A stretch of DNA of 64,000 nucleotides from Candidatus Saccharimonadia bacterium. GTDB lineage: Bacteria; Patescibacteriota; Saccharimonadia; UBA4664. The stretch spans positions 10,027 through 74,026 of the forward strand of contig DATIIV010000020.1 in NCBI GenBank assembly GCA_035479295.1. The letters run 5' to 3'. The notes beneath the pieces are model-generated. The model had not been told where the DNA came from. It did not search any database and was given only the letters and a program-made list of their open reading frames with translations. Shown piece by piece: positions 1 through 64,000 of this stretch. How positions within the stretch are numbered: the first letter of the stretch is position 1; the number at the start of each line of letters is the position of its first letter. Both the position numbers and the translations under genes were made by a program.

Positions 1-1488
1 GAGCAGCGGCGCGGCCTCGTCATCGCCTCGACCGCCCAGGAGCACCATGGGGTGATGGATCGGCCGGTGCTGGAGTATGTGCTGGAGAATCTGCCGGAGT
101 ACGCCCGGCTGCATCATATCATCGAGACTCATCCCGAGACCATGGGCGACGACATGAAGCTGATCGGCCAGTACACCGATGCCTTGACGCGCTTTGGCGA
201 GCTCGGCTACTACGATATTCAGGAGCGGGCGCGCCAGGAGCTGCTTGATTTTCAGGTGCCGCCCGAGCGGATCGACGGCCCTATGGGCAAGCTGTCCGGC
301 GGCCAAAAGCGCTTTGTGGAGCTAGTTAAAGTGACACTGAGCGACGCTGACCTGGCGCTGATCGATGAGCCGACCAACCACATGGACTACGTGGCCAAAG
401 AGGCCTTCGTTGAGTGGCTCGAGGACGCTCAACAGGCCGTGGTGGTCATTACCCACGACCGCGATGTGCTGGCGGTGGTCGATCGCATTGTCGAGATCAA
501 AGATCACGGAGTCGCTAGTTTTGAGGGCAATTACGAGACCTACCTCAAGCAAAACGGTCGCACTACCATGAACGCGGTTGAGCAGTATGAGTTTGATCAG
601 CGCACCTTGGCCAACTTGCACAAGCAGGTGATGGAGGCTCGGCGCAAAAAAGGTATGGCGGCGGCCTCTAGCGCCACGCGGTTTCGCATTATGGAGGAGC
701 GGCTGCAGCGCCAGTACGATGCGCTCAAGAGCCGACTGCAGAAGCCCTCATTCTGGATCGATAGCGAGCAGCTCGACACCATGCAGAGCAAGGTGGTCGA
801 AAAATACGACCGCTACAAGGCCAAAAATATTCGCATTCAAACGCGCGGCGTAACCGAAGGCCAGCGTACGCTCGTTACCGTGGACAGCCTGTCGTTGGGC
901 TACGACGGCCCGCTGTTTGCTGGCCTGTCGCTGACGCTGCGCCAGGGCGAGCGACTGGAGCTCAAGGGCCGCAACGGCGTCGGCAAATCCACGCTGATCC
1001 GAGCGATTCTGGCTACGGCGACGGGCGGCCGGCTGGGCTCGCAGGTGTACGCCGGCACGATTGAGCTCGACCCCAAGGTGAGTATCGGCGTGTATGAGCA
1101 AGAGATCGACCCCAAGTATCTGCCGCTGCCACTAGCTACGGCCATCGCCCAGGTCTACGCCGAGCGCGGGGTGGCGGTCAGTGATCAGCGCGTTAAGCAA
1201 GTTATGTCCGATTACCTGTTCGACCCGCAACTCGATGGCAAACTCGAGATTGGCCGGCTGAGCGGCGGCCAAAAAGCCCGGTTCCAGCTCATCGCCATGC
1301 TCTGTCATAGCCCTAATCTGCTCATTTTGGACGAGCCCACCAATCACCTTGATCTGCCCTCGATCGAAGAGCTGGAGAAGGCGCTCGATCGCTACGCCGG
1401 CGCCATCCTCTACATCTCGCACGACTCATATTTTACGCGCGGGGTGGGCGGGGAAGTGGTGGAGATTACGTCAATTAATCAAAATTAG
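1..1488 (+). CDS. ABC-F family ATPase (tandem ABC domains), 5' end runs off the window
   Basis: Two ABC signature/Walker-B blocks (LSGGQKRFVEL...LALIDEPTNHMD and LSGGQKARFQL...LLILDEPTNHLD) with no TMD. The reading frame is open from nt 1, so the first Walker A lies upstream of the window. Confidence 0.75.
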   Translation, partial: EQRRGLVIASTAQEHHGVMDRPVLEYVLENLPEYARLHHIIETHPETMGDDMKLIGQYTDALTRFGELGYYDIQERARQELLDFQVPPERIDGPMGKLSGGQKRFVELVKVTLSDADLALIDEPTNHMDYVAKEAFVEWLEDAQQAVVVITHDRDVLAVVDRIVEIKDHGVASFEGNYETYLKQNGRTTMNAVEQYEFDQRTLANLHKQVMEARRKKGMAAASSATRFRIMEERLQRQYDALKSRLQKPSFWIDSEQLDTMQSKVVEKYDRYKAKNIRIQTRGVTEGQRTLVTVDSLSLGYDGPLFAGLSLTLRQGERLELKGRNGVGKSTLIRAILATATGGRLGSQVYAGTIELDPKVSIGVYEQEIDPKYLPLPLATAIAQVYAERGVAVSDQRVKQVMSDYLFDPQLDGKLEIGRLSGGQKARFQLIAMLCHSPNLLILDEPTNHLDLPSIEELEKALDRYAGAILYISHDSYFTRGVGGEVVEITSINQN

Positions 1489-1502
1489 CGTACAATACGG
1501 CT

Positions 1503-2906
1503 ATGAAGGGGCATCTCTACTTTATCGGGATTACCGGCCATGCCATTCGGGGACTGGCGCTGGCGGCGCGCGATAACGGCTATGAGGTGAGCGGCTTGGA
1601 CGAGACCGGCGCGCCGCCTGGCAGCGATTGGCTGGATGAGCGCGACATTCGCTGGAGTCGCCAGTTTGAGCCGGCGCAGCTGCACGACGTGACGGCCGTG
1701 ATTGTGACCGGCGCGCACGTCAGCGACGAGTATCCGGCCGTGGTGGAGGCGCGTCGGCGAGCTATTCCGATCAAGTCGTGGGCCCAGTGGGCGGGGGAGT
1801 TTGCGGCCGATAAGCGGGTGTTGGCGGTGGCCGGCACGCACGGCAAGACCACCACGACCTCGTTGATTACGTGGCTACTGGAGGCGGCGGGTCGGCGGCC
1901 AGACTTTCTGATTGGCATTAAGCCCTTTAATTTTGATTCGAGTGTGCGGCTGAGCGATGCGCCAGTGCTGGTGATCGAGGGCGACGAGTATCGCGCCTCA
2001 AATTTGGAGCCGCAAGCCAAATTGGAGTATTACCACCCCAATGTGCTGGTGCTAACGTCGGTGGAGCACGATCACCCCGACATGTACCCCGATTTGCAGT
2101 CGGTGATCGATCGGTTTAGTAGCGTGGTGGCGGCGCTGTCTGGCGACGGCCGGTTGGTGGTGTGGAATGGCAGCGAGACGGCGCTGCAGGTGGCGGCGAA
2201 GGCCTCGTGCGAGGTGGTGACCTACGGGCTCAAGGACGGCGATTACTCGGCCCGCGATGTGGGTTACTTGCCGGCCGGCCTTGAGTTTGACGTGCACCAC
2301 GACGGCCGATTACTGGGCCGGCTGGCCGTGCCGATGTACGGCCGCCACAATGTGCTCAATGCGCTGGCCGCCACGGTGGTGGCGCTGGGCGAGGGCCTAA
2401 CGTTCGCCGAGATTATGGCGGGCGCGGTTGGCTTTAAAGGCGCTTATCGTCGGTTTAATGTGCTGACGCCGGCCGGCGCGCCGATAACCGTGATCGATGA
2501 TTATGCCCACCACCCCACCGAGGTGGCAGCCACCATCGAGGCCGTCAAGCTGCACTTTGCTGGCCAGCGCCTGCTGGTGGTGTACCGGCCGCACACGTAT
2601 TCGCGTACCAAGGCGCTGCTGGCCGAGTACCGAGCCTCGTTTGGCCAGGCCGATCTGGTGTTTATGGCCGATGTGGAGGCCGCGCGCGAGTCGGCGGCCG
2701 ACCGCACGGTTAGTGGCGCCGACATTGTGGCCGGCCTAGGCGAGCAGGCGGTGTACGAACCCGACCGAGCGCGCCTGGCCGACCGGGTAGTAGCGGCCGC
2801 TCGCCCCGGCGACGTGGTGCTCTGTATGACCGTATCGGGCTACGACCGCATCGCCAATGAGCTGGCCGAGCGGCTCGGCGCCACCACCGGTGAGGCCGCC
2901 GCATGA
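1503..2906 (+). CDS. Mur ligase family protein, Mpl/MurC-like (UDP-N-acetylmuramate-peptide/L-Ala ligase)
   Basis: GTHGKTTTTSLI P-loop, EGDEY...LTSVEHDHPDMY and DDYAHHPTEV motifs typical of MurC/Mpl. The N-terminus YFIGITGHAIRGLA is Mpl-like. Confidence 0.7.
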   Translation: MKGHLYFIGITGHAIRGLALAARDNGYEVSGLDETGAPPGSDWLDERDIRWSRQFEPAQLHDVTAVIVTGAHVSDEYPAVVEARRRAIPIKSWAQWAGEFAADKRVLAVAGTHGKTTTTSLITWLLEAAGRRPDFLIGIKPFNFDSSVRLSDAPVLVIEGDEYRASNLEPQAKLEYYHPNVLVLTSVEHDHPDMYPDLQSVIDRFSSVVAALSGDGRLVVWNGSETALQVAAKASCEVVTYGLKDGDYSARDVGYLPAGLEFDVHHDGRLLGRLAVPMYGRHNVLNALAATVVALGEGLTFAEIMAGAVGFKGAYRRFNVLTPAGAPITVIDDYAHHPTEVAATIEAVKLHFAGQRLLVVYRPHTYSRTKALLAEYRASFGQADLVFMADVEAARESAADRTVSGADIVAGLGEQAVYEPDRARLADRVVAAARPGDVVLCMTVSGYDRIANELAERLGATTGEAAA

Positions 2907-3331
2907 GGGTCGGCACTACCGCTAGCGGTCTCATCGTCCGGCTCGAGCCCGACGACGACGTCATCGCCCAGATTCAGGCGGCGGCCGCAGCCCACCACGT
3001 CGTCAACGCCGAAGTCACCGGTCTCGGCTCGGTCGAGGCGCCCACCCTGGCTCACTATCGCCGCGATACCAAACAGTTCACCGAGCGCACCTTCGACGGT
3101 ATCTTCGAGGTTGTCTCGTTGGTCGGCAACATCAGCCTGACCGACGACCGTCCGACCCTTCACTGCCACGTCATCATTAGCGACGCCGGCATGACCACCC
3201 ACGGCGGCCACCTGGTGCGCGCCACCTGCTCGGCCACATTGGAACTCATTATTCGCCAGCTCGATACCACCTACATCAAACGCCGCGATGATGCTGTCGG
3301 ACTAAACGTCTGGCAATTGCCAACCGCCTAA
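2903..3331 (+). CDS. DUF296 / PPC-domain protein (predicted DNA-binding)
   Basis: The pattern FEVVSLVGNIS...RPTLHCHVIISD...GGHLV...ELIIRQL matches the bacterial DUF296/PCC fold. ATGA overlap with the upstream gene. Confidence 0.65.
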   Translation: MRVGTTASGLIVRLEPDDDVIAQIQAAAAAHHVVNAEVTGLGSVEAPTLAHYRRDTKQFTERTFDGIFEVVSLVGNISLTDDRPTLHCHVIISDAGMTTHGGHLVRATCSATLELIIRQLDTTYIKRRDDAVGLNVWQLPTA

Positions 3332-3394
3332 TGGGCAAAATAGACGAAGCCCCGCCACCCAGTCGGGCAGCGGGGTGTGCAGAGAGCAGGGCGA

Positions 3395-3712
3395 CTAGAG
3401 GCCGAGCCGAATGGAAACGATAGTACCCAAGGTTATCCAGGAGGCGGTGCCATTGGGCCTCAAGCTCGCCTCCAGCTCCGGATCGGCCGTAAACTCGAGC
3501 TTGTCGCCTCGCTTGAGGTCGGCCCTAATAGAGCCCCGCGTTGAGCCATCAGTCTCTTGCTGCGGTACGGTTATGCGGCCGATCAGCTGGTTGTGGGCCC
3601 CGTCCACTGACTCTACGCGAAAGACGTAAGGCCCGGTAACGCCGGTCATAATGCTAATGACACAGCCCTTAAAGACGATCTTGGGGCTAAGCTGGTCAAC
3701 CCATCTGCTCAC
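3395..3712 (-). CDS. hypothetical protein
   Basis: 105-aa ORF with GC3-rich codon usage; no recognisable motif. Confidence 0.4.
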   Translation of the reverse strand: MSRWVDQLSPKIVFKGCVISIMTGVTGPYVFRVESVDGAHNQLIGRITVPQQETDGSTRGSIRADLKRGDKLEFTADPELEASLRPNGTASWITLGTIVSIRLGL

Positions 3713-3890
3713 GTTCGCGGCTCCTTAGTTTGCGCTCGGGTTCGTTTGTGGCCAGTCAGCACTATACCATACCCAATCTTGCTAAATTAGCGTCAGCTCG
3801 GCACACCCGTCACTCGACAAAGGCCTCTCAGACTACGATAGTAATAATCGAATCGACATCAATTCTTCGAAAGAGCGAGAGACTAAGGAG

Positions 3891-4076
3891 ATGATGGTGG
3901 CTGATTGCCCCGACTGCGGGTTTGAGAAAGGTATCGTCGGGATGGGTGGATGCAACTGTAAGGATACGCTCCTGGCGATGATAAATCGGGCCGGAGCGCG
4001 GCTGCAGATCGAGAATGCCGGCGACGACCTCGGTGACTTTACCGACCCTCCCTCCGACAGCCCTGCTCAGGACTGA
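3891..4076 (+). CDS. small hypothetical protein with CxxC...CxC (zinc-ribbon-like)
   Basis: AAGGAG 7 nt upstream of the ATG, 61 aa, CPDCG...CNC. Followed by a strong terminator. Confidence 0.45.
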   Translation: MMVADCPDCGFEKGIVGMGGCNCKDTLLAMINRAGARLQIENAGDDLGDFTDPPSDSPAQD

Positions 4077-4103
4077 GACTTTGGCCGCGATTTGAGCCGT
4101 GCC

Positions 4104-4151
4104 AGCGGTCGGTCTTGAGGCAACGAGCCTCTTGACCGACCGCTTTTTGTT
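4104..4151 (+). terminator. rho-independent terminator (11-bp stem AGCGGTCGGTC/GACCGACCGCT plus TTTTTGTT)
   Basis: Inverted repeat followed by a T-run, seen directly in the sequence. Confidence 0.6.
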
Positions 4152-4152
4152 A

Positions 4153-4181
4153 TTGCCATTTCGGGCTTAACCAGATAAAAT
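4153..4181 (+). promoter_or_regulatory. sigma70-like promoter TTGCCA-N17-TAAAAT upstream of fusA
   Basis: The hexamers and spacing are in the sequence. The leader that follows (4195-4240) has a GCGCAC...GTGCGC hairpin plus a T-run. Confidence 0.4.
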
Positions 4182-4256
4182 ATGGTTAAGCAGTGCGCAC
4201 AGCGCCTTTTTCATGTGCGCCTCTTTATTTTTTTAGAAAGGATCAACGTAACCCCT

Positions 4257-6335
4257 ATGGCCCGCGAATACTCGCTCGAAAACACCCGTAACATCGGCAT
4301 TATCGCCCACATCGACGCTGGTAAGACTACCACCACTGAGGGCATCCTTTATCGCACCGGCAAGACGCACAAGATCGGCGAGGTCCACCAGGGCGAGGCC
4401 ACTATGGACTGGATGGCGCAGGAGCAGGAGCGCGGTATCACCATTACCGCCGCCGCCACGACCTGCTTCTGGAAGGGCAAGCGCATCAACATCATCGACA
4501 CGCCCGGCCACATCGACTTCACGGTTGAGGTTGAGCGTAGTTTGCGCGTACTCGACGGCGCCGTCACCGTCTTCGACGGCAAGATGGGCGTGGAGCCGCA
4601 GTCCGAGACCGTCTGGCGCCAGGCCGACAAGTACGGCGTGCCGCGCATTTGTTTCATTAATAAGATCAACCAGACCGGCGGCGACTTCTACAAGAGCCTC
4701 GAGAGCATTCACGAGCGACTGAGCAAGCGGGCCTACGCCATTCACCTGCCGATCGGCTTCGAGCAAGAGATCAACGGCGTCATCGACCTGATCGAGATGA
4801 AGGCCTATACCTACAAGGACTACAAGGACCACGAGCTCATCGAGGGCGAGATCCCGGCCGACATGCTCGAGAAGGCCACCAAGTACCGCAACCACCTGAT
4901 CGAGGCGGCGGTCGAGGCCGACGATGAGCTGATGGAGAAGTACCTGGAGGGTCACGAGCTCACCATCGATGAGCTCAAGCTGGCCATTCGCAAGAGCGTG
5001 CTGACCGGCACCTTCTTCGCCGTCAGCGGCGGCGATGGTCGCGGCGTCATCGTTGAGAAACTGCTCGACGCCATGGTCGACTTCTTGCCCAACCCGCTCG
5101 ATGTCGGCAGCGTCTGGGGCACCGATCCCAAGACCGGCAACGAGCTTGAGCGCAAGCCCAGCGACGAGGAGCCGTTCTCGGGCTTGGCTTTCAAGATTGC
5201 CACTGACCCGTTCATCGGTAAGCTGGCCTTCTTCCGGGTCTACTCGGGCGTGGTTAAGAGTGGTTCGTACATTCTAAATGCCTCGACCGGCGAGCGCGAG
5301 CGCATCGGCCGCCTGGTGCTGATGCACGCCAACTCGCGCGAAGAGGTGCAAGAGGTGCACGCCGGCGAGATTGCGGCGGCCGTCGGCCTTAAGGGCACCA
5401 CCACCGGCAATACCCTCACCGATGTCGACCACCCGGTCATTCTCGAGAGCATTACCTTCCCCGAGCCGGTTATCTCTATCGCCGTCGAGCCCAAGACCAA
5501 GAGTGACCAGGAGAAGATGGGCAACGCTCTGCAGCGCCTGGCCGAGGAGGACCCGACCTTCCGCGTCCACACCGAGGAACAGACGGGGCAAACCATCCTG
5601 GAAGGTATGGGCGAGCTCCATCTCGACATCCTCGTCGACCGCATGAAGCGTGAGTTCAAGGTTGAGGCCAACATCGGTCGGCCGCAGGTCGCTTACCGTG
5701 AGACCATTAAGAAAGAGGCCAAGGGCCAAGGCAAGTTTGTACGCCAGACCGGTGGCTCCGGCCAGTACGGCGATGTCTGGATCGAGCTGACGCCGCTGGA
5801 GCCGGGCGAAGGCTTCGTGTTTGAGAACGGTATCGTTGGCGGTGTGGTGCCGCGCGAGTACATTAAGCCGGTCGAAGAGGGCATTAAGGATGCTATGTCG
5901 ACCGGTATCTCGGCCGGCTTCCCGGTGGTGGATGTTAAGGCCAAGCTATACGACGGTAGCTACCACGATGTTGACTCGTCCGAGATCGCCTTCAAGCTGG
6001 CAGGCCGTCTAGCCTTTAACGAGGTAGCCAAGAAGGCCGACCCAATCATTCTCGAGCCGATCATGAAGGTTGAAGTAACGGTGCCCGAGGAGTACATGGG
6101 CGACGTTATTGGCAACCTTAACTCTAAGCGTGGCCGCATCGAAAGCATGGAGGATCGCGCCGGCGCCAAGATTATTGATGCCAAGGTGCCGCTGGCCGAG
6201 ATGTTTGGCTACACTACCACGCTGCGCTCCATGACGCAGGGCCGTGCCTCCAACTCCATGGAGTTCGACCACTACGAGGAAGTGCCGCGCAACGTGGCCG
6301 AGGAGATCATCGCCAAGCGCACCACCAAGGCGTAA
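4257..6335 (+). CDS. fusA: elongation factor G
   Basis: [20 protein letters not shown] and NKID G-domain motifs, and an overall EF-G-like sequence. Start chosen at [14 protein letters not shown] (AAAGGA upstream) rather than the ORF-track ATG at 4182. Confidence 0.93.
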
Positions 6336-6363
6336 TCTCGCCTCACTTCGAGTACTGCTCGAC

Positions 6364-6396
6364 CAAAAAGACCTCATAGCCGGGGTCTTTTTTGGT
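6364..6396 (+). terminator. rho-independent terminator AAAAAGACC-loop-GGTCTTTTTT
   Basis: 9-bp perfect stem with flanking A and T runs, immediately after the fusA stop. Confidence 0.55.
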
Positions 6397-7067
6397 TGCG
6401 TCATGGTTTTATAACGGCTATGCTTGCCATAGGCCGAGATTGCTACTAGACTCGATAAGGTCGTGCCGACACGTCGAGGGGCCGAGTCGGCAGATAGCTC
6501 TCCGGGAAGATGATGACACCTGGAGAGAAATGGTCCGGCATCTGCCGGGAAGATCCGGACCGCAGGGCTGGTCTGGCCCAGCGTAGCTCGTTTACACTCC
6601 CACGGACGAGATTGCGTTGGGCCAGACTGGTTCCTCAGCCAAGTTCCCTGCAATTGCTTTCGGACGTCCCGACCGCGCCCGGCCCGTCCGATAGGTGGCA
6701 CGTTACTGCTAGCCAACGCACCCTTGTCCCTGTCGGTTCGTTTGCCAGCATAAATGGTTTTTCGGCTCTTGCCCCGAGCCGGCAACCTTGTGCCACATCC
6801 CTTAGAGCGGGGCGGCCTCCCCCAGGCCATCCCCGGTGGCTCGTCGCCCCGCTCTGCTGTATTTGTTGCCTGCCGTTAGGCGGGCGATTGTAGCCCGGCC
6901 TGTGTGCCGGGCTTTGTGCTGCTTAGGCCTGAATCTCAAAACCCCTCGTCTCGGCGCGCCCCTGCTTTATAGTTCTCCTGTGAGGGTTGTTTGAGCGAAG
7001 CAAGTTTCCGCAACGGGAACCTATAAGGCAGGAAGCGCCTGGGGCGGGGGACTCAGGTGCTTAGGGC

Positions 7068-7097
7068 TTTACAAGCCTAGCCCAATCTGTCTATAAT
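7068..7097 (+). promoter_or_regulatory. promoter TTTACA-N18-TATAAT upstream of tuf
   Basis: Consensus hexamers; about 165-nt leader to the tuf ATG, with AAAGGAG as ribosome-binding site. Confidence 0.5.
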
Positions 7098-7264
7098 ACG
7101 AGGGTCCAAGCGGGCAGTATTTTTTATGTACTAATACTGTTCTTAGGCAATTACTAACAAATTTGGTTCCATGGCAGATCGCTGATGCGGCCGCCGTTTT
7201 CGGTCTACCGCGTGGCAAAGCTGCCACATTAACCATCTGAAATGGAACTATTAAAGGAGTATCA

Positions 7265-8446
7265 ATGGCTGAATTTGCACGCACCAAGCCGCACTTCAAC
7301 GCTGGCACCATCGGTCACGTCGACCACGGCAAGACCACGCTGACCGCGGCCATCACCATCGTCCTGGCCAAGCACAATCCGTCGGACGTCAACAAGAAGA
7401 TCGATTACGATCAGATTGACAAGGCTCCCGAGGAGAAGCAGCGCGGTATCACCATCTCTACCTCGCACGTTGAGTACGAGACCGAGAAGCGCCACTACGC
7501 GCACGTCGACATGCCTGGTCACGCCGACTACGTTAAGAACATGATTACGGGTGCCGCTCAGATCGATGGCGCCGTGTTGGTTGTTTCGGCCGCCGACGGC
7601 CCGATGCCGCAGACCCGTGAGCACATCCTGTTGGCTCGCCAGGTGGGTGTGCCGTCGATCTTGGTCTACATGAACAAGATGGACATGGCCGACCCGGAGC
7701 TGGCTGAGCTGGTCGAGATGGAGATCCGCGAGCTGCTGGCCAAGAACGGCTATGACGAGAACGCCCCAGTCGTCAAGGGCTCGGCCCTCAAGGCCATCGA
7801 GGGTGATGCTGAGGCCGAGAAGTCGATTCTCGAGCTGGTTAAGGCTATGGACGACTTCTTCCCGGAGCCAGTCCGCGAGCTCGACAAGCCGTTCCTGATG
7901 CCGATCGAGGACGTCTTCTCGATCAAGGGCCGCGGCACCGTTGCCACTGGTCGTATCGAGCAGGGCAAGATCAAGGTTAACGAAGAGGTCGAGATCGTCG
8001 GCATTCGCCCGACCAAGAAGACCGTCGTCACCGGCGTCGAGATGTTCAAGAAGCTGCTGCCCGACGCCCAGGCCGGCGACAATGTGGGCGCCCTGCTGCG
8101 CGGCATTGAGCGCACCGACATCGAGCGCGGTCAGGTTCTGGCCAAGCCCGGTTCGGTTACGCCACACACCGAGTTCGACGCTGAGGTTTACGTCCTGAGC
8201 AAGGACGAGGGCGGTCGCCACACCCCGTTCTTCAAGGGCTACAAGCCGCAGTTCTACATCCGCACCACCGACGTTACCGGCGCTGTGACGCTGCCGGACG
8301 GTGTCGAGATGGTTATGCCGGGCGACACCATCCAGATGAAGGTCGAGCTGATCGCTCCGATCGCCATGGAAGAGGGTCTACGCTTCGCCATTCGTGAGGG
8401 TGGCCGCACCGTGGGTGCCGGCGTGGTGACCAAGATCATCAAGTAG
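7265..8446 (+). CDS. tuf: elongation factor Tu
   Basis: [23 protein letters not shown] and NKMD motifs; 393 aa; EF-Tu across the full length. Confidence 0.97.
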
Positions 8447-8462
8447 TCTACGCGATTGATCG

Positions 8463-8492
8463 CAAAAAAGGACCTACGGGTCCTTTTTTGTT
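8463..8492 (+). terminator. rho-independent terminator AAAAAAGGACC-TACG-GGTCCTTTTTTG
   Basis: Perfect stem plus T-run, seen in the sequence. Confidence 0.65.
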
Positions 8493-8649
8493 GGCGGTGG
8501 CACAGGAGCGGCCAGAGCCGGCTCAGGCTCGCACCCTCATAATGGTTTCCGGCTGTGGAACTCGCTTCGCTCGGACAGTCCTCGCCGGAGAACCATCATG
8601 GGGCTGCTCGCCGATAAAAGGGACGAATTCTAGGGTTTGAGCGCGGATG

Positions 8650-8678
8650 CCTTTACAAACGCCACGTTACCGTTTACA
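8650..8678 (+). promoter_or_regulatory. promoter TTTACA-N17-TACAAT upstream of rpsJ
   Basis: Consensus hexamers; about 90-nt leader. Confidence 0.5.
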
Positions 8679-8767
8679 ATATCGCTCAATACCACTAATC
8701 ATATACCGAGAACTCGTCCGGCCGGTAGAGCCGCGAAGAGGTTACGGTATCGCACCAGGAGACTGAT

Positions 8768-9094
8768 ATGCCCGAAGCCAAGACCGAGACTAAGCAGCGC
8801 ATTCGTATTCGCCTTAAGGCCTACGACTCGAAGGTGATCGACCAGAGCGCTAAGCAGATTATTGAGACCGCCATTCGCACTGGCGCTAGCGTGGCCGGCC
8901 CGATTCCGCTGCCGACCGAGCGTAACGTTACCACCGTGCTGCGCAGCACCCACGTCCACAAGGACGCCCGCGAGCAGTTCGAGATGCGCACGCACAAGCG
9001 CCTCATCGACATTACCGAGCCGACCCCCAAGACCATCGACGCCCTGATGAACCTGAACCTTCCGGCCGGCGTCGACATTGAAATAAAAATGTAG
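8768..9094 (+). CDS. rpsJ: 30S ribosomal protein S10
   Basis: IRIRLKAYD...ETAIRTGA...GPIPLPT...RTHKRLIDI, an S10 signature. Confidence 0.95.
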
Positions 9095-9100
9095 TTTAGC

Positions 9101-9130
9101 CTCAAAATGCTCCCGGAGACGGGGGCTTTT
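9101..9130 (+). terminator. terminator hairpin GCTCCCG-GAGA-CGGGGGC plus TTTTGAGT
   Basis: 7-bp stem with a GNRA-type loop and a U-tract directly after rpsJ. Confidence 0.5.
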
Positions 9131-9150
9131 GAGTATAGAGATCATTTTGC

Positions 9151-9630
9151 ATGCGTAATTATAGTGTAGGCCGGGCTATGTGGCTGATGTCACTACTAGT
9201 GATCTGGCTGCTGAGCCTACTCATTGCTGCCGTGGTAGCAACGGATAATCTTCTGCTCCAGTGGGTCGGCTTGACTCGGGCCGGCCAGATTATTGCAGTC
9301 GCACCACTAGCCGATTCCGTCTGGCGCAATGGACTGGAGCGCTATCGGTATCAGGTGCAAGCAGCTGATGGGCGGCAGTATACCGTCAACGATTATTGGC
9401 TTCACCCGGTGGGTGCGGCTGCAGTAGTGCGGCTGACTCCAGACTCGATAGCTAGCAACGGCCAGGTGGCTCTGGACGGCGATTATTATAGCCCAGAACT
9501 TATTTGGGGCATAATATATTTGATGATCTCGGCTGGGTGGGGCTGGTGGTTGGTAATACAATGGCGGAGCGGGCGCTGGCCGATGAGTCACAGCATGATG
9601 CAGCGATTGCTGCCCTGGTTCTTGCGATAA
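9151..9630 (+). CDS. hypothetical membrane protein (N- and C-terminal TM helices, DUF3592-like topology)
   Basis: Hydrophobic N-terminus LMSLLVIWLLSLLIAAVVA and C-terminus WGIIYLMISAGWGWWLVI. Confidence 0.45.
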   Translation: MRNYSVGRAMWLMSLLVIWLLSLLIAAVVATDNLLLQWVGLTRAGQIIAVAPLADSVWRNGLERYRYQVQAADGRQYTVNDYWLHPVGAAAVVRLTPDSIASNGQVALDGDYYSPELIWGIIYLMISAGWGWWLVIQWRSGRWPMSHSMMQRLLPWFLR

Positions 9631-9822
9631 GCCTGGAGGTGACCTGGCGGGCGCCCTTGACGGTGTCGTGCAGCCCGCGTATGTGCGGTAGCACCCGCAG
9701 ACGTTAGATTGGCTCTGGGGAGGGGCTGAGAGACATGTCCGAGCAGTATGCGCTGTCAATCACAGCCTACAGCAAACCCCAATCAGCGGGGCTTGCTGCC
9801 GAGCCGATTGGGGCGGATTGCG

Positions 9823-10698
9823 CTATTCCTGGAGGAAGAGAGCGGTTGCTTTACGGGTAAAGTAGAGCGGCTCTTGATCGGCGCCATCTGGCTGAGCTGC
9901 TACTTGTCTGGGGAGCGAGTGACTAGTGATATCGCGAGTGTTGACCCACAAGTTGCCGAAGGTCTGACCGGCGCGAGGGTCGCCCGGGGGTCGTTGTCGC
10001 GCCAAATAGAGCGAGACGGTGCCTTCCGGCAGTAACGAACCGCGGGCGGGGGTGCTGCAGTAAGTGATGGGGTCGCCGTCGGGGTGGCCTAGCATTACCA
10101 CGGCATCTGTCAGGCCAGTCATCGGCTGAGGGAAGCCACCCGTGGAGGGGCTATGCCGGGGCTCGGCTGTCGGAAAGAACAGTCGGGCCGGATCGGCCGG
10201 CTCGTAGCTGTATAGCAACCGCGGTAGCGGCAGAGCCTGTCCGGTCGGCGGAATGGGCGCAATCAGTCGGACGAGCAGCGGCCAATCCGGATACCGTTTG
10301 GCAAACTCGGCCAGCAGCTTCTCGTTGACCGTCGGCCGCAGCCCGTGCGGCAGATTATTCGCCTTGAGCGCGGCGGCGAAGGTCTCGGGGCGGGCGTCTG
10401 CCATGGTGATGGTGCGTGTAAACTCGTCGTTCAGCTGGGGCGGCCGTCTCGGCAGATCATGCAGGCCGGGATAATGCGTCGCCGCAATGTCGCGCAAGAG
10501 GCAGGGTCCACCGGTCGGGCTCTTGAATGGTGGGCTCAGCTCGACGGTTGGCACTGGCAGAAGCAGGGCGTTAGGCTGAGCGTTGCTGGCCACCAGGCAC
10601 TCATGACCACCGGTATGCCTCAGCTCTCCGTTTGTGATGGTGGTCTGCCCAAAGTAGATCGTCTGCTTGATCTTGCCGGGCCAGAGTAGCCAGCTCAC
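9823..10698 (-). CDS. hypothetical protein
   Basis: 291-aa ORF, no recognisable motif. The + strand overlapping ORF 9748-10035 was judged spurious. Confidence 0.4.
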   Translation of the reverse strand: MSWLLWPGKIKQTIYFGQTTITNGELRHTGGHECLVASNAQPNALLLPVPTVELSPPFKSPTGGPCLLRDIAATHYPGLHDLPRRPPQLNDEFTRTITMADARPETFAAALKANNLPHGLRPTVNEKLLAEFAKRYPDWPLLVRLIAPIPPTGQALPLPRLLYSYEPADPARLFFPTAEPRHSPSTGGFPQPMTGLTDAVVMLGHPDGDPITYCSTPARGSLLPEGTVSLYLARQRPPGDPRAGQTFGNLWVNTRDITSHSLPRQVAAQPDGADQEPLYFTRKATALFLQE

Positions 10699-10806
10699 GT
10701 GTCGTCCTTCCTGTTGGGATCACAGCCGTACACCACCATACCATATTACCTATTTGCTGCAAGGGTCGTCGCCACAAAATCAGCCGTAGCTGGCCTTGGG
10801 TGTAGT

Positions 10807-11325
10807 ATGATTCCTAAAAAGGAACCAACAGCTATGGCTACCCCGAGCCACGACCAACAACCCGCCATCTTCGATAAAGAGATTCTGCGCTTCACCTTCT
10901 GCGGCATTGTGATCGCCAGCTTCTTTGCGGCGCTAACGGCGGGCACGAGCCTGCGCGACCTGCTTAGTCCCTATGGCAGCCAAGTTGCCACCACCGTGCT
11001 GGGGCTGGCGGCGGCCCTCTCGTTTGCCTATCTGCTGAGCGTGGCCTCGTGGCTCAAGTACAAGAGTCCACGCAAAGTCGACCGGTTTACGCTGAGCGCC
11101 AAAGTGACGCGCTTCTTTTATGACATGACGGTCAACGTTTTTGGTATTTACGTGCTGGTGCTATTGTCGCAATTCGTCATTACGCGCTGGCTGCATCTGG
11201 GTTTTCTGTGGTATCTGCTGCCATTGTACGTGGTGGTCTCGAGCGGGCTGTATGTGGTGGCGCGGTTTGGCTGGTTCTTGGTGCGGGGGTTGATAGAGTA
11301 CTACTACGACGAGATTGCTAGCTAG
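10807..11325 (+). CDS. hypothetical multi-pass membrane protein
   Basis: At least four hydrophobic helices. The ORF-track start at 10699 abuts a divergent gene, so an internal start (ATG 10807 or 10834, the latter with AAGGA upstream) is more plausible. Confidence 0.45.
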   Translation: MIPKKEPTAMATPSHDQQPAIFDKEILRFTFCGIVIASFFAALTAGTSLRDLLSPYGSQVATTVLGLAAALSFAYLLSVASWLKYKSPRKVDRFTLSAKVTRFFYDMTVNVFGIYVLVLLSQFVITRWLHLGFLWYLLPLYVVVSSGLYVVARFGWFLVRGLIEYYYDEIAS

Positions 11326-11479
11326 AGCGAAAAACAGCGCAAGTTGAATGGAAAATTCGTCAATTATTCGTCAGCGCGCGAAAACATGGAGGCCATACTA
11401 CGACGAGATCGCAAGTTAGCCACTTACTTTTTAGTATAATGAGGTGAACAAGAGCCGAACTTAGTGCTATAATGATGAC

Positions 11480-12676
11480 ATGAACTTATTTGGCGAGACA
11501 AATCGACCCTTAGCTGACCGGGTGCGGCCGCAGACGCTTGAGGAGTTTGTGGGCCAGGCGCAGGTGGTGGGCGAGGGCCAGTTTTTGCGCACGCTCATTG
11601 AGCGCGGCCAGCCGACCTCGCTGATTCTGTGGGGGCCGCCGGGTACGGGCAAGACCACCTTGGCGCGCATTATTGCTCGTAGCGGCGACTACGCTTTCGA
11701 AGAGATCTCGGCGGTGACAAGTGGGCTGCCCGAGGTTAAGCGGGTGATTGAGCGGGCGCATGAGCGGCGGCGGTTGGGTCAGAGCACGCTGCTGTTTGTG
11801 GACGAGATTCATCGGTTTAATAAGGCGCAGCAGGACGCGTTCTTGCCGCATATGGAGAATGGCACCATCGTACTGATCGGCGCCACCACCGAGAACCCGT
11901 CGTTTGAGGTGATCGGGCCGCTGCTATCGCGCAGCCGGGTGGTGGTGCTAGAGTCGCTGTCGGTGGAGCAACTGGCGGCGATTATTGAGCGGGCGGCGGC
12001 CCAGCTGCCTGGCGTTGCGGTGGAGCCGGCCGCCCGGCAGCTGCTGGCCGAGCTGGCGGCCGGCGATGCCCGCATGGCTCTGGGCGGCCTAGAGACGGCG
12101 GCCGGGCTGGCCAAGGTCATTACGCCGGCCGTCGTTAAGCAGGCCATGCAAAAGCCCACCGCCAAGTACGACAAGGGCGGCGAGCACCACTACAATGTGA
12201 TCTCGGCCTTCATTAAGTCGGTGCGCGGTGGGGCGGTCGATGCGGCCTTGTTCTACTTGGCGCGCATGCTCGAGGCCGGCGAAGACCCCAAGTTTATCGC
12301 CCGGCGGCTGGTAATCCTGGCTGCCGAAGACATCGGCTTGGCCGATAACACCATGCTGCCCTTGGCCGTTAGCGCCTTTCAGGCCGTTGAGCGCATTGGC
12401 TTGCCCGAGGGCCGCATTGTGCTGAGCCAAGCTACCATCGCGCTGGCCCAGGCGCCCAAGAGCCGCGCAGCCTACGACGCCATTGCTCGGGCCCAGGCGG
12501 CCGCGCGCGAACATCCCACCGCCGAGGTGCCATTGCATCTGCGCAACGCGCCGACTAAGCTCATGAAAGAGCTTGATTATGGTAAGGATTACCAGTGGCG
12601 CCCCGGTTTTGAGCACCCCCAGGGCTTTCTGCCCGAGGCGCTTAAGGGCGAGCACTTCTACCGCGGTCCCCAATAA
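11480..12676 (+). CDS. rarA: replication-associated recombination protein A (AAA+ ATPase RarA/MgsA)
   Basis: LILWGPPGTGKTTLARIIA Walker A, LFVDEIHRFNKAQQDAFLP box, and the RarA C-terminal helical/tetramerisation region. Confidence 0.85.
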   Translation: MNLFGETNRPLADRVRPQTLEEFVGQAQVVGEGQFLRTLIERGQPTSLILWGPPGTGKTTLARIIARSGDYAFEEISAVTSGLPEVKRVIERAHERRRLGQSTLLFVDEIHRFNKAQQDAFLPHMENGTIVLIGATTENPSFEVIGPLLSRSRVVVLESLSVEQLAAIIERAAAQLPGVAVEPAARQLLAELAAGDARMALGGLETAAGLAKVITPAVVKQAMQKPTAKYDKGGEHHYNVISAFIKSVRGGAVDAALFYLARMLEAGEDPKFIARRLVILAAEDIGLADNTMLPLAVSAFQAVERIGLPEGRIVLSQATIALAQAPKSRAAYDAIARAQAAAREHPTAEVPLHLRNAPTKLMKELDYGKDYQWRPGFEHPQGFLPEALKGEHFYRGPQ

Positions 12677-12726
12677 TTCGCTCGGTGGGACTAGTACTGC
12701 AATTACGGTTATGGTTAAATAAGGCC

Positions 12727-13005
12727 ATGAAGAAACCCACGCGCAAATCAGCGGCTCGCGAGACCGACAACGCCTATTTCCTGAAGATCCTGCTCTACTT
12801 TGTCTTTGGCACGATCTGGATTAAGTACAATGGCCAGCCCATACTGCCGATCGGCCTCATTACCGGCCTCTTCTTTATCCACTCCGATCACTTCTCGATC
12901 GATCGTAAGGTTGAGTATGCCATCTTGATTGTCGCGGCACTGATGGGGCTGATGGGCTTCGGGCTGTTCTTGGGCTTCTGGGGGCCAGGACCGGGGAGCG
13001 CCTAG
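12727..13005 (+). CDS. small membrane protein, hypothetical
   Basis: MKKPTRK start after TAAGG; two hydrophobic helices. Confidence 0.4.
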   Translation: MKKPTRKSAARETDNAYFLKILLYFVFGTIWIKYNGQPILPIGLITGLFFIHSDHFSIDRKVEYAILIVAALMGLMGFGLFLGFWGPGPGSA

Positions 13006-13208
13006 TAGTCCTCCACGATGCGGCGTAAGGTTAGCGCCATTGTCCAGGTCATAAAGCCAAACTGAACCAGCGCTAAACCGCTACGTACAACGCTAAATTG
13101 AGTTGGAGTAAAACCATAGAGGAAGCTCAATAGAATATCTGCGCCCAGCAGGTAGGCTAGTTGACGACTGAATGGAGACTGAAAGAGGGTAGGGTGAGAG
13201 AGCTGCAT
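13002..13208 (-). CDS. small membrane protein, hypothetical
   Basis: 68-aa ORF with two hydrophobic helices, convergent and overlapping the previous gene by 4 nt. Confidence 0.3.
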   Translation of the reverse strand: MQLSHPTLFQSPFSRQLAYLLGADILLSFLYGFTPTQFSVVRSGLALVQFGFMTWTMALTLRRIVEDY

Positions 13209-13319
13209 GAGACTCGCCTTTCTCTTGAATTAATTGATTATATTAACACCGTTGCATCTATTTGTCAATGCTTGTGCAATTTAATCGCGAAACGAAGGTC
13301 GGTTTAATCCGGCTATGTG

Positions 13320-13349
13320 TTGACAGGACTGGTCCAGATAGGCTATAGT
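13320..13349 (+). promoter_or_regulatory. promoter TTGACA-N18-TATAGT upstream of rplC, with ~130-nt leader
   Basis: Near-consensus hexamers upstream of the ribosomal cluster that restarts after the insertion. Confidence 0.5.
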
Positions 13350-13478
13350 CACATGGTATTTGCACGGCATATGCGTGTCGCAATCAAAACCCAACCTAGG
13401 ACGTGGGCAGGTCTAGTTCGCTAGAAACCGCTCATAGCCTAGCGCTTATTTTTGCCAGACTTCTTAAAAGGGACGACC

Positions 13479-14135
13479 ATGAAGGCGCTTCTCGGTACAA
13501 AACTCGGAATGACCCAGCTCTTCAATGCTGATGGTAGTGTCGCCCGCGTGACGCTAATTCAAGCTGGTCCGTGTGTAGTGACGCAGGTAAAGACTATTGA
13601 GCGGGATGGCTACAACGCCGTTCAGCTTGGTTATGGTAAGGCTAAGCACCAGCCCAAGCCGCAGGCCGGTCACCTTAAGGCGGCCGAGGCCGACTCGCGC
13701 ACCATGCGTGAGATTCGACTAAAGGACGTCGACGGCGGTCATCCGCAAGCCAAGGCGCTCGTCGAGGCTCAGCAGGCAGCTTTGGCGCTGGAGGTGGGTG
13801 CCCAGCTCGATGTGAGCGTGTTTGAGGCCGGCGACGAGATTCAAGTGACGGGTGTCTCCAAGGGCAAAGGCTTTGCCGGCACCATTAAGCGTCACAACTT
13901 TAGCCGCGGTCCTAAGACGCACGGTTCGCACAACTACCGTGCTCCGGGCTCGATCGGTTCGGGCTTCCCGCAGCATGTCTTTAAGGGTATGCGCATGGCA
14001 GGCCACATGGGTCACGACCAGGTCACCGTTAAGGGTCTCAAGGTAGTGGTGGTTGATGCTGAGCGCAACATTATTGCTGTGTCAGGCGCCGTTCCTGGTC
14101 CCAAGCGCGGCACCGTAACGGTAAGAGGTTTGTAA
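13479..14135 (+). CDS. rplC: 50S ribosomal protein L3
   Basis: MKALLGTKLGMTQLF start (internal to the ORF-track ORF) and the GHMGHDQVT motif region. Confidence 0.93.
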   Translation: MKALLGTKLGMTQLFNADGSVARVTLIQAGPCVVTQVKTIERDGYNAVQLGYGKAKHQPKPQAGHLKAAEADSRTMREIRLKDVDGGHPQAKALVEAQQAALALEVGAQLDVSVFEAGDEIQVTGVSKGKGFAGTIKRHNFSRGPKTHGSHNYRAPGSIGSGFPQHVFKGMRMAGHMGHDQVTVKGLKVVVVDAERNIIAVSGAVPGPKRGTVTVRGL

Positions 14136-14770
14136 TGGCAACGGCTATTTCTTATTCCAAGACAGGCAGCAAGCACGAAGCGGCGGTTAAGCTGGAGCAG
14201 GCTATCTTTGGCCTTGAGGCCAATCACGAGCTGGTCGGCCAGGCCTACCGCACCTATCTGGCCAACGGCCGCAACGCCCATCCGGCGACGCTGACGCGGG
14301 GTCTGGTAGCCGGTGGTGGCCGCAAGCCGTGGCGCCAAAAAGGCACAGGCCGGGCTCGCGTTGGCTCGATCCGCGTGCCCAACTGGCGCGGTGGTGGTGT
14401 GGTCTTTGCGCCTACCGGTAACGAGAACCACACGCTGACGCTGCCGGCCAAGATGAAGCATACGGCGCTGCGCCAGGCGCTCAGCTTGCGGGCCGCAGCC
14501 GGCGATATCGTCGTGCTAGAGTCGTTTGATTCGGCCGACGGCAAGGTTAAGGGCACCGTTGAGCTGCTCAGCAAGATGAAGCTCGAGGGCAGCGTGCTGC
14601 TGGCGGTCGAGACCAAGACTGAGCTCATCATTCGCGCTACTCGCAACCTAGCCGGCCTCAAGACCGTCGGCGCCAAGTACCTCAACGTTTACGATGTCAT
14701 GAACGCCGACAAGTTGGTGTTAACGCAGGCCGCCCTCGATGCGATCAAGGTTTGGCTGGGAGAGAAATAA
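14135..14770 (+). CDS. rplD: 50S ribosomal protein L4
   Basis: GGGRKPWRQKGTGRARVGS motif. Confidence 0.93.
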   Translation: MATAISYSKTGSKHEAAVKLEQAIFGLEANHELVGQAYRTYLANGRNAHPATLTRGLVAGGGRKPWRQKGTGRARVGSIRVPNWRGGGVVFAPTGNENHTLTLPAKMKHTALRQALSLRAAAGDIVVLESFDSADGKVKGTVELLSKMKLEGSVLLAVETKTELIIRATRNLAGLKTVGAKYLNVYDVMNADKLVLTQAALDAIKVWLGEK

Positions 14771-15051
14771 TGAGTCAGATAGTCCTTACCCCCAAGATTA
14801 GCGAGAAGGCCATGTACTTGGCCGAGCGCGGCATCTACGTCTTTGAGGTCCCGACCTCCACTAATAAGATTGAGGTCACTAAGGCCGTCGAGGCCGCTTT
14901 CAAGGTTAACGTTACCGACGTCAACATGATCGTAGCCAAAGGCAAGACCAAGCGGTTCCGCCGGGTGCTCGGTCGCGAGAAGGACGTCAAGAAGGCCATG
15001 GTTAAAGTTAAGGCCGGTCAGTCGATCGCCCTGTTTGAGGGAGCAAAGTAA
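14770..15051 (+). CDS. rplW: 50S ribosomal protein L23
   Basis: MSQIVLTPKISEKA...YVFEV, an L23 signature. TAATG overlap with rplD. Confidence 0.9.
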   Translation: MSQIVLTPKISEKAMYLAERGIYVFEVPTSTNKIEVTKAVEAAFKVNVTDVNMIVAKGKTKRFRRVLGREKDVKKAMVKVKAGQSIALFEGAK

Positions 15052-15902
15052 TGCCAGTTAAACTCTACAAGCCGACTACCCCTGGTCGCCGCGGTATGAC
15101 CTCGGCCGACACCTCGGCTATTACCAAGAAGCGCCCGGAGCGTTCACTCATCGTCATTAAGAAGGCGGGTTCGGGTCGCAACAACCAAGGTAAGATCACC
15201 GTTCGCCACCGTGGCGGCGGCGTTAAGCGCTTCTACCGTCTGGTTGATTTTGACTTTAAGTCGGTGGCCTCGGCCGTAGTTAAGGCTATCGAGTTTGACC
15301 CGAATCGCTCGGCTAACATCGCCCTGGTTCAGATCGATGGTGGCAAGCTGGCCTATGTGCTGGCTGGTTCTGGCATGAAGGTAGGCGACCAGCTCGCTTC
15401 GGGCGAGGAAGCCGCCATCCGCACCGGCAATCGTCTGCCGCTTAAGAACATTCCGGCCGGTACCCAGATCTACAATATCGAGCTGGTGCTCGGCAAAGGC
15501 GGCCAGATTGCTCGCAGCGCTGGCACCAAGGCGCAGCTGGTATCCAAGGAATCAAGCCAGGAGGGCTTTGTGCAGGTCCGCCTTCCTAGCGGTGAGGTTC
15601 GCTTGGTGCACGAAAACTGCCAGGCCACCATTGGCACCGTCGGCAACGAAGCTCACCAGAACATCAAGTACGGTTCGGCCGGTCGTCGGCGCCGTCTCGG
15701 TTGGCGTCCGCAGGTTCGTGGTTCGGCCATGAATCCGGTCGATCACCCGCACGGTGGTGGTGAGGGCGCGCAAGCCACATCAATTTACAAGTATGGCCAG
15801 AAGACCCCGTGGGGCAAGCCGGCGCTGGGTCTCAAGACTCGCCGTCGCAAGCTCACGAACGCAATGATCGTCCGTGGCCGTAAGCAAGGTAGGAGACGCT
15901 AA
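15051..15902 (+). CDS. rplB: 50S ribosomal protein L2
   Basis: GRNNQGKITVRHRGGG...MNPVDHPHGGGEG. Confidence 0.95.
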   Translation: MPVKLYKPTTPGRRGMTSADTSAITKKRPERSLIVIKKAGSGRNNQGKITVRHRGGGVKRFYRLVDFDFKSVASAVVKAIEFDPNRSANIALVQIDGGKLAYVLAGSGMKVGDQLASGEEAAIRTGNRLPLKNIPAGTQIYNIELVLGKGGQIARSAGTKAQLVSKESSQEGFVQVRLPSGEVRLVHENCQATIGTVGNEAHQNIKYGSAGRRRRLGWRPQVRGSAMNPVDHPHGGGEGAQATSIYKYGQKTPWGKPALGLKTRRRKLTNAMIVRGRKQGRRR

Positions 15903-16175
15903 ATGAGTCGTTCACTCAAGAAAGGACCATACGTAGACGAGCGTCTGTTGGGTCGCGTGATCGCGCTGTCGGCCAACGACAAGACGGTGCTCAAGACCTG
16001 GGCGCGAGACTCAACCGTTTCGCCCGAAATGGTCGGCCGCACCATCGCCGTACACAACGGCCGCATGCACGTACCGGTCTTTGTGACAGAAAACATGGTT
16101 GGGCACAAGCTCGGCGAGTTCTCGCCGACCCGCAAGTTCCGCAACCACGGCGGTAAGCTGGCGAAAGGTAAGTAA
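15903..16175 (+). CDS. rpsS: 30S ribosomal protein S19
   Basis: SLKKGPYVD...[26 protein letters not shown]. Confidence 0.95.
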
Positions 16176-16606
16176 TGAAGACGCAAGCAACCGCAAAATT
16201 TGTTGGTACTTCGGCCCGCAAGACTGGCCTGGTCGCGGCGCTTATTCGTGGTCGCCGGGTGCTTGAGGCGCAGACCATCCTGGCCAACACCAACAAGCGC
16301 GCCATCGTTCCGGTGGGCAAGGCGCTTGATTCGGCCGTAGCCAACGCCGAGAACAACTTTAATGCCAAGGCCAAGGATCTGGTTGTAGAGAGTGTACTTA
16401 TCGGTCCGGGCCCGTCGCTCAAGCGCTCGATGCCGCGTGGTAAAGGTAGTGCCGCGGCTATTCTGAAGCGCTCAAGCCACATCACTGTAGTGGTGACCGA
16501 TGGTAAGGCAGTGGCGACACTATCTTCGGCTAAAACGGCGGCCAAGACCGAAGCTAAAGCCGAGCCGACTACCGAGAAGGTCGCTAAGAAAGAGGAGGCC
16601 AAGTAA
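16175..16606 (+). CDS. rplV: 50S ribosomal protein L22 (C-terminal Lys/Ala-rich extension)
   Basis: ARKTGLVAALIRGRRV...TNKRA...NAENN...LKRSMPRGKG. Confidence 0.9.
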   Translation: MKTQATAKFVGTSARKTGLVAALIRGRRVLEAQTILANTNKRAIVPVGKALDSAVANAENNFNAKAKDLVVESVLIGPGPSLKRSMPRGKGSAAAILKRSSHITVVVTDGKAVATLSSAKTAAKTEAKAEPTTEKVAKKEEAK

Positions 16607-17232
16607 TGGGTCAGAAAGTAAATCCGCGCAGTATGCGCCTCCAGATCGACCGCGATTGGCAGTCGCGCTGGTACGCCGATAAGGACTACGCCACCTTCTT
16701 GATCCAGGATCTCAAACTGCGCGCCGCCGTGCAGAAGAAGCTATCAAAGCGAGCTGGTGTAGCGCGTATCGACATTGAGCGCTCGCCTGGTCAGCTGGTG
16801 GTAACGATTCACACCTCCAAGCCTGGCGTGGTCATTGGTCGCGGCGGCACCGGCGCCGAGGAGCTCAAGAGCATGCTCTCGAAGCTGGCCGGCGGCCCGG
16901 TCAAGGTCTCCATCGAAGAGATTAAGAAGCCAGAGACCAACGCGCAGCTGGTCGCCGACAACATTGCCGGTCAGCTAGAGCGCCGTATTGGCTTCCGTCG
17001 CGCCATGAAGATGGCCGTCGAGAATGCCATGAAGAGCGGCGCCCTGGGCGCCAAGGTTACGGTGGCCGGTCGCCTCAACGGCGCCGAAATGGCCCGTCGC
17101 GAAACCGTCAGCCAGGGCAGCATTCCGTTGCACACGCTGCGCGCCGACATTGACTACGCTAACGGCTTGGCTCGCACCACCTACGGCGTCATCGGCGTTA
17201 AGGTCTGGGTGTATAAGGGCACGAAGTTTTAG
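16606..17232 (+). CDS. rpsC: 30S ribosomal protein S3
   Basis: MGQKVNPRSMRL...KH domain...IGVKVWVYKG. Confidence 0.95.
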   Translation: MGQKVNPRSMRLQIDRDWQSRWYADKDYATFLIQDLKLRAAVQKKLSKRAGVARIDIERSPGQLVVTIHTSKPGVVIGRGGTGAEELKSMLSKLAGGPVKVSIEEIKKPETNAQLVADNIAGQLERRIGFRRAMKMAVENAMKSGALGAKVTVAGRLNGAEMARRETVSQGSIPLHTLRADIDYANGLARTTYGVIGVKVWVYKGTKF

Positions 17233-17241
17233 GAAATCGCT

Positions 17242-17667
17242 ATGTTACTACCCAAGAAAACCAAGTATCGCAAGCAAATGAAGGGTCGCCTCCGTGGCGA
17301 GGCTTCGCGCGGCACCGAGATCGCCTTTGGCCAGTTTGGGCTCAAGGCTGAGACCGGCGAGCGCATCACTTCGCGTCAAATCGAGGCCGCCCGACGCGCC
17401 ATGACTCGTTACATTAAGCGTGGTGGCAAGGTCTGGATTCGCATCTTCCCCGACACGCCTATCACCAAGAAGCCGGCCGAAGTCCGCATGGGCTCGGGCA
17501 AGGGCGCCGTCGATCACTACGCTGCCAAGGTTCGTCCCGGTCGGATCATGTTCGAGATGGATGGCGTAACCGAAGAGGTGGCCAAAGAGGCTATGCGTCT
17601 GGCCGCCCACAAGCTGCCGGTTCGCACTCGCTTCCTGGTGCGCGAAGTACCCGGAGAGGTTGAATAA
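17242..17667 (+). CDS. rplP: 50S ribosomal protein L16
   Basis: [16 protein letters not shown]...[20 protein letters not shown]. Confidence 0.95.
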
Positions 17668-17876
17668 TGAAACTCCAAGATATTACCAAAAAGACCGACG
17701 CCGAACTGGCCGAGCTGATCATTACGACGCGCTCTGAGCTGGCCAAGGCTGTTATTGAGAGCCGGACCAAAGAAATTAAAGACACCAAGCAGTTAGGTCG
17801 CCTAAAGAAGACCATCGCCCGCGCGCTTACCATCGCTCGCGAGCGCGAGATTGCCAAACTGGAGGCAGCACAATGA
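17667..17876 (+). CDS. rpmC: 50S ribosomal protein L29
   Basis: 69 aa, helical, at the expected position between rplP and rpsQ. Confidence 0.85.
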
Positions 17877-18124
17877 TTCGCACCCTGCACGGAACAGTCG
17901 TTTCCGACAAGATGGACAAGACGGTGGTTGTGGCGGTTAACACCGTTAAGGAGCACCCGAAGTACCGCAAGAAATATAAAGTAACCACCAAGTTTAAGGC
18001 CCACGACGAGGGTAATACTTGCCAGATCGGTGATCTGGTGGAGATCACCGAGACGCGTCCGCTCAGCCGTGACAAGCGCTGGCTGGTGGCCCGCAAAGTA
18101 ACCGCCAAGGAGATGGAGGCGTAA
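17873..18124 (+). CDS. rpsQ: 30S ribosomal protein S17
   Basis: [16 protein letters not shown]...HPKYRK. Confidence 0.93.
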
Positions 18125-18125
18125 T

Positions 18126-18494
18126 ATGATTCAGGCTGAAACCAGACTCAAAGTCGCCGACAACACTGGCGCCAAGGACTTGCTCTGCATCAAGGTGCTG
18201 GGCGGCTCGCGCCGTCGCTACGCCGCGGTGGGTGACATCATTACCTGCAGCGTCAAAGCCGCCATTCCAGGCGCGGGTGTCAAAAAGAAGGACATCGTGC
18301 GGGCAGTCGTTGTGCGCACGATCAAAGAGACCAAGCGTCCCGATGGCTCAAGCATTCGCTTCGACGAGAACGCGGCCGTGCTCATCAACAAAGACGGGCA
18401 GCCTCGTGGTACTCGCATCTTTGGGCCGATCGCTCGTGAGCTGCGCGATGGTGGGTATATGAAGATCATCTCGCTCGCGCCGGAGGTATTGTAA
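18126..18494 (+). CDS. rplN: 50S ribosomal protein L14
   Basis: [17 protein letters not shown]...[11 protein letters not shown]. Confidence 0.95.
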
Positions 18495-18868
18495 TGAAAC
18501 TCAAGCGCGAAGATAAGGTGATTGTGCTAATTGGTCGCGACAAGGGCAAGACGGGCACCGTAACAGCGGTTATGCCGCGCGCCAACCAGGTGGTTGTCGA
18601 GGGCGTCAATGTGGCTAAGCGCCATACCAAGCCATCACAGAAGCAGCCGCGTGGCGGTATCCTCGAGATCACTAAGCCGATCGACGCCTCCAAGGTAATG
18701 GTGCTTGATCCGCAGTCCGGTAAGCCGGCTCGCATCGGTTACACCATCAAGGCCGACGGCACCAAGGAGCGCGTCTTTAAGGTCAGCCGTAACCACGATG
18801 GCAAGAAAACTAAGAAGGCCGAGGTCACCAAAGAGGCCGATAAGGGTGACAAGGCAGGTAAGAAATGA
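18494..18868 (+). CDS. rplX: 50S ribosomal protein L24
   Basis: KOW motif [17 protein letters not shown]; Lys-rich tail. Confidence 0.9.
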
Positions 18869-19410
18869 CACGTTTTAAAGAAACATACCAGAAAGTAGCC
18901 GTCCCGGTGCTCAAGGAAGAGTTCAAGTACACCAATCCTCACCAGGTGCCTCGTATTACCAAGGTGGTGGTGAGTGCTGGTGTGGGTCGCGCAGTCAGTG
19001 ATGCTAAGCATCTGGACGCCGCGGCTGAGACTCTGGCTCGCATCACCGGCCAGCACCCGGTCGTAACGGTGGCGCGCAAGAGCATCGCTTCGTTCAAACT
19101 GCGCGAGGGCAACAAGGTTGGTACCACCGTGACGCTGCGGGGCGCTCGGGCCGAGGAGTTCCTGGATCTCTTGGTGGCGGCCGTGCTGCCGCGTATCCGC
19201 GACTTCCGCGGCATCTCGGACACCGCTTTTGACGCCAACGGTAACTACTCGTTGGGTCTGAATGATCAGAGTATCTTTCCGCAGATTCCGTTCGACGAGG
19301 TTGGTGCCGTGCATGGGCTGCAGGTCAATGTGGTAACCACTGCCAAGTCGCCCGCCGAGGGTAAGCGGCTGCTTCAGTTAATGGGCTTTCCCTTTAGGAG
19401 GAACGCGTAA
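18865..19410 (+). CDS. rplE: 50S ribosomal protein L5
   Basis: [13 protein letters not shown]...RDFRGIS...NGNYSLGL. Confidence 0.95.
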
Positions 19411-19595
19411 TGGCGCGATTAGCTATGATTATTAAAGCCGCGCGCAAGCCGAAGTTTTCGACCCGCAAGGTCAATCGCTGCAAGGTTTGTGGTCGACCGC
19501 GTGGTTATATCCGTAAGTTTGGCCTCTGCCGTATTTGCTTCCGTGAATTTGCCTCAAAAGGCCAGATTCCGGGTGTGACAAAGGCTAGTTGGTAA
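19410..19595 (+). CDS. rpsN: 30S ribosomal protein S14, type Z (zinc-binding, 61 aa)
   Basis: CKVCGRPRG...CRICFRE four-Cys pattern. Confidence 0.93.
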
Positions 19596-19606
19596 GGAGT
19601 ATAAGC

Positions 19607-19996
19607 ATGTTTTTCAATGATTCAATCGCTGATTTGCTCACTCGAATTCGCAATGCCGCTACGGCGCGCAAGGCAGCCGTGGTCATGCCATACTCCAAGA
19701 TGAAGGAGCAGGTGGCGCGCATTCTCCAGGCCAACGGCTACCTGGCTGAGGTTCAAGTGGCCGAAGCCGGCGGCTTTAAGAGCCTTGAGCTCACGCTGCC
19801 CGAGGATGCCGCGGCTATTACTGCGCTGGTGCGGGTCTCCAAGCCTGGCCGCCGCGTGTATGTCGGCGCCAAAGAGATTCCGGCCGTGCTCGGTGGCCGT
19901 GGTCTGGTGATTCTGTCGACCTCCAACGGTGTCATGAGTGGCCGTGAGGCTCGCAAGGCCAACCTCGGCGGCGAATTAATCTGCAAGGTGTGGTAA
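19607..19996 (+). CDS. rpsH: 30S ribosomal protein S8
   Basis: Start moved to MFFNDSIADLLTRIRNA, with TAAGGAG 8 nt upstream. The ORF-track start at 19589 would put the ribosome-binding site inside the ORF. Confidence 0.92.
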   Translation: MFFNDSIADLLTRIRNAATARKAAVVMPYSKMKEQVARILQANGYLAEVQVAEAGGFKSLELTLPEDAAAITALVRVSKPGRRVYVGAKEIPAVLGGRGLVILSTSNGVMSGREARKANLGGELICKVW

Positions 19997-19997
19997 G

Positions 19998-20537
19998 ATG
20001 AGCCGAATTGGACGACAACCAATTACTGTGCCGGCCGGTGTTACGGTTGAGCAAGTGGGCCGCACCATTAAGGTTAACGGCGCCAAAGGTGCGCTTGAGC
20101 TAGAGCTCATGCCCGACTTAAAACTAGAGCAGGCTGACAGTGTCTTGACGCTCAGTAAAGAGGTGGAGACGCCGGAGACCCAGCGCTCGTTTGGCCTCAT
20201 GCGCACACTCATCAATAACATGGTGGTGGGCGTATCGCAGGGCTTCCAGCGTCAGCTTGAGATTAATGGTGTTGGCTTCCGCGCTAGTGTGGCCGGCAAC
20301 ACTATTACGCTCAGTCTCGGTTTTTCACACCCAGTCAACTTTGTTCTGCCGCCGGGTGTTGAGGCCAAGATCGAGAAGAACGTTATTACGTTAACGGGCT
20401 TCGATAAGCAGGCAGTCGGCCAGGTTGCCGCCAATCTGCGGGCGCTCAAGAAGCCGGAGCCATATAAGGGCAAGGGCATCAAGTACGTCGAAGAGCACAT
20501 TCGCCGCAAGCCGGGTAAGACCGCTACAAAGGGTTAA
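19998..20537 (+). CDS. rplF: 50S ribosomal protein L6
   Basis: MSRIGRQPITVPAGV...KGKGIKY. Confidence 0.95.
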   Translation: MSRIGRQPITVPAGVTVEQVGRTIKVNGAKGALELELMPDLKLEQADSVLTLSKEVETPETQRSFGLMRTLINNMVVGVSQGFQRQLEINGVGFRASVAGNTITLSLGFSHPVNFVLPPGVEAKIEKNVITLTGFDKQAVGQVAANLRALKKPEPYKGKGIKYVEEHIRRKPGKTATKG

Positions 20538-20542
20538 AAATT

Positions 20543-20887
20543 ATGAATACTACACTAACACAGTTACAACGCCGTCGTGCTCGGGTTCGCGCCCGGGTCT
20601 CAGGCACGCCCGAGCGCCTGCGCCTGGCCGTCACTATCACGCTACGCCACATTGTGGCTCAGTTGATCGACGACACCGAGGGCAAGACGCTGGTGTACGT
20701 CACCACGGCTAAGCAGGATGTTAAGGGCACGATGACCGATAAGGCCGTCTGGGTCGGTGAGCAGATTGCGGCCAAAGCTAAGGCCAAGAAGATCGCTCAG
20801 GTGGTCTTTGATCGCCGTGGTCGCATTTACCATGGCCGCTTGCATGCCCTGGCGGAAGCTGCTCGCAAAGCAGGATTGGAGTTTTAA
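20543..20887 (+). CDS. rplR: 50S ribosomal protein L18
   Basis: [21 protein letters not shown]...[12 protein letters not shown]. Confidence 0.93.
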
Positions 20888-21375
20888 TGGCAATTGTAGA
20901 GCAAGTCAAAGAGTTCGAAGAGAAGGTCATTAATATTGACCGTGTGGCCCGGGTAGTCAAAGGTGGCCGCCGTTTCCGCTTCCGCGCCGTAGTTGTGGTG
21001 GGCGATGGCAAGGGGCGGGTTGGCGTTGGTGTCGGCAAGGGTTCCGAGGTTATGACCTCGATCGCCAAGGCCGTCTCCCGCGCGAAGGCCCAGATGATCA
21101 CCGTGCCCCTTAAGGGTAACACCATTCCGCACGAGATTCAGGTTCGTTTTTCGGGCGCGCAGGTGCTGCTTAAGCCGGCTTCAGCTGGTACCGGCGTTAT
21201 CGCTGGCGGCGCCGTGCGCAATGTAGTTGAGGTAGCTGGTATTCACGACCTGCTTACCAAGTCGCTCGGTTCTAGCAACAAAGTCAACAACGCCTATGCT
21301 ACTATTATGGCATTGTCACAGCTTAAGGCGGCGCCAGTTAAGCCCAGCAAAGACCGCCAGGAAGTTGCGGCCTAG
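20887..21375 (+). CDS. rpsE: 30S ribosomal protein S5
   Basis: [38 protein letters not shown]. Confidence 0.95.
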
Positions 21376-21384
21376 GATATAACT

Positions 21385-21882
21385 ATGAAGATTCACGATC
21401 TACAACTCACCTCATCGAAAGACCGCAAGCGAGTCGGTCGCGGTATCGGTTCGGGCTATGGCAAGACGGCCGGCCGCGGTACCAAAGGTCAGAACGCCCG
21501 GACCGGCGGCGGTGTCCGCATTGGTTTTGCCGGTGGCCAGAACCCGCTCGCCAAGCTGCTGCCCAAGAAGCGGGGTTTCCGAGCGCTCAATCCGACCAAT
21601 TATCAGGTAGTTAACCTGGCTCAGCTTAATAGCCTCAAGGATGGCGCCGTAGCCGACAATCAGACGCTGGCTCAGGCTGGCTTGGTCAAGAAGGCCGACC
21701 AGCTCGTAAAACTGCTGGCCCAAGGCGAGCTCACCAAGAAGCTAACGGTGAAGGTGCAGGGTGCCAGTACTGCCGCCACTGCCGCGGTGGAGAAGGCTGG
21801 AGGCTCAGTTGAGCTGACCCCGCTCCCCAAGCAGCCCAGCAAGAAGGCCACTCGGCCCAAGGTCGAGACTAGCGCCTCATGA
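21385..21882 (+). CDS. rplO: 50S ribosomal protein L15 (directly after rpsE; no L30 gene between)
   Basis: KRVGRGIGSGYGKTAGRGTKGQNARTGGGVR. Confidence 0.93.
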   Translation: MKIHDLQLTSSKDRKRVGRGIGSGYGKTAGRGTKGQNARTGGGVRIGFAGGQNPLAKLLPKKRGFRALNPTNYQVVNLAQLNSLKDGAVADNQTLAQAGLVKKADQLVKLLAQGELTKKLTVKVQGASTAATAAVEKAGGSVELTPLPKQPSKKATRPKVETSAS

Positions 21883-23192
21883 ACCTAACGACGCTCAAGC
21901 AGGTCTATCGTTCGCCTGACTTGCGTCGTCGTGTATTGGTGGTTCTGGGCCTCCTTATTCTGTTTCGCTTCCTGGCTCACGTTCCCGTGCCGGTACCCGA
22001 TAACGCCGCTTTGGCCAACTTTCTTAAGTATGTCTTTAACTCGAATAAGGTTCTGGGCTTTGCCGACCTGTTTTCGGGCGGGGCTTTAACCAACTTCTCC
22101 ATTATTATGATGGGCGTTGGGCCATACATTAACGCCTCAATCATTATTCAGCTCCTTACCCAGGTGGTGCCGCGACTCGAATCATTGCAAAAAGAGGGTG
22201 AGATGGGCCGGCGCAAGCTCAACCAGTACACGCGTCTCCTGACGCTACCATTGGCTCTAGCTCAGTCGTTTGGTATGGTCTTCTTGATTCAGCAGACCTC
22301 GACTCAGGTGACTGGCCACGACCTTATTGGTCACCCCAACCTGTTCCAGTGGCTGCTGATGGTGAGCACGATTACCGCCGGCACCATGTTGCTCATGTGG
22401 ATCGGCGAGATCATTACCGAAAAAGGCATTGGCAACGGTATCTCGTTGATCATCTTCTGTGGTATTATTGCCCGGCTGCCTACTACGGCCGGTCAGTTTA
22501 CCTCGCTGGCCAGTGGCGATACGGGTAAACTGTTGACGCTGGTCTTCTTCTTGGCGGCCACGCTGGCTATTATCGCCTTTGTGGTGGTACTTAACGAAGG
22601 CACGCGCAATATTCCGGTATCATACGCCAAACGGACACGCGGCAACCGAATCTATGCCGGCGTTGATACACATCTGCCGCTGCGCGTTATTACGGCTGGC
22701 GTCATTCCGATCATCTTTGCGCTGGCCTTTTTGTCGGTGCCGGGTATTTTGGGCCAGATTCTCTCGAACGCTAAGACCCATTGGGTGGCCAGCGCCGCCA
22801 AAGAGCTTACCACGCTGTTTGCGACTACCGGTGCCATCTATGCCGTGTCGTACTTTGTACTGGTGGTAGCCTTTACCTACTTCTACACCTCGGTAGTATT
22901 TAATCCCAAAGATATTGCCGAGAACCTGCAGAAACAAGGCGGTTTTGTGCCCGGCATACGGCCTGGCTCTCAGACCGCTACCTATCTGCGGCGGGTCGTT
23001 AATCGCATTACGCTGGCCGGAGCGGCCGGCTTAGGCATCATTGCGGTGCTACCGTTTGTCGCCCAGAGCTTTACCCAGAGCCAAGTCTTAACCTTTGGTG
23101 GTACTGGTCTGCTTATCGTAGTTAGCGTGGCCATAGAGACGCTTAAACAGCTCGAGGCGCAGGCTATCACCACCTCCTACGAGCAGTACTAG
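21879..23192 (+). CDS. secY: preprotein translocase subunit SecY
   Basis: 10-TM protein with the SecY signature regions (GVGPYINASIIIQLL, plug and hinge). Confidence 0.95.
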   Translation: MNLTTLKQVYRSPDLRRRVLVVLGLLILFRFLAHVPVPVPDNAALANFLKYVFNSNKVLGFADLFSGGALTNFSIIMMGVGPYINASIIIQLLTQVVPRLESLQKEGEMGRRKLNQYTRLLTLPLALAQSFGMVFLIQQTSTQVTGHDLIGHPNLFQWLLMVSTITAGTMLLMWIGEIITEKGIGNGISLIIFCGIIARLPTTAGQFTSLASGDTGKLLTLVFFLAATLAIIAFVVVLNEGTRNIPVSYAKRTRGNRIYAGVDTHLPLRVITAGVIPIIFALAFLSVPGILGQILSNAKTHWVASAAKELTTLFATTGAIYAVSYFVLVVAFTYFYTSVVFNPKDIAENLQKQGGFVPGIRPGSQTATYLRRVVNRITLAGAAGLGIIAVLPFVAQSFTQSQVLTFGGTGLLIVVSVAIETLKQLEAQAITTSYEQY

Positions 23193-23255
23193 GGTGAAGA
23201 GTGATGAGATTCTCCGGATTTTTGGCAAAATACCTCAAAAACAGATAGAAAACCC

Positions 23256-23284
23256 TTTACAAGAAGCTAACAATTATCTATAAT
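23256..23284 (+). promoter_or_regulatory. promoter TTTACA-N17-TATAAT upstream of infA
   Basis: Consensus hexamers 20 nt before the infA ATG. Confidence 0.5.
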
Positions 23285-23304
23285 CGACAACTGTAGTCAT
23301 ATAT

Positions 23305-23541
23305 ATGTCAGACGCAAAGAAGAGCACAAAGGAAGTAATTGAAGTAGAGGGCACCGTCATTGAGACTCTGCCCAATGCTTTGTTTAAAGTTCAGCTCGAG
23401 AACGGCCACGTTATCTTGGCCCACATCTCGGGCAAGATGCGCATGCACTACATTCGCATCATCCCTGGTGATCGCGTCGCGGTAGAGATGACACCGTACG
23501 ACCTCTCGAAAGGTCGTATCATTTTCCGACACAGGAACTAA
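23305..23541 (+). CDS. infA: translation initiation factor IF-1
   Basis: [27 protein letters not shown]...ISGKMRM, an S1-like IF-1. Confidence 0.95.
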
Positions 23542-23556
23542 CGGCGAGGAAGAGAC

Positions 23557-23673
23557 GTGAAGGTACAACCGAGCGTAAAGAAGAGGTGTGACAAGTGCAA
23601 GATCATCAAGCGCGAGGGTGTCTTGCGGGTGATCTGCGAGATTTCTCGCCATAAGCAGAGGCAGGGTTCTTAA
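23557..23673 (+). CDS. rpmJ: 50S ribosomal protein L36 (GTG start, 38 aa; not in the ORF track)
   Basis: By-eye translation gives [38 protein letters not shown] with the C-x2-C...C...H zinc motif. GGAAGAG ribosome-binding site; TAATG overlap with rpsM. Confidence 0.85.
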
Positions 23674-24059
23674 TGGTACGTATTGCTGGAGTAAATATTC
23701 CTGACGCCAAGCGCGTCGAGATCGGGCTTACCTACATCTACGGCGTTGGTGACACCACTAGCCGTAAGATCTTGGCCGCCACGGGCGTCAATCCCGACAC
23801 TCGCGTCAAGGACTTGACCGAGGCCGAGACCTCGAAGTTGCGCGAGTACATCGACAAGAATTTCCAGGTCGAGGGCGACCTACAGCGGCAGATCAGCTTG
23901 AACATCAAGCGCCTCAAGGAGATCAGTGCCTACCGTGGGCTGCGCCACAAGGCCAACCTACCGGTGCATGGACAGCGGACCAAGACCAACGCTCGCACCA
24001 AGCGCGGCAAGAAGGTCACCATGGGCTCCGGCCGTAAAAAAGCAGCAGCTAAGACGTAA
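23673..24059 (+). CDS. rpsM: 30S ribosomal protein S13
   Basis: [26 protein letters not shown]. Confidence 0.95.
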
Positions 24060-24068
24060 GGTATATCA

Positions 24069-24470
24069 ATGGCAAAGACAACCACTAAAACCAGTACTGC
24101 TCGTCGCCGCAAGATCAAGCGCACCGTCGCTGCCGGTCAGATGCACGTTCAGGCAACCTTTAATAACACCATCGTGTCGTTTACCGACGAGCGCGGCAAT
24201 CTCCTGTCGTGGTCGAGCGCCGGCGCCGCTGGCTTTAAAGGCTCACGCAAGAGCACGCCGTTTGCAGCCCAGAGTGCGGCCGAGCGGGCCGCTACCGCTG
24301 CCAAGGACTATGGCTTGGCCAAGGTCGACGTGTTCGTGCGAGGCGTTGGCTCCGGCCGTGAGTCGGCCATTCGGGCGCTCATTACCGCCGGCATCGCCGT
24401 CAACAGCATTAAGGATGTGACTGGTATTCCGCACAACGGCTGCCGTCCGCGTAAGGCCCGGAGAGTCTAA
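24069..24470 (+). CDS. rpsK: 30S ribosomal protein S11
   Basis: [19 protein letters not shown]...[13 protein letters not shown]. Confidence 0.95.
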
Positions 24471-24473
24471 ACC

Positions 24474-25088
24474 ATGGCACGTAATCTTTCACCTATCCTA
24501 AAGCAGTCTCGTCGCGAGAAGACGGCTCTGCACCCCAAGGCTATTAAGGGCATGACCAAGCGCCCCTACGGTCCCGGCCAGCACGGCCCGCAGAGCGGCC
24601 GTCAGAAGCTCACTCAGTATGCTGTTCAGCTGCGCGAGAAGCAGAAGGTCAAGCGCATGTATGGTCTGCTCGAAAAGCAGTTCGCCAAGGTCGTTAAAGA
24701 GGCCGACCGCCGCCAAGGCATCACCGGCGACATCCTGATTCAGCTACTGGAGCAGCGGCTGGACAACGCCGTTTACCGGCTCGGTCTGGCGCCGTCGCGC
24801 CAAGCTGCCCGTCAGGTCGTTACACACGGCCATGTTCTGCTCAACGGCCGCCGCGTCGACATCCCCTCGATTCTTCTCAAGCCCGGTGATGAGATCCAAG
24901 TTCGCCCCAAGAGTGCCGCTAACGCTTACTTTAAGGCTGTGGCCGAGACGCTGAGCGTGAATGACGGGGTGCGCTGGCTTAGCTTCGACGCTAAGAAGCT
25001 CTCGGCCAAGGTTACAGGACTACCGGCGCGCGAAGATGTTAATGAAGAGATCCGTGAGCAATTAATTATCGAGTTTTACTCAAGGTAA
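24474..25088 (+). CDS. rpsD: 30S ribosomal protein S4
   Basis: S4 domain plus ...LEQRLDNAVYRLGLAPSR. Confidence 0.93.
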   Translation: MARNLSPILKQSRREKTALHPKAIKGMTKRPYGPGQHGPQSGRQKLTQYAVQLREKQKVKRMYGLLEKQFAKVVKEADRRQGITGDILIQLLEQRLDNAVYRLGLAPSRQAARQVVTHGHVLLNGRRVDIPSILLKPGDEIQVRPKSAANAYFKAVAETLSVNDGVRWLSFDAKKLSAKVTGLPAREDVNEEIREQLIIEFYSR

Positions 25089-25104
25089 CGAAAGGACGAT
25101 CACC

Positions 25105-26040
25105 GTGTTACACCCTATACAGCTACCGGAGCTTAAGCCGGTTCACGAGGAGGGCAATAAGGCTACGTTTGCGATTGAGCCCTTGTACTCGGGTTATGGT
25201 ATGACCCTGGGCAACTCGCTGCGCCGTGTCATTCTGTCGAGTCTGGGCGGCGGCGCCGTCACGGCCGTCAAAATTGACAGCGTTGCCCATGAGTTCTCGA
25301 CCATCGATGGCGTTAAAGAAGATGTAGTCGAAATTATTCTTAATCTCAAGAAGTTGCGCTTCCGGGTTTACTCGGATGAGCCGCAATTCTTGGTCCTGAC
25401 CGCCAGCGGCAAGGGCGAGGTAACAGCTACTAGTATCAAGACGTCTTCGGATGTCGAGATCGTCAACCCCGACCAAGTTATCGCGACTCTTGACACCGAT
25501 AAGGTTAAGCTTGGCATGGAGATCAAGGTCGAGAAGGGCCGTGGTTACGTGCCGGTCGAGCACCGCGAGAGCGAGAAGCTTGAGGTCGGCATGATTGCGG
25601 TTGACGCGCTCTACTCGCCGGTGCAGCGCGTGCGCTATAACGTCGAGAACACGCGGGTGGGCCAGATGACCGACCTCGACCGATTGGTAATTGAGGTCGA
25701 GACCGACGGCACCATTACCCCGCACGAGGCGGTTCGCCAGGCGGCCGAGATCCTGGTAGAGCACTTCCAGGTCGTGGCCGGTAACCCCATTGGCAGCGTG
25801 GCTGGAGTACCGGTCGAGGAGCGTGGCGAGACCGGTGCTTCCAAGATCAATATCGAAGAGGTTAATCTGTCGCCCCGCACGACCAATGCGCTGATCAATA
25901 ACGACATCAAGACCGTCAAGGATCTGCTCAAGCTGACCGACCAAGAGCTACGCGAGCTTAAGGGCTTTGGCTCCAAGGCTTACGATGAGGTCAAAGACAA
26001 GATTGCCGAGCTCGGCTTTGCGACGGAGAAAGTGAGCTAG
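25105..26040 (+). CDS. rpoA: DNA-directed RNA polymerase subunit alpha (GTG start)
   Basis: N-terminal domain [25 protein letters not shown] and C-terminal domain with helix-hairpin-helix. Confidence 0.93.
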   Translation: [311 protein letters not shown]

Positions 26041-26041
26041 C

Positions 26042-26548
26042 ATGCATCGTCACGGATACAAAGGGCGCAAGCTCCAACTCGCAGCCGGCCCACGCCGCGC
26101 GCTCATTCGCGGCCAGCTAACTTCGTTGGTGCTGCATGAGGCCATTACTACCACCGAGGCCAAGGCCAAAGAGGTGGCGCCTCGCTTCGAGCGCCTGGTT
26201 ACTTACGCCAAAAAAGGTACTCTGGCCGGCGGCCGAGCGCTGCGCGAGGAGCTCCTCACCGAGAATGCCACGCAGAAGATGCTGCAAGTGCTAGCGCCGG
26301 CCTTTAAAGACCGCCAGGGTGGCTACACCCGTATTATTAAATTGGCCAATCGCCGCGGCGACAACGCGCCAATGGTGCAGCTATCGCTTGTGCTCGATGG
26401 CGTTCAGCTGACCGAGGTCGAGGAGGCTGTTGAGGCAAAGGCCGTTAAGGCTGCGCCCAAGACCGCCAAAGCTGCCGCTAAGCCGGCTGCCAAGGCTAAA
26501 ACCGCCGCTAAGGCCAAGGCCGAACCGGCCGAGGTAATCGCATCATGA
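26042..26548 (+). CDS. rplQ: 50S ribosomal protein L17 (long Ala/Lys C-terminal tail)
   Basis: MHRHGYKGRKL...LVLHEAITTTEAKAKE. Confidence 0.9.
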   Translation: MHRHGYKGRKLQLAAGPRRALIRGQLTSLVLHEAITTTEAKAKEVAPRFERLVTYAKKGTLAGGRALREELLTENATQKMLQVLAPAFKDRQGGYTRIIKLANRRGDNAPMVQLSLVLDGVQLTEVEEAVEAKAVKAAPKTAKAAAKPAAKAKTAAKAKAEPAEVIAS

Positions 26549-26976
26549 AGACCTACTCACCCAAACCAACTGAATTAACGCACGACTGGTACATTGTCGA
26601 CGCCGAGGGCCAGACCCTGGGTCGGTTAGCTACGCTGATCGCCACCTACTTACTGGGCAAACATAAGCCGCAGTTTAGCGCTCATCTCGATTGTGGCGAC
26701 AACATCGTAGTTATTAATGCCGCCAAGATTGCCGTAACCGGCAACAAGCTTGAGGATAAAAAGTACTACCGTCACTCTGGTCATCCGGGCGGCATCAAGG
26801 AGACCAGTTTGGCCGCGCTGCTAGAGCGCAATCCGGCTCAGGTGCTCGAGAAGGCTGTGGCAGGCATGCTGCCCAAGAACCGTCTGCACGACGATCGCAT
26901 GTACCGACTCAAAGTGTACCCGACGGCGGAGCATCCTCACGCGCCACAAGCGCCTAAACCGCTAGGAGATAAATAA
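26545..26976 (+). CDS. rplM: 50S ribosomal protein L13
   Basis: WYIVDAEGQTLGRLAT...KNRLHDD. Confidence 0.95.
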   Translation: MKTYSPKPTELTHDWYIVDAEGQTLGRLATLIATYLLGKHKPQFSAHLDCGDNIVVINAAKIAVTGNKLEDKKYYRHSGHPGGIKETSLAALLERNPAQVLEKAVAGMLPKNRLHDDRMYRLKVYPTAEHPHAPQAPKPLGDK

Positions 26977-27377
26977 TGGCCGAATCAGCTAACCACTACC
27001 ACTACGCACGCGGCCGCCGCAAGGAAGCCATCGCCACCGCTCGGCTCTATCAGGGCAAGGGCGAGATTCTGGTGAACGATCAGCCGGCCGCTACCTACTT
27101 TAACAACGACTCGCTGATCGCCGTCGTGGAGCGCCCGCTCAAACTAGCCGGCCAAGACCAGAAGCTGCGCATCACGCTGCACGTTTCGGGCGGCGGCAAG
27201 GCCGGCCAGGCCGACGCGGCTAGCTTGGCGATCGCCCGCGCCCTCAACGTCATGAGTGACGACCTGCGCCCGACCCTCAAGAAGGCCGGCATGCTTACCC
27301 GCGACCCGCGCGAGAAGGAGCGCATGAAGCCTGGCCTTAAGAAGGCCCGCAAGGCGCCGCAGTTCTCCAAGCGCTAA
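26976..27377 (+). CDS. rpsI: 30S ribosomal protein S9
   Basis: ...GGGKAGQADAASLAIARAL...C-terminal KR. Confidence 0.95.
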   Translation: MAESANHYHYARGRRKEAIATARLYQGKGEILVNDQPAATYFNNDSLIAVVERPLKLAGQDQKLRITLHVSGGGKAGQADAASLAIARALNVMSDDLRPTLKKAGMLTRDPREKERMKPGLKKARKAPQFSKR

Positions 27378-27398
27378 ATTCGCTCAACTAGTCTGCTA

Positions 27399-27430
27399 CA
27401 AAAACGACCCCCGCTGGGGTCGTTTTTGTG
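27399..27430 (+). terminator. rho-independent terminator AAAAACGACCCC-CGCT-GGGGTCGTTTTTGTG
   Basis: Perfect 12-bp stem plus T-run at the end of the ribosomal cluster. Confidence 0.7.
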
Positions 27431-27552
27431 TTGGGGTAGGCCGATCCTGACTCTTGCGAATTATGTCCAAACCAAGTACAAACAGGGTAGCCACTTTGTA
27501 GAGGCAAGGGGGAAGCACCAATCGGGTTACTCAACGAGGCAGGGAGATAACC

Positions 27553-28191
27553 GTGAAAGATTCGAGACGGCTCAGGGAGTTCCTGGAGCTCATCGAGGCA
27601 GAGGACATCCTGGAGCTCGATTCCAAGACCAGGACGATGCTGGTGGAGCGCCTGCACTTCGTTCGCGGCTCGGGCAAGCCCATTCCGCACATGCAGCTGA
27701 ACGACTACGTGTCGGAGCAGGAGACGGCTGGGCTCATTGGCCGGGAGCGATCGGAAGATCAAATCTGGTGTTTGATGCTGACCGAGATGGGCAGCGCCAA
27801 GTTGGCCGACCTGCGGGGGGCGACCCCTGCGATAACTAAGCCGGAGCTGCCGGCCGCCGAACGAGGGCCGGCCACGGCAGTCGAACTTGATTTGGTCGAT
27901 CTGTCAGAGCCCGAGCCGGAAGTGGTCGCGTCCGCTAGGCCGGTCCGTCGTCAGGCTCGGCCAGGGCGGTCGGTGATCGTTCGGCCGCCTCGGCCGCTGA
28001 CGGTGGCTCCGCCGGCCGCGCCCGAACTCGACGAGCCCACCGACCGGGCCCTGGCCAACTTCCTGGAGCTGGCGAGCGTGGCACCCTCGCCGGCCGGCCG
28101 GGCCTTCTGGGCTGCCAAGGCGGCAGCTCGCCAGTTGGCCCTGGAGGTGAACGCCGCCTGTGGCAACGCCCTGCCCGTTAGTGCCGCCTAG
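27553..28191 (+). CDS. hypothetical protein: structured N-terminal ~90 aa (possible wHTH) plus Pro/Ala-rich disordered tail
   Basis: 212-aa ORF. The C-terminal half is low-complexity (PPRPLTVAPPAAPELDEP...). Confidence 0.4.
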   Translation: MKDSRRLREFLELIEAEDILELDSKTRTMLVERLHFVRGSGKPIPHMQLNDYVSEQETAGLIGRERSEDQIWCLMLTEMGSAKLADLRGATPAITKPELPAAERGPATAVELDLVDLSEPEPEVVASARPVRRQARPGRSVIVRPPRPLTVAPPAAPELDEPTDRALANFLELASVAPSPAGRAFWAAKAAARQLALEVNAACGNALPVSAA

Positions 28192-28210
28192 CCATCACTC
28201 CCGGCTAGCC

Positions 28211-28245
28211 GATGGCCTCAACCCACCTCTGGGGTTGAGGCCATC
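28211..28245. repeat. perfect 14-bp inverted repeat GATGGCCTCAACCC...GGGTTGAGGCCATC (hairpin / bidirectional terminator candidate)
   Basis: Seen in the sequence between convergent genes. Confidence 0.5.
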
Positions 28246-28254
28246 TCCTTGCCT

Positions 28255-29004
28255 CTACGCTACCTCGAAGGTAACCAAGATTGGCAAGTGGTCCGACAGG
28301 CTTGTCTGCAATAACTCAGATTTGGTAACTTTTACGCCTGTGGTATGTAGCACATAATCCAGCCGCCATCTCAGTTGGTCATAATGGTGCGGTCCGATCG
28401 CAAACGGCTTGGTGGTCCAGGTCTTTTGGGCCAAAGCTGGCCCCGCGTGACGCAGGCCTTGGCGCAGCCGACGCCCCGCCCACGATGACGGCGTAGCGTT
28501 AAAGTCACCGGCCAGTAGGTAGGGCTCTGTTGGCGTCTCGGCCAGAATCCGCTCCACCATGGCTCGCTTGGCCGCGCTGGCCCGAAACTGCGGATGAAAT
28601 GGCAGGTGTGTGGTGCCCACCGCTATGACCTGACCGCCGGGCAGCGTCACCTGCACCCCCAGATACAGCCGTTCATCGCGCTTCACCTGGCCATTCTCTA
28701 CCAAGCCCGGCTGCAGCACGATTCGCCGCCGCTCCTGCAGTTCAAACCGCGAAAATATTCCGTCGCCCATTAGTGTCTGCCCGCCGTCGGGTAGCCGCAT
28801 CGGCCCGTACTTATAAAAACCGTAGTAGCCCAGCGTCTCCGCCACATGCGCCCCCACGTCCGCGTACTGCGGCAGATAATTCCGTGTTAACTCCTGCAGG
28901 CACACAATATCAGGCTGCACCGACCGCAAAAACTGCCCGATCGCCGCCGGATCCTCATTATACATACTATTCCACTGCAGCAGGCGGAAGCTCATATCAT
29001 TCAT
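28255..29004 (-). CDS. endonuclease/exonuclease/phosphatase (EEP) family protein
   Basis: N-terminal LLQWN...DIVCLQE and C-terminal SDHLP motifs typical of the EEP fold. Confidence 0.65.
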   Translation of the reverse strand: MNDMSFRLLQWNSMYNEDPAAIGQFLRSVQPDIVCLQELTRNYLPQYADVGAHVAETLGYYGFYKYGPMRLPDGGQTLMGDGIFSRFELQERRRIVLQPGLVENGQVKRDERLYLGVQVTLPGGQVIAVGTTHLPFHPQFRASAAKRAMVERILAETPTEPYLLAGDFNATPSSWAGRRLRQGLRHAGPALAQKTWTTKPFAIGPHHYDQLRWRLDYVLHTTGVKVTKSELLQTSLSDHLPILVTFEVA

Positions 29005-29259
29005 TATATAGTCTTACTCCGTTATATATTGAAAGCCCTAGGCATTACCGGTATAGTCGACCATTGGAGGACCCAATCTCGGGCTCTTCAGGACCAAGCA
29101 GTTGCTGCGAGCCAAGAAGGGTAAGCGTAGGCATGAGACATATGCCTGGACTGCAGCTCAAGAACCGGCGTAGGAGTAGCCCGCCTGGCGATGAGGGCGG
29201 CGACTGACAAGAGCAGCTGACGTGCTTCCACTCTCCGATCTCAACCAGTAAGGTCTGAC

Positions 29260-29334
29260 ATGATTCTGATGCACGCACCTCGCCGAGGCGAGGAAAAAGG
29301 CAACGGCTACATGAGTGGTGGCCAGGATGCCTGA
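29260..29334 (+). CDS. micro-ORF, N-terminal part of Gly-rich peptide A (MILMHAPRRGEEKGNGYMSGGQDA)
   Basis: TAAGGT 6 nt upstream. Its tail KGNGYMSGGQD aligns with peptide B QGNNGSRGGEN. Confidence 0.3.
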   Translation: MILMHAPRRGEEKGNGYMSGGQDA

Positions 29335-29425
29335 GGGACGGGGCGGCGAGGACGACAACGGCTTTCACGGCGGCGAGAACGACCAGGGCCACCATGGCAC
29401 CAAGGAAGGCAACGGCGGCAAATAG
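29327..29425 (+). CDS. micro-ORF, Gly/Asn/His-rich peptide A, second frame (MPEGRGGEDDNGFHGGENDQGHHGTKEGNGGK)
   Basis: In a +1 frame relative to 29260-29334. It shares the DNGFHGG motif with peptide B. GC3-rich codons (GGC/AAC/CAC/GAG). Confidence 0.3.
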   Translation: MPEGRGGEDDNGFHGGENDQGHHGTKEGNGGK

Positions 29426-29499
29426 CACGTTTGTCTCCACTCGGGGCTGGCTCGCCTGTCCTGGCTCCAAATCCAATTCTCAATGGAAGAGGTCTAGTC

Positions 29500-29586
29500 G
29501 TGACTAACGTCAAATTGCAAGGCAACAACGGCTCTCGCGGTGGCGAGAACGGCGGCGACGGGTTTCACGGCGGCGGGCGTCTGTAG
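29500..29586 (+). CDS. micro-ORF, Gly/Asn-rich peptide B (VTNVKLQGNNGSRGGENGGDGFHGGGRL), GTG start
   Basis: GGAAGAGG ribosome-binding site 7 nt upstream. Paralogous to peptide A. Followed by a terminator. Confidence 0.4.
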   Translation: MTNVKLQGNNGSRGGENGGDGFHGGGRL

Positions 29587-29647
29587 GTTGGCGGAAAGTG
29601 CGCTGAGGGCAACTAGAATCGCCTGACTTGGCTTCGCTAGCTGCACC

Positions 29648-29702
29648 GGTCCGGCCTAGGGGCGTTTGCGCACCTCTAGGCCGGACTAAGCTTTTTGCTT
29701 AG
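29648..29702 (+). terminator. compound hairpin GGTCCGGCCTAG...CTAGGCCGGAC plus AAGC-TTTTT-GCTT
   Basis: 11-bp stem and a second small stem with a T-run downstream of the peptide ORFs. Confidence 0.45.
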
Positions 29703-29742
29703 CCAGTAGCCGAGTAGACCATAAGCACGATATAATGCGCTT

Positions 29743-30738
29743 ATGGATAAGCACGATCGCCGCACCATTATCCGCGTCTCGCTGGCCTCGCTCATTCTGA
29801 TGCTGGGCGGCACGGTTGGCTTTATGTTGACCGCTGGATTGGCCCCTGCCCAAGCCTTTTATGAGACAGTAATGATCCTGCTAACGCACTTTGACCACTA
29901 CAGTTTCCCCGATGGCGGCTCGCGCGTTTTGGTAATTGTGTTAATTCTGAGCTCGTATGCGTTGATTGCCTATTTGCTTAAGCTCTTTGCGGAAAGTATC
30001 ATGGGCTTAAGTGGTAATGTACGGAAACTTCGGGTGAAAGCTAAAGTTGATAAATTAAGCGAGCATTATATTGTGTGCGGCTTGGGGCGGGTAGGCTCGC
30101 AGGTGGCGCGCGAGATGCACCAAGAGGGAGTGTCGTTTGTGGCGCTCGATCGTGATGCGGCCAAAGTTGAAGAGGCGCTGGCCGCCGGCTATTTGGCGCT
30201 GCAGCTCGATAGTAGTCAAGAGGAGGCGCTGGTGGCGGCTGGCATTGAGCGCGCTAGTGGCTTGGTAGCCTGCCTTAGCGAAGACTCGCTGAACTTATTT
30301 GTGACGCTGGCGGCGCGGTCGCTCAACCCGCATCTGTACATTGTGGCTCGAGCCAATCAGCCGGCCAATGAGGTGAAGCTAAAGCGGGCTGGGGCCGACC
30401 GGGTGGCTATGCCGTATCGCATTGGCGGGTATCATATGGCATCGATGGCGCTGCGACCGAACGTGGTCGATTACATGGATATTGTGTCGGGTAAGGGCGG
30501 TACGGCCGATCTGGAGGTTGAGGAGATGGTGGTGGGGGAGCGGTCGCGGCTGGCGGGGCATCATCTGGGCAAGTCGCTGGCCGAGGGCGAGATTGGCGCC
30601 ACCGTGATCGCCATTAACGGCGTGGACGGGACGAGCCGGGTGCGGCCGACCGGCAAGGAGATGATTTATCCGGGCGACCGGCTGATTATTTTGGGCTCTA
30701 AACGTGATTTAACGGACGCTTCGGCGCTGATTCGATGA
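29743..30738 (+). CDS. potassium channel protein with TrkA-N/TrkA-C (RCK) domains
   Basis: Two TM helices, then HYIVCGLGRVGSQVA Rossmann (RCK/TrkA-N) and a C-terminal TrkA-C-like domain. Confidence 0.75.
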   Translation: MDKHDRRTIIRVSLASLILMLGGTVGFMLTAGLAPAQAFYETVMILLTHFDHYSFPDGGSRVLVIVLILSSYALIAYLLKLFAESIMGLSGNVRKLRVKAKVDKLSEHYIVCGLGRVGSQVAREMHQEGVSFVALDRDAAKVEEALAAGYLALQLDSSQEEALVAAGIERASGLVACLSEDSLNLFVTLAARSLNPHLYIVARANQPANEVKLKRAGADRVAMPYRIGGYHMASMALRPNVVDYMDIVSGKGGTADLEVEEMVVGERSRLAGHHLGKSLAEGEIGATVIAINGVDGTSRVRPTGKEMIYPGDRLIILGSKRDLTDASALIR

Positions 30739-31628
30739 GGCATGAGCTAACCGTGCCCGCCGGAGCTGCTGCAGGGCGGCTCGATGTGTTTCTGGCCACC
30801 GCGCTGGGTGAGTCGCGCAGTGCGGTGCAGCGGTGGCTCAAGGCCGGCCAGGTGCAGGTGAATGGCGTGGTGGCGCGGGCCAGCTACGAGCCGGTGGGTG
30901 GCGACCAGATTGTGGTGGAGCCAGTGGTGGCCGTGGTGGAGTCGGTCGCCGCGCCCGAGCTGCCCATTGTGTATGAGGACGCCGACTTGCTGGTGATCGA
31001 CAAGCCGGCCGGTATCGCGGTGCACGGCGGTAATGGCCGCGCCGGTGAGTCCACTGTGGCCGAGGCGCTGCGCGGCCGCACCACCGATCCCGACCCAGAT
31101 CGGCCGGGCATCGTGCACCGGCTGGATCGCGACACCTCCGGCTTGCTGGTGGTGGCCAAGTCGGCCGCGGCCAAGGTCCAACTGCAAGAGCAGTGGCGCG
31201 AGCGGCGAGTGGCCAAGACCTACCTGGCGCTGGTGGTGGGGCGGCCGCAGCCGGCCGAGGCTGTTATTAATTTGCCGCTCGATCGCGATCCGGCTCACCC
31301 CACTCGGCGGCATGTTAGCCCCGGCGGCCGGCCGGCTACTACCCGCTATCGCACGCTGGCCGAGTATCCCGGCTATGCCTACGTGGAGGCTCGGCCCGAG
31401 ACCGGCCGGACGCACCAGCTGCGCGTGCACTTTGCCGCTATTGGCCATCCCATTGCTGGCGATACGGTTTATGGCCCGCCTAAGCGCCCCCTTGGCCTTA
31501 AGCGTCAGTTTCTTCATGCTACCGCTTTAAGCTTGGTGGCGCCAAGTGGACGCCGGCTGGAGCTGCACAGCCCATTACCGGCCGACTTGTCAACCGTTCT
31601 CAGCCAGCTGGAAGGTCCGTATAATTAA
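30735..31628 (+). CDS. rluD: RluA-family 23S rRNA pseudouridine synthase (RluD-like, with S4 domain)
   Basis: S4-like N-terminus (RLDVFLA...VQRWLKAGQVQVNG) and the catalytic HRLDRDTSGLLVVAK motif. Confidence 0.8.
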   Translation: MRHELTVPAGAAAGRLDVFLATALGESRSAVQRWLKAGQVQVNGVVARASYEPVGGDQIVVEPVVAVVESVAAPELPIVYEDADLLVIDKPAGIAVHGGNGRAGESTVAEALRGRTTDPDPDRPGIVHRLDRDTSGLLVVAKSAAAKVQLQEQWRERRVAKTYLALVVGRPQPAEAVINLPLDRDPAHPTRRHVSPGGRPATTRYRTLAEYPGYAYVEARPETGRTHQLRVHFAAIGHPIAGDTVYGPPKRPLGLKRQFLHATALSLVAPSGRRLELHSPLPADLSTVLSQLEGPYN

Positions 31629-31632
31629 GTCT

Positions 31633-32520
31633 ATGAGACTCTTGCTGCATCATGTAACTGAGCGCCAGTTAGCCACCGCGACCGAGACGACGGCCGGTAG
31701 CTATGTCTTTCATGGCCCGCGCGGAGTGGGTAAGGCCACAGCGGCGCGGGAGCTGGCTCGTCGGCTTAACTGCCGGGGCGATGAAGGGGGCGACTGTGCT
31801 CATTGTCGGCAATTTGAGGCTGGTGCCTACCCAGATTTTATCTGGGTGCAGCCAGAGGGTCGTGCGAGTGTCACGATTGAGCAAGTTCGCCAGCTGGGCC
31901 ACAGCCTCACCATGACGCCGTATTATGCCGAGGGCAAGCGCTTAGTGGTGATCGATCGGGCCGAGGCCCTGACGGTGGAGGCGCAGAATGCCTTGCTCAA
32001 GTTAATTGAGGAGCCGCCGCCGCGCACTCATTTCGTACTGGTAGCCGAGCAGCTCGGCGCGCTGCTGCCCACCATGTGCTCGCGGCTGGTGCCAATCTAC
32101 TTTGCGCCGCTGCCGGCCGCCACCATTGCCGAGCTGCTCGAGAGCCAGGAGGGGCTGCGGCCGGTGGAGGCCACGCGGCTAGCCGCGCTGGCGGCTGGTG
32201 CGCCCGGTCAGGCGCGCCGGCTGGCCACCGATCCGGCCGCCGCCGCTGTTCTGTCGCAGCTCGACGAGGCCGCCGTTATGGCCCTGTCGGCCAGCCTATT
32301 CGACCGCTTAGTTTTAGCCAGGCGCCTAGCCGACGCCAAAGCGGAGCTGCCGCTATTGGCCGGCCGCCTGCAGCAGTCCGTGCTGGGTGGCCTGCGCCAG
32401 GGTAGCGAGCTCCCGGCCCTGGCGGCTAGCCGCTTGGGCGCGCTGGAGCGATTCCGCCGTGGCCTTACCGCTAACGTCGGCGCTCGCGTAGCGCTTGAGC
32501 GGTTAATGCTGGAATTATAG
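31633..32520 (+). CDS. holB: DNA polymerase III subunit delta'
   Basis: YVFHGPRGVGKATAARELARRLNC plus a CxxC zinc module and LLKLIEEPP. Start moved to MRLLLHH, just after the rluD stop. Confidence 0.75.
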   Translation: MRLLLHHVTERQLATATETTAGSYVFHGPRGVGKATAARELARRLNCRGDEGGDCAHCRQFEAGAYPDFIWVQPEGRASVTIEQVRQLGHSLTMTPYYAEGKRLVVIDRAEALTVEAQNALLKLIEEPPPRTHFVLVAEQLGALLPTMCSRLVPIYFAPLPAATIAELLESQEGLRPVEATRLAALAAGAPGQARRLATDPAAAAVLSQLDEAAVMALSASLFDRLVLARRLADAKAELPLLAGRLQQSVLGGLRQGSELPALAASRLGALERFRRGLTANVGARVALERLMLEL

Positions 32521-32522
32521 CC

Positions 32523-33143
32523 GTGCTAGAGATTCTCATTCTTATCGCGGCGGCCGTCATTTTTCGGCGGCAGCTGCTGGCCTATGGTGCTTCTGCTGCG
32601 CCTCCCTCGGCTGCAGCCGCGCTGGCGCCGCGCCGCCTCTCGCCGCAGTTGGTTCAGTTAGTCGATTACGCCGATCGTCTCTACGCCGAAAAGAAGTGGC
32701 TGGCGGCCGAAAAAGCCTACCTCAATGTGCTAAAACTCGACCACAAGCACGTTACCGCCTACAGCCACCTTGGTATCATCTACTCGACTCAGAAGAATCT
32801 GGCCGACGCCATCGAATGTTTCCAGATTGCTGTGCGCTTGCGGCCTAGTGCCAGCACGCATCAAAATTTGGGCTTGGCCTACTATGAGAATCGCAATTAT
32901 ATGAAGGCCATCGCTACGTTCGAGAAGGCGATTATGTTTGAGCCCTCAGCGGCCCGCTACCTCACGCTCAGTAAGGCCTATCGCAAGATCAATGACACCG
33001 CTCATGCACTCACGGCGCTCGAGCGGGCTGCCGAGCTCGATTCGTCACCCCGCGTGCTCGAGCAGTTAATCGAGGGCTATCGCGGGACGGGTCGTTCAGC
33101 CGAGGCCGAAGCGGTCCAGCGGCGGCTGACGCCGACACCTTGA
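32523..33143 (+). CDS. TPR-repeat protein with N-terminal TM helix (GTG start)
   Basis: Repeated AxxxY/NLG TPR-like units (AYLNVLKLD..., QNLGLAYYENRNYMKAIATFEKAI). Confidence 0.6.
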   Translation: MLEILILIAAAVIFRRQLLAYGASAAPPSAAAALAPRRLSPQLVQLVDYADRLYAEKKWLAAEKAYLNVLKLDHKHVTAYSHLGIIYSTQKNLADAIECFQIAVRLRPSASTHQNLGLAYYENRNYMKAIATFEKAIMFEPSAARYLTLSKAYRKINDTAHALTALERAAELDSSPRVLEQLIEGYRGTGRSAEAEAVQRRLTPTP

Positions 33144-33211
33144 TTGCGGCGGCCGAACTTGCTAAGATGACCGGGCAAACGGCGCCGCCCGAGCGGCCGC
33201 CAGCCCACTGT

Positions 33212-33286
33212 GCCGACGTAGCTCAATGGTAGAGCAACGGTTTTGTAAACCGTTGGTTGGGGGTTCAATTCCTCTCGTCGGCTCCA
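33212..33286 (+). tRNA. tRNA-Thr (anticodon TGT), CCA encoded
   Basis: Cloverleaf GCCGACG/CGTCGGC acceptor stem, anticodon loop TTTGTAA, T-arm GGTTCAATTCC. Confidence 0.85.
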
Positions 33287-33335
33287 GAATTTATTTACTC
33301 ACACCGATCTCTTTGTTTTTGGTATAGTTAAACGT

Positions 33336-34088
33336 ATGAAGAATATTCTTATCACTGGCGTATCCAAAGGTATTGGCCGTACGCTGGCTCATCATTTTCA
33401 CGGCCTTGGTTATACTATTTTTGGTGGCTATAAATGGTCTGATGCGTATAAAGAAGAACAAGCCTTAGCAGAAAGCCTAAAAGCCGAGTTGCCAAACCTA
33501 ACGCTCCTACCCTTTGACCTGGCTGACAGAGAACTGCTAGACCAACTGATTCGGCGCATGAAGGGCGTTCAGCTTGCTGCCATAGTGAATAACGCTGGAG
33601 AGTTTATCCCGAATAATTTTGCTCAGTTTAGCCCCGATACCTGGGATCGGAGCATCGCTGTCAATATGACCGCCCCGCTTTTGCTTGTTTTTGGGCTTCG
33701 CGATAATCTAACAAGCAACGCGAGCATCGTTAATATCGCCAGCACTGACGCATATTACGCTGCGTACGACGATATCGGTTATGCTGCAAGCAAAGCAGGA
33801 CTTATTAGTGTCACCAAAAGCTTGGCGGCCGCGCTTGCAAGCCGGAACATTCGCGTTAATGCCATCGCGCCAGGCTGGGTAGATACCGAGATGGCGGAAA
33901 ATGCGGCTGTTAACGAGTTTGCGCACTTTCAAACTCCCTTAGGTAGAAATGCAACGACACAAGAGATAGCCGGTGTAGTCGAATTTCTCGTCTCCTCCAA
34001 GTCATCTTTCATTAACGCTGCGGTCATTAATGCAGATGGCGGCTATTCGAGCGTCGACTACGTGGTAAAAAAAGAGGCAGAAGGTTAG
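33336..34088 (+). CDS. SDR family oxidoreductase (short-chain dehydrogenase)
   Basis: TGVSKGIGR, NNAG and YAASKAG catalytic Tyr/Lys motifs. The gene is clearly lower in GC (~48%) than its surroundings. Confidence 0.85.
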   Translation: MKNILITGVSKGIGRTLAHHFHGLGYTIFGGYKWSDAYKEEQALAESLKAELPNLTLLPFDLADRELLDQLIRRMKGVQLAAIVNNAGEFIPNNFAQFSPDTWDRSIAVNMTAPLLLVFGLRDNLTSNASIVNIASTDAYYAAYDDIGYAASKAGLISVTKSLAAALASRNIRVNAIAPGWVDTEMAENAAVNEFAHFQTPLGRNATTQEIAGVVEFLVSSKSSFINAAVINADGGYSSVDYVVKKEAEG

Positions 34089-34142
34089 GCAAATTGCTGC
34101 CGGTTTTGTGGTAGCGGCCGTATTTCGAGCTATAATGATTCC

Positions 34143-35135
34143 ATGACGATCTTTGCCTCGGCCGAGGCCTTTCAAGCTAAATTCCGCGCTGGCCTAGCCG
34201 CTACCTTGGCTCTTCCCGACGTGACGCCCGGCCAGCTGGTGCTGGTGCTGGCCAACGCCATCATGCTGGGCGACGAGCACCTGGTTGAGCAGGTGCGACT
34301 CCTGGCCGAGCCATGGCTAGCCAAGATTCCGGAGACGATGCCGGAATCGGCCGTCGTCGAAGATGTGCAGGTGCTGCGGCTGGCGCTACTGGCTGGTGAT
34401 CCCTTGGCTCTATCGCAGCGTCGTACGACGGCCGCCGGCTGGCAGATTCAGCTCAATCGGCTGCGGGGATTTCGGCCACATCGCGCCGCCGGCAGCCGCG
34501 CCACCACGCTGCATCGACCGTTCGACTCGGCCGGCTTCTCGTTTGAGCGCGTGCCGCATGAGGCCTACGCTCATGTTGATTTTTGTGGCCAGTCCGTCGC
34601 CTTATTCTTTAATAAATACCCGTTTGAGCCCTACCATACCGTAGTGGTGCCGGATGTGGCTGGTCGCCATCCGCAGATTCTGCGTCAGTCAGACCATGAA
34701 CTAGCCTGGGAGCTGCAGACTGCTCTGGCGCCGATCCTGCCCAACGTGGCCACGGGCTACAATGCCCTGGGCACCTTTGCCTCGGTCAACCATCTGCATT
34801 TTCAGACCGTTATCAGCGATCAAAATCTGCCGCTGATGCATCTACCGGAGCTCTCAGCCTACCCGATCTCCGTCCGTCAGTACCACACTAGTGCCGCCGC
34901 CTGGCACCAGATTGATGAGCTACAGCAGGCCAACCAGCCGTTTAACCTGGTGTACGCGCCCGGCCGTGTCATTGTTATCCCGCGCCGATTCCAGGGCAGC
35001 TACGAGCAGGCCGATTGGGTGAGCGGCTTTGCCTGGTACGAGCTGGCCGGTAGCTTTATCGTCTCAGACGAGGCCCAGTATCACCGGCTCACCGATGCCG
35101 CCATTCTGACCCAGCTCCGGGCGGCGACTGGTTAG
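34143..35135 (+). CDS. HIT-superfamily nucleotide-sugar/dinucleotide phosphorylase-like protein (GDP-hexose phosphorylase / Ap4A phosphorylase-like)
   Basis: FNKYPFEPYHTVVVP... and a SVNHLHFQ (H-x-H-x-Q) variant HIT motif. Confidence 0.5.
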   Translation: MTIFASAEAFQAKFRAGLAATLALPDVTPGQLVLVLANAIMLGDEHLVEQVRLLAEPWLAKIPETMPESAVVEDVQVLRLALLAGDPLALSQRRTTAAGWQIQLNRLRGFRPHRAAGSRATTLHRPFDSAGFSFERVPHEAYAHVDFCGQSVALFFNKYPFEPYHTVVVPDVAGRHPQILRQSDHELAWELQTALAPILPNVATGYNALGTFASVNHLHFQTVISDQNLPLMHLPELSAYPISVRQYHTSAAAWHQIDELQQANQPFNLVYAPGRVIVIPRRFQGSYEQADWVSGFAWYELAGSFIVSDEAQYHRLTDAAILTQLRAATG

Positions 35136-35179
35136 GTCTTGCCTTGCCGGCCCTCTAACGGTACAATAATCAAGTTCAA

Positions 35180-35265
35180 GCCGGGTTACTCAAGTGGCCA
35201 ACGAGGGCTGACTGTAAATCAGCTGGCATTAGCCTTCGGGAGTTCGAATCTCTCACCCGGCACCA
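35180..35265 (+). tRNA. tRNA-Tyr (anticodon GTA), long variable arm, CCA encoded
   Basis: Acceptor stem GCCGGGT/ACCCGGC, anticodon loop CTGTAAA, class-II extra arm. Confidence 0.85.
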
Positions 35266-35388
35266 GGAATTATTTTTGCTTAGTCAAAGTAAAATGGCGC
35301 CACACGTTATGTATGGGTTAGCTCAATGGTTGCTAATACTTACTTCTTATGCTTATCTTAAAGAAGTAGGAGCTAATGTTAACCCAAT

Positions 35389-36531
35389 ATGAGTATCTCA
35401 AATAGTGCCGCCTCAACTCTAACCAATCTGCCGTCGCCTACCGAAGCGCGACTGCCGGCGGGCATGAGTGTCCTCGATGTAATTATCTTTGCTGCCGCCC
35501 TCGCCTCTGATCCGCGCGCCATCGATGCTTCGCTCAATAAAGTTCGCGCTATCACGGCCAGTTCTAGCGCCGGTGATCTGAGCGACCAAGATCGGCGGAC
35601 GCTTGATAGCGTATACAACGACCTAGAGACGTACCTGGCGGAAAAGGAGCCATTGCGCGCTCTCACCAGACAGTCCATTCGCCAGCGAATTTATGATTAT
35701 ACCCAAAAGCGGCCATCGCAGAGTCTGCGCCGGCCCCTAATGATTATTTGGGCGGCCATCATTGTGATGACGGCGCTGCCAATTATATTGCCGCTTCCGG
35801 CGGGTACGACCGCGGCTCGGCCAGTGATTGCCGTGGTGCTATTTCTGACGACGATTAATGCTGGCGCGGCCTGGCTGTTCTGGTCGGCGCGCAAGAACTT
35901 TCGCGATGAGCTTAGGCAAGTCTATGTACCGATCTCGCTCGGCATTGTTCTGTTGGGTACGAGTTTATTTCAGGTGCCGGTGATGATTATTCTTGGCAGT
36001 CCCACCGTCTTGTTGTGGTTTCGTTACGTCACCGCGAGCATCCCGGTCCTTATCGTGGTTACGCTCATTTATGTTGGTATCTGCCGATTCGTCAAATTTA
36101 GCAATCTCACCAGCCGACTTACCAAGCTCAATGTTCTCGTTCTCAGCGCGCTAGTGCTTGTGTTGCTTGCCGCGTTCCTGCCCCATGTGGCCTCAACCGC
36201 TCCCTTATGGATGCATCTGGTTTCGCTCCTCATCCTGGTAAGCGGTACCGTAATAGCCGGCTTTACTGTGGTATTGATTAGTCGGATGCGGTCGCGTTTG
36301 AGTCTCGTGTATTGGCGGCCGCTAGGCTGGCTCATGAGCGCCGTGGTGCTTTTAGGCATCAACTTTGTGCAGTTCATTATTATTCAGCTGGCTCTGCCGC
36401 CCACTAGTTTTTATGCGAGCCGGGGCTTCTCGGCGCTACCACTCCTCATTACCGGCTTTCTCATGCTTAAGGCTGGAGCGGCGTTTAAGCGCTTCGATGT
36501 TCCAATTACAAAGACAAGGCTGAATGGCTGA
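35389..36531 (+). CDS. hypothetical polytopic membrane protein (~8 TM) with ~100-aa soluble N-terminus
   Basis: Hydropathy visible in the translation; no known motif. Confidence 0.45.
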   Translation: MSISNSAASTLTNLPSPTEARLPAGMSVLDVIIFAAALASDPRAIDASLNKVRAITASSSAGDLSDQDRRTLDSVYNDLETYLAEKEPLRALTRQSIRQRIYDYTQKRPSQSLRRPLMIIWAAIIVMTALPIILPLPAGTTAARPVIAVVLFLTTINAGAAWLFWSARKNFRDELRQVYVPISLGIVLLGTSLFQVPVMIILGSPTVLLWFRYVTASIPVLIVVTLIYVGICRFVKFSNLTSRLTKLNVLVLSALVLVLLAAFLPHVASTAPLWMHLVSLLILVSGTVIAGFTVVLISRMRSRLSLVYWRPLGWLMSAVVLLGINFVQFIIIQLALPPTSFYASRGFSALPLLITGFLMLKAGAAFKRFDVPITKTRLNG

Positions 36532-36631
36532 TCCTGCCACTAAGCAAATAATACAGCTTAAAAAGCCCCACAAATAGTTAAGGAGCCGGATCGACCATCG
36601 CGCGATCCGGCTCCTTGATTTCTGCGGCTAG

Positions 36632-37111
36632 TTAGTCTCGCGGTTGCCGCCGCCGCTGCTCGCTGGGGCTAAAGTCCCAGCACATAGCAGCCGCATACAG
36701 CGGAGACTCGAATACGAGCAACATGAGCACCAGCCGGGCCAAAGAACTGTAGGTGTTAAGCTCCTGCGGGTAGGCGGTGAGCCAGAGCCATCCCACCACA
36801 AAGATAAGAAGGCTAAGCGTCCATACCACCGACGCTATCCCGCGCCATGGGTAGGGCCAGGTTGCGATCAGGTGCCAGATCAGGGCGCCATGCAGGGCCA
36901 GCAAGACCATAGCGCTTATGGCTAGGCCGGCTAGCGGGTAGCCTTGGAAATGCGCTAGCACGGGCTCATGTTGAGTGAGGGCTGGCATATTGTCCAACAC
37001 AATGCAACATAGCGAGCTGGCTGCGGCTCCTAGGGCCCACAGCACAAGATATTTGCAGACTCTCCCCCAGAATCGGTCTGATTCCGAGCTTTGCTTGGCT
37101 TCATCGTACAT
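36632..37111 (-). CDS. hypothetical membrane protein (4 TM)
   Basis: Hydrophobic helices; 159 aa. Confidence 0.4.
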   Translation of the reverse strand: MYDEAKQSSESDRFWGRVCKYLVLWALGAAASSLCCIVLDNMPALTQHEPVLAHFQGYPLAGLAISAMVLLALHGALIWHLIATWPYPWRGIASVVWTLSLLIFVVGWLWLTAYPQELNTYSSLARLVLMLLVFESPLYAAAMCWDFSPSEQRRRQPRD

Positions 37112-37505
37112 ACCTGCGCCTCTCTCGGCTCATAATCATAAAAGCACCCACCCCAACAGTAGATGCTTCTATGATCTTTAAGGCAAGCGAGTGGTTAGTA
37201 TTGGTCTCGGCCCGTGCTGCCAGTTGCAAATGGAGCGGCCGGCCACTGTCTTCCACTGAGCTAGGTTCTTCTCCGAGCTCCGACGCCACATACCCAGGGC
37301 GCCGAACCTTGCGAGATATACCAAAGCCCGAAGACTAGGTTACTGAAATAGCCGTGAGCGTAACTCGGCAGAATATCCAAAAAAACGGGCTATCTGGAGA
37401 GTATTTTTTGGCCAGGCCCAAGCAACATGACGTTAGCGCGTCTAAAAGTCACCCAGCGCCTTGTCCAAGCTGCGCTTTTATGCTATTGTTTTATGGTTAG
37501 ATTTT

Positions 37506-37580
<75 letters not shown>

Positions 37581-37599
37581 GAAGAAAGAAATTATCAAG

Positions 37600-37794
37600 A
37601 TGAAACGGCTCGTACGCAAAACCAGCGAAAAGAAGCTCACCGGACTTTGCGCTGGTATCGCTGACTATCTTGAGGTCGATGTAGCCGTGGTGCGGCTTGT
37701 CGTTCTAACGATCGTCATCATGTCTGGCCCCACCGGCCTATTGTTGTACTGTGTCGCTTCAGTCATTACGCCAAAAGAAGGAGAGATTACCTAA
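37600..37794 (+). CDS. PspC-domain membrane protein
   Basis: [24 protein letters not shown] matches the PspC consensus, followed by a TM helix. Confidence 0.7.
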
Positions 37795-37955
37795 TGCCAA
37801 AGCGCAACCGCCCATTCGTGGCTCTGGAGTGCACTAGCTGCAAGAACCGCAACTACACCACCTCCAAGAACCCCAAGAACACCACCGACCGCCTCGTGCT
37901 CAACAAGTACTGCAAGCACGAGAAGAAGGTCCTGTCGCACAAAGAGACCAAGTAG
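37794..37955 (+). CDS. rpmG: 50S ribosomal protein L33 (53 aa; not in the ORF track)
   Basis: By-eye translation gives [53 protein letters not shown] (CxxC...C motif). TAATG overlap with the PspC gene. Confidence 0.85.
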
Positions 37956-37974
37956 TCTCGGCGTCGCGCTGTGT

Positions 37975-38010
37975 CTGAACGAAAAGCGGCCTTCGGGTCG
38001 TTTTTCGGTA
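37975..38010 (+). terminator. terminator hairpin GAAAAGCGGCC-TTCG-GGTCGTTTTTC
   Basis: Stem-loop with a U-tract right after rpmG. Confidence 0.5.
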
Positions 38011-38064
38011 TCAGGCTCGACGATTCGCCGGTCATTCAGTATAATAAGCCAGTTATCGCACCGT

Positions 38065-38139
38065 AGGGGAGTAGCTCAGCTGGCAGAGCACCGGTCTCCA
38101 AAACCGGGTGTCGCAGGTTCGATCCCTGTCTCCCCTGCC
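38065..38139 (+). tRNA. tRNA-Trp (anticodon CCA)
   Basis: Acceptor stem AGGGGAG/CTCCCCT, anticodon loop CTCCAAA, close to E. coli tRNA-Trp. Confidence 0.85.
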
Positions 38140-38432
38140 ATGAATTTATAGTTTTGTCAAGTTGCGTCTTTGGCCGCGATTTTGTTTTTGCTAGCATAAC
38201 TTCTCGCTTGTGACATAATTGATCACATGCAAGAGCCCACTCTCGAAGAGATCGAATATCTGATGACGAAATTAGCAATTCCCGTTTTATCGAATCGAGC
38301 GAATTTCATTCCCGCCGGGCGAGCCGCGTCGGTGCGAGAATGATGCCGAACACTCATGGAGCCTAGCCTTTCTGGCATGCAGCTTGGCTCCTGAGAGAGA
38401 CAAGAACTTAGATACCGGCAAAATAGCTTAAT

Positions 38433-39905
38433 TTGCGGTCGTCCCTGACTTGGTGGAAGTCTTCGCCGGTGATACCGCACCCTGGCGGGACGAGCAAATG
38501 CTTAACTCGAAAGAGCAGCGTGAGGCAGAATCGCTGGAGCTTATTAAGGCGCTTTCCATGGATTGCTCAAACCATTGGTGAATACGAATCGCGCGGTAGC
38601 AATAAAGCAAAATTCGTGTGGGCCGTAGGCAAGATTCTTCCACTCCTGACGCGTAAGCTTGAACAGGGGCGCTATTACATTGAGAATGGCATTACCAAAC
38701 AACGCTTTGACGATAGCCTAGTCGATCATAGACGGAAAGCCCATGCTCATCCAAAAATTAGTAGCTACTATGAACAGCTGCGGGAAATTTTCGAAACCCA
38801 TCAAGAACGACTCCTAGAGAGGCTTGTGATGACAAAACCAAAAGTCGCAGTCATCGTTGATGGCCCGGACCCCGACAATTACGTCTGCATTTTGGCCGCG
38901 CTCAGCTCGCTGATGTGCTACGAAGTTGTGGCCGTCATCATGACCGGACGCCCGGTATCAGCGAGCGCGGGCGCGCTGCCTTATGTACTCAATCCGTATG
39001 CCAGCAGGGCGGTGCGGCGGGATAACGCTTTGCACGCGAAGGGCATCCTCATGCGGCACGGCGGCGAACGGATCCTCGTGTTTGAGGGCGGCAGAGCGCC
39101 ATTCTCGACGATTCCACACGACAAGCACATCCACGAGCGAGTTACGGATGTGTACGACGACGCACACGCCGGCCACATGCCGGCCGGCGACATCGACGAC
39201 GCCGTGAGTTTCCTCGCGGGGCTGGACGGACCGATTCACGTGATCTGCGGTGGCCCGATGACGGATCTGGCGTACTTGATGCGCCAGCCGATGCTGGAAG
39301 GCAAGCTGGGGATCGTCACGGCGCAACTGGGGATGTTTAACCTCGGGACCGTGAAGACGATCGCGGGCGGGCGGCGACAGTTCAATGTCCTGGCTGATGT
39401 CGGTGCAGCCTACGATGTGCTGACGCACCTTTCTAGCCCGTTCTACCTGGTCCCGACCGACATCACCAAGCACGATGATCACGCGTTCCATAGCGTTGAT
39501 GAGTTGGGTATCCTGTCCCGGTCGAAGGCCTTCGACGAAGTGACGATGATGTACGACCTGGCTTGGCCGCATATGTGGGGTAAGCTGGGAATCCCGGCTC
39601 ACGTTCACGACTTCCACCCGGCCGAGCTGATGGACCTGCTGCTGCGCGAAGACCCGATGCATCACGTCCGACCCTCGCAGGTAGGGCGTGATGTGATCGG
39701 TAGGTACAGCATTTCACCGGTCGGGATCAAGCATGTGCCTCATCTCTTGTTCGAGAAGCACCGCTGGGGCGAAATCGATCTTGGCCTCGCCAACCCGCAA
39801 CTGCCGTCCCGGTTTCTCGTAGACGGCTGCGACACAAGCGGCCACCGCCGAATTCTGGCGGCCACGCTCAACGCCGTAGGCAGTTCTCAGCTTCAGATGA
39901 CATAA
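38433..39905 (+). CDS. hypothetical protein (possibly starting internally at MTKPKVAVIVDG, nt 38829); weak nucleoside-hydrolase-like N-terminal Asp cluster
   Basis: 490-aa ORF. The first ~130 codons are in a lower-GC stretch. VIVDGPDPDNY Asp-rich motif; otherwise no firm family. Confidence 0.4.
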   Translation: MRSSLTWWKSSPVIPHPGGTSKCLTRKSSVRQNRWSLLRRFPWIAQTIGEYESRGSNKAKFVWAVGKILPLLTRKLEQGRYYIENGITKQRFDDSLVDHRRKAHAHPKISSYYEQLREIFETHQERLLERLVMTKPKVAVIVDGPDPDNYVCILAALSSLMCYEVVAVIMTGRPVSASAGALPYVLNPYASRAVRRDNALHAKGILMRHGGERILVFEGGRAPFSTIPHDKHIHERVTDVYDDAHAGHMPAGDIDDAVSFLAGLDGPIHVICGGPMTDLAYLMRQPMLEGKLGIVTAQLGMFNLGTVKTIAGGRRQFNVLADVGAAYDVLTHLSSPFYLVPTDITKHDDHAFHSVDELGILSRSKAFDEVTMMYDLAWPHMWGKLGIPAHVHDFHPAELMDLLLREDPMHHVRPSQVGRDVIGRYSISPVGIKHVPHLLFEKHRWGEIDLGLANPQLPSRFLVDGCDTSGHRRILAATLNAVGSSQLQMT

Positions 39906-39908
39906 CAC

Positions 39909-39935
39909 CTTGTGCCCCCGCGCAGAGCGGGGGCA
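39909..39935 (+). terminator. hairpin GTGCCCCCG-CGCAGAG-CGGGGGCAC
   Basis: 9-bp GC stem directly after the stop codon. Confidence 0.5.
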
Positions 39936-40081
39936 CTCATTACATTTATGAAGACCACAAGCAGAGCCTTTATTCTCAATACCATCGTCTTCATCGAGCT
40001 CAAAAGTTTGGACTAGGGACTGCCACCCCTGCCGCCAGGCTTCTAGTGAGCCTGCGCTAACCTAAATAAGTGCTCTTCTCG

Positions 40082-40115
40082 GGTCTGCCTTCGGTTTTTG
40101 CGCCGAAGGCAGACC
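40082..40115. repeat. perfect 13-bp inverted repeat GGTCTGCCTTCGG-TTTTTGCG-CCGAAGGCAGACC
   Basis: Seen in the sequence between convergent genes (39905 + and 40169 -). Confidence 0.5.
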
Positions 40116-40168
40116 TCTTGACTCGAGGCTCCAGTACTCCAAAACCCAGAGCAGTGAAGTCTAATTAG

Positions 40169-40774
40169 TCAGCTGAAGCATTTGGCGCAACCGCCGTGAG
40201 CCTTCCATAGCTCTTGCCAGCAGGACACGCCGTCTTGCAGCAGGATTTCGTAAGGGCTGCGCTTACGTGACTTGAGTGGGTCAACTGACTCAAAGATGCA
40301 GCCGGCAACCTGAAGTAGCTTTTCTTCATGCCGGAATTCGGTATCTGGCCAGGGCAAGGCTTCGAACGAGAGTTGCCCGTGGTCCTCGTACATCTGTTGC
40401 CCCACAAACTTCATCCGCGGCAGCAGGGGCGCAATCGTTACCTGGTGGAGACGGCGCAGCTCTGGGTAAGTGAGGCGCAAGTATGCCCAATTCTCCTGCA
40501 CGCAGGTAGAGCGGCCTTCCTTTCTGAACTGCGGCAGGTACTCCGGGTGACGCCGACTCATGTAGGCCTCGGCGACGTCGCACTCGCGAATGCCTCGATC
40601 GGCCTCGCCGGCCCAATAGTTGCCGCAGAACACGAGTAGCGGTGCTGCGCCCCGGCTCAGCAGCTCAACGGCACGGTCTATCTCTTGGTAAACGAACGGC
40701 TCAAACTCTCGCTCACTTCCGTTCTTTTCTCGGAGGCGGTTTCCAAATACCACAATGGCATCATAGGCTGGCAC
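40169..40774 (-). CDS. DUF218 / YdcF-like protein
   Basis: DAIVVFGNRL...LLVFCGNYW...EAYM pattern typical of DUF218. Confidence 0.55.
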   Translation of the reverse strand: MPAYDAIVVFGNRLREKNGSEREFEPFVYQEIDRAVELLSRGAAPLLVFCGNYWAGEADRGIRECDVAEAYMSRRHPEYLPQFRKEGRSTCVQENWAYLRLTYPELRRLHQVTIAPLLPRMKFVGQQMYEDHGQLSFEALPWPDTEFRHEEKLLQVAGCIFESVDPLKSRKRSPYEILLQDGVSCWQELWKAHGGCAKCFS

Positions 40775-40879
40775 GCGCCTAGTGTATTCGATTTGCCGAC
40801 AGGTTGCTTGTCTAATACTACAAATTAAGGCCGTTTCTGGAGTCGCTTTAGAGGATGATATAGTACCTAGGTCTATTAT

Positions 40880-41083
40880 ATGAGTCTTGATTACTTAGAA
40901 CATTTGGTTAAGAGAACCATAGCGGCCGGCAAGCCCTGGGGTGTCGGACCTACCCGGGCTTGGCTAGAGGTGCTAAACGACCAGCTGATAGTTCAAGAGG
41001 CGCTATGGCGGGACGGCCAGCGAGTCGAACGGATTGAGCCGCCGGGCGAGAGGAGCTGGGTGCTGGGTCGTTACGTGCTCTAG
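40880..41083 (+). CDS. hypothetical small protein
   Basis: 67-aa ORF, lower-GC region. Confidence 0.3.
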   Translation: MSLDYLEHLVKRTIAAGKPWGVGPTRAWLEVLNDQLIVQEALWRDGQRVERIEPPGERSWVLGRYVL

Positions 41084-41102
41084 GGGATGGTATGCTAGGT
41101 GC

Positions 41103-41453
41103 ATGAACGAGCCAGTGGTAACCATTAAAGAGGCGCAGCAGCTGGTTAAGGACTTTGCGGTCCGCAATGGCTGGAGAGACCTGCCCAACGTCGACAAATT
41201 TGATCATCTTCACGAAGAGCTAATTGAGATGTCGCAGCACTTACGGTATAAAGACGAAGCCGAGCGATTGGCGACGATCAAGGACAAAGCCGAGGTCTTT
41301 AAAGACGGGATAGGGGACTTATTCTTTGCGCTGTGCCGGCTGGCCAATCAGCTGGATGTAGACGTTGAAGAGGCGTTTAATATGGCTCAGCAAGAGATTT
41401 TGGCCAAGTACGATCACAAAAATAATGAGAACAATTTGATCAAGGGAGCTTAG
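41103..41453 (+). CDS. MazG-like nucleotide pyrophosphohydrolase (single-domain)
   Basis: FDHLHEELIEMSQ...IGDLFFALCRLANQLDVDVEEA, an all-alpha NTP-PPase EExxE/D pattern. Start at MNEPVV. Confidence 0.65.
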   Translation: MNEPVVTIKEAQQLVKDFAVRNGWRDLPNVDKFDHLHEELIEMSQHLRYKDEAERLATIKDKAEVFKDGIGDLFFALCRLANQLDVDVEEAFNMAQQEILAKYDHKNNENNLIKGA

Positions 41454-41752
41454 CGCCCCTCAAGCACTTCGCGGAACTTGCCCCACTCGACCAGGACAGT
41501 GTCCACATTTCGCTTGGGCACTATGGCGCGAATGGCTGCTTCTACCCGTTGGACACAGACGGCGCTGAGCCCGGCCCTGTTCTCTACGACGGCCGAATAG
41601 AACGCATCTGCGATCTCCCACGAGTTAACGAACTCGTTGCCTAGCTTTTGGCCTACCGTAGTGGTGACCGAGCTACATTCCGGTCCCAGGCTGTCACCAG
41701 CCAGTTGTTCTATGGCTTGCCGCGATGGTAGACGGTAGCGAGTTTGGTCCAA
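41450..41752 (-). CDS. hypothetical protein
   Basis: 100-aa ORF, no motif. Confidence 0.35.
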   Translation of the reverse strand: MDQTRYRLPSRQAIEQLAGDSLGPECSSVTTTVGQKLGNEFVNSWEIADAFYSAVVENRAGLSAVCVQRVEAAIRAIVPKRNVDTVLVEWGKFREVLEGR

Positions 41753-41844
41753 TGCTATTCCTTAGGCCTTTTCTGATAATATCACGGCCGTCAATAATAC
41801 TTATTACGCTTATGCTTTTGAACTGAGGCTGGAGAGGTTTGCCA

Positions 41845-41873
41845 TTGACAAACTGCATGTGGGATACCATAAT
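41845..41873 (+). promoter_or_regulatory. promoter TTGACA-N17-CATAAT
   Basis: Consensus -35 hexamer upstream of ORF 41915. Confidence 0.4.
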
Positions 41874-41914
41874 GTAGAAACGGTCCTTCCGAACCCAATG
41901 CGAATGGAGTTCTC

Positions 41915-42328
41915 ATGTTTGGTCGCACCACGCTCCGCGAATGGCCCGAGTGGGGCGCAGAGTTCGCGCTCCTAACCTTGTTCTTGCCCGTCGTCGCGGT
42001 GGTGGCAGTGCCACTGTGGGCCGACGAGCTCAATCCGGGCTCGCCCCACGGCTGGCTCCCCATTGTCGCGGTCTTCGTTTACGCCGTGATCAACGCGGTG
42101 CCGCCCATGCTCCGCTGCAACCAGATGAAGGCCATCGGCCTGGTGGGCATTGCGCTGGTGCACGTCATCGTCGCGACCTTCCTGGGGCGGGAGCTCTTCG
42201 GCAGCCTGGCGCAGGGTGTCTACAACGGCAATATCGTGGGAGCCCTGGTCGCTGGCAGCGTGCTCGTGGTGTTCATCGCCCACCTGTCCCTGTCGCCTGC
42301 CGCCAAGACCTTGGCCGCCCAGAGCTGA
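41915..42328 (+). CDS. hypothetical membrane protein (4 TM)
   Basis: Hydrophobic helices. Confidence 0.4.
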   Translation: MFGRTTLREWPEWGAEFALLTLFLPVVAVVAVPLWADELNPGSPHGWLPIVAVFVYAVINAVPPMLRCNQMKAIGLVGIALVHVIVATFLGRELFGSLAQGVYNGNIVGALVAGSVLVVFIAHLSLSPAAKTLAAQS

Positions 42329-42424
42329 CCATCCCGACCGCCCTGCGCCACCCGCGCTTGCTTTCTTCGCCGCCAGGCGCACCTCGTGTGTGCCTGGCGG
42401 TTCGTCGTTTGGGGCGAGAGCTGG

Positions 42425-43537
42425 TTAGGTAACCAGCGGCAGCTCAAACCAGAATGTGCTGCCGGTGCCCTCTGTGGAGTCAAAGCCGATCCGGCCACCG
42501 TGGTGCTCCACGAAGTACTTGGCGATGGCCAGCCCCACGCCCGACGAATCCGGCTGCAGCACCGAGGCGTTGGAGGCGCGAAAGAAGGCCGTAAACACGT
42601 TGCTCTGCTCGGCGGCCGGAATGCCGGCGCCGGTATCGGTGATCTCGAACCGGACCGCCTGATCGGTCTGTCGCAGCGAGCTGGTGATGGTGCCGTCGGT
42701 GCCGGTGTAGGCGGCGGCGTTCTCGGCCAGCTTCTCCAGCACCAGCCGAATGTCTTCCGGGTCGACGAACAGCGGATTAAGCGGTTGTTTGGGCGCAGTA
42801 TATTTGCAGGTAATGCCCTTAACCTTGCAGCTCTTCATCCACTCCACCATGATCGACTTCCAGAGGCTCTCGATCGAGGTCTTCTGCTTACTCAGCATTA
42901 CCCGGCCCTCTTCCATATCGATAACCAGCAGGAGGTCGCGAATGCGCGTCACCAGCTTCTGGTTGGCGTCGTAGGCAATGCGCAGGATCTCGCGCTGGGT
43001 TGGCTTAACTGCGCCAACTTCGCCGCCCAGCACATGCGCTAGATTCCAGCCCACCACCGTCAGCGGCGTACGTAGCTGGTGAGCCATAATGCCGATGAAC
43101 TTCTGCCGCAGCTCATTAAGATGGGTATTGCGGCGCTCGGCATCTTTTTTGGCATAGGCGTTTCTGAGAGCGGTGGGCAGACGCTGGAGGTTATCTTTTA
43201 GAATATAATCGTCGATACCAGCCTTGATAATCTCGACCACCGTGGCCTCAGGCAGCGCGCCGGTTACCAGCAAGAACGGCGCCTCGATCTGCTGCTGGCG
43301 CGTCAGGGTAAAGGCCTCCAGGCCGTTAAAGTCGGGCAGCGAGTAGTCGGACAGGATGACGTCGGGCCGCTCCTCATCGAGAGCCGCCACGAAATCGGCC
43401 TTGGTGCTAACTCGCCGCGCTGTAAAGGCGATTTCACCCTTCTTAAGTTCGTGTTGCACCAGCTCGGCGTCGGCGGCCACGTCCTCGAGCATAAGGATTT
43501 TGAGCGGCGGCGCTTTGATAGGAGATTGCTCGGTCAT
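42425..43537 (-). CDS. hybrid receiver-histidine kinase (REC-HisKA-HATPase_c)
   Basis: N-terminal receiver (LMLEDVAADAEL...DVILSDYSLPDFNG), H-box MAHQLRTPLTVV, and C-terminal ATPase G-boxes. Confidence 0.8.
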   Translation of the reverse strand: MTEQSPIKAPPLKILMLEDVAADAELVQHELKKGEIAFTARRVSTKADFVAALDEERPDVILSDYSLPDFNGLEAFTLTRQQQIEAPFLLVTGALPEATVVEIIKAGIDDYILKDNLQRLPTALRNAYAKKDAERRNTHLNELRQKFIGIMAHQLRTPLTVVGWNLAHVLGGEVGAVKPTQREILRIAYDANQKLVTRIRDLLLVIDMEEGRVMLSKQKTSIESLWKSIMVEWMKSCKVKGITCKYTAPKQPLNPLFVDPEDIRLVLEKLAENAAAYTGTDGTITSSLRQTDQAVRFEITDTGAGIPAAEQSNVFTAFFRASNASVLQPDSSGVGLAIAKYFVEHHGGRIGFDSTEGTGSTFWFELPLVT

Positions 43538-43539
43538 GG

Positions 43540-43983
43540 CTAGTTAGGCAGCCGGTTAATCGCCATCCAGTACAGGCCAGCCTGCGACAGCACCTCGACG
43601 AATTTATCAAAGTCGACCGGCTTCTGAATGTAGCTGTTGACGCCCAATTTGTAGCACTCCTTCAGGTCGGTATTCTCCTGCGATGAGGTGACCATAACGA
43701 CCGGGATCGACTTGGTATGGTCGTCGCTCTTAATTTTGCGCAGCACCTCAATGCCATTGACCTTGGGTAGTTTGAGGTCGAGCAGGACCACTTTGGGGCC
43801 CACCTCGGCGTTGCGGTCGGCGTAGCGTCCGGTAGCAAAAATGTACTCCAGCGCCTCCTGGCCGTCCGACACCGTAAAGATCTTGTTGGCCAAATTGCGC
43901 TTCTTGAAGGCGCGCAACGTTAGCTCCACATCGCTAGGGTTATCCTCGACCAGTAATATTTCTATTTCACTATAATTCTGCAT
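43540..43983 (-). CDS. single-domain response regulator (CheY/Rcp1-like receiver)
   Basis: [10 protein letters not shown]...[12 protein letters not shown]...MVTSS receiver motifs; no output domain. Confidence 0.85.
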
Positions 43984-45800
43984 TACGTCTCCTTCTGGTG
44001 GTTTTTATGATCATCGGTGCGGGGCAGGGTAAACGAGATCATGGCGCCTTCGCCCACCTTGCCCTCGGCCCAGACCCGGCCGCCGTGGCGAGTGACGATG
44101 CGCTTAATGATGGCCAGGCCCACGCCGGTGCCCTCAAAATCTTTCTGGTCATGTAGCCGCTGGAACACGCCAAACAGCTTATCAACAAAGGTCATATCAA
44201 AACCAGCACCATTGTCACGAACGTAGTAAATGATCTCGTGCGGCCCGGTTTTGGCACCGGCCTCAATAATGGCCGGCTGCTTGTGGCGGGTAAATTTAAT
44301 GGCATTCGAAAGCAAATTAGCCCAAACCTGGCGCACCAGCCCCGCGTCGGCCGGCACTTGCGGTAGATCGTCCAGCACAAACTTGATTGAGCGGTTGGGG
44401 TTTACTACTTTGAGCTCATCGAAGACCTCTTGCGCCAGCTTCTTCATATCGACCGGCTGCTTCTTAACCTCCTGCCGCCCCAGACGCGAGAAGGCCAACA
44501 GGTCATCGATGAGCGTCCCCATCTGTTGGGTGCTGGCAATAATGGTGCTGAGCAAGTGCTGGCCGTCGGCATCGATCTTGGTGGCATAATCCTCGGCCAA
44601 GATCTTGGAGAAGCCGTCGATGGCCCGCAGGGGCGCGCGCAGGTCGTGCGAGACCGAGTAGCTAAACGACTCTAGCTCTTTGTTGGTGTTCTCGAGCTGT
44701 TGGGTGCGCTCGGCTACCTTTTGCTCCAGATTGCCGCGCGCCTCCTGAAGCTGCTCCAGCATGTGGTTAAAGGTGGTAGCCAGGCCGCCGATCTCATCGC
44801 GGGAGAGCACCAGGGCCCGCTGGGCGGTGTCGCCGCCAGCGATGCGCTTGGCCACCACCGAGAGCTGGATGATCGGCCCCGTAATCGTCTGCACAAAGAA
44901 TAAGATGACCATAATCACAAACAGACTAAACATGAGCGTGACGATGAGAATGTTGTCGCGCAGCTGGTCGGCCGCCCGAAACACCTCGCTGGCATTGACC
45001 TTAGTAATCAAGGCAACATTGTAGGCGGGAATGTATTTGAGCGTGTAGAAGAATGGCGCCGATGCCGTAGTAACCAGCCCGCTACTGCTACCGGTATGGT
45101 TGGCCAGCGCCTTTACGATAGCTGGCGCCATCAGTTGTTGGCGCAGTTCGGCTTGCTGCGGATCGCTGGCCTTAAAGCGGCTGCTGCCCAGGGTCACGCT
45201 GCCGTCGGCCTGGCGTCGTGCAAACATAATGTCGCCGGTGGCGCCGAGTCCGGTATAGTCTTGCACGATAGTCGCTAGCTGCTGGCCTTGATCGATAAAC
45301 TCCAGTCGGCCCACCACGACGCCGTTAGTAGTAATGGGCTGCCGAATACTCACGGCCGGCAAGTCGTTATTGGGCAGCAAAAAGTCCACCGCTCCCGTCT
45401 GCGGCGGTGCGATCTGGCCGATCAGCTTGGGCTCGGTGGAGGCGATAATTCGGTTCTGCAGGTCGAGCACCGAGATCGAGTTAGTCTTCTCTAGGGCCCG
45501 CCGAACGCCCATCAGATAGCTATTTATCTGCTGCTGAGTAGCCTGGCTGGGATTGCGTTGATAGTCCGTCACCAAATCAATCAGGGTTGGCCGCGTCGCG
45601 GTTAACGTCACATCATCGCTATAGCCATTAATGAAGAGGTGGGTGCGGGACTCCTTAAAGGCGTTAATGTTCTGAACATTGTTGGTGGCCTCCTTGGTAA
45701 TGGCGGCGCGAGCCGAGACAAGCGTAAAGATACTGGTAAGCGTTAGCGGCATAACGGCTGTGAGCAAAAAGATAACGAGAAACTTGCTGCGAATTGTCAT
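43983..45800 (-). CDS. sensor histidine kinase with ~270-aa extracytoplasmic (Cache-like) domain, HAMP, HisKA, HATPase_c
   Basis: TM-periplasmic-TM architecture, HAMP ([27 protein letters not shown]), H-box [13 protein letters not shown] boxes. Confidence 0.85.
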
Positions 45801-46759
45801 GGGGCCACCACCTTCGCGCTGACTGTTCTGAGCCGCTTGATGCCGAGCGCCAGCAGCAAAAAGCCAAAGCCTTGCAACAAGATAAACGCAAACAATACCA
45901 GGAGCAAAGCCCCTAGGCCAATAGTAACTAATCGAGCGGCGCCCAGTGATAGTACGCTTTGCAGCAGAATCGAGCTAAAGATGATCGCCCATAATCCGTA
46001 CATTACGCGGGTGAGCGACTTAAAATAGTCAGTACTGGAGAGGTACGGCAGGAGGTCATTGAGGGTAAAGGCCACCGAGAAACCCAGCCACCAGGTTACA
46101 AACACCGGCACAATAATGGTGAGGACGATCAGCCAATCCGGTAGGTAGTAGCTGGCCAAGATTAGATTGCTTTGGGGTACCTGTCGGTTGGGATTGGTAA
46201 AGACTAAAAAGACGTAAAAAGCTCCGATCACCAAGATAATAATGGTCTTAATGATGGCGTCGCTCAACGGAGATTGCGCCATAATTTTGCGGTAAGCCGC
46301 CTTTAGCTGCTCGATGCCACGAAAGATCTCCCACACGCCAATGAGGAGCGGAAAAACATAGAGGTAGTTAGTAATAATAGTAATAACTGGTTTACTGATA
46401 GGCTCGGTAAAGTAGGGTCGGAGTGAACCAATGATGGCCGACACAACGAGGCCGATTACCACCCACCACAGACCACGGCGCAGGCCGGCCATGAGGGGCG
46501 CAAACTCCCTGCCCGCCGTGGCCTTGGACCTCAGGTAGTCGTCAAGCAAGGTGAGACCGTACACTCCCAACACCCAGGTGATAAGGTAGGGGATAGTGAG
46601 GGTAAGCCGTAGTAGCATGAGCTGGATTGGCTCGAGATGGATAGCGCTGCTGGTAGTAGGCGCAAAGCTGGTAAAACCCAGGTATAGCACGATAGCTACG
46701 CCAAGCAGACTATAATTGCGGCGGGCGGGGAACCAAAACGATTGAGCGGTTGTGGTCAT
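45797..46759 (-). CDS. hypothetical polytopic membrane protein
   Basis: At least eight hydrophobic helices. Confidence 0.45.
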   Translation of the reverse strand: MTTTAQSFWFPARRNYSLLGVAIVLYLGFTSFAPTTSSAIHLEPIQLMLLRLTLTIPYLITWVLGVYGLTLLDDYLRSKATAGREFAPLMAGLRRGLWWVVIGLVVSAIIGSLRPYFTEPISKPVITIITNYLYVFPLLIGVWEIFRGIEQLKAAYRKIMAQSPLSDAIIKTIIILVIGAFYVFLVFTNPNRQVPQSNLILASYYLPDWLIVLTIIVPVFVTWWLGFSVAFTLNDLLPYLSSTDYFKSLTRVMYGLWAIIFSSILLQSVLSLGAARLVTIGLGALLLVLFAFILLQGFGFLLLALGIKRLRTVSAKVVAP

Positions 46760-46772
46760 GGTGGCTCCGAGG

Positions 46773-47585
46773 TTAGCTTAAGGACATAGTTTTACTAGAG
46801 GGCTCATTCATGGTGGTAAAGCGTTCGTTGCTCTTGAGCACCTCGCTTAAGAAGTCAGCGAAGTACCCCCGGCCCACGGCCGCCGACACAATGCCACTGA
46901 CATCCTTGGGTAGGCACTTGCCGCCAAAGCCTCGCTTATTGGCAAAGACGCTGGAGAAGGCGCGTCCAACCCGCTCGTCGAGCAGCCAGCCTTCGCGCAC
47001 GCGGTGCCAATTAAGGCCGAACGTCTTGGTGATCTCGTAGAATTCATTAGCAAAGGTGACTTTGGCGGCCAGGTACGAGTTGGCCATATATTTAATGAGC
47101 TCAGCCTCGCTAGCGCTGCAACTATAGTAGGTGGCGTGCGGACCCATCACTGGCTCAAAGATGTCAAAGTAGTAGCCCACCTCGTCGTCGGGACCGCCCA
47201 CAATTACGAACGGCGTCTCGGCGATCGATTGATGGATCGGATTAAAATAAGTGCTCTCGCCAATGTACTCCGGCGAGAAGCAGATCTTTTTGCCGGTCTG
47301 TACCCGCAGGCGCTCGGTGGTAGTGGGTGGCACCGTCGATTTAATGAGAATGCGCGGATTATCGAGCCGCTTGAGCGCCCGCTCTACAATCGAAGTGTCG
47401 CACGAACCGTCCAGCCCGATCGGCGTGGGCACGCAGATGACGGCCAGCTCGCACTCCCGAATGGCTGCCTCCGGGTACTCAGCGTTGTGGGCCGGATCGT
47501 AGGTGGTGAGGTCGTAGTGCTGTCTCAGGAAGTCCTTAAACGCTTTGCCTACGTAGCCTTGACCGATAATGGCAATCTTCTTCAT
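46773..47585 (-). CDS. UDP-glucose/GDP-mannose dehydrogenase family protein, C-terminally short (~270 aa)
   Basis: KIAIIGQGYVGK Rossmann motif, SPEYIGEST, catalytic GFGGKCLPKD, but no UDP-binding C-terminal domain. Start at MKKIAII (AAGGAAGG ribosome-binding site) rather than the ORF-track 47708. Confidence 0.65.
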   Translation of the reverse strand: MKKIAIIGQGYVGKAFKDFLRQHYDLTTYDPAHNAEYPEAAIRECELAVICVPTPIGLDGSCDTSIVERALKRLDNPRILIKSTVPPTTTERLRVQTGKKICFSPEYIGESTYFNPIHQSIAETPFVIVGGPDDEVGYYFDIFEPVMGPHATYYSCSASEAELIKYMANSYLAAKVTFANEFYEITKTFGLNWHRVREGWLLDERVGRAFSSVFANKRGFGGKCLPKDVSGIVSAAVGRGYFADFLSEVLKSNERFTTMNEPSSKTMSLS

Positions 47586-47598
47586 TCTCACCCCTTCC

Positions 47599-47976
47599 TT
47601 ACGCACCGGCCTCTTGCAGCGCCTGAGCGATCTGTAGCCCCAGCTGACGCATCGAAACCTGCGATTTAACGATATATTCCTTAACGCCGTAGGCTTTGCC
47701 GGCCTCAATATCCTCGTTCTTCTCGAGGTTGCTCAAGATAAAGACCGGAATCTTGCTGCCCAAATTAACCCGGAGCTCTTGTAGCACCTGCAGCCCATTC
47801 TTGCGCGGCATAATAATGTCGAGCAGTAGCAGATCGACGGGCTGGGACTTAAGAACCTCAATGGTCTGCTCACCGTCCTCGGCTGTCACAACGTTAAATC
47901 CTAATCCTCTAACTTTCTTCGACAACAGCTTTAGTAAACTCGGCTCGTCTTCGGCAATGAGTATAGTTTTTGCCAC
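47599..47976 (-). CDS. orphan single-domain response regulator
   Basis: ILIAEDEPSLL...LLLLDIIMPRKNG...ILSN receiver motifs. Confidence 0.85.
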   Translation of the reverse strand: MAKTILIAEDEPSLLKLLSKKVRGLGFNVVTAEDGEQTIEVLKSQPVDLLLLDIIMPRKNGLQVLQELRVNLGSKIPVFILSNLEKNEDIEAGKAYGVKEYIVKSQVSMRQLGLQIAQALQEAGA

Positions 47977-49466
47977 GGTATTTTGTCCTTTCCTGTTACG
48001 GCTTTAATTACAATCGGCCACAGCCAGAACAGCATGAGGCAGACCCAGAACGTGCTAATGAGGAGAAGGCCGCTCAGGCCGTAGCGAACAAAGTTGTAGA
48101 CCAAGCAAAAGATGCCGCTGCCGGCCATAATGAGCTGCGGCAGCACCAGCCTGGCCTCGCGAGCACCATGGGCCAGCTTGGAAGTAACCTTGTAAGTCGG
48201 CACGGTGTGGCGGTGCAGGAGCGCCTTAATGGTGGCCATTTGGTAGGCCGGAAAGAGGCCAGCCCACACGCGCGACGAGAGCTGGCCGTGGCTGAGCCGG
48301 CCAAAGTAGGTGAGGGTAAAGAGCAGGTCGGGCAGGCGCGTCACTAGGTACCATAGGCCGCCGTGCACAATGGGGTCATTAAAGAGCAGCGAGTAAAAGT
48401 TGGCCACAAAGATACCGGGCAAAAAGAAGGCGCTTACCAGGTAACAGTAGCCGATCTCGAAGTAGTGCAGGCGCTGGCGCCAAGTGAGCCCCTTGCGGGT
48501 GAGCGGCTGCTGCCAAAAGAAGACGCGCAGCGTATCGAGCGCCCACGTGCCGCGCTGCTTGTAGACCTGCGAGATGTCGCTGGGCGCGGTGCCCTGGGTA
48601 TAAGGCTGCGTCACATACACGGTGCGGTAGCCGGCCGAGTGCATTAGGTAGCTCGTATGAAGGTCTTCCACCACGTTCCACTCGCTAAAGCCGCCGATCT
48701 CCTTGAGGTATTTGCGGGCGTAGATTACGCCCGAGCCGCAGCTAATGGCGGCATTGTCTTTATTTTTGCCGGCCTGCAAGTAGTCGTAAAAGAGGTGGTC
48801 GTGGTTAAAGTCGTCTTTATCGATAGTGAAGACCTGGCGCGAGGCTACAATGGCCACTTTGTCGCGCGAGAAGTGGCCGAGCAGATCGTCCAGGATGGCC
48901 GGATTAACCACATTATCGGCGTCGAGCACCAGAATGTAGGGCGCGTACGACTGAGTGAGGGCATAGTTGAGATTGGCGGCTTTATAGCGCTTAGCGGCAC
49001 GGTCCGGTCGGCTCAGATAGTGACAATGGTACTTCTTGGCCAGCGCTTTTACCTCAGCGCGACCGCCGTCGTCGAGTAGATAAACAGTGGTATTGGGGTG
49101 GTCGATCTCGGTGGCGGCCTTAACGGTATTCTCGATCATGCCCAGCGGCTCGTTCACCATAGGAATAAACACGTCGACCGGGCTGCGCAGCGAGTAGGTG
49201 CCGCCAACCAGCTCGTACTGGCGCGTCCAGTGGTTAAAGACTACTAGCAGCGTAAAGAGGCCCACTAGCACCTCCAGCACCCAGAAACACCAGCCGAACC
49301 AACCATGAACGTTAAGCGCCAAGAAGGTGAGGTAGATTAAGGTGGTGCCGCTGCTAGCCAGACCCAGCTTGCGGGACTTATCGAGATTCCAGAGCCAAGA
49401 TATAATATGCATAGCATACGCAGTATAAGGCATAACGCTTATGCTTAAATTGGCGTATAGGTGCAA
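47931..49466 (-). CDS. family-2 glycosyltransferase, processive cellulose-synthase-like (membrane)
   Basis: D, DxD (LDADN) and QRGTW (QxxRW) motifs plus TM helices on both sides. Confidence 0.8.
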   Translation of the reverse strand: MHLYANLSISVMPYTAYAMHIISWLWNLDKSRKLGLASSGTTLIYLTFLALNVHGWFGWCFWVLEVLVGLFTLLVVFNHWTRQYELVGGTYSLRSPVDVFIPMVNEPLGMIENTVKAATEIDHPNTTVYLLDDGGRAEVKALAKKYHCHYLSRPDRAAKRYKAANLNYALTQSYAPYILVLDADNVVNPAILDDLLGHFSRDKVAIVASRQVFTIDKDDFNHDHLFYDYLQAGKNKDNAAISCGSGVIYARKYLKEIGGFSEWNVVEDLHTSYLMHSAGYRTVYVTQPYTQGTAPSDISQVYKQRGTWALDTLRVFFWQQPLTRKGLTWRQRLHYFEIGYCYLVSAFFLPGIFVANFYSLLFNDPIVHGGLWYLVTRLPDLLFTLTYFGRLSHGQLSSRVWAGLFPAYQMATIKALLHRHTVPTYKVTSKLAHGAREARLVLPQLIMAGSGIFCLVYNFVRYGLSGLLLISTFWVCLMLFWLWPIVIKAVTGKDKIPWQKLYSLPKTSRVY

Positions 49467-49514
49467 TATTTGGGCTATCGATAGTTAATCTTTTGTTAAG
49501 AAGCCTAAAAAAAC

Positions 49515-50396
49515 CTAATGAGTAAGCTGATAAACGCGCACATAATCGATCTGAAGTCTGGCCGGAAAATGAGTCTTGGCATTAGCATTGCCGGGTAGGG
49601 TGCCTCCGACGGCCAGGTTAATGATGAGCTCCATTGGCTTGTTGGTGACGTTACTGCCAGTCAGCGTCTTAAGATGCCGACCGTCCGCGTACCAGTCGAT
49701 ACGGCCGGGCTGCCAGTTGACGGCATAGGTGTGCCAGCCGGCAGTAAAGTCGCCGGCGCTGTAGGTGGTGGCGTCTTTTTGCGGATGGCCGGCGGCGTCG
49801 GGCCAGTGGTAGGTCGCTAGCAGCTGGTGCGGCGCGCTGCCCACCAGCTCCATAGCGTCTATCTCCGGTGGCCAGCTGTGGTCGGTGGGCAGCAGCCAAA
49901 AGGCCGGCCAGAGGCCTTGGCCGCCGTCGGTCTTGAGCCGCGCCTCCATGTAGCCATAGCTGGTCGACCACTTAGGCGCAGCGTCGTAGCTGGGCCGGCC
50001 GGTCGAGATCAAGCCCGAGATGTAGGGGTAGGTCTGCTCATACGAGCCGCTCCAGCCGAGTGTCGGCCGAGGTTGGGCAGTGAGAGTGGCATGGCCGTTG
50101 CTGACGCTAACTTGGCTAGCTCGGTACCATTCTTGTTCAAAGTTGCCGTTGTTGGTGCAGCCGTCGTGAGCCGCGTCGTACCAGTCGTAGCAGGTTACCC
50201 AGCGGTCGGCGTTAAGCCGTGAGCCATCGAACTCATCGTCGAAGACCAGTTGCCAATGCCGGCCGGCCGGTGGCGCTGGCAGCCCGCTGCTCGTCTCGGG
50301 CAAAATTACCGTCAGAACTGCCAAGAGACCAAGGCTCATCGCTAGTCCGATCGGCAATGCGCCCCGGGTTGGCGCCTTATAAAACATATTTTGCAT
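49515..50396 (-). CDS. GH16 family glycoside hydrolase (beta-glucanase/laminarinase-like), secreted
   Basis: Signal peptide; catalytic EIDAMELVG (E-x-D-x-x-E) motif. Confidence 0.75.
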   Translation of the reverse strand: MQNMFYKAPTRGALPIGLAMSLGLLAVLTVILPETSSGLPAPPAGRHWQLVFDDEFDGSRLNADRWVTCYDWYDAAHDGCTNNGNFEQEWYRASQVSVSNGHATLTAQPRPTLGWSGSYEQTYPYISGLISTGRPSYDAAPKWSTSYGYMEARLKTDGGQGLWPAFWLLPTDHSWPPEIDAMELVGSAPHQLLATYHWPDAAGHPQKDATTYSAGDFTAGWHTYAVNWQPGRIDWYADGRHLKTLTGSNVTNKPMELIINLAVGGTLPGNANAKTHFPARLQIDYVRVYQLTH

Positions 50397-50427
50397 TGTA
50401 AAAGATCATCGTGCTAATGTTAAGGCG

Positions 50428-52056
50428 ATGAGTAAACGTTGTAAATTATACTACATACTCGTGTCAGTGCTGTCAGCGGCAATTATCGGATTATTTGCGC
50501 TCTGGTGGTTCAATTTAGCTCATATTCCGCATAACTTTAGCGGCCGCTGGCATCTCATTGATGCACTGTTGTATCTGGCTGTCAGTTACGTTATTTGGCA
50601 TCCCATGGTAATGATGGTGCTGGCCTGGGTGGTGGCGCTGCACATCAAGGAGCTGCCCAAACTGCGGCCGGCTCGGGGTGCACGCGTGGCTTTCATTACC
50701 AACTTTGTGCCGGCCTCGGAGCCCATTGAGCTACTCGAAAAAAACTTGCCGGCCATGGTGAAGGCCTCCTACAAGCACGATACTTGGTTGCTCGACGAGG
50801 GCGATGACCCGGCCGTTAAAGCGCTCTGCGAGCGACTAGGCGTGCACCACTACAGCCGGCGCGGCCAGCCCGACTACAACACGGTTGGCGGTAAGTTTGC
50901 CGCCAAGACCAAGGGTGGCAATCATAACTCTTGGTACGACCGCCACGGTGCCAACTACGACTTTGTGGCCCAGATCGATACCGACTTTATTCCGCGCAAA
51001 GATTTTCTCACCAAGACCCTGGGCTATTTTAAGAACCCTAAGATCGCCTTTGTGGGCACGCCGCAAATTTATGGCAATACCGCTAAATCGCTGATTGCTC
51101 GAGGTGCGGCCGAGCAATCGTATATTTTTTATGGACCGTTCTTGCGTGGCCTCTGTGGTCTCGATAGCTCGCTCTTGATCGGCGCCAACCACATTATCCG
51201 GGTGGCGGCGCTCAAGAGCGTCGATCATTACAGTGCGCACATCACCGAGGACCTGCTAACAGGCATGAAGCTCCACGCCGACGGCTGGCAGAGTGTCTAC
51301 GTGAGCGAACCGCTGGCCGTGGGCGAAGGCCCCACCGCGTGGCGGCCGTACTTTAATCAGCAAATGCGGTGGGCTTACGGCTGCATCGATATTTTGTGGC
51401 ACCACAGCCCGCGGTTGCTCCGGCGCATGTCGTACCGCCGAGCCATCTACTACGCCTGGCTGCAGCAGTACTACTTTACGGGTCTCGCCATGGCGCTGGG
51501 TATTATTGGCTTGGTGCTCTACTTTGGGCTGGGCATTAGTACGGCTACACTCGATATGCGGCAATTTTTGCTGGTATACCTGCCAGCTATCTCGATCTGT
51601 GGCTTTATGGCGCTGTGGCTGCAGCGGTTTAATGTGCGGCCGCGGCAAGAGCGCGGGCTAATGGTGGCCGGGGCTATTGCTAGCTTGGCGGCCTGGCCAA
51701 TCTTCTTTCTAGCCTTTATTTGCGTGCTACGGCGCAAGCACCTCGTTTATAAAGTTACGCCCAAGGGTATGTTTAATAAGCCCAGCCACGAGCTACATAT
51801 CTTTAAGCCGCACTTTGTGGTCGCACTCATTGGGGGCCTGGCCCTGGCCTCGTCTTTTTTTACACATCGGCAATCGTGGGTGATGATGTTTTGGGCCGGC
51901 TGCATCACTGGCTCAATGGCGTTATTGCCCTTTATGGAGGACATATATCAGGTTTCGTTGCGTGTTCGCTCGGCGATTCTGCTGAGAGCGGCTAGGCTTA
52001 AGCGCTGGCGGTTGATAAAACAGCCAAGTCCGGCCCAACCGCAGGGCGGCGCGTAG
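50428..52056 (+). CDS. family-2 glycosyltransferase, processive cellulose-synthase-like (membrane)
   Basis: DTDFIP, TEDLLT and QQMRWAYG (QxxRW) motifs with flanking TM helices. Confidence 0.8.
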   Translation: MSKRCKLYYILVSVLSAAIIGLFALWWFNLAHIPHNFSGRWHLIDALLYLAVSYVIWHPMVMMVLAWVVALHIKELPKLRPARGARVAFITNFVPASEPIELLEKNLPAMVKASYKHDTWLLDEGDDPAVKALCERLGVHHYSRRGQPDYNTVGGKFAAKTKGGNHNSWYDRHGANYDFVAQIDTDFIPRKDFLTKTLGYFKNPKIAFVGTPQIYGNTAKSLIARGAAEQSYIFYGPFLRGLCGLDSSLLIGANHIIRVAALKSVDHYSAHITEDLLTGMKLHADGWQSVYVSEPLAVGEGPTAWRPYFNQQMRWAYGCIDILWHHSPRLLRRMSYRRAIYYAWLQQYYFTGLAMALGIIGLVLYFGLGISTATLDMRQFLLVYLPAISICGFMALWLQRFNVRPRQERGLMVAGAIASLAAWPIFFLAFICVLRRKHLVYKVTPKGMFNKPSHELHIFKPHFVVALIGGLALASSFFTHRQSWVMMFWAGCITGSMALLPFMEDIYQVSLRVRSAILLRAARLKRWRLIKQPSPAQPQGGA

Positions 52057-52128
52057 CCTGACGCCATAAGGCAGAAGCGGCTCCCGTCCCCGCCCAAAGG
52101 GTGAGACGAGAGCCGCGAACGACTGGGG

Positions 52129-52857
52129 CTAGGCGCCGTGCTTGGCTATGAACCGCCTTGTGCACTCCAAAAGGTATGCTTGGTTCTTAAGGTTCAGCCG
52201 GAAGAACCCACCGAATACCTCATGCGGTCGAAGCTCAGCGCTACAGAGTCGATCGTCGCCCCGATGCGGGTGCGTGAAGATCAACGTGCTGCTCGGGTCA
52301 GTGTCGGCAAGAGCCATATGGTCGGGCGTCACCGACCAGGTCTGGTGGCCTGGAATGATGCTGGCGCACCGGGCCATTGCCACCTGTCTGGCGATGTCTG
52401 GCGCGAGGCAGCCGTTGGCAACCAGCGCTATGCTGGTGACGTTGTGAGCTGTGGCGAGCCTGGCTGCGGCCGCGATCTCTTGCTGCGGGTCCTGTGAGCT
52501 GGTGTCAGTAACGGCGGCGTCGAGCAGCTCATCGAGCCGGGACTGCCCGATTCTGTCTGCCAGCTCACGGTGATCGCGGATGGCATCGAACTCGATCAGC
52601 TCGTCCCGGCGCAAAAGCAGCAGTTCTCGCACGGCATCGGCTTCGGCCCGGCCGTCGGACCTGTGCGAGGCACCGGAACCCATGCCGATGAACGCCACGC
52701 TCTTCAATCCGTGATTGAGCGCACACAATATCGCCATGGGCAAGCTGCCCAATTGCTGCTGCTCCGGGTCGCCCCAGAGCAAGTCCTTCCAGCCGATGGT
52801 GTTGGTGTGAAGGCCGCAAATCCAGACTGCTCTCTCTGTCGTCATGCGATGCTCCAT
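52129..52857 (-). CDS. hypothetical protein, DUF218/YdcF-like (paralogous pattern to 40169-40774)
   Basis: AVWICGLHTN...VAFIGMGSGAS...AEADAVREL resembles the DUF218 core. Confidence 0.35.
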   Translation of the reverse strand: MEHRMTTERAVWICGLHTNTIGWKDLLWGDPEQQQLGSLPMAILCALNHGLKSVAFIGMGSGASHRSDGRAEADAVRELLLLRRDELIEFDAIRDHRELADRIGQSRLDELLDAAVTDTSSQDPQQEIAAAARLATAHNVTSIALVANGCLAPDIARQVAMARCASIIPGHQTWSVTPDHMALADTDPSSTLIFTHPHRGDDRLCSAELRPHEVFGGFFRLNLKNQAYLLECTRRFIAKHGA

Positions 52858-52932
52858 TTTCGTGAGTCGTTGAACTGCCGGGAAAGAGCAGGCCCCATTG
52901 TATCACAGCAGGCAGCTCACTATGATGACGCA

Positions 52933-53231
52933 ATGAACCAGCGCTGCGCCTGGGTGATGCGGGTAATGAATTATACGAGCAGTACCATGATGAGGAATTT
53001 TGAATTCCTCATTCTGGGGCCGGTTTATCGTGGTTGACGATTCTGCGGCGGCGCCAGGGCTATCGAGCTGTCTTTGCCAATTTTGATGCCATGGCGGTAG
53101 CTCAGTACGGCTGGGAGCAGGTGGCGGCTTTGTTGGCTGAAACCGCCATTATTCGCAACCGGCTTAAGGTAACCGCTGCTATTAATAATGCCCAAAAGTT
53201 TCTGGAGGTGCAGCGGCTCGGTCGGTCCTGA
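52933..53231 (+). pseudogene. tag: DNA-3-methyladenine glycosylase I (tag) remnant, frameshifted and C-terminally truncated
   Basis: MNQRCAWV matches the Tag N-terminus (MERCGWV). A second frame (53034-53231) matches the Tag mid-region (YRAVFANFDAMAVAQ...AIIRNRLKVTAAINNAQKFLEV) and then stops early. Confidence 0.6.
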
Positions 53232-53332
53232 TGGTGGCCGAGTTAATCGGTACGCAAGTACAACTCTAGCGGTTTACACATCGATTGGCGCCGGACAGTA
53301 ATGTCCGACGCCAATGGTTGATGTGGATGGGA

Positions 53333-54748
53333 CTAGGCGGCCCGGCGCAGCTGGCTAACGGCTGCGATGGGTTCGCCCGTGAGGGACACCTCGGCCTGGA
53401 AGACGCGGCCGCGGTAGACGGCACGGCCGTCGTGGATGTGGATGGGCTCGATGGCGAAGGGCTGGTCGCCGTCGAGGTAGGTAACGACCGCCAGGCCCTG
53501 CTGCCAGTTCTCGAACCGGCTGACCGGACGGCCGGCGTTGCTGGCCGCTCCGTTGGCGCTGGGTACTGCGCCGTCGACCCGGCAGAGGCAGCCGGGGGTG
53601 AAGGCCATCAGGTTGCGGCCCGAGCTGTGGTCGGTCTTCCACTGCATCTCGATGCGGTGAACGTGGCCGAAGATGCTCGAGGCGCCCTCGTCGTCGACCA
53701 CGGCCTTGGCCGTTGAGCCGTTGGACCGCACGATCTTGCCGTGTTGGCAGTTGAGCCGGTCGTTGATCCAGTAGCGGGCGGCCGGGTAGCCGTCCACGTA
53801 CTGCACACCCAGCTCGGCCAGCCGCAGCAAGTGCTGGATGCTCATGACCGGCCAGGAAGCCGGCTGGTTGGCCTGGCGCAGCCCGAAGGCGGCCCGGGCG
53901 TTGTCGAGAATCCAGCGGAGCAACCGGTAGTCGTGGTTGCCCTCGAGCAGTACCCGCTCCTCGGCGTTGGGTGCCGCCGCCTCCTGCTCGGCCAGGAACA
54001 GGTGGCCGCGGTCGAGGCCGGCCTGCATGGTGGTGGCGAAGGTGGGCAGCTGCACGAACCGGCTCAGATTCGGCAGGTCCAGGAAATCACCCAGGTTGAC
54101 CACCTTGTGCGGGTTGACGAAGCGCATGATCTGCAGCGCCACGTTCATGGCCTGCTCGTCGTGCATCGCCACTAGCTCGCCGGTGGTCGGGTCCTGCCAG
54201 TAGCCGATCTGCGGGTCGGGCAGGACCACCGCCACCTTGAGCGGACCGGTGCGCGGCTTGGGCACGTGCACGTGGCGGATCACCACGGGCGCGGCCGGCT
54301 GCACCACGGGCCAGGCGGGACCTTCGGCCGCACCAGCCGGGCTCATCACCACCGAGGTGACGTCCAGGTCGTGGATCTCGGCCTCGCCGGCGTTGTTCTT
54401 GGTCAGCATCTGGTAGGTGCCCACGCGCACCTTCTCGACCTTGCCGATCTGGTCGGCGTCGATGCCAGCGTCGATCAGCAGTTTGGCCACGCGATTGATG
54501 GTGGCGGCGTCCGGCACGGTGCCGGCGGCGGTCTGGTCGCTCGCCTCGGCCTCCGTCATGGCCTCGCTGCCGTCGTGGAAGTTCGGGTCGGGCCCGACTC
54601 CGCCGGCCTTGGCATAGGCCCTGGCGCGTAGCTCCAGTAGTCGTACGATGTGGTGCTCCGGGAAGGCCTCCGTCAGCTGCTGCGGCGTCAAGCACGCCAG
54701 CAGTCGCGCGGTGGTCTTGGCCGTCAGCGGGAGCCTCTTCTTCTCCAC
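53333..54748 (-). CDS. calcineurin-like metallophosphoesterase with ~180-aa N-terminal extension
   Basis: GDFLD, GNHD and GHVH phosphoesterase motifs in order. Confidence 0.65.
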   Translation of the reverse strand: MEKKRLPLTAKTTARLLACLTPQQLTEAFPEHHIVRLLELRARAYAKAGGVGPDPNFHDGSEAMTEAEASDQTAAGTVPDAATINRVAKLLIDAGIDADQIGKVEKVRVGTYQMLTKNNAGEAEIHDLDVTSVVMSPAGAAEGPAWPVVQPAAPVVIRHVHVPKPRTGPLKVAVVLPDPQIGYWQDPTTGELVAMHDEQAMNVALQIMRFVNPHKVVNLGDFLDLPNLSRFVQLPTFATTMQAGLDRGHLFLAEQEAAAPNAEERVLLEGNHDYRLLRWILDNARAAFGLRQANQPASWPVMSIQHLLRLAELGVQYVDGYPAARYWINDRLNCQHGKIVRSNGSTAKAVVDDEGASSIFGHVHRIEMQWKTDHSSGRNLMAFTPGCLCRVDGAVPSANGAASNAGRPVSRFENWQQGLAVVTYLDGDQPFAIEPIHIHDGRAVYRGRVFQAEVSLTGEPIAAVSQLRRAA

Positions 54749-55305
54749 AACACACCTCCAAGTAGGACGAACAAGGGTGTTTAGTTATATTCACTTGTGA
54801 AGGTAGGGAAGCCCCACCGTGGGGTTAGCATTAGTATATGGTTCGATCATCCAACTATGCAAGACTAAAACGTAAGAAAAATTAGAGCAATGCACAGTGA
54901 CACAATTAACACTTACGCTCGACCAGATAAAGGCCACGCTCACTTTGGTAAACGTAAATAGTCACTAAAGAATCGGCATAACCGGTCGCATTCCTGGGGC
55001 TAGGGTTCTTGGCTGTACTAGGTACTGTACTGAGGCCAGTAATGCGGGATAGACGCCGATAAGCACCTACACAAAGCCGGTAATGAATTGCGTACGCGAG
55101 CTACTGACCTTGGTGTAGTACTGTGAGTTAACGGATAATCTTGGGTGCACTCATCTAGTTAGTCGTGGGGTATAGTAGAAGTATGTCTGCCAGTAACTCT
55201 CATCAGGCCAAAGCCGTGGCCGGAGCGCGGTGATGATGCGCATATCCGGAAGAGCACTTTTATTTGCTGCCGATTCTGGTGCGCTACATTAAGGAGAACG
55301 GCTAA

Positions 55306-56352
55306 ATGAACGATCGCATTATTGGCATTATGCAGCAAGCCATCGCCGATCGGGTCTTTCCCGGGGCGGTGGTGAGCTATGTGCGAGGCGGCCAGACCAC
55401 GGTACTGCCGGTGGGCCATTTGCGCTACGATGGCGCCGAGGCGGTGACGGCCGAGACGGTCTACGATGTGGCGTCGATCACCAAGAGCATTCCGACCTCG
55501 ACGTTGGCACTGTGCCTGATTGACGAGGGCAGGCTAGGGCTCGATGACCGGGTAATTAAGTATGTGCCCGAGCTGCAGAACGAGTATCGCGACCAGCTGC
55601 TGGTGCGGCATTTGCTAACGTATACGGCGGTCTGGGATGTGCCGGGCGGGCTGTCGGCGGTGGCGCGGAGCGGGGCTGAGGCGGTGCGGCAGGCGCTGCT
55701 AACCGCGCCGTTGCTGGCGCCCCCGGGCCAGCGCTACTTTTATACCAATCCGCCGGCCATTCTGCTGGGCTGGATTATCGAGCGGATCTGCGGTCGGCCG
55801 CTGGACGAGGTGGCGGCCGAGCGGTTCTTTGGGCCACTCGAGATGGCGCACACGACCTTTCGGCCCGAGACGCTGCCTGGCGCGGTCATAGCGCCCACCG
55901 AAATTGACGACCGCGGCGAGGTCTGCGGCCAAGTGCACGACGAGGCGGCCTGGGCGCTGCGGCAGGCCGGCCAAGTGGCAGGCAACGCCGGGCTCTTTAG
56001 CACCGCGCCGGACCTGTTGCGCTTTGCCGAAATGCTGCTGGCCGGCGGGCGGCTAGACGGCCGGCGCTGCCTGAGCGCCGAAACGGTAGCGCGCATTCCG
56101 GTTAACCAGGTGGCCGAGCTGGGCGCCTGCGCCGGCCTGGGCTGGGAGCTCGGCCAGCCAGCTTTTATGGGCGCCCGCGGCAGCGACCGGCTCTTTGGCA
56201 AGACCGGCTTTACCGGCTGCTTCATCTTGATTGACCCGGTTAAACAGGCCGCGCTGGTGCTCCTGTCCAACCGGATTCATCCCCAGCGGCCACCCAACCG
56301 CGAGGCCATTAACGCCGTACGCCGGGCTATCGCCGATCTTGTATTTGGCTAA
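55306..56352 (+). CDS. serine hydrolase, beta-lactamase/PBP-like family
   Basis: SITKS (S-x-x-K) active-site motif at ~residue 60; class-C/AmpC-like fold. Confidence 0.75.
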   Translation: MNDRIIGIMQQAIADRVFPGAVVSYVRGGQTTVLPVGHLRYDGAEAVTAETVYDVASITKSIPTSTLALCLIDEGRLGLDDRVIKYVPELQNEYRDQLLVRHLLTYTAVWDVPGGLSAVARSGAEAVRQALLTAPLLAPPGQRYFYTNPPAILLGWIIERICGRPLDEVAAERFFGPLEMAHTTFRPETLPGAVIAPTEIDDRGEVCGQVHDEAAWALRQAGQVAGNAGLFSTAPDLLRFAEMLLAGGRLDGRRCLSAETVARIPVNQVAELGACAGLGWELGQPAFMGARGSDRLFGKTGFTGCFILIDPVKQAALVLLSNRIHPQRPPNREAINAVRRAIADLVFG

Positions 56353-57276
56353 TTATAGCCACCGTCGCCGATACAGCACATAGAGAATCAGGCTACAAAC
56401 CGCTAATGTGCCCAGCATAATCCAGCCAAACGCCGCGTGCGAGCCTTGCCCCGGCAGGGGAACGTTCATGCCGTATAGGCTAAACACGATCGTCGGAATC
56501 GTCAGCACCACCGTGAGCGAGGTGAGCAGCTGCACCTGGCGGTTTAGGTTGTTGGTCATAATGTTGGAGTAGGCCTCGCGGATGTTAACGATGGTCTTGA
56601 GCGCGCCGCTACTGGTTTCGGTGAGCTGGCGCGTCGCTTGAATTAAGTCCTCGATCAGATCGCGATCGTCCTCAAAGAAGGTTAAGCCGTGGCGACCCGA
56701 TAGCAGGCTACTCAGCAGCAAGTTGGCCGGCACCAGTTCGCTCAAAAAGTAGTTGAGCGCATCTTCAATCACCACAAACTGCACGAAGTCGCGGTTATTA
56801 ATGGTGGCCACATTCAGCCGCGCCCGGACACTGCGAATCTGGCGCGTCAGGTAGGTGATATTGCGCTCGTAGGTGCCAATAATGTGGCGCAGCAGCTGAA
56901 GTAACAACTTAGCCCGCTGGGTAGTAATGAGGCTGCTAGCAAGCAGTCGTTCGGTTTCGGGCAGCTCGGCTGGGCTAATGCTGGCAACAAACTTTGGCCC
57001 AACTACCAGCAGAACTGGCCGTGTTATGACCTGCTCGCCCTGGCGCAAGGCGTAGCGCATGTACACGTATGTGTTATCGTCGTCGATCTCGAGTCGCGGA
57101 ATCTCGTCGGGATCAAGGGCGTCGGTTAGCAGGTCGGGGTCGAGGTTGAATTTGGTAGCCAAAAGGTTGAGTTCAGTCTCGGTGGGCGCCTCTACACGCA
57201 CCCAGCTGCCGGTCCGAAACTTGTCGAGCCGGGTTAATTTTGAGTCCCGGATATTCCGGTAGTGGTAGGTGATCAT
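56353..57276 (-). CDS. corA: CorA family magnesium/cobalt transporter
   Basis: YGMNVPLPG (GMN) motif between two C-terminal TM helices. Confidence 0.85.
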   Translation of the reverse strand: MITYHYRNIRDSKLTRLDKFRTGSWVRVEAPTETELNLLATKFNLDPDLLTDALDPDEIPRLEIDDDNTYVYMRYALRQGEQVITRPVLLVVGPKFVASISPAELPETERLLASSLITTQRAKLLLQLLRHIIGTYERNITYLTRQIRSVRARLNVATINNRDFVQFVVIEDALNYFLSELVPANLLLSSLLSGRHGLTFFEDDRDLIEDLIQATRQLTETSSGALKTIVNIREAYSNIMTNNLNRQVQLLTSLTVVLTIPTIVFSLYGMNVPLPGQGSHAAFGWIMLGTLAVCSLILYVLYRRRWL

Positions 57277-57441
57277 GCATCAACCTCCGACTAAGTCAAT
57301 CTGACAAAACGGCCGCACCAGAACGGTGACGGCTCTCAAGTATTATGGTTGCTCGAAAATAAGAAGTATTAAAAATAAGCCTATAGGGTTAAAACGGCGC
57401 ATCGGAGGTCTGGCGCGAAAGCTGCCAGACCTCCGATAGGT

Positions 57442-58092
57442 TCAGATCGAGATGGGTGCCGGCAACGCCAGGGTGGCTGAGGCCTTGCGCAGTAAGGCCC
57501 AAGCTGTGTGCTGCGGACTGATGTCAAGCTGCGCCAGGATGCCTCCGAGCACGTGGTGCGCAAAGCGCTGACACGCGCGCGGCGACGACCAGGCCTCCAC
57601 CAGCACGAGCCTGCTAGGCTGCTTGAGTACAATCCGCAAATCGGCATCTGCCACATTACTGCCGCAGAGACCGCTCTCGATCGCTTCGCTCATCAGTTCC
57701 CAGGTGTCATCCTCCTCGCCGGATGTTACTGCGATCTCGAGAAGGGACATGTGGCTGCTGGCTTGCAGTCGCTCAGAGTTGCCCGCCAGATGTAGGACGT
57801 GCGGCGTTGAGATGTCGGTTACGCGACAGGCCTCTGTGGCGGCCTGGGCCAGCAGCTGGGCTGTTTCCACTAGCCGATGGTCGGTGGCGTCACCGCCGTT
57901 GCGGGCCTCGAATACGCACAATCTCAGCGATCGGCCGGGCTTGAAGCCCGCCACGCTGGCGCGTGCGTCTTTGTCCACCGTTCCGGTGATGGCGGCAGCT
58001 AGTCCGCCTATTCCTTGCGGTATCTCCAGATCGACGACGCCACAGTCAGCAAACCGGAGCAGGAGGGCGCGATAACCCAAGTCGATTGTCAA
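57442..58092 (-). CDS. hypothetical protein with ABM (antibiotic-biosynthesis-monooxygenase)-like C-terminal domain
   Basis: LVLVEAWSSPRACQRFAHHV resembles the ABM domain C-terminal consensus. Confidence 0.35.
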   Translation of the reverse strand: MTIDLGYRALLLRFADCGVVDLEIPQGIGGLAAAITGTVDKDARASVAGFKPGRSLRLCVFEARNGGDATDHRLVETAQLLAQAATEACRVTDISTPHVLHLAGNSERLQASSHMSLLEIAVTSGEEDDTWELMSEAIESGLCGSNVADADLRIVLKQPSRLVLVEAWSSPRACQRFAHHVLGGILAQLDISPQHTAWALLRKASATLALPAPISI

Positions 58093-58206
58093 AACTACTC
58101 CTTTTTGTGGTTACTTGGCAGCAGTTTGTAAATAATGCCATAAGAAAGCAAAATAAGCAAGTATTCGTGAGTGGAGAAAGTATTTTCTGGCCCTGGAGCC
58201 TTCTCT

Positions 58207-58701
58207 CTAACGTGTCACCGCAATAGTAGCACCGGCCTCGGCCCGTGGGGCGGTGAGCTGCCATTGGCCGAACTCATTGCGAGCCACATGGTAGCCACTG
58301 TTGAATTGGCCGGCGCCGCCGATGGGGTCCTGAGGGATGGCCGCTAAGCTGTCGCCGGTACCGATGAGAAAACCTAGGTCGGCCAGCTTAGCCGTCTTGC
58401 AGACGGCGCCTTGGCTGGTGCAAATATCCAGGCCGTTGGGTGGCAGAGTAATGGGCAGCCGGCTGTGGCGGGTCATGTACTGATGAAGCGCCTCGCTCAA
58501 GACGGTGAGGTCGGCGGTGCGCTGGTGGTTGCGGCTGCTCGGCGTGTTGGGCGAGTGAACCGAGACGACGGGGGTCGCCAAACTATGGGCACCCAGGGTG
58601 CTCAAGGCAGCCACAATGGCCGCCGCGCCAAAGCCCACTCCGAGCCAGCGCCACTGCACCACGCGGCCGCGATAGATTGACGATTGGCGAGTGAACTTCA
58701 T
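58207..58701 (-). CDS. hypothetical membrane-anchored secreted protein, pilin-like (no prepilin cleavage motif)
   Basis: N-terminal TM, DLTVLSEALHQY pilin-alpha1-like segment, C-terminal Cys pair (CTSQGAVC). Confidence 0.35.
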   Translation of the reverse strand: MKFTRQSSIYRGRVVQWRWLGVGFGAAAIVAALSTLGAHSLATPVVSVHSPNTPSSRNHQRTADLTVLSEALHQYMTRHSRLPITLPPNGLDICTSQGAVCKTAKLADLGFLIGTGDSLAAIPQDPIGGAGQFNSGYHVARNEFGQWQLTAPRAEAGATIAVTR

Positions 58702-58760
58702 AGTCTCTTTGTATCATAAGCGTTATGGTCAGGGCTAGGCAAAAGCGCTAAACTGAGACC

Positions 58761-59738
58761 ATGAGCGGTACGCCTACGCCATCTCAACCTGAGCAGCACG
58801 ATCTGGTAATTATTGGTGCCGGGCCGGCCGGGCTGGCCGCCGCGCTCTACGCCGCCCGCGAGGACCTGCGGCCGCTGGTGCTCGAGAAGGCTGTGGTCGG
58901 CGGACTGGCTGCCATTACGGCCACCATCGAGAACTACCCCGGCTTTGAGAACGGCGTGGGCGGGCTCGAGCTAGCCGATCACCTACTGGCCCACGCCAAG
59001 CGGTTTGGCGCCGAGGTGCGCAGCGGTCCCGAGGTGGTGGGCCTGGCCCGTACGGCCGACGGCCTGCGTCTCACTCTGGCCAACGACCAGCCGCCGATTC
59101 TGGCGCAGGCCGTCCTCATCGCCACCGGCTCCACCTACCGCCACCTCGGCGCGCCCGGCGAGGCCGAGCTGATCGGCCGCGGCGTGCACTTTTGCGCCAC
59201 CTGTGACGGGCCGATCTACCGCGGCCGCGAGCTGGTAGTGGTGGGCGGCGGCAACTCGGCTCTGCAAGAGACGCTCTTCTTGGCTAAATTCGCTCGTCAC
59301 ATCACTATGCTGGTACGCGGACCCGAGCTTAAGGGCTCGGCTATTTTGCGGCACCAGGTGGCGCAGCTCACCAACGTTACCGTTGTGTCCCAGCTGAGCG
59401 TTACTAGCCTGGCCCGGGCTGAGCCAAACGGCCCTATTACCCTAGAAACCACCAAGACCGGCGGTGGCGCTGGGCCGCAATTTACCGCCGATGGCGCCTT
59501 TGTCTTTATCGGTCTCCTAGCCAATACCGCGCCCTTTGCTAAAACTCTGGAACTCGACGCCCGCGGCTTCATTGTTGCCACGCCCGATTATGCCACCAGT
59601 CTACGCGGCGTCTTTGTGGCCGGCGACGTGCGCTCCGGCTCCACCTGGCAGATCGCCAGCGCTGTGGGCGAGGGTGTCGCGGCAGCACTCAGCATTCGCA
59701 CCTATCTGGACGGCCAGCGCCACCAAACTGCCGCTTAA
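58761..59738 (+). CDS. trxB: thioredoxin-disulfide reductase
   Basis: FAD-binding LVIIGAGPAG, redox-active CATCDG, NADPH-binding VVGGGNSA. Confidence 0.9.
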   Translation: MSGTPTPSQPEQHDLVIIGAGPAGLAAALYAAREDLRPLVLEKAVVGGLAAITATIENYPGFENGVGGLELADHLLAHAKRFGAEVRSGPEVVGLARTADGLRLTLANDQPPILAQAVLIATGSTYRHLGAPGEAELIGRGVHFCATCDGPIYRGRELVVVGGGNSALQETLFLAKFARHITMLVRGPELKGSAILRHQVAQLTNVTVVSQLSVTSLARAEPNGPITLETTKTGGGAGPQFTADGAFVFIGLLANTAPFAKTLELDARGFIVATPDYATSLRGVFVAGDVRSGSTWQIASAVGEGVAAALSIRTYLDGQRHQTAA

Positions 59739-59818
59739 ATTACGCCAAGAGGTCCAGAGGCGTACCAAAAGCGACCCCCGGACGAAGCGTCCAGGGGTCA
59801 GCTAAGGTGGTGTGGGTC

Positions 59819-60343
59819 TCACAGTAGCGACGACATATCCTCTGGCGGAAAAGCCTCCACCAAGGCCTGAAGAGTTGGAAATACCCGGATCCCCAGGCAG
59901 TCCATCACCTGGCATTGGCGCTGCCATAACGGCTCACTGGCTCTCCATGCTGGGTATACGGGGCGTGGCGCTGCCGCCAAGAGGCGGGCTTGCTGGCTAC
60001 GAAAGCCGCGGGTTCCCAGAAGAACCCTGCCGCGACTGGCGGTGACTATCAAGAGGTTCAGATCTGGCCGGTCGTTGCCCAGGTTCGGCGTATAGCTGTG
60101 GTAGATGCCGCAGCTACAGTTGTAGTTAGGCGCGTCGCCGCAGGGATCGTCGGTTGCCAGGCAAACTGCTCGCATGGTGCCGCTACGCCAGGGTGTGCGG
60201 ATGCCGTGGAGAGCCCAGGTCGCCGGTTGGTCTCTGAGCCGCCTCACCTTCATGGCTCGGTAGCCGCGCAGAGCGGCGGGGACGAGCAGCGGCTGGGCGT
60301 TTGGGCCGACGCCCCAGATCGCCTGATCGTTGATGGCTACCAT
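59819..60343 (-). CDS. hypothetical Cys-containing protein
   Basis: 174-aa ORF, CGDAPNYNCSCG cluster; no family assigned. Confidence 0.35.
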   Translation of the reverse strand: MVAINDQAIWGVGPNAQPLLVPAALRGYRAMKVRRLRDQPATWALHGIRTPWRSGTMRAVCLATDDPCGDAPNYNCSCGIYHSYTPNLGNDRPDLNLLIVTASRGRVLLGTRGFRSQQARLLAAAPRPVYPAWRASEPLWQRQCQVMDCLGIRVFPTLQALVEAFPPEDMSSLL

Positions 60344-60597
60344 AAGGCGCTCCCAACCGGGACGGGCTCGGCGGCGGGCTCGGCCGGAGCCGGCTCGACG
60401 GCCGGCGTGATCTCGGGGCTCTCCGGCGGCTCAAACTCAAGCACGCGGCGGATAGGACCAGTGTCGCCCATCGGGTACTCCTTGGGTAAGCGAAGCAGTA
60501 CAAGGTGGAGAGTATTATGCCTACCTGAACGCTTTGTGTCAATTATTTATGGCTTAAACTGGAGAAATATCGCCTAATTCGCTATGATGGCAACGTT

Positions 60598-61983
60598 ATG
60601 AAACCACTTACCACTATTCAAACTATCAAAGCGACCGGCCAGACTGTAATTGTGCGCGGGTGGGTGCACACGGTGCGCGATATGGGCAAGATCACCTTTA
60701 TTGACCTGCGCGATCAGACCGGTTTGCTGCAGGTAGTAGTGCCGGGCGATTATGAATTGCCCAAGCTCGGCGTCGAATACGTGATCGAGGTAGAGGGCAA
60801 AGTCCGCGAGCGCGGTGAACGCTTCCGCAATCCCAAGCTGGCCACCGGTGAGGTGGAGCTGGGTGCCAGCCGCGTCACCGTGCTAAATGAGGCGGCCGAG
60901 CTGCCGTTTGAGGTCAAAAAAGACACGCGCGACATCAACGAGGAGCTGCGGCTGAAGCACCGCTACCTGGATCTGCGGAGCGAGCGGATGGCGGCTAATC
61001 TGCGATTGCGCTCGCGCATTACCAAGTTCATTCGCGACTATCTGCACGAGCAGGACTTTACCGAAGTGGAGACGCCACTGCTGACCAAAGGTACGCCCGA
61101 AGGTTCGCGCGAGTTCTTGGTACCGTCGCGGCTGCACGCCGAGGAGTTTTACGTCTTGCCGCAATCGCCGCAGCAGTTTAAGCAGCTGCTAATGGTGGGC
61201 GGCGTCGGCCGCTACTACCAAATTGCCCGCTGCCTGCGCGACGAGGACCAGCGCGGCGACCGCCAGCTCGAGTTCACCCAGGTGGACATGGAGCTCAGTT
61301 TTGTGGAGCAAGAAGACATTCTGGCCCTGAACGAAGCCCTGATGATTGCCTTGGTTAAGGAGTTATTCCCCGATAAGCACATCACCCAGACGCCGTTTCC
61401 CCGCCTTACGTACGCCGAGTCGATGGAGAAGTATGGCTCCGACAAGCCCGACTTGCGTCAGGATAAAGATGACCCTAACGAGCTCGCCTTCTGCTGGGTG
61501 ACCGATTTTCCGATGTTCGAGATTAATACCGAGAGCAGCAAGGTCGATGCGGTGCACCACCCGTTTACGGCGCCCAAGGCCGACGACACAGCATTGCTTG
61601 AGTCCAAGCCCATGGACGTGCGGGCCGATGCCTACGACATCGTGCTCAATGGCTACGAGGTGGGCGGCGGCTCTATTCGTATCCACGACGGCGCGCTGCA
61701 GCACCGAGTGTTTGAGCTGCTCGGCCTGGGCAAGCACGAGATCGAGGCTCGCTTTGGCCACATGCTAGAGGCTTTTCGCTACGGCGTGCCACCGCATGGC
61801 GGCATCGCCTACGGCCTCGACCGGCTAGTGATGATCCTGGCCAACGAGCCGAATATCCGCGAAGTGATCGCCTTCCCCAAGACGGGCGATGGCCGTGATC
61901 CGCTAACTGGCGCCCCGAACGTTCCGGCTGACTCGGCGCTGCATGAGGCCCATATTAAGACGGTGCCGCCCAAGAAGCGCTAG
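60598..61983 (+). CDS. aspS: aspartate--tRNA ligase, short archaeal/eukaryote-type (no GAD insertion domain)
   Basis: OB anticodon-binding N-terminus, FRNPKL, QIARCLRDEDQRGDRQLEFTQVDMELSF (motif 2), GYEVGGGSIRIHD, C-terminal AFPKT. 461 aa. Confidence 0.85.
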   Translation: MKPLTTIQTIKATGQTVIVRGWVHTVRDMGKITFIDLRDQTGLLQVVVPGDYELPKLGVEYVIEVEGKVRERGERFRNPKLATGEVELGASRVTVLNEAAELPFEVKKDTRDINEELRLKHRYLDLRSERMAANLRLRSRITKFIRDYLHEQDFTEVETPLLTKGTPEGSREFLVPSRLHAEEFYVLPQSPQQFKQLLMVGGVGRYYQIARCLRDEDQRGDRQLEFTQVDMELSFVEQEDILALNEALMIALVKELFPDKHITQTPFPRLTYAESMEKYGSDKPDLRQDKDDPNELAFCWVTDFPMFEINTESSKVDAVHHPFTAPKADDTALLESKPMDVRADAYDIVLNGYEVGGGSIRIHDGALQHRVFELLGLGKHEIEARFGHMLEAFRYGVPPHGGIAYGLDRLVMILANEPNIREVIAFPKTGDGRDPLTGAPNVPADSALHEAHIKTVPPKKR

Positions 61984-62025
61984 CGGTGCCGAGTTAAGTT
62001 ACTCTGAGTTTTGCACTATTTCGTG

Positions 62026-62505
62026 GCTTTATGAAGAATCGAAGAGGCCAAAGTTTGGTAGGGGATGCCCTCCTCAATGGCTTTTGCCCTTAAGCGGTAC
62101 AAGTCGCGTTCCGACAGGCGAATATTGATGTTCTTGGTTTTGTTGAGAGTATTTTTGGCATACTGCTGTAGAGCTTTTTTACGTTCGGCCACATCCGGCG
62201 CGCTCTGAAGCTGGCCGGCCTCAAAGTCGTCCAGGATCGTCTGCTCCTTGTATGTACTGTTTAGTTGCTTTTCGACTTGGAATAATGGTTTTTAAAAAGA
62301 CCTTGGCGTCGTCTTCGACGTAGGGGACTAAATAGGCGTAGCTGCGGCAGGCAATGACTAAAACTCGTTGACTCGGGTATCGATTCGCATTGGGGTGCGT
62401 AATGTCATTCAGGATGCCTCCTTCATCGATTGCTGTGAGGATGTCCTCGAAGCTAGTACTACGTTCCGTCTTTAGCTTGGAGTTTTTCGCCTCGTCCCAA
62501 TCGAA
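62026..62505 (-). pseudogene. BrnT (DUF497) toxin / BrnA (ribbon-helix-helix) antitoxin pair, apparently decayed: no canonical start codons
   Basis: Minus-strand translation gives ...YFDWDEAKNSKLKTERSTSFEDILTAIDEGG...VLVIACRSYAYLVPYVED...RKATKQ (BrnT-like). An overlapping frame gives ...KNINIRLSERDLYRLRAKAIEEGIPYQTLASSILHKATK* (BrnA-like). ~47% GC patch. Absent from the ORF track. Confidence 0.5.
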
Positions 62506-62869
62506 GTATTTAAAGCATAGGGCTTGCTCGTCATCATGAGACTCAAGAAGAGGCCATCGTGTATGTGCCGCTCTTTACGCGACCCGAGTGGAAAGGCACG
62601 CCACGTATGGCTTATCGAACAGTAGAAGATTTTAATAATACCTTTGAGTGGGCCGATGACCGAATGCCGTAAGAAGCGACCCTCCTGGCATAGGCATATC
62701 TTCCCAAAGTCTCACATAGAATATTCACTATATTCTATATAACAGCTCTAGCAGAAATATGACCGCTCTCAGCCAAAAGAAAAAGGGGTCGTGTGGTTGC
62801 AAGATAGCAACCACTCGACCCCGGCGGACGGGGAAAGAGAGGGCGGGCAGGGCGCCGCGAGCCTTGGGC

Positions 62870-63487
62870 TCAGCTCGTTGTGGCTGACGGCTCGTGGTCC
62901 AGGCGGACCAGCGCGGCACCGGCGGTCACGACGATGACGATACTAGCGACAGTGTAGCCGGCGGGTAACATCACGTTCAGGTTAAGCTGCATGACTAGGG
63001 TGACCAGGACTGCCTGGATGGCCTCGGCGACCGGGCCGCTGAACTCGGCGGCGGCCAGAGCGATCAGGGACGTTGCCGCGATGGTGGCGCCGACCTGCAA
63101 GGCACGGGCACTACTCAGGGCACTGATGATAAGCAGCTCGACGCGGTCGATCAGCTTGCTGGCGTAGCGCGACTTCAGGGTCGCCAGGGTGACTACGAAG
63201 GTCACGCCGGCGGATCCCGCTACTTCCAGCCCGAACGGCAGGCCGGTCGACAGGTACTCGACGCCGTAGCCCTGGGCTAACAGCACCAGGGCGGGACTAA
63301 CCGCACCGGCCAGGCTCACCGTGAAAGCGCCTAAGCGCCCATACATGGCCAGCACGACCACCCGTCGCCCGCAAAGTTCAGGGGCGACGATGGTGACCAG
63401 CAGCGCCAGCGTGAGCGTGGCGACCAGGACGGTGGGCAGACAGATCATCGGCAGCACAGTTCTCTCTTTTCTCAAGTCTCTGGGCAA
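62870..63487 (-). CDS. hypothetical polytopic membrane protein
   Basis: At least five hydrophobic helices. Confidence 0.45.
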   Translation of the reverse strand: MPRDLRKERTVLPMICLPTVLVATLTLALLVTIVAPELCGRRVVVLAMYGRLGAFTVSLAGAVSPALVLLAQGYGVEYLSTGLPFGLEVAGSAGVTFVVTLATLKSRYASKLIDRVELLIISALSSARALQVGATIAATSLIALAAAEFSGPVAEAIQAVLVTLVMQLNLNVMLPAGYTVASIVIVVTAGAALVRLDHEPSATTS

Positions 63488-63680
63488 GCGCAGGGCGGGC
63501 TTACCTCATATATACGATAGCATATTTTAGATAAAAACACAATAGATGCGACTGTCGCTGAGCCTCAATCGCGAAAAGTTATTTAGGGCGTGACAAGTTG
63601 CATCGTTTGTGTTACAGTTAATAAAATAATTTGCGCTGCCGGTGGACCTATGAGCCGGGGCGTTTTAATGTGGAATTCCT

Positions 63681-64000
63681 ATGCCCGAGACACTCACATC
63701 GACCGATCGTATCCGCAACGTCGCCATTATTGCTCACGTTGACCATGGCAAGACTACCCTAGTGGACGGCCTGCTCAAGCAGTCCAAGACCTTCCGCGAG
63801 AACCAGGCCGAGATGCAGCAGACCGCCATTCTCGACACTGGTGACCTGGAGCGCGAGCGTGGCATTACCATTAGCGCCAAGACGATTGCTGTTAACCATG
63901 ACGGCTACAAGATCAACATTATCGACACGCCGGGCCACGCCGACTTCTCGGGCGAGGTGGAGCGAACGCTCAATATGGCCGATGGCTGCCTGCTGATCGT
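63681..64000 (+). CDS. typA: translational GTPase TypA/BipA, 3' end runs off the window
   Basis: By-eye translation [35 protein letters not shown]...[14 protein letters not shown]...[16 protein letters not shown] is closer to BipA than to LepA or EF-G. Confidence 0.8.

Follow-up and report, generated by a model that had tools for sequence, protein, structure and literature searches.

The 0.67-kb region lying between fusA and tuf (positions 6397-7067) in the window, i.e., in the whole 64-kb stretch of DNA analyzed here, is non-coding and strongly structured, and it is not a conserved RNA gene. We put at about one half the probability that it consists of lineage-specific, palindrome-rich filler DNA undergoing fast turnover at a hot spot of insertion and rearrangement. 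In the related genomes, sequence homology is absent from this region while its hairpin richness recurs, and the hairpin array that it carries is dispensable for tuf.

Organization of the fusA-tuf Interval

The window belongs to a metagenome-assembled genome of a high-GC member of the Saccharimonadia (Saccharibacteria/TM7). The fusA product is identical to P0001, which carries the NCBI name elongation factor G of Candidatus Saccharimonadia, and EF-Tu was likewise identified from an identical NCBI protein of Saccharimonadia named accordingly. The two genes are separated by a gap of 929 nt, the features of which are listed in Table 1. The structure at the 3' end of fusA combines the GC-rich hairpin and the T run of an intrinsic terminator, and a terminator hairpin is also present at the equivalent position after fusA in the relatives. 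At the end of the last domain of the array (6856-6922), an 8-bp GC stem resembling a terminator (6892-6913) precedes a weak U tract, UUUGUGCU. Both of these structures are missing from the list produced by the terminator consensus scanner because its loop limit is 8 nt.

Table 1. Coordinates of the features in and around the fusA-tuf interval (positions in the window).
Feature	Position	Strand	Description
fusA (EF-G)	4257-6335	+	692-aa ORF; upstream boundary of the spacer
fusA intrinsic terminator	6365-6395	+	9-bp perfect inverted repeat AAAAAGACC/GGTCTTTTT, then a T run
Weak sigma-70-like promoter candidate	6424-6452	+	TTGCCA-17-TAGACT, 9/12; 5' edge of the array; consensus match alone
Hairpin array	6464-6922	+	eight independent stem-loop domains predicted by local folding, -13 to -50 kcal/mol each
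Array domains	6464-6492, 6498-6527, 6532-6561, 6562-6651, 6657-6694, 6695-6796, 6804-6855, 6856-6922		
Direct repeat, left copy	6920-6930	.	11 bp, TGCTTAGGCCT; flanks hairpin A
Hairpin element, copy A	6943-7050	+	108 nt, -62 to -63 kcal/mol; core 6980-7014 GUGAGGGUUGUUUGAGCGAAGCAAGUUUCCGCAAC
Direct repeat, right copy	7058-7068	.	11 bp, TGCTTAGGGCT; abuts the tuf -35 box
tuf promoter	7068-7097	+	TTTACA-18-TATAAT, 11/12
tuf 5' leader	7104-7264	+	about 160 nt; long hairpin at about 7166-7250, ending just before the Shine-Dalgarno sequence
tuf (EF-Tu)	7265-8446	+	downstream boundary of the spacer
Hairpin element, copy B	8531-8608	-	core 8551-8586; inverted with respect to A

Folding of the Spacer

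The minimum free energy predicted for the plus strand of positions 6397-7067 is -323.9 kcal/mol, versus -270 ± 5.7 kcal/mol in dinucleotide shuffles (z -9.3), and the z-score of the minus strand was -3.2 in this first run; a repeat run on the same spacer gave -6.3 (plus strand) and -3.9 (minus strand). On the plus strand, the z-scores ranged from -0.2 to -1.8 in the fusA and tuf coding segments used as controls, and from +1.4 to -3.4 in the five other long intergenic regions of the window, one of which reached -5.5 on the minus strand. The idea that all the intergenic regions of this genome might be hairpin-rich was ruled out by these other long intergenic regions, most of which are not. The low-z segments detected in a sliding scan form a run across the 6464-6922 array. 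Local folding yielded a total of about 10 independent hairpins in the spacer (the eight domains of the array plus others), the strongest of which is that at 6943-7050 (-62 kcal/mol). The stems of the array are long and near-perfect, many of them being continuous, and the loops, which are mostly 4-15 nt long, are arbitrary.

Several of these features had been noticed in a previous sequence-only reading of this DNA. Its description of a non-coding, structured spacer of about 0.67 kb extending from the fusA terminator to the tuf promoter was borne out by the size of the gap, the absence of a coding signal and the z-score of -9.3, and the tuf promoter that it proposed was recovered exactly. The three stems that it named are real, namely an 11-bp perfect stem with a 30-nt loop (6804-6814/6845-6855), an 8-bp stem (6892-6899/6906-6913) and a 7-bp stem (6532-6538/6555-6561), but this inventory was incomplete, as it covered three of about 10 hairpins and omitted the strongest one. 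The direct repeat CCGGGAAGAT is also present, with its second copy at 6545-6554 and its first copy at 6502-6511, one base away from where it had been placed. The term "GC-rich" is not appropriate, since the GC content is 0.56-0.63 in the spacer versus 0.58-0.64 in the flanking genes. Tandem Repeats Finder detected no periodic unit in the spacer, apart from a trivial 12-nt duplication inside the 6892-6913 hairpin, and such direct repeats as occur within it are short matches in two copies, as would be expected by chance.

Coding Potential and Known RNA Families

The three ORFs previously called in this region do exist. The GC contents at the three codon positions of the ORF at 6510-6893 are non-coding in pattern (0.61/0.65/0.61 versus about 0.6/0.4/0.8 in the real genes of the window), and the Pfam scan gave no match with any of the spacer ORFs. 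Neither codon-position GC, nor a family match, nor a conserved translation therefore indicates the presence of a protein-coding gene or a pseudogene in the spacer. Gene callers also place spurious ORFs in the arrays of relatives, such as an ORF of 168 aa in L171.

The Rfam/Infernal scan proposed in the sequence-only reading identified no family: with the covariance models of Rfam 15, nothing in the spacer reached the gathering thresholds (the models including RNase P, tmRNA, SRP, 6S, OLE, GOLLD, ROOL, HEARO, and riboswitches), in agreement with the earlier statement that RNase P, tmRNA and SRP are absent. In the permissive E-value mode, only terminator-like matches were obtained, with scores of 20.1 and 16.9 bits versus thresholds of 49.5 and 50 (E 0.06-1.8). 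No tRNA or tmRNA was found in the spacer by a dedicated search.

The Spacer in Related Genomes

Among the matches listed when genome and metagenome collections were scanned with EF-G, the relatives showed at most 74% identity, and close relatives were found by looking up exact proteins and via a protein database. In this way, four further lineages in which fusA is next to tuf were obtained (L165-167, L170, L171/172, and L173), the window constituting the fifth. The EF-G identity of the lineages is 89.5-91% and their fusA genes show 77-82% nucleotide identity. In each of the five lineages, the fusA-tuf spacer is 735-1030 nt long and is devoid of any credible gene. Whatever the pair of lineages compared, only the last 200 nt or so can be aligned; this part begins about 10 nt before the -35 box and comprises the tuf promoter and leader. 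Searches performed with blastn, nhmmer and tblastx on the spacer versus 182 loci likewise returned the promoter and leader only. Outside these parts, no 8-mer was found to be common to three or more lineages in the five spacers, no shared peptide was detected between the spacers of relatives, and no homologues of the 6464-6922 array were found in the relatives. Since the five lineages have no alignable sequence outside the promoter and leader, no covariation alignment can be built for positions 6397-6925, and neither the homology nor the covariation expected of a conserved ncRNA was observed in the relatives. The conserved structured ncRNA envisaged in the sequence-only reading is not supported by these data, as relatives with about 80% fusA nucleotide identity share neither sequence, k-mers nor peptides with this region.

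Every unalignable spacer nevertheless forms its own chain of 8-15 stable independent hairpins, many of the stems having 13-24 pairs and being perfect or nearly so. The z-scores of the five spacers range from -6.3 to -11.6 on the plus strand and from -3.9 to -7.6 on the minus strand, and sliding scans on loci of 7-9 kb showed that the fusA-tuf spacer is the longest strongly folding run in each lineage having such a spacer. Hairpin richness is therefore a recurrent feature of this locus in the clade, without any sequence homology. The lack of conservation in relatives, which the sequence-only reading had listed as an argument against a functional element, is thus true of the sequence, for which a test based on the conservation and covariation of orthologous spacers fails because only the last 200 nt or so can be aligned, but it does not apply to hairpin richness. 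Both of the stem polymorphisms occurring among L165-L167 break pairing, although two cases are too few to be informative. When the 64-kb window and about 1.5 Mb of related loci were searched, no hairpin other than A was found to have a second copy. The long fusA-tuf spacers of distant Patescibacteria were considered as possible equivalents and rejected: their z-scores are mostly between -3 and +1 and they often hold a small ORF, which in many of these genomes is a conserved PhdYeFM-like ORF.

The tuf Promoter and Leader and Gene Insertions in the Interval

Both hexamers of the tuf promoter are invariant in the five aligned lineages, and L179 and L180 have them upstream of tuf as well; the consensus fold of the tuf leader includes 31 pairs, six of which show compensatory changes. 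The content of the interval is far more variable. The L168/L179 contig carries six reverse-strand genes (4.3 kb) between fusA and tuf, and the L169/L180 contig carries about 11 kb of genes; an alpha-amylase gene follows fusA in L174, and yet other genes follow it at the P0002 locus. The L179 and L180 loci retain an intact tuf promoter and leader, preceded by only 285-330 nt in which there is no array, and in these two genomes fusA is followed by a terminator-sized structure only. Since gene-filled intervals lack the array, this interval is a hypervariable site of insertion and rearrangement in which constraint is limited to the fusA terminator and to the promoter and leader of tuf, and neither tuf nor fusA needs the array.

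With tuf immediately downstream, the fusA terminator as its boundary and a weak promoter candidate at its upstream end, the array might be regarded as a long upstream cis-regulatory element or an extended 5' UTR of tuf, as had been suggested previously. This explanation is hardly credible, however, since conservation of the regulatory unit extends to only about 10 nt before the -35 box, a terminator-like hairpin stands between the array and the promoter, and relatives with other genes in the interval keep the same promoter and leader in the absence of the array.

The spacer might also be what is left of one or more genes that once separated fusA and tuf, either a small PhdYeFM-like ORF or cassettes such as those carried by the relatives, and the sequence-only reading had mentioned the eroded remnant of a deleted gene. 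The small ORF conserved at this position in many distant Patescibacteria, the 4-11 kb of genes inserted there in close relatives, and the ORFs that gene callers place in the arrays are compatible with this explanation, which we nevertheless consider very unlikely: when the arrays were compared by tblastx with all the loci fetched, including the inserted genes, only weak matches (E 1e-4 or worse, in a tiny database) and no traces of the genes of the relatives were obtained, the codon-position GC is non-coding, and decay would not predict z-scores of -6 to -12.

The Conserved-Core Hairpin

The strongest hairpin of the spacer differs from the others in that it belongs to a covarying multi-copy family. 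With nhmmer, positions 6920-7070 of the plus strand were found to match positions 8499-8660 on the minus strand (8519-8670 in the case of the hairpin itself), in the tuf-rpsJ spacer, where copy B has the tuf terminator (8463-8490) on one side and the rpsJ promoter (8652-8680) on the other. The core of the motif consists of GCGAGGACUGUYUGAG, a variable stem-loop and CGAGUUCCGCAG, enclosed in a long outer stem; the core blocks are conserved, and the outer stem differs between copies A and B by compensatory changes. R1, the covariance model built here for this hairpin, gave 74 bits (E 4e-19) with copy A (6957-7034, plus strand) and 87.8 bits (E 4e-23) with copy B, and the scores of the full-length copies in the window and in L099 were in the 69-88 bit range. 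Two copies are present in L099, a contig from a distant low-GC member of the Patescibacteria, one of them being located between rpsJ and rplC, and two in each of the high-GC viral contigs L176 and L178, whereas L175 contains a partial copy situated in-frame within a topA-like ORF. R1 detected no copy in the spacers of the close relatives L165-L173. In the 11-sequence alignment, which was fitted to the model, 96% of the cells pair and 14 of the 18 pairs show compensatory changes; with this model-fitted alignment, none of 500 shuffles reached the values observed, and slid controls were also far off. No Rfam family corresponds to this motif, judging from searches with the spacer containing copy A and with copies B and L099a. 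On inspection, the core did not fit a hammerhead, a canonical K-turn, a box C/D motif, SRP domain IV or an attC site, and its internal loop was found to be able to form tandem G-A pairs.

Copies A and B have several attributes of a mobile palindromic element, as they belong to a multi-copy family, occur in either orientation and are present or absent depending on the relative, although the conserved terminal inverted repeats of such elements were not seen, since the outer stems covary. Hairpin A is presumably mobile. It is flanked by a direct repeat, 10 of the 11 positions of which are identical (chance expectation about 0.15), while none flanks B; the suggestion that this 11-bp repeat may be a target-site duplication is only a tentative one. 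The fact that the repeat abuts the -35 box is compatible with the insertion of A into an ancestral terminator-promoter junction resembling that of the relatives.

Strand Signals and Template Switching

Whether the hairpins reflect events at the DNA level or a role at the RNA level was approached by comparing the two strands, and the evidence is mixed. The plus-strand fold of the array in the window contains 32 G-U pairs versus only eight in the minus-strand fold, but this bias is reversed in L170 and L173, so that the sums over the five lineages are 103 and 84, respectively. In every array, each of the two strands folds much more stably than shuffled sequence. The absence of any consistent strand bias in the G-U pairs, together with the folding of both strands, is what DNA-level inverted repeats would give. 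On the other hand, the z-scores are more extreme on the plus strand than on the minus strand in four of the five lineages, and clearly so in three (the window, L165, and L171), which fits in with an RNA-level role. In the window, L165 and L170, the array begins with a weak promoter-like site matching the consensus on the plus strand; none were found there in L171 and L173, and none on the minus strand. A terminator-like hairpin directly precedes the tuf promoter in all four relatives.

The strand signals just described could be explained if the region encoded a discrete, fast-evolving structured ncRNA running from the promoter candidate at 6424-6452 to the terminator-like hairpin at 6892-6913, which would act via its double-stranded hairpins rather than its sequence, for example as a decoy for an RNase or a dsRNA-binding protein or as an RNA-stability element. 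A multi-hairpin RNA is a serious rival explanation because neutral processes leave unexplained why this locus alone is rich in hairpins in five lineages, other intergenic regions not being so. We regard it as possible but doubtful, since no sequence, k-mer or loop motif is kept between lineages, long near-perfect stems with arbitrary loops are unlike known functional RNAs, the G-U bias is not constant, the promoter matches amount to 9/12 and are absent from two lineages, and relatives with inserted genes have no array beside either fusA or tuf.

Another observation concerns the mutational process itself. In two near-identical strains, the fusA terminator loop of one is the exact reverse complement of that of the other (CTCGTAATAG in L165, CTATTACGAG in L166), which is the signature of intramolecular template switching or recombination between the arms. 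Template switching is known to create and maintain hairpins (PMC8794818), and in yeast, the arms of inverted repeats have been found to be homogenised and their spacers inverted by this process (PMC8604942).

Origin and Possible Role of the Hairpin Array

According to the reading which we favor, that of filler DNA, the region would have two components: about 460 nt of unique stem-loops (6464-6922), the turnover of which would be so fast that relatives with 91% EF-G identity carry different ones, and a conserved-core hairpin element of about 110-140 nt (6943-7050), which is presumed to be mobile and may have been inserted just upstream of the tuf -35 box. Insertions of hairpin elements and template-switch (quasipalindrome) mutations, the latter making and perfecting inverted repeats, may have been at the origin of the array. 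Mobile palindromes would account for only one of the 10 or so hairpins, the others having no second copy. If the array has any effect, plus-strand transcripts arising from read-through or initiated locally might fold into a stack of hairpins and would end at the terminator-like hairpin preceding the tuf promoter, which would insulate tuf from fusA transcription. Insulation of this kind is plausible but unproven.

Purely neutral mutation does not account for the hairpin richness of this particular locus in five lineages, and this recurrence hints at selection for structure. A bolder reading combines two propositions: that selection keeps a multi-hairpin fusA-tuf transcript of 0.5-0.8 kb in one high-GC clade of Saccharimonadia, as an insulator, a decay barrier or an RNase decoy, and that GCGAGGACUGUYUGAG...CGAGUUCCGCAG defines a new class of structured, possibly mobile RNA or single-stranded-DNA elements common to Patescibacteria and phages. 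Taken jointly, these two propositions are rather unlikely to hold. If such a transcript were selected, its sequence would be free to turn over completely, because its function would require only a stable chain of stem-loops.

This locus would be selected by any pipeline in which long intergenic regions that fold well are taken to be candidate ncRNAs, and caution is called for, since extreme predicted structure can persist despite complete sequence turnover and the neighboring genes can do without it. The spacer may be a case where structure is kept by mutational bias or by sequence-independent selection, in the reduced genome of an epibiont, which normally has little spare DNA. As regards the conserved-core hairpin, which is covarying, multi-copy, absent from Rfam, and present in both Patescibacteria and viral contigs, R1 now makes it possible to search for its distribution and gene associations.

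Comparison With Known Systems

The OLE, GOLLD, ROOL, HEARO, and raiA RNAs resemble the spacer in that they are long non-coding intergenic regions with a very stable predicted structure. These RNAs are conserved, however, and all of them are present in Rfam, whereas the spacer has no Rfam match and nothing in it is conserved beyond its hairpin richness.

The stem-loop arrays of the TIGR-Tas systems recently described in Patescibacteria resemble divergent series of hairpins, and they require a neighboring Nop-domain gene and units of two spacers of about 9 nt between symmetric box C/D motifs (PMC12045711; bioRxiv 10.64898/2026.09.09.750476). The array might accordingly encode stem-loop guide RNAs of this type, serving a Tas/Nop-domain RNA-guided system: the host is one of the Patescibacteria, where, as in phages, such tandem hairpins occur and where these systems are common, and the stems of TIGR hairpins diverge within a single array and are missed by standard repeat finders. 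The architecture is nevertheless wrong, with loops mostly 4-15 nt long and neither a periodic unit of about 37 nt, nor two 9-nt spacers, nor symmetric box C/D motifs (CUU/UG). With Pfam, no Nop domain was identified in the window ORFs scanned on either side of the spacer (52-4076 and 9151-11325), nor among the genes called at the loci of the relatives, a 291-aa protein has no relative in the PDB, and no unknown gene is conserved beside the arrays across lineages. The array was therefore not classified among the TIGR-Tas systems, an assignment which is extremely improbable.

The near-perfect arms, the arbitrary loops, the fast turnover, and the inversion of the terminator loop nearby are all reminiscent of hairpins produced by template switching, i.e., of quasipalindromes (PMC8794818; PMC8604942; PMC5941160). 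This mechanism operates genome-wide, however, and does not by itself explain the presence of a 0.5-0.8-kb array at one locus in five lineages.

The likeness to MITEs, to the Correia elements of Neisseria and to the Rickettsia palindromic elements (RPEs) is restricted to hairpins A and B, which share with them a size of about 100-140 nt, a structure consisting of one long hairpin, a multi-copy status in both orientations, presence or absence among relatives and, in the case of A, a short flanking direct repeat; the partial copy found in L175 lies in-frame inside a coding gene, as RPEs do. The terminal inverted repeats of MITEs are conserved, whereas in A and B it is the center that is conserved and the outer stem that covaries, a pattern typically shown by structured motifs in RNA or single-stranded DNA, and no transposase is linked to A or B.

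The REP/BIME clusters of Enterobacteria are intergenic clusters of palindromes located near terminators, and it has been proposed that they stabilize the upstream mRNA, attenuate read-through, and interact with topology factors. REPs form a high-copy family with a conserved sequence, mobilized by RAYT transposases. Nine of the 10 hairpins studied here, on the contrary, are unique in the window and the related loci and share no motif, and only hairpin A has a second copy within the 64-kb window. The array also consists of several intergenic stem-loops adjoining terminators and able to fold in transcripts, and by analogy, REP/BIME clusters appear to be the closest known counterparts in terms of what the array would do.

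The str/S10 genes and the fusA-tuf interval

The str/S10 gene cluster is broken up in this clade (window 1-9100). Genes encoding an ABC-F-like ATPase, a Mur ligase and a PCC-domain protein were found upstream of fusA, which is preceded by neither rpsL nor rpsG. Each of the genes fusA, tuf and rpsJ has a promoter-like site to itself, and the first two are each closed by a terminator hairpin. Among the relatives, the interval between tuf and rpsJ is likewise variable, with lengths between 320 nt and about 1.5 kb; some of these intervals contain reverse-strand ORFs. At the edge of the window, the stretch 63912-63964 shows 85% identity over 53 nt with fusA 4485-4537, and is probably the G-domain part of another gene for a translational GTPase.

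In many distant Patescibacteria, the fusA-tuf interval encodes a small conserved protein (L005, L007, L011, L012, L017, L018, and L034), the N-terminus of which is of the type MxxxxxIIxLxKKTGDRIIIxD...YExL and by eye resembles PhdYeFM-type antitoxins. This protein is absent from the window.

The fusA terminator (5612-5665 in both loci) differs between L165 and L166, which come from strains of a close relative with identical EF-G proteins: the central 10 nt are exactly reverse-complemented, reading CTCGTAATAG in the one versus CTATTACGAG in the other, and one stem pair of the hairpin is altered on both sides. The difference is a small inversion or a template-switch event.

The tuf leader

The only conserved portion of the fusA-tuf spacer is the tuf leader, the long hairpin of which has its 3' end immediately ahead of the Shine-Dalgarno sequence. 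The leader sequence is kept in the five lineages aligned, a few of its changes being compensatory. It was also seen ahead of tuf in L179 and L180, two relatives' loci where other genes lie between fusA and tuf. The leader had no match in Rfam, and may serve tuf as a cis-regulatory or stabilising element.

Other strongly folding stretches

Shorter runs of strongly folding windows (z-scores of -4 to -10) are present in other intergenic stretches of the relatives, and the hairpin clusters of this clade are therefore not strictly confined to the fusA-tuf interval. Other 150-nt windows of the stretch under study also showed very low folding z-scores, ranging from -7 to -10 with 12 shuffles only; some of them may be terminators or additional structured elements.

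Distribution and settings of the hairpin motif

The hairpin motif, GCGAGGACUGUYUGAG-stem-CGAGUUCCGCAG, combines a conserved core with outer and apical stems that covary. Copies are present both in Patescibacteria and in viral contigs, and no family corresponding to the motif was found in Rfam 15. In the window, its two copies flank tuf and are mutually inverted. Two inverted copies likewise flank a 303-aa gene in L176, a high-GC viral contig; read by eye, this gene is putatively low-GC and DUF2971-like.

Features and their coordinates
Feature	Sequence	Position	Strand	Remark
Hairpin motif	window	8531-8608	-	
Hairpin motif	L099 (distant low-GC Patescibacteria contig)	8880-8963; 2435-2518		
Hairpin motif	L176	9039-9083; 10216-10291		
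Hairpin motif	L178	268-309; 102-188		
Hairpin motif	L175	10289-10322		
Topoisomerase-I-like ORF	L175	9694-10443	-	
GAGCAGCGCAGGG-like flanking copies	L176	9013-9025 and 9099-9111		direct
GAGCAGCGCAGGG-like flanking copies	L178	about 240-255 and 320-335		direct
tuf leader	window	7104-7264		160 nt; long hairpin about 7166-7250
Low-z folding window	window	42301-42450	+	
Low-z folding window	window	37126-37275	-	
Low-z folding window	window	22876-23025	+	
Low-z folding windows	window	52876-53400		
Strongly folding run	L171	7401-7900		downstream of tuf
Strongly folding run	L162	7701-8300		

In L176 and in L178, likewise a high-GC viral contig, similar sequences (GAGCAGCGCAGGG-like) lie in direct copies on either side of the hairpin; these flanks may be a component of the hairpin element rather than a target duplication. 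In L175, the motif core sits in-frame within a topoisomerase-I-like ORF, to which, upon inspection, the hairpin appears to contribute about 45 low-complexity residues. This in-frame hairpin recalls the Rickettsia palindromic elements, which sit inserted in genes.

Follow-up and report, generated by a model that had tools for sequence, protein, structure and literature searches.

Organization of the rpsJ–rplC Region

The window analysed here is a 64,000-nt stretch of a Saccharimonadia (TM7/CPR) genome (contig DATIIV010000020.1), in which rpsJ (8768–9094) and the start of rplC (13479) lie 4.4 kb apart. The features of the region are collected in Table 1. All elements named in the original prediction are present at, or a few bases from, the positions given for them, including the rpsJ promoter and GNRA-loop terminator (found at 8652–8680 and 9109–9126) and the TTGACA-N18-TATAGT promoter before rplC, whose leader measures 123 nt in place of the 130 nt first given.

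Table 1. Features of the tuf–rpsJ–rplC region (window coordinates).
Feature	Position	Strand	Basis
tuf promoter, TTTACA-18-TATAAT	7068..7097	+	promoter scan, 11/12
tuf (EF-Tu)	7265..8446	+	ORF and tblastn synteny
Intrinsic terminator 3′ of tuf, AAAAAAGGACC-TACG-GGTCCTTTTTT	8464..8489	+	read from sequence
rpsJ promoter-like site, TTTACA-17-TACAAT	8652..8680	+	scan, 10/12 matches
rpsJ (S10/NusE), monocistronic here	8768..9094	+	Pfam Ribosomal_S10, 2e-37
rpsJ intrinsic terminator, 7-bp GC stem, GAGA loop, UUUUG	9109..9131	+	terminator scan
o159, candidate membrane protein	9151..9630	+	ORF map
o291, Pro-rich hypothetical protein	9823..10698	-	two database matches
o208, membrane protein	10807..11325	+	172-aa homologue in sister contig L081
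rarA promoter, TGAACA-17-TATAAT with TG extension	11445..11473	+	promoter scan
rarA/mgsA, AAA+ recombination-associated ATPase	11480..12676	+	Pfam
o106 family small membrane protein, start 12727	12727..13005	+	68 unnamed homologues
o68, small membrane protein, convergent with o106	13002..13208	-	homologues in L001, L003, L005
rplC operon promoter, TTGACA-N18-TATAGT	13320..13349	+	promoter scan, 11/12
rplC 5′ leader, 123 nt	13356..13478	+	inferred transcription start near 13356
Conserved leader hairpin	13396..13442	+	RNAalifold, covariation, covariance model
U-tract UUAUUUUU, terminator/attenuator candidate	13446..13453	+	near-invariant T columns
rplC-to-secY ribosomal operon, 20 genes including rpsH	13479..23192	+	ORF map
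rpsH (S8), proposed leader ligand	19607..19996	+	match to solved S8 chains

On the rpsJ side of the junction, the promoter scan assigns fusA, tuf, and rpsJ a promoter-like site each; the scanned region holds nine such sites, where shuffled sequences give 3.5 ± 1.9. The −35 and −10 boxes of tuf are identical in five relatives, and its conserved 5′ UTR of ~165 nt runs to 7264. The tuf terminator was missed by the scan tool and was identified by reading the sequence. The stem of the rpsJ terminator, GCTCCCG-GAGA-CGGGGGC, carries a GNRA loop and is followed by UUUUG, and a terminator at this place is conserved in 10 Saccharibacteria loci, which include L001–3, L005–7, L011, L012, and L017. As had been predicted, fusA lacks rpsL and rpsG upstream; an ABC-F gene and murC stand there, and a search of the full 64-kb window detects neither S12 nor S7. 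Both rpsL and rpsG lie upstream of fusA in L011, L012, L018, and L058.

The predicted gene content of the gap (o159, o291, o208, rarA, o106, and o68) was borne out, with the starts of o208 and o106 revised. The status of o159 as a gene is uncertain; no homologue was found among 80 genome loci or in the sister metagenome contig L081. The only database matches of o291 are itself and a 54%-identical protein, the latter at the same position after rpsJ in L081; on these matches, o291 is a real gene of very narrow distribution. The true start of o208 is probably at 10807 (M37), giving a product of 172 aa, and its best tblastx segment is 77% identical to L081. The next gene, rarA, has all the domains of RarA/MgsA in Pfam (AAA+ core, 2e-15; AAA_assoc_2, 4.7e-22; MgsA_C, 2.3e-55) and holds the same position in L001, L003–6, and L011. 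The −10 box of rarA stops 7 nt short of the start codon, which makes a leaderless mRNA probable. The o106 family (~84–92 aa, with a DRKIEYA motif and 68 unnamed homologues) has no Pfam domain and abuts the rplC promoter throughout Saccharibacteria. A promoter-like site of its own (13268–13240, minus strand) precedes o68.

The rplC–secY Operon and Its Leader

The identity of rplC is given by Pfam (Ribosomal_L3), and its ATG at 13479 is fixed by alignment of homologues. Ahead of it, both a perfect TTGACA and the −10 box are found in 16 of 16 aligned loci. The array from rplC to secY is gap-free, with rplD (L4) as its second gene, and no plus-strand promoter-like site occurs within 13479–23192; the next one past the operon is at 23256–23284. 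The sole plus-strand terminator-like site in this span, at 22719, lies inside secY, downstream of rpsH, and is probably due to chance. The rpsH product matches solved S8 chains over its full length (E about 1e-30) and keeps the canonical RNA-binding motifs ...RVY and STS(N/K)G. We infer that rpsH is co-transcribed with rplC, which would place the gene for the ligand in the regulated operon, as in an autogenous leader. The conserved terminator on one side and the TTGACA promoter on the other support the predicted transcriptional uncoupling of rpsJ from rplC.

Within the leader, a variable 5′ hairpin (about 13366–13389) is followed by a conserved one, formed by P1 (13396–13400 with 13438–13442), a middle helix (13403–13408 with 13430–13435), and a capping hairpin (13414–13423). 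The U-tract begins 3–4 nt past the stem, and the site was not called by a simple terminator scan. RNAalifold predicts 16 pairs, 12 of them with compensatory changes, and 90% of the alignment cells are paired, against 31–43% in a slid control. The covariation score is 0.578, which none of 500 shuffles reaches (maximum 0.116). The window leader scores 57 bits (E 4e-8) against the covariance model, whose 19 matches in 1.9 Mb all stand immediately before rplC; 18 of them come from 1.29 Mb, L015 and L058 among them although neither was in the seed, and 1 comes from 0.59 Mb of independent metagenome loci. No match to the leader was found in Rfam at E ≤ 10. According to ViennaRNA, the hairpin is stable without protein and present in the centroid, and the z-score of the whole leader is only −0.36. 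Four loci labelled Saccharibacteria (L025, L026, L028, and L052) are missing this R1-type leader, and L025, L026, and L052 have a hairpin of another kind.

Likeness of the Leader Core to the S8 Site

The invariant core of the leader is A-R-GUC...GAWAC-Y with a bulged W-A. It matches the S8 binding site in helix 21 of E. coli 16S rRNA, A595-A596-G597-U598-C599 / G639-A640-U641-A642-C643-U644. In the window, A13409 G G U C13413 and G13424 A A A C C13429 are equivalent to 16S nt 595–599 and 639–644, with pairs G13411:C13428, U13412:A13425, and C13413:G13424. Across alignment A3, pairs 597:643 (GC), 598:640 (UA), and 599:639 (CG) are each found in 18 of 18 sequences and 596:644 is GC in 15 and AU in 3; the 3′ strand carries the 2-nt bulge W-A and the 5′ side an unpaired A. 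GA(A/U)AC is invariant in all model matches, and the bulge of N641 and A642 is predicted by RNAalifold. The helices are regular on both sides of the internal loop, and the capping hairpin and lower helices covary.

Published determinants of S8 recognition are the (G597-C643)-U641 triple, the A595-(A596-U644) triple, an invariant A642, and a variable N641, the 595/596:644 element being A595-(A596-U644) in E. coli and G595-(C596-G644) in T. thermophilus (PMC4176348). The leader core fits these determinants. Helix 21 of E. coli differs from most Saccharibacterial leaders, in which 641 is A and the 596:644 pair is G:C. The unpaired purine beside the 596:644 pair is present, and A precedes R-GUC in 28 of 32 strict-pattern matches; the exceptions are L018, a genuine leader with U, and three others that are probable chance matches. 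Pair 596:644 is G:C in 23 and A:U in 9, with two mismatched cases. The covariance model does not match the E. coli rrn operon, as expected because helix 21 has neither the P1 stem nor the U-tract.

The hairpin and U-tract could also act without a protein ligand, as a plain terminator or an insulator, or by marking out a small independent RNA transcribed from the strong promoter, with the likeness to helix 21 coincidental. The hairpin is, after all, predicted to form unaided, promoter and U-tract would delimit a transcript of ~100 nt, and chance alone would produce the core pattern about 1.1 times in every 64 kb. What speaks for an S8-like site is therefore its conserved position, and not the window by itself. 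A strict core lies within 300 nt upstream of rplC in 31 of 152 loci, where 2.7 are expected (P about 1e-23); the corresponding counts are 3/145 for rplD, 1/95 for tuf, 0/143 for rpsJ, and 0/125 for rplB. The core is embedded in at least three flanking-helix architectures. Eleven nucleotides and the 2-nt bulge stay invariant while the flanking helices covary, in lineages whose L3 proteins are only 35–80% identical, and a plain terminator needs neither. The element is, moreover, always found in the stretch that separates promoter from rplC, and in no instance does it follow the upstream genes. A leader without a ligand is thus unlikely.

Comparison with Known Ribosomal Protein Leaders

One of the closest known counterparts is the S8 translational operator at rplE in the E. 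coli spc operon (Cerretti 1988; Merianos 2004; summarised in PMC4176348 and PMC10931766). In both, the mRNA carries a copy of the helix-21 site (G597-C643, bulged N641-A642, A595/596:644) and the regulated, or here putatively regulated, operon encodes S8 itself. The E. coli operator, however, lies at the third spc cistron and is assembled from mRNA positions +11 and +80, whereas the present element is a simple capped hairpin in the rplC 5′ leader, where a fused S10+spc operon begins. Unlike the spc operator, it has a U-tract coupled to it, a hint of attenuation. Its hosts are CPR lineages, while the E. coli element is reported for Gammaproteobacteria only (PMC3616713; PMC10931766).

The original prediction took L4 for the regulator. 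The rplC leader would then be an L4-responsive attenuator with the function of the E. coli S10 leader, shifted from a place before rpsJ to one before rplC. Several points are consistent with this: L4 is encoded by the second gene of the operon, the order of upstream hairpin, long imperfect hairpin, and U-run resembles that of the S10 leader (E. coli literature via PMC3616713), and an L4 leader candidate in Archaeoglobi also lies directly upstream of rplC-rplD-rplW-rplB (PMC7247131). The Archaeoglobi candidate is archaeal, its ligand is assumed to be L4, and no Rfam family, its own among them if it has one, matched the window leader. The E. coli S10 leader likewise controls rplC-rplD-...-rpsQ, but this L4- and NusA-dependent attenuator precedes rpsJ and matches the rplC leader in neither sequence nor structure, and the operon here is without rpsJ and extends through spc. 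An E. coli-type S10 leader was rejected, given an element upstream of rplC, no strict core before rpsJ, and no Rfam match; the prediction that the regulatory target is no longer the rpsJ leader is supported. Against L4 as ligand, the invariant nucleotides reproduce the helix 21 S8 site position for position and match no known L4 site. A pattern search finds GGUU...GAAACC within 23S nt 604–635, which presumably is not paired that way in the accepted 23S structure (helices 28–29). Regulation through L4 is highly unlikely. The evidence is best read as feedback by S8, in place of L4, on the rplC-to-secY operon, with rpsJ excluded; we infer both ligand and mechanism from the comparisons above.

Another structured leader of the S10 cluster, the Firmicutes S10 r-leader (Rfam RF03136, S10-Clostridia), has a putative r-protein ligand; it lies upstream of rpsJ, and its consensus differs from that of the rplC leader. 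At E ≤ 10, RF03136 does not match the window; upstream of rpsJ in Firmicute locus L035 it scores weakly, with 28 bits and E 0.002, and stays under the gathering score.

Age and Turnover of the Gap

The split is no peculiarity of this genome. In a synteny check set beforehand, rpsJ and rplC are separated by 0.8–8.8 kb in every sampled Saccharibacteria locus: 4.4–8.8 kb in the six closest genomes and 0.8–4.4 kb in more distant ones. In non-CPR bacteria the distance is mostly <300 nt. Even the 275-nt spacer of L058 still holds terminator, promoter, and leader. By synteny, then, the gap is an old operon boundary, and a recent interruption is not indicated.

In cyanobacteria, plastids, and archaea, tuf (EF-Tu/EF-1a) is linked with rps10, apart from the rpl3-led cluster. 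The predicted likeness to this layout holds for the tuf–rpsJ linkage, with rpsJ ending its unit and rplC opening a separate one, although rplC is here only 0.8–8.8 kb downstream on the same strand. It does not extend to a single str cluster with rpsL and rpsG (rps12-rps7-fusA-tufA-rps10), given the absence of both genes from the window and the separate promoter-like sites.

The span 9151–13208, checked for lineage specificity, is lineage-specific in its rpsJ-proximal half and not in rarA-o106-o68, which is shared with relatives. The pair rarA and o106 stands next to rplC in six of them (L001, L003–6, and L011), and o106 is present also in L007, L012, L015, L017, and L019. The rpsJ-proximal half (o159, o291, and o208) has no homologues in the 80 species-level genome loci and is collinear with L081, the DNA being 72% identical and genes having been gained and lost between the two. 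Judged by this comparison, these three genes turn over between sister species. A 24-nt duplicated gene end at 11396–11419 shows local rearrangement. Nothing suggests that the split has a functional tie with rarA or the membrane ORFs; Saccharibacteria show similar expansion at the rpsG–fusA, fusA–tuf, and tuf–rpsJ junctions.

That island or mobile DNA broke an intact S10 operon by inserting the 4.2-kb block recently and in this lineage only, as the missing homologues and the 24-nt duplication might suggest, is extremely improbable, since split, terminator, and promoter-leader occur in all sampled Saccharibacteria and beyond, rarA-o106-o68 is common to relatives, and the block shows no integrase, transposase, PHROG, or PADLOC match, no flanking repeats, no tRNA within about 20 kb, and no shift in composition (GC 0.52–0.65, inside the window range of 0.52–0.66, where an anomaly had been sought). 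For the split itself, insertion is already contradicted; all that is left of it is gene turnover at the species level in 9151–11325.

Proposed Mechanism and Its Meaning

On balance, we favour the explanation that the gap is an old operon boundary and that the leader of the rplC–secY operon copies the S8 site, through which S8 would repress the operon. The tuf transcription unit of Saccharibacteria and several other CPR lineages would take in rpsJ and end in a terminator behind it, and the rplC-to-secY genes would form a separate operon under a strong promoter of their own. Its leader is predicted to fold as a long hairpin followed by a U-tract, with an internal loop mimicking the S8 site of helix 21. 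S8 in excess of free 16S rRNA would bind the nascent leader and stabilize the hairpin, so that transcription would end early at the U-tract; some lineages have the hairpin right against the Shine-Dalgarno sequence, and there initiation may be blocked instead. The outcome would be repression of the whole S10+spc gene set, rpsJ excepted. DNA inserted at the junction would be harmless because terminator and promoter are already there, so that the gap could fill with unrelated genes, rarA-o106-o68 having probably been fixed early in the family and o159, o291, and o208 turning over between species.

More tentatively, the rplC leader may be an S8-responsive transcription attenuator of the fused 20-gene S10+spc operon, built in several architectures in Saccharibacteria and other CPR. 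If true, no S8 operator would have been known before it outside Gammaproteobacteria; it would sit at the 5′ end of the operon and would explain both the release of rpsJ (NusE) from the operon and the expansion of the junction to many kilobases.

Layout of the rpsJ-rplC region

The elements of the split S10 operon described in the original prediction, namely the rpsJ terminator, the gap genes, a TTGACA-N18-TATAGT promoter and the rplC start, were all located in the window, and its anatomy is correct (see table). Also confirmed is that fusA-tuf stands without rpsL and rpsG: these genes lie neither upstream of fusA nor anywhere else within the window, and fusA is preceded by an ABC-F gene and murC. 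Several Saccharibacteria carry an ABC-F gene directly 3' of rpsJ (comparison loci L012, 10421-12064; L019, 10428-12074; L062, 2171-3979); in the window, an ABC-F gene lies at 52-1488, upstream of murC-fusA instead. The window belongs to a Candidatus Saccharimonadia (TM7, CPR/Patescibacteria) genome: in the GTDB species set, the rpsJ protein is matched best by MAGs of Saccharimonadia (88-92% identity), and the o291 protein is identical to NCBI VLI05_04335 (MAG TPA: hypothetical protein, Candidatus Saccharimonadia bacterium). GC content over the gap block is unremarkable. rarA has its own predicted promoter (site 11445-11480), and with only 7 nt between the end of the -10 box and the ATG, its mRNA is probably leaderless.

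Features of the window around the rpsJ-rplC boundary, and sites of a second hairpin in comparison loci
Feature	Position	Strand	Details
fusA	4257-6335
tuf	7265-8446
rpsJ promoter-like site	8652-8680
rpsJ	8768-9094
Terminator 3' of rpsJ	9109-9131		GC-rich, GNRA loop
o159		+	first gap gene
o291		-	second gap gene
o208		+	third gap gene
rarA	11480-12676		fourth gap gene
o106	12727-13005	+	fifth gap gene
o68		-	sixth gap gene
rplC promoter	13320-13349		TTGACA-N18-TATAGT
Leader hairpin	13396-13442
Sequence after leader hairpin	13446-13453		UUAUUUUU
rplC start	13479
rplC-secY array	13479-23192		20 genes, gap-free, includes rpsH
Promoter-like site after array	23256-23284		TTTACA-17-TATAAT
Second hairpin, L024	~5300-5350
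Second hairpin, L025	~2060-2110
Second hairpin, L026	~10460-10520
Second hairpin, L037	~1130-1180
Second hairpin, L052	~5240-5320

Transcription units

Nine other Saccharibacteria loci share with the window a strong intrinsic terminator after rpsJ, and a perfect TTGACA with a -10 box precedes rplC in all 16 aligned loci, so that both signals predicted at the split are conserved. Because tuf and rpsJ are 10-25 nt apart in distant Saccharibacteria, rpsJ ends the tuf unit. In locus L058 a spacer of only 275 nt separates rpsJ from rplC, yet room is left in it for a terminator, a TTGACT promoter and the rplC leader. Since these three elements are conserved even there, the uncoupling of rpsJ from rplC is probably independent of the inserted genes and preceded them.

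The rplC-secY array has no internal promoter-like site on the plus strand. Its only terminator-like site on that strand lies within secY (22719) and is probably due to chance. A strong promoter-like site lies between secY and infA-rpmJ-rpsM, which suggests that the alpha-operon part forms a unit of its own. Within the array, rpsE is followed directly by rplO (21375-21385) with rpmD (L30) missing between them; absence of rpmD is a known CPR trait.

Conserved signals also precede tuf. The boxes of the tuf promoter (TTTACA-18-TATAAT, in the region 7068-7264) are identical in five relatives, and the conserved 5' UTR of ~165 nt is possibly a structured leader too: it has a long-range helix, GGUUCCAUGGCAGAU...AUCUGAAAUGGAAC, and a 5' hairpin with the loop UAUUUUU(U)AU. 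The rpsJ 5' UTR (ACCGAGAACUC...GAAGAGGUUACGGUAUCGCACCAGGAGAC) is near-identical between the window (8700-8767) and L003 (~9920-9985); in other close relatives both the leader and the promoter of rpsJ (TTGACA...TGCTTAAAT) differ.

An old boundary with changing contents

Window proteins were mapped onto 80 species-level genome loci fetched around rpsJ. The rpsJ-rplC distance is 4.4-8.8 kb in the six closest genomes (L001, L003-L006, L011), all of which keep the order rpsJ ... rarA ... o106 ... rplC. It is 3-4.4 kb in the more distant Saccharibacteria L007, L012, L017 and L019, ~0.8-0.9 kb in Saccharibacteria L010, L013 and L014, 1-2 kb in CPR2-like genomes, and 20-300 nt in Firmicutes, Actinobacteria and most others. 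An independent metagenome set agrees with this pattern.

Clustering of the gap ORFs places the conserved half next to rplC. rarA is common to the seven closest genomes, the window counted, and o68 to four. The o106 family (homologues P0003-P0070) is an unnamed membrane protein of ~84 aa with three predicted helices, a DRKIEYA motif (F-x-I-D-R-K-I/V-E-Y-A) and no Pfam domain; it lies directly 5' of the rplC promoter in distant Saccharibacteria too, and in Saccharibacteria is always found there. None of the 80 genomes has a counterpart of the rpsJ-proximal o159, o291 or o208. For o291, a single relative (54% identity) was found among 5.8 billion proteins; it is encoded on a sister metagenome contig, L081, whose rpsJ-rarA stretch is collinear with that of the window, with o159 replaced and an extra 143-aa gene before rarA. 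From the locus distances and the sharing of ORFs, the rpsJ|rplC boundary is very likely an ancient operon boundary, whose rplC-proximal filling is old at the family level and whose rpsJ-proximal filling turns over between species. The original observation thus stands and its reading was right in part: the split is real but ordinary for the clade, being present in the compared Saccharibacteria loci, and the suspicion that the block is lineage-specific applies to o159, o291 and o208 but not to rarA, o106 and o68, which are shared with relatives.

The last 24 nt of o208 (11302-11325) recur 94 nt downstream (11396-11419) at 88% identity, at the spot occupied by the extra gene of L081; this repeated end marks a past gain or loss of a gene. 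A mobile island was rejected as the origin of the block: Pfam, NCBIfam, PHROGs and PADLOC gave nothing for o159, o291, o208, o106 or o68, the block showed neither domains of integrase, phage or defence type nor flanking repeats or tRNA, and a repeat search returned short chance repeats and the one duplicated gene end only.

Further junctions of the ancestral str-S10 string are expanded likewise: rpsG|fusA to 3-4 kb in L010, L014 and L019, fusA|tuf to ~0.9-2 kb in the window and its five closest relatives (L001, L003-L006), and tuf|rpsJ up to 5.4 kb. Between fusA and the tuf promoter, ~720 nt (6336-7055) hold no convincing ORF, match nothing in Rfam and are not conserved in relatives, where 0.8-2 kb lie at the same place; possibly this is non-coding DNA, either decayed or specific to the lineage. 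The usually compact group of genes for tRNA-Thr, -Tyr, -Thr and -Trp is spread over 33212-38140, with several hypothetical genes and one for a short-chain dehydrogenase in between, the same pattern of gap expansion as at the str/S10 junctions. CPR phylogenies commonly include rpsJ among their concatenated syntenic ribosomal markers; in Saccharibacteria, with up to ~9 kb of variable DNA between it and rplC, it may fall on a different contig.

A structured leader upstream of rplC

The same leader element lies between promoter and rplC in all 16 aligned loci. RNAalifold on the MAFFT alignment gave 16 pairs, 12 of them with compensatory changes. Over 18 sequences aligned with the model, pairing reaches 90% of cells but falls to 31-43% with partners slid. 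The covariation score of 0.578 compares with a maximum of 0.116, and 500 shuffles never reached the observed score, percentage paired or count of double-change cells. Single-sequence folding recovered the hairpin in 10 of 12 leaders, and it is in the centroid structure of the window's leader. A covariance model of the hairpin (R1) matched 18 times (E <=4e-4) in 1.29 Mb, twice in non-seed loci and every time immediately 5' of rplC on the coding strand. The independent metagenome set of L3 loci, used for independence and specificity and made up, among the matches listed, mostly of distant L3 genes, gave one R1 match in 0.59 Mb (L084, 12 nt before rplC). To judge from this covariation and placement, the leader is in all probability a real cis-element.

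Berkelbacteria-like genomes, and with them some loci labelled Saccharibacteria, have a second, different conserved hairpin in the rpsJ-rplC interval; it reads (A)AGUC-RUAGAU-AUC...hairpin...GAUCUAYGRC, with a recurrent A-C or G-U position, and may represent a further class of leader.

Likeness to the S8 binding site

The invariant leader core is 5'-A-R-G-U-C, a hairpin, then G-A-W-A-C-Y-3', in which R:Y, G:C, U:A and C:G pair, W-A is bulged and the first A is unpaired. As a match of sequence, it is identical to the core of the S8 binding site in helix 21 of 16S rRNA, found in E. coli by pattern search of rrsH as A595 A596 G597 U598 C599 ... G639 A640 U641 A642 C643 U644. That site is a helix interrupted by seven conserved nucleotides; A642 is invariant and N641 variable, and two triples are formed, (G597-C643)-U641 and A595-(A596-U644). 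Thermus thermophilus has G595-(C596-G644) (PMC4176348). Parcubacteria-type leaders (L043, L064, L074) carry AAAGUCC...GGAUACU, exactly the E. coli core, and Saccharibacteria leaders have G:C at the 596:644 equivalent.

A single wider covariance model was dropped, the MAFFT alignments that mix leader architectures (A4, A7) being misaligned. Because these misalign the 3' strand around the variable hairpin, a strict core pattern with controls was used. It occurs within 300 nt upstream of rplC in 31 of 152 loci, with 2.7 expected from the background rate (binomial P ~1e-23); the same interval gave 0/143 loci for rpsJ, 3/145 for rplD, 0/125 for rplB and 1/95 for tuf. The only other match in the window, antisense inside fusA, is at chance level.

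At least three different sets of helices flank the core. Saccharibacteria have it nested in the stem of a putative terminator. Parcubacteria-like loci have a separate terminator after it, and inspection by eye suggests a possible alternative pairing of GCCAG with CUGGC. The hairpin of a third, unclassified group (L085, L086, L088, L093, L117, L118, L124) is followed by AUUUUAARUGGGAG, a Shine-Dalgarno sequence. A constant core in variable scaffolds has the look of a protein-recognition site. The window's S8 protein keeps the canonical RNA-contacting motifs, and rpsH lies in the rplC-secY array that the leader precedes. R1 found nothing significant in an E. coli rrn operon, and a search of all fetched loci for a 16S gene, for comparison of helix 21, found none.

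Two other relationships were set aside. The consensus of the Firmicutes S10 leader differs, and that leader sits upstream of rpsJ. The E. coli L4/S10 attenuator is nearest in architecture but unlike the rplC leader in sequence, position and probable ligand, and mimicry of an L4 site was rejected, as the pattern match at nt 604-635 of E. coli 23S rRNA disagrees with what we take to be the accepted pairing.

Proposed regulation and its meaning

Excess S8 would probably bind the leader. Binding might then stabilise the hairpin and cause termination at the U-tract, a more tentative step, as the U-tract is offset 3 nt from the stem and the hairpin is predicted to be intrinsically stable. Blocked initiation or lower mRNA stability would be the alternative, likelier in the third group. 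Nothing points to a role of rarA or the small membrane proteins in the proposed regulation. rpsJ would stand outside an S8-leader circuit, which fits the second role of its product, NusE, in transcription antitermination, and the junction would for that reason tolerate insertions.

Among known systems, the E. coli S8/spc operator comes closest: there the same element occurs in spc mRNA and S8 represses translation (PMC4176348; PMC10931766). The recognition element is shared; topology, phylum and probably mechanism differ, the E. coli site lying in the third cistron and the present one in the operon's 5' leader. An S8-like site near rplE, in the E. coli fashion, is absent from the window. E. 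coli r-protein leaders are narrowly distributed (PMC3616713), and regulation of the spc operon outside Gammaproteobacteria was described as unknown in a 2024 review (PMC10931766). Rfam 15 gave no match at E<=10 for the window leader or two variant architectures, and no paper linking r-protein leaders with CPR bacteria was found; as far as these sources show, the S8-mimic leader is undescribed. A helix-21 mimic heading the rplC-secY operon in CPR bacteria is a concrete candidate for spc regulation outside Gammaproteobacteria. S8-RNA recognition would here be reused at a different place, probably by a different mechanism, and the leader would explain mechanistically why rpsJ has long stood outside the operon.

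Follow-up and report, generated by a model that had tools for sequence, protein, structure and literature searches.

A lineage-specific, repeat-bearing spacer with putative glycine-rich micro-open reading frames upstream of trkA in a Candidatus Saccharimonadia genome

Introduction

RTX repeats are calcium-binding nonapeptide units with the consensus GGxGxDxUx (PF00353). The small glycine-rich general-stress proteins of the YciG/GsiB type, which are similar to hydrophilins, have a different motif, the KGG repeat (PF10685). The hydrophilin criteria are a glycine content above 6% and high hydrophilicity; hydrophilins represent a compositional class and not a homology family. Hpn of Helicobacter pylori is a small, histidine-rich, metal-binding peptide.

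Described here is a spacer of ~740 bases from a MAG of Candidatus Saccharimonadia (TM7). All positions are those of the window, which is the whole stretch of DNA that was analysed, 64 000 nucleotides in length. An earlier note placed tandem, paralogous micro-open reading frames, rich in Gly, Asn and His, in a gap between an EEP nuclease gene and a K+ channel gene. The gap itself is borne out: positions 29005–29742 lie between an EEP-family gene and a TrkA_N/TrkA_C gene (Table 1). A search of the literature found nothing specific on such a locus. The reading preferred below, which is given about an even chance of being correct, is that of a lineage-specific, repeat-bearing spacer in which the micro-open reading frames (ORFs) would be by-products, or decayed remnants of a short Gly-rich coding sequence, and not maintained genes.

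Table 1. Features of the spacer and its flanking genes, in window coordinates.
Feature	Position	Strand	Remarks
EEP-family gene (PF03372)	28255–29004	minus	Left neighbour of the spacer
Promoter-like site TTGAAA-17-TATAGT	29029–29057	plus	10 of 12 matches; within the divergent region 5′ of the EEP gene
143-aa ORF	29045–29476	minus	Rejected as a gene; a non-coding tail joined to the antisense shadow of cluster A
ORF A24, 24 aa (MILMHAPRRGEEKGNGYMSGGQDA)	29260–29334	plus	One out-of-phase repeat unit; stop overlaps the A32 ATG
Repeat cluster A	29287–29422	plus	Units from 29287, 29342, 29369 and 29396; the first offset by +1 nt
ORF A32, 32 aa (MPEGRGGEDDNGFHGGENDQGHHGTKEGNGGK)	29327–29425	plus	ATG start; three in-phase 27-nt units
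Shine-Dalgarno-like GGAAGAGG	29485–29492	plus	7 nt upstream of the B28 GTG (29500)
50-aa ORF	29494–29646	minus	Rejected as a gene; codon-aligned antisense shadow of B; score −4.2 bits
ORF B28, 28 aa (MTNVKLQGNNGSRGGENGGDGFHGGGRL)	29500–29586	plus	GTG start; two repeat units 30 nt apart
Repeat copies of cluster B	starts 29512 and 29542	plus	30 nt apart, within ORF B
Twin hairpin	29649–29703	plus	GC-rich 14–16-bp stem at 29649–29686, then CTAAGC-TTTTT-GCTTAG at 29687–29703
trkA promoter motif CATAAGCACGATATAAT	29720–29742	plus	−10 element 6 nt from the ATG (leaderless); right edge of the insertion
TrkA_N/TrkA_C gene (trkA)	29743–30738	plus	Right neighbour of the spacer

Genomic location and related genomes

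The MAG sequence is the same as that of contig CAYVKC010000002.1 of assembly GCA_964451975.1 across 6.75 kb, with the exception of one base at 29672. The neighbourhood of the spacer comprises an orphan 212-aa ORF (hyp212) and the genes for EEP, the TrkA-like protein and RluD. The spacer constitutes the right end of a 2.3-kb insertion, which consists of the 212-aa ORF, the EEP gene and the spacer. The NCBI protein accessions of EEP and TrkA are consecutive, which suggests that PGAP called no coding sequence between them. A gene caller applied to Logan contigs reported a 32-aa gene at 29327–29425 on one of three near-identical contigs (SRR9179562_1011801); the remaining two, which do not have this call, are long enough to include A32.

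Twenty species-level relatives were compared through their genome loci, found via TrkA (59–80% amino acid identity). Their backbone gene order is rpsI, trkA, rluD, and the 2.3-kb insertion is missing from all 20. The rpsI–trkA interval is 81–162 nt in eight of the 20, and there it holds an rpsI terminator hairpin followed by the motif CATAAGCAC-GATATAAT. This motif is found in at least eight relatives and, where read, is situated about 6–9 nt from the start codon. The other relatives have 0.5–3.2 kb of unrelated cargo in the same interval, including WhiB-like, threonine-synthase-like, kinase-like and antiporter-like genes. The rpsI–trkA interval is a hypervariable hotspot that extends from the rpsI terminator to the conserved leaderless trkA promoter.

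The earlier note had proposed searching related genomes for homologues of the micro-ORFs. Searches of the 20 related loci by nhmmer, blastn, tblastn, blastx and a motif regular expression yielded no copy of the spacer. That the spacer might be a remnant of the cargo that relatives carry in the hotspot (WhiB-like genes and others) was considered and rejected, as blastx gave only noise. The closest EEP homologue has 58% identity and an unrelated context; the contexts of four EEP homologues are unlike this locus, and a JGI metagenome scan seeded with EEP returned nothing. The 212-aa ORF has a single homologue (57% identity), which is on a 1.2-kb JGI contig (Ga0494383_0277448) from IMG metagenome 3300049000. 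This contig also has the convergent 3′ end of EEP (77% amino acid identity) and terminates inside the EEP gene, before the spacer. Another contig of this sample (Ga0494383_0097254) spans trkA-rluD-holB with 84% identity and reaches only the 3′ end of trkA. Identity is thus 73–77% within the insertion, compared with 84% in the backbone. Thus, with two contigs of one sample matching the insertion and the backbone, a sister species shares the insertion.

A mobile-element origin was also rejected: no att-like duplication flanks the insertion, the gap DNA has no match in phage and plasmid collections, and there is no PHROG or PADLOC match. A 17-nt inverted repeat (29036/29645) is present and is composed of two palindromic hexamers; by estimate it is marginal as a sign of a MITE.

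Short plus-strand open reading frames and their predicted peptides

Three short ORFs are found on the plus strand, A24, A32 and B28. The earlier note had described reading frames with good ribosome-binding sites, and the ORFs are present, as is the GGAAGAGG-N7-GTG arrangement before B28. The spacing of TAAGGT from the A24 ATG (29260), however, is 5 nt and not the 6 nt given before. The A32 ATG (29327) overlaps the TGA (29332–29334) of A24 in the sequence ATGCCTGA, and the motif before it is a weak Shine-Dalgarno sequence (GGTGG). An alternative start for A at 29315 gives 36 aa (29315–29425), and a longer form of B, termed B51, covers 29431–29586 and has 51 aa. Shine-Dalgarno-like motifs are found upstream of 21 of 52 long ORFs, against a background of 8%. 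Copy A had been regarded as split by a +1 frame change, either as a pseudogene or by programming, but with an in-frame ATG at 29327 that opens the 32-aa ORF no frameshift is needed. Programmed +1 frameshifting at GCC-TGA-G was likewise dismissed, since there is no slippery codon and the in-frame ATG makes a frameshift superfluous.

The predicted A32 peptide is 3.3 kDa, with a pI of 5.0, 34% Gly and a GRAVY value of −1.95. Its three units read GGEDDNGFH, GGENDQGHH and GTKEGNGGK. The predicted B28 peptide is 2.8 kDa, with a pI of 8.5, 36% Gly and a GRAVY value of −1.06. Each peptide has one to three His residues, without His runs. By inspection, neither has a signal peptide, a transmembrane segment or a Cys residue, and no RiPP-type enzyme is encoded adjacently; this argues against the earlier suggestion that the products are secreted or RiPP-like. 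As candidate RiPP precursors the peptides were rejected because the neighbouring genes include no modifying enzyme or transporter, and because Cys is absent from the peptides, which have a single core poor in Ser/Thr.

No family emerged when peptide A was compared by word index (5.8 billion proteins), by pattern and against libraries, and its fused 54-aa form had no homologue in the word index, JGI metagenomes or IMG/VR; such word-index and metagenome searches need near-exact short words, and distant or uncalled homologues could escape them. A32, fused A, B28 and B51 have no match in Pfam at E ≤ 10. Peptides A and B also have none in NCBIfam, PHROGs and PADLOC. For peptide B the searches were confined to Pfam, NCBIfam, PADLOC and PHROGs, with the B28 form compared to Pfam and NCBIfam alone.

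A family of 27-nt repeats

The spacer carries a repeat family of about six degenerate 27–30-nt units. These are arranged in two clusters, each of which is inside a short plus-strand ORF. The unit is GGC GGC GAG RAC GAC AAC GGC TTT CAC, and the copies are direct repeats with a period of 27 nt. The spacings of 27, 27 and 30 nt between units are multiples of three. The distance from the unit at 29287 to the next is 55 nt (2 × 27 + 1), and this unit is therefore out of phase with the three that follow. Tandem Repeats Finder reports no array in the spacer at score 30, as the repeat copies are too diverged.

Clusters A and B are related through a core of ~36 nt (29346–29381 versus 29517–29551). The local alignment score of this core is 40, compared with 17.6 ± 2.6 in shuffles (maximum 28), and an ungapped match of 24/27 exceeds those of 1000 mononucleotide and 1000 codon shuffles. 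With a similarity above that of all shuffles, the paralogy is real. The proposal that the two products align thus stands in so far as A and B are true duplicates; the homology, however, is limited to the ~36-nt core, and similarity in the downstream flank is not significant (p = 0.36).

A and B share codon phase over 25 nt of the core, but owing to a 1-nt indel the 5′ part of the core is read in one frame in A and in another in B. The repeats had been said to fall all in the same codon phase; this is correct for the 25-nt core and incorrect for the unit at 29287 and the 5′ part of the core. Within the in-phase 25 nt there are three substitutions: TTT to TCT (F to S), CAC to CGC (H to R) and one that is synonymous. 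Two radical second-position changes and one synonymous change (n = 3) look compatible with neutral drift. The out-of-phase repeat copies also look like neutral drift and not like frame-preserving selection.

Coding signal and strand

Coding scores were obtained with a 3-periodic second-order Markov model trained on 27 long ORFs from the window. Over its 99 nt, A32 reaches +13.2 bits; the averages for frames of this length are 12.9 ± 6.8 bits in true sense and −1.1 ± 6.8 bits in codon-aligned antisense orientation. Ranked by per-base score, the 490 small ORFs (25–60 aa) in the window are headed by ORF A, with the real rpmG gene below it. B28 has +4.1 bits and A24 has −4.0 bits. ORF A exceeds its aligned antisense frame by 11.9 bits and ORF B by 3.4 bits; read on the antisense strand, the repeat core still has a slightly positive score (5.8 bits). 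For the A–B linker the score is about −13 bits, and outside the repeat clusters all six frames of the spacer score as non-coding. These scores overstate the evidence, because a single codon-like unit is copied several times and the bits are not independent. Even with this dependence, scores of this size would not usually be given by a random spacer.

The claim that host-preferred codons are used was confirmed. Genome preferences are GGC for 68% of Gly, GAG for 84% of Glu, AAC for 60% of Asn, GAC for 61% of Asp and CAC for 68% of His, and ORF A has preferred codons almost throughout. An antisense reading of the repeat requires the rare codons GTC, GTT and CTC. If anything is coding here, it is the plus strand. 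This has a bearing on the argument that the paralogy could not be an antisense artefact, as copy B lies outside the 143-aa minus-strand ORF that overlaps copy A. Copy B is covered by the codon-aligned minus-strand ORF at 29494–29646, and the argument fails as stated; codon usage nonetheless favours the plus strand.

The 143-aa minus-strand ORF has a coding score of −42 bits, with −43 bits in its tail. Exhaustive HMMER comparison with 1.84 billion representatives gave one match, a translated 52-aa satellite repeat, and the E-value of this match results from adding up 15 stretches, all at chance level and none above ~34 bits. The earlier note had named conservation of this ORF, in place of the plus-strand frames, as the alternative outcome, and such conservation was not found: the translated satellite is the sole match. 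Neither the 143-aa nor the 50-aa minus-strand ORF has a match in Pfam or NCBIfam, and no Shine-Dalgarno-like motif is apparent by eye before the minus-strand starts. A type I toxin-like peptide on the minus strand was discarded as a candidate, given that the ORF runs to 143 aa, has a non-coding tail, has no Shine-Dalgarno sequence by eye and has no homologue.

Promoter-like sites, hairpin and RNA

The promoter-like site near the EEP gene is a single occurrence where 0.4 is expected in shuffles, and is weak evidence. From its position, a plus-strand transcript would start near 29064. At the other end of the spacer, the twin hairpin has a ΔG of −40.6 kcal/mol and a z score of −4.65. The G at 29672 in assembly GCA_964451975.1 restores a base pair in this hairpin. 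The earlier note took the structure (29648–29702) to be a terminator, and the hairpin is indeed real and strong. On the other hand, there is no U-tract directly 3′ of the main stem, the TTTTT beginning 6 nt later in the loop of the second, small hairpin, and a scan with a terminator consensus did not call it. The convergent hairpin between hyp212 and EEP likewise has no U-tract, and hence hairpins of this type may serve as terminators in this genome. The twin hairpin is probably a terminator or an insulator ahead of the trkA promoter.

At the RNA level, the spacer has no Rfam match at gathering score, and at E ≤ 10 only chance matches of miRNA models to the hairpin. ARAGORN found nothing. With Rfam (at both thresholds) and ARAGORN empty, a known non-coding RNA such as tmRNA, RNase P or a riboswitch was excluded as a candidate. 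So was a structured RNA of the whole unit, for which the folds have z scores of −0.98 (plus strand, 647 nt) and −2.2 (minus strand) relative to shuffles.

Origin of the micro-open reading frames

A plausible course of events would begin with a GNC-type unit of 27 nt, amplified by local tandem duplication inside the spacer. A piece of the repeat of ~36 nt would then have been copied about 170 nt downstream. A sequence of G-N-C triplets is free of stop codons both in sense and in aligned antisense, and short ORFs appear automatically on both strands; the repeat reads as Gly/Asp/Asn/His on one strand and as Ala/Val/Leu on the other. Being open both ways and similar to preferred codons, GNC sequence would explain the micro-ORFs together with their antisense shadows. 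The working parts of the spacer would probably be the trkA promoter, the divergent promoter region beside the EEP gene, and the twin hairpin, which would stop plus-strand transcription before trkA.

That the micro-ORFs are by-products or decayed remnants is favoured by the lack of the insertion in the 20 relatives, the lack of homologues, the non-coding surroundings, the out-of-phase copies, the two radical changes against one synonymous change in the in-phase core and the ~36-nt limit to the homology. The apparent absence of a PGAP call, deduced from the accessions, and the call of A32 on only one of three Logan contigs are also in its favour. Opposed to it are the first rank of ORF A, the preferred codons, the excess of sense over antisense score and the multiple-of-three spacings, as well as the Shine-Dalgarno sequence and GTG of B, the A24/A32 overlap, which is as in translationally coupled genes, and the framing by promoter and hairpin. 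The repeat anatomy, the restriction to one lineage, the missing homologues and the out-of-phase copies are seen directly in the data; they suggest that the ORFs may have no function.

The same opposing features can be read as signs of real genes. A32 and B28 would then be young orphan micro-protein genes, born recently by amplification of the 27-nt repeat in an insertion hotspot of a reduced Saccharibacteria genome, a reading that is possible but tentative. They would be expressed from a transcript of their own, from 29064 or so to the twin hairpin, with A24 possibly coupled to A32 via ATGCCTGA. The products would be cytoplasmic and disordered, and might serve as hydrophilin-like protectants or as weak metal binders via His, Asp and Asn. 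Consistent with genes are the top coding score of A and the positive score of B, the preferred codons with plus strand above antisense, the repeat periods, the Shine-Dalgarno sequence before B and the call of A32 by one gene caller, the promoter-like site and hairpin at the borders of the unit, the coupled-looking overlap, and the strongly hydrophilic, Gly-rich composition. Yet protein, metagenome, virus, Pfam and NCBIfam searches gave no homologue, some repeat copies are out of phase and the substitutions between paralogues look neutral, the Shine-Dalgarno sequence of A32 is weak, PGAP apparently called nothing in the spacer (judging from the consecutive accessions), and repetition of one codon-like unit inflates the score. 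The frame changes could also denote decay of a larger gene, a plus-strand Gly-rich repeat gene of ~110 aa (29260–29586) split by a +1 frameshift near 29330 and a stop at 29423. The unit at 29287 aligns with later units only after a 1-nt shift, two frame changes join A24, A32 and B51, and the composition of the repeat is codon-like; but this pseudogene is unlikely, as the negative scores of the linker and A24 leave only the repeat looking like coding sequence, searches of the word index, JGI metagenomes and IMG/VR with the fused peptide gave no intact homologue, and blastx of the spacer against all ORFs of the relatives' loci gave nothing.

Two further proposals do without plus-strand proteins. 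The ORFs, the hairpin and trkA are co-oriented, there is a promoter-like site at 29029–29057 and the hairpin is strong, and the spacer might on this basis encode a plus-strand sRNA, or an attenuator in which a Gly-rich ORF acts as leader peptide and controls read-through of the hairpin into trkA. A regulatory RNA of either type is nevertheless very unlikely: Rfam yields no family even at E ≤ 10, the plus-strand fold (647 nt) does not exceed shuffles in stability, the distance of 62 nt from the B stop to the hairpin is too great for classical attenuation, and trkA has its own conserved promoter 3′ of the hairpin and 6 nt from its ATG, which is the same in relatives that do not have the insertion. 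The true genes might instead be on the minus strand, co-directional with EEP, and encode hydrophobic, Ala/Val/Leu-rich membrane peptides (29476–29045 and 29646–29494). The two antisense frames are open, with transmembrane-like segments in their translations, and the antisense repeat core is slightly positive, but this is highly improbable in view of the strongly negative tail of the 143-aa ORF, the rare codons that would be used, the absence by eye of a Shine-Dalgarno-like motif before either start, and a sole HMMER match that is spurious, a ~34-bit stretch being at chance level in that search. The pseudogene, the RNA or attenuator and the minus-strand genes are thus all considered less likely than either by-products of the repeat or micro-protein genes.

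The locus is a modest lead and not a discovery, and nothing outside the species shows that the genes are real. If the peptides are real, they would present a clean case of genes born from an expanding repeat in an ultra-small symbiont genome, and would enlarge the small proteome of Patescibacteria, which is very poorly charted. If not, the spacer serves as a warning that GNC-type repeats mimic coding on both strands and can reach the top of a codon-usage ranking. The rpsI–trkA hotspot and the leaderless trkA promoter may be of more practical use for the annotation of these genomes than the micro-ORFs.

Comparison with known systems

The RTX repeats resemble those of the spacer in their nine-residue period, in units that begin with GG and in richness in Asp/Asn. 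They differ in that position 4 here is D, N or E and not G, and position 6 is N or Q and not D. In addition, there are only three units, PF00353 gives no match and no type I secretion genes are nearby.

Like the stress proteins of the YciG/GsiB type, the peptides are tiny, hydrophilic, internally repetitive and predicted to be disordered, with a Gly content of 34–36%. However, they have no KGG motif and no Pfam (PF10685) or NCBIfam match, show no conservation and are in no known stress-regulon context. Both peptides, with 34% and 36% Gly and GRAVY values of −1.95 and −1.06, fall within the hydrophilin class, an assignment by composition alone that is silent on expression and function. With Hpn they have in common a small size, a predicted cytoplasmic location and His alongside Gly, Asp and Asn; unlike Hpn, they have few His residues, no His runs, no Cys and no homology that could be found.

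Leader-peptide attenuators display a similar order of elements, with a small ORF, then a strong hairpin and then a co-directional gene. In contrast to these, trkA here has a leaderless promoter after the hairpin, no alternative antiterminator is evident, and 62 nt separate the ORF stop from the stem.

There is also a resemblance to orphan or de novo small ORFs born by tandem duplication within intergenic DNA. The micro-ORFs are lineage-specific and without homologues, consist of a short repeat whose period is a multiple of three, have frames that are open on both strands and are located in a variable hotspot. They differ from such ORFs in that some copies are out of phase, and the sequence may therefore never have been a gene. 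The micro-ORFs are filed here as a further example of repeat-derived orphan small ORFs, a known kind, with a function that is putative.

The rpsI–trkA interval and its cargo

Comparison with the loci of 20 species-level relatives (L004–L023) marks the stretch between rpsI and trkA as a hypervariable hotspot. Eight of these relatives have an interval of 81–162 nt; in the others 0.5–3.2 kb of cargo, which varies between loci, lies between the two genes. Several genes that appear by eye to be WhiB-like, on the basis of a CxxC...WGG...ERR motif, are among the cargo of L008, L012, L015, L016 and L019. The interval of L012 contains two additional fragments of the rpsI 3′-end (1674–1736 and 3277–3336), and these suggest repeated integration at the site.

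A sister species, found in JGI sample 3300049000 (L029, contig Ga0494383_0277448, and L030, contig Ga0494383_0097254), also has the insertion consisting of the 212-aa open reading frame and the convergent EEP gene. Nucleotide identity to the window is 84% in the backbone and 73–77% in the insertion; both contigs end before the spacer, and the comparison is of insertion genes and backbone. The 212-aa open reading frame is an orphan with a single homologue (57% identity) and no match in Pfam, NCBIfam, PHROG or PADLOC. Its 3′ half is 70–75% GC and Pro/Ala-rich. Constraint on the frame looks weak, as identity to the sister contig is alike across all six reading frames (53–64%).

Features of the rpsI–trkA interval and the trkA-like gene start
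Feature	Window position	Remarks
rpsI–trkA interval	27378–29742	
212-aa open reading frame	27553–28191	orphan
17-nt inverted repeat	29036–29052 and 29645–29661	14/17 matching; encloses ~590 nt of the gap
Minus-strand open reading frame	29048–29476	
Promoter motif CATAAGCAC-GATATAAT	within 29720–29760	ends 6 nt before the trkA-like start codon
Direct repeat ATAAGCACGAT (11 nt, copies identical)	29721 and 29747	either side of the -10 element and trkA-like start codon

Repeats and secondary structure in the spacer

The window differs from GCA_964451975.1 or Logan contigs at one position in 6.75 kb, 29672, which is A in the window and G there. This residue lies within the stem of the hairpin ahead of the trkA promoter, where G restores a C-G pair and the ΔG changes from -40.6 to -43 kcal/mol. 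The 17-nt inverted repeat in the gap is made up of the palindromes CCTAGG and ACCGGT. Its significance is marginal by estimate and further copies were not seen; it is not taken to be a MITE.

The minus-strand open reading frame, antisense to one of the two repeat clusters in the gap, has a sole match in an exhaustive search, P0121 (E = 1e-22). P0121 is the 932-aa translation of a tandem satellite with a unit of ~52 aa, and the low E-value arises because 15 near-identical weak stretches are summed. Significance can thus be inflated by repetitive targets.

The trkA promoter and leaderless starts

The promoter motif of the trkA-like gene is kept in at least eight relatives (L004, L005, L006, L009, L013, L018, L020 and L023), where it was read just upstream of position 4001 of each locus, with a similar spacing to the start codon of about 6–9 nt where read. 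Since the motif ends so close to the start codon, the trkA-like mRNA is probably leaderless. The 11-nt direct repeat that brackets this region might be an operator. Elsewhere in the window, TATAAT-like hexamers are found 6–9 nt 5′ of the ATG, without an SD, at the gene starts 1503, 11480, 33336, 34143 and 60598, and only 21 of the 52 long open reading frames are preceded by an SD-like motif. From these two properties, leaderless translation seems to be common in this genome.
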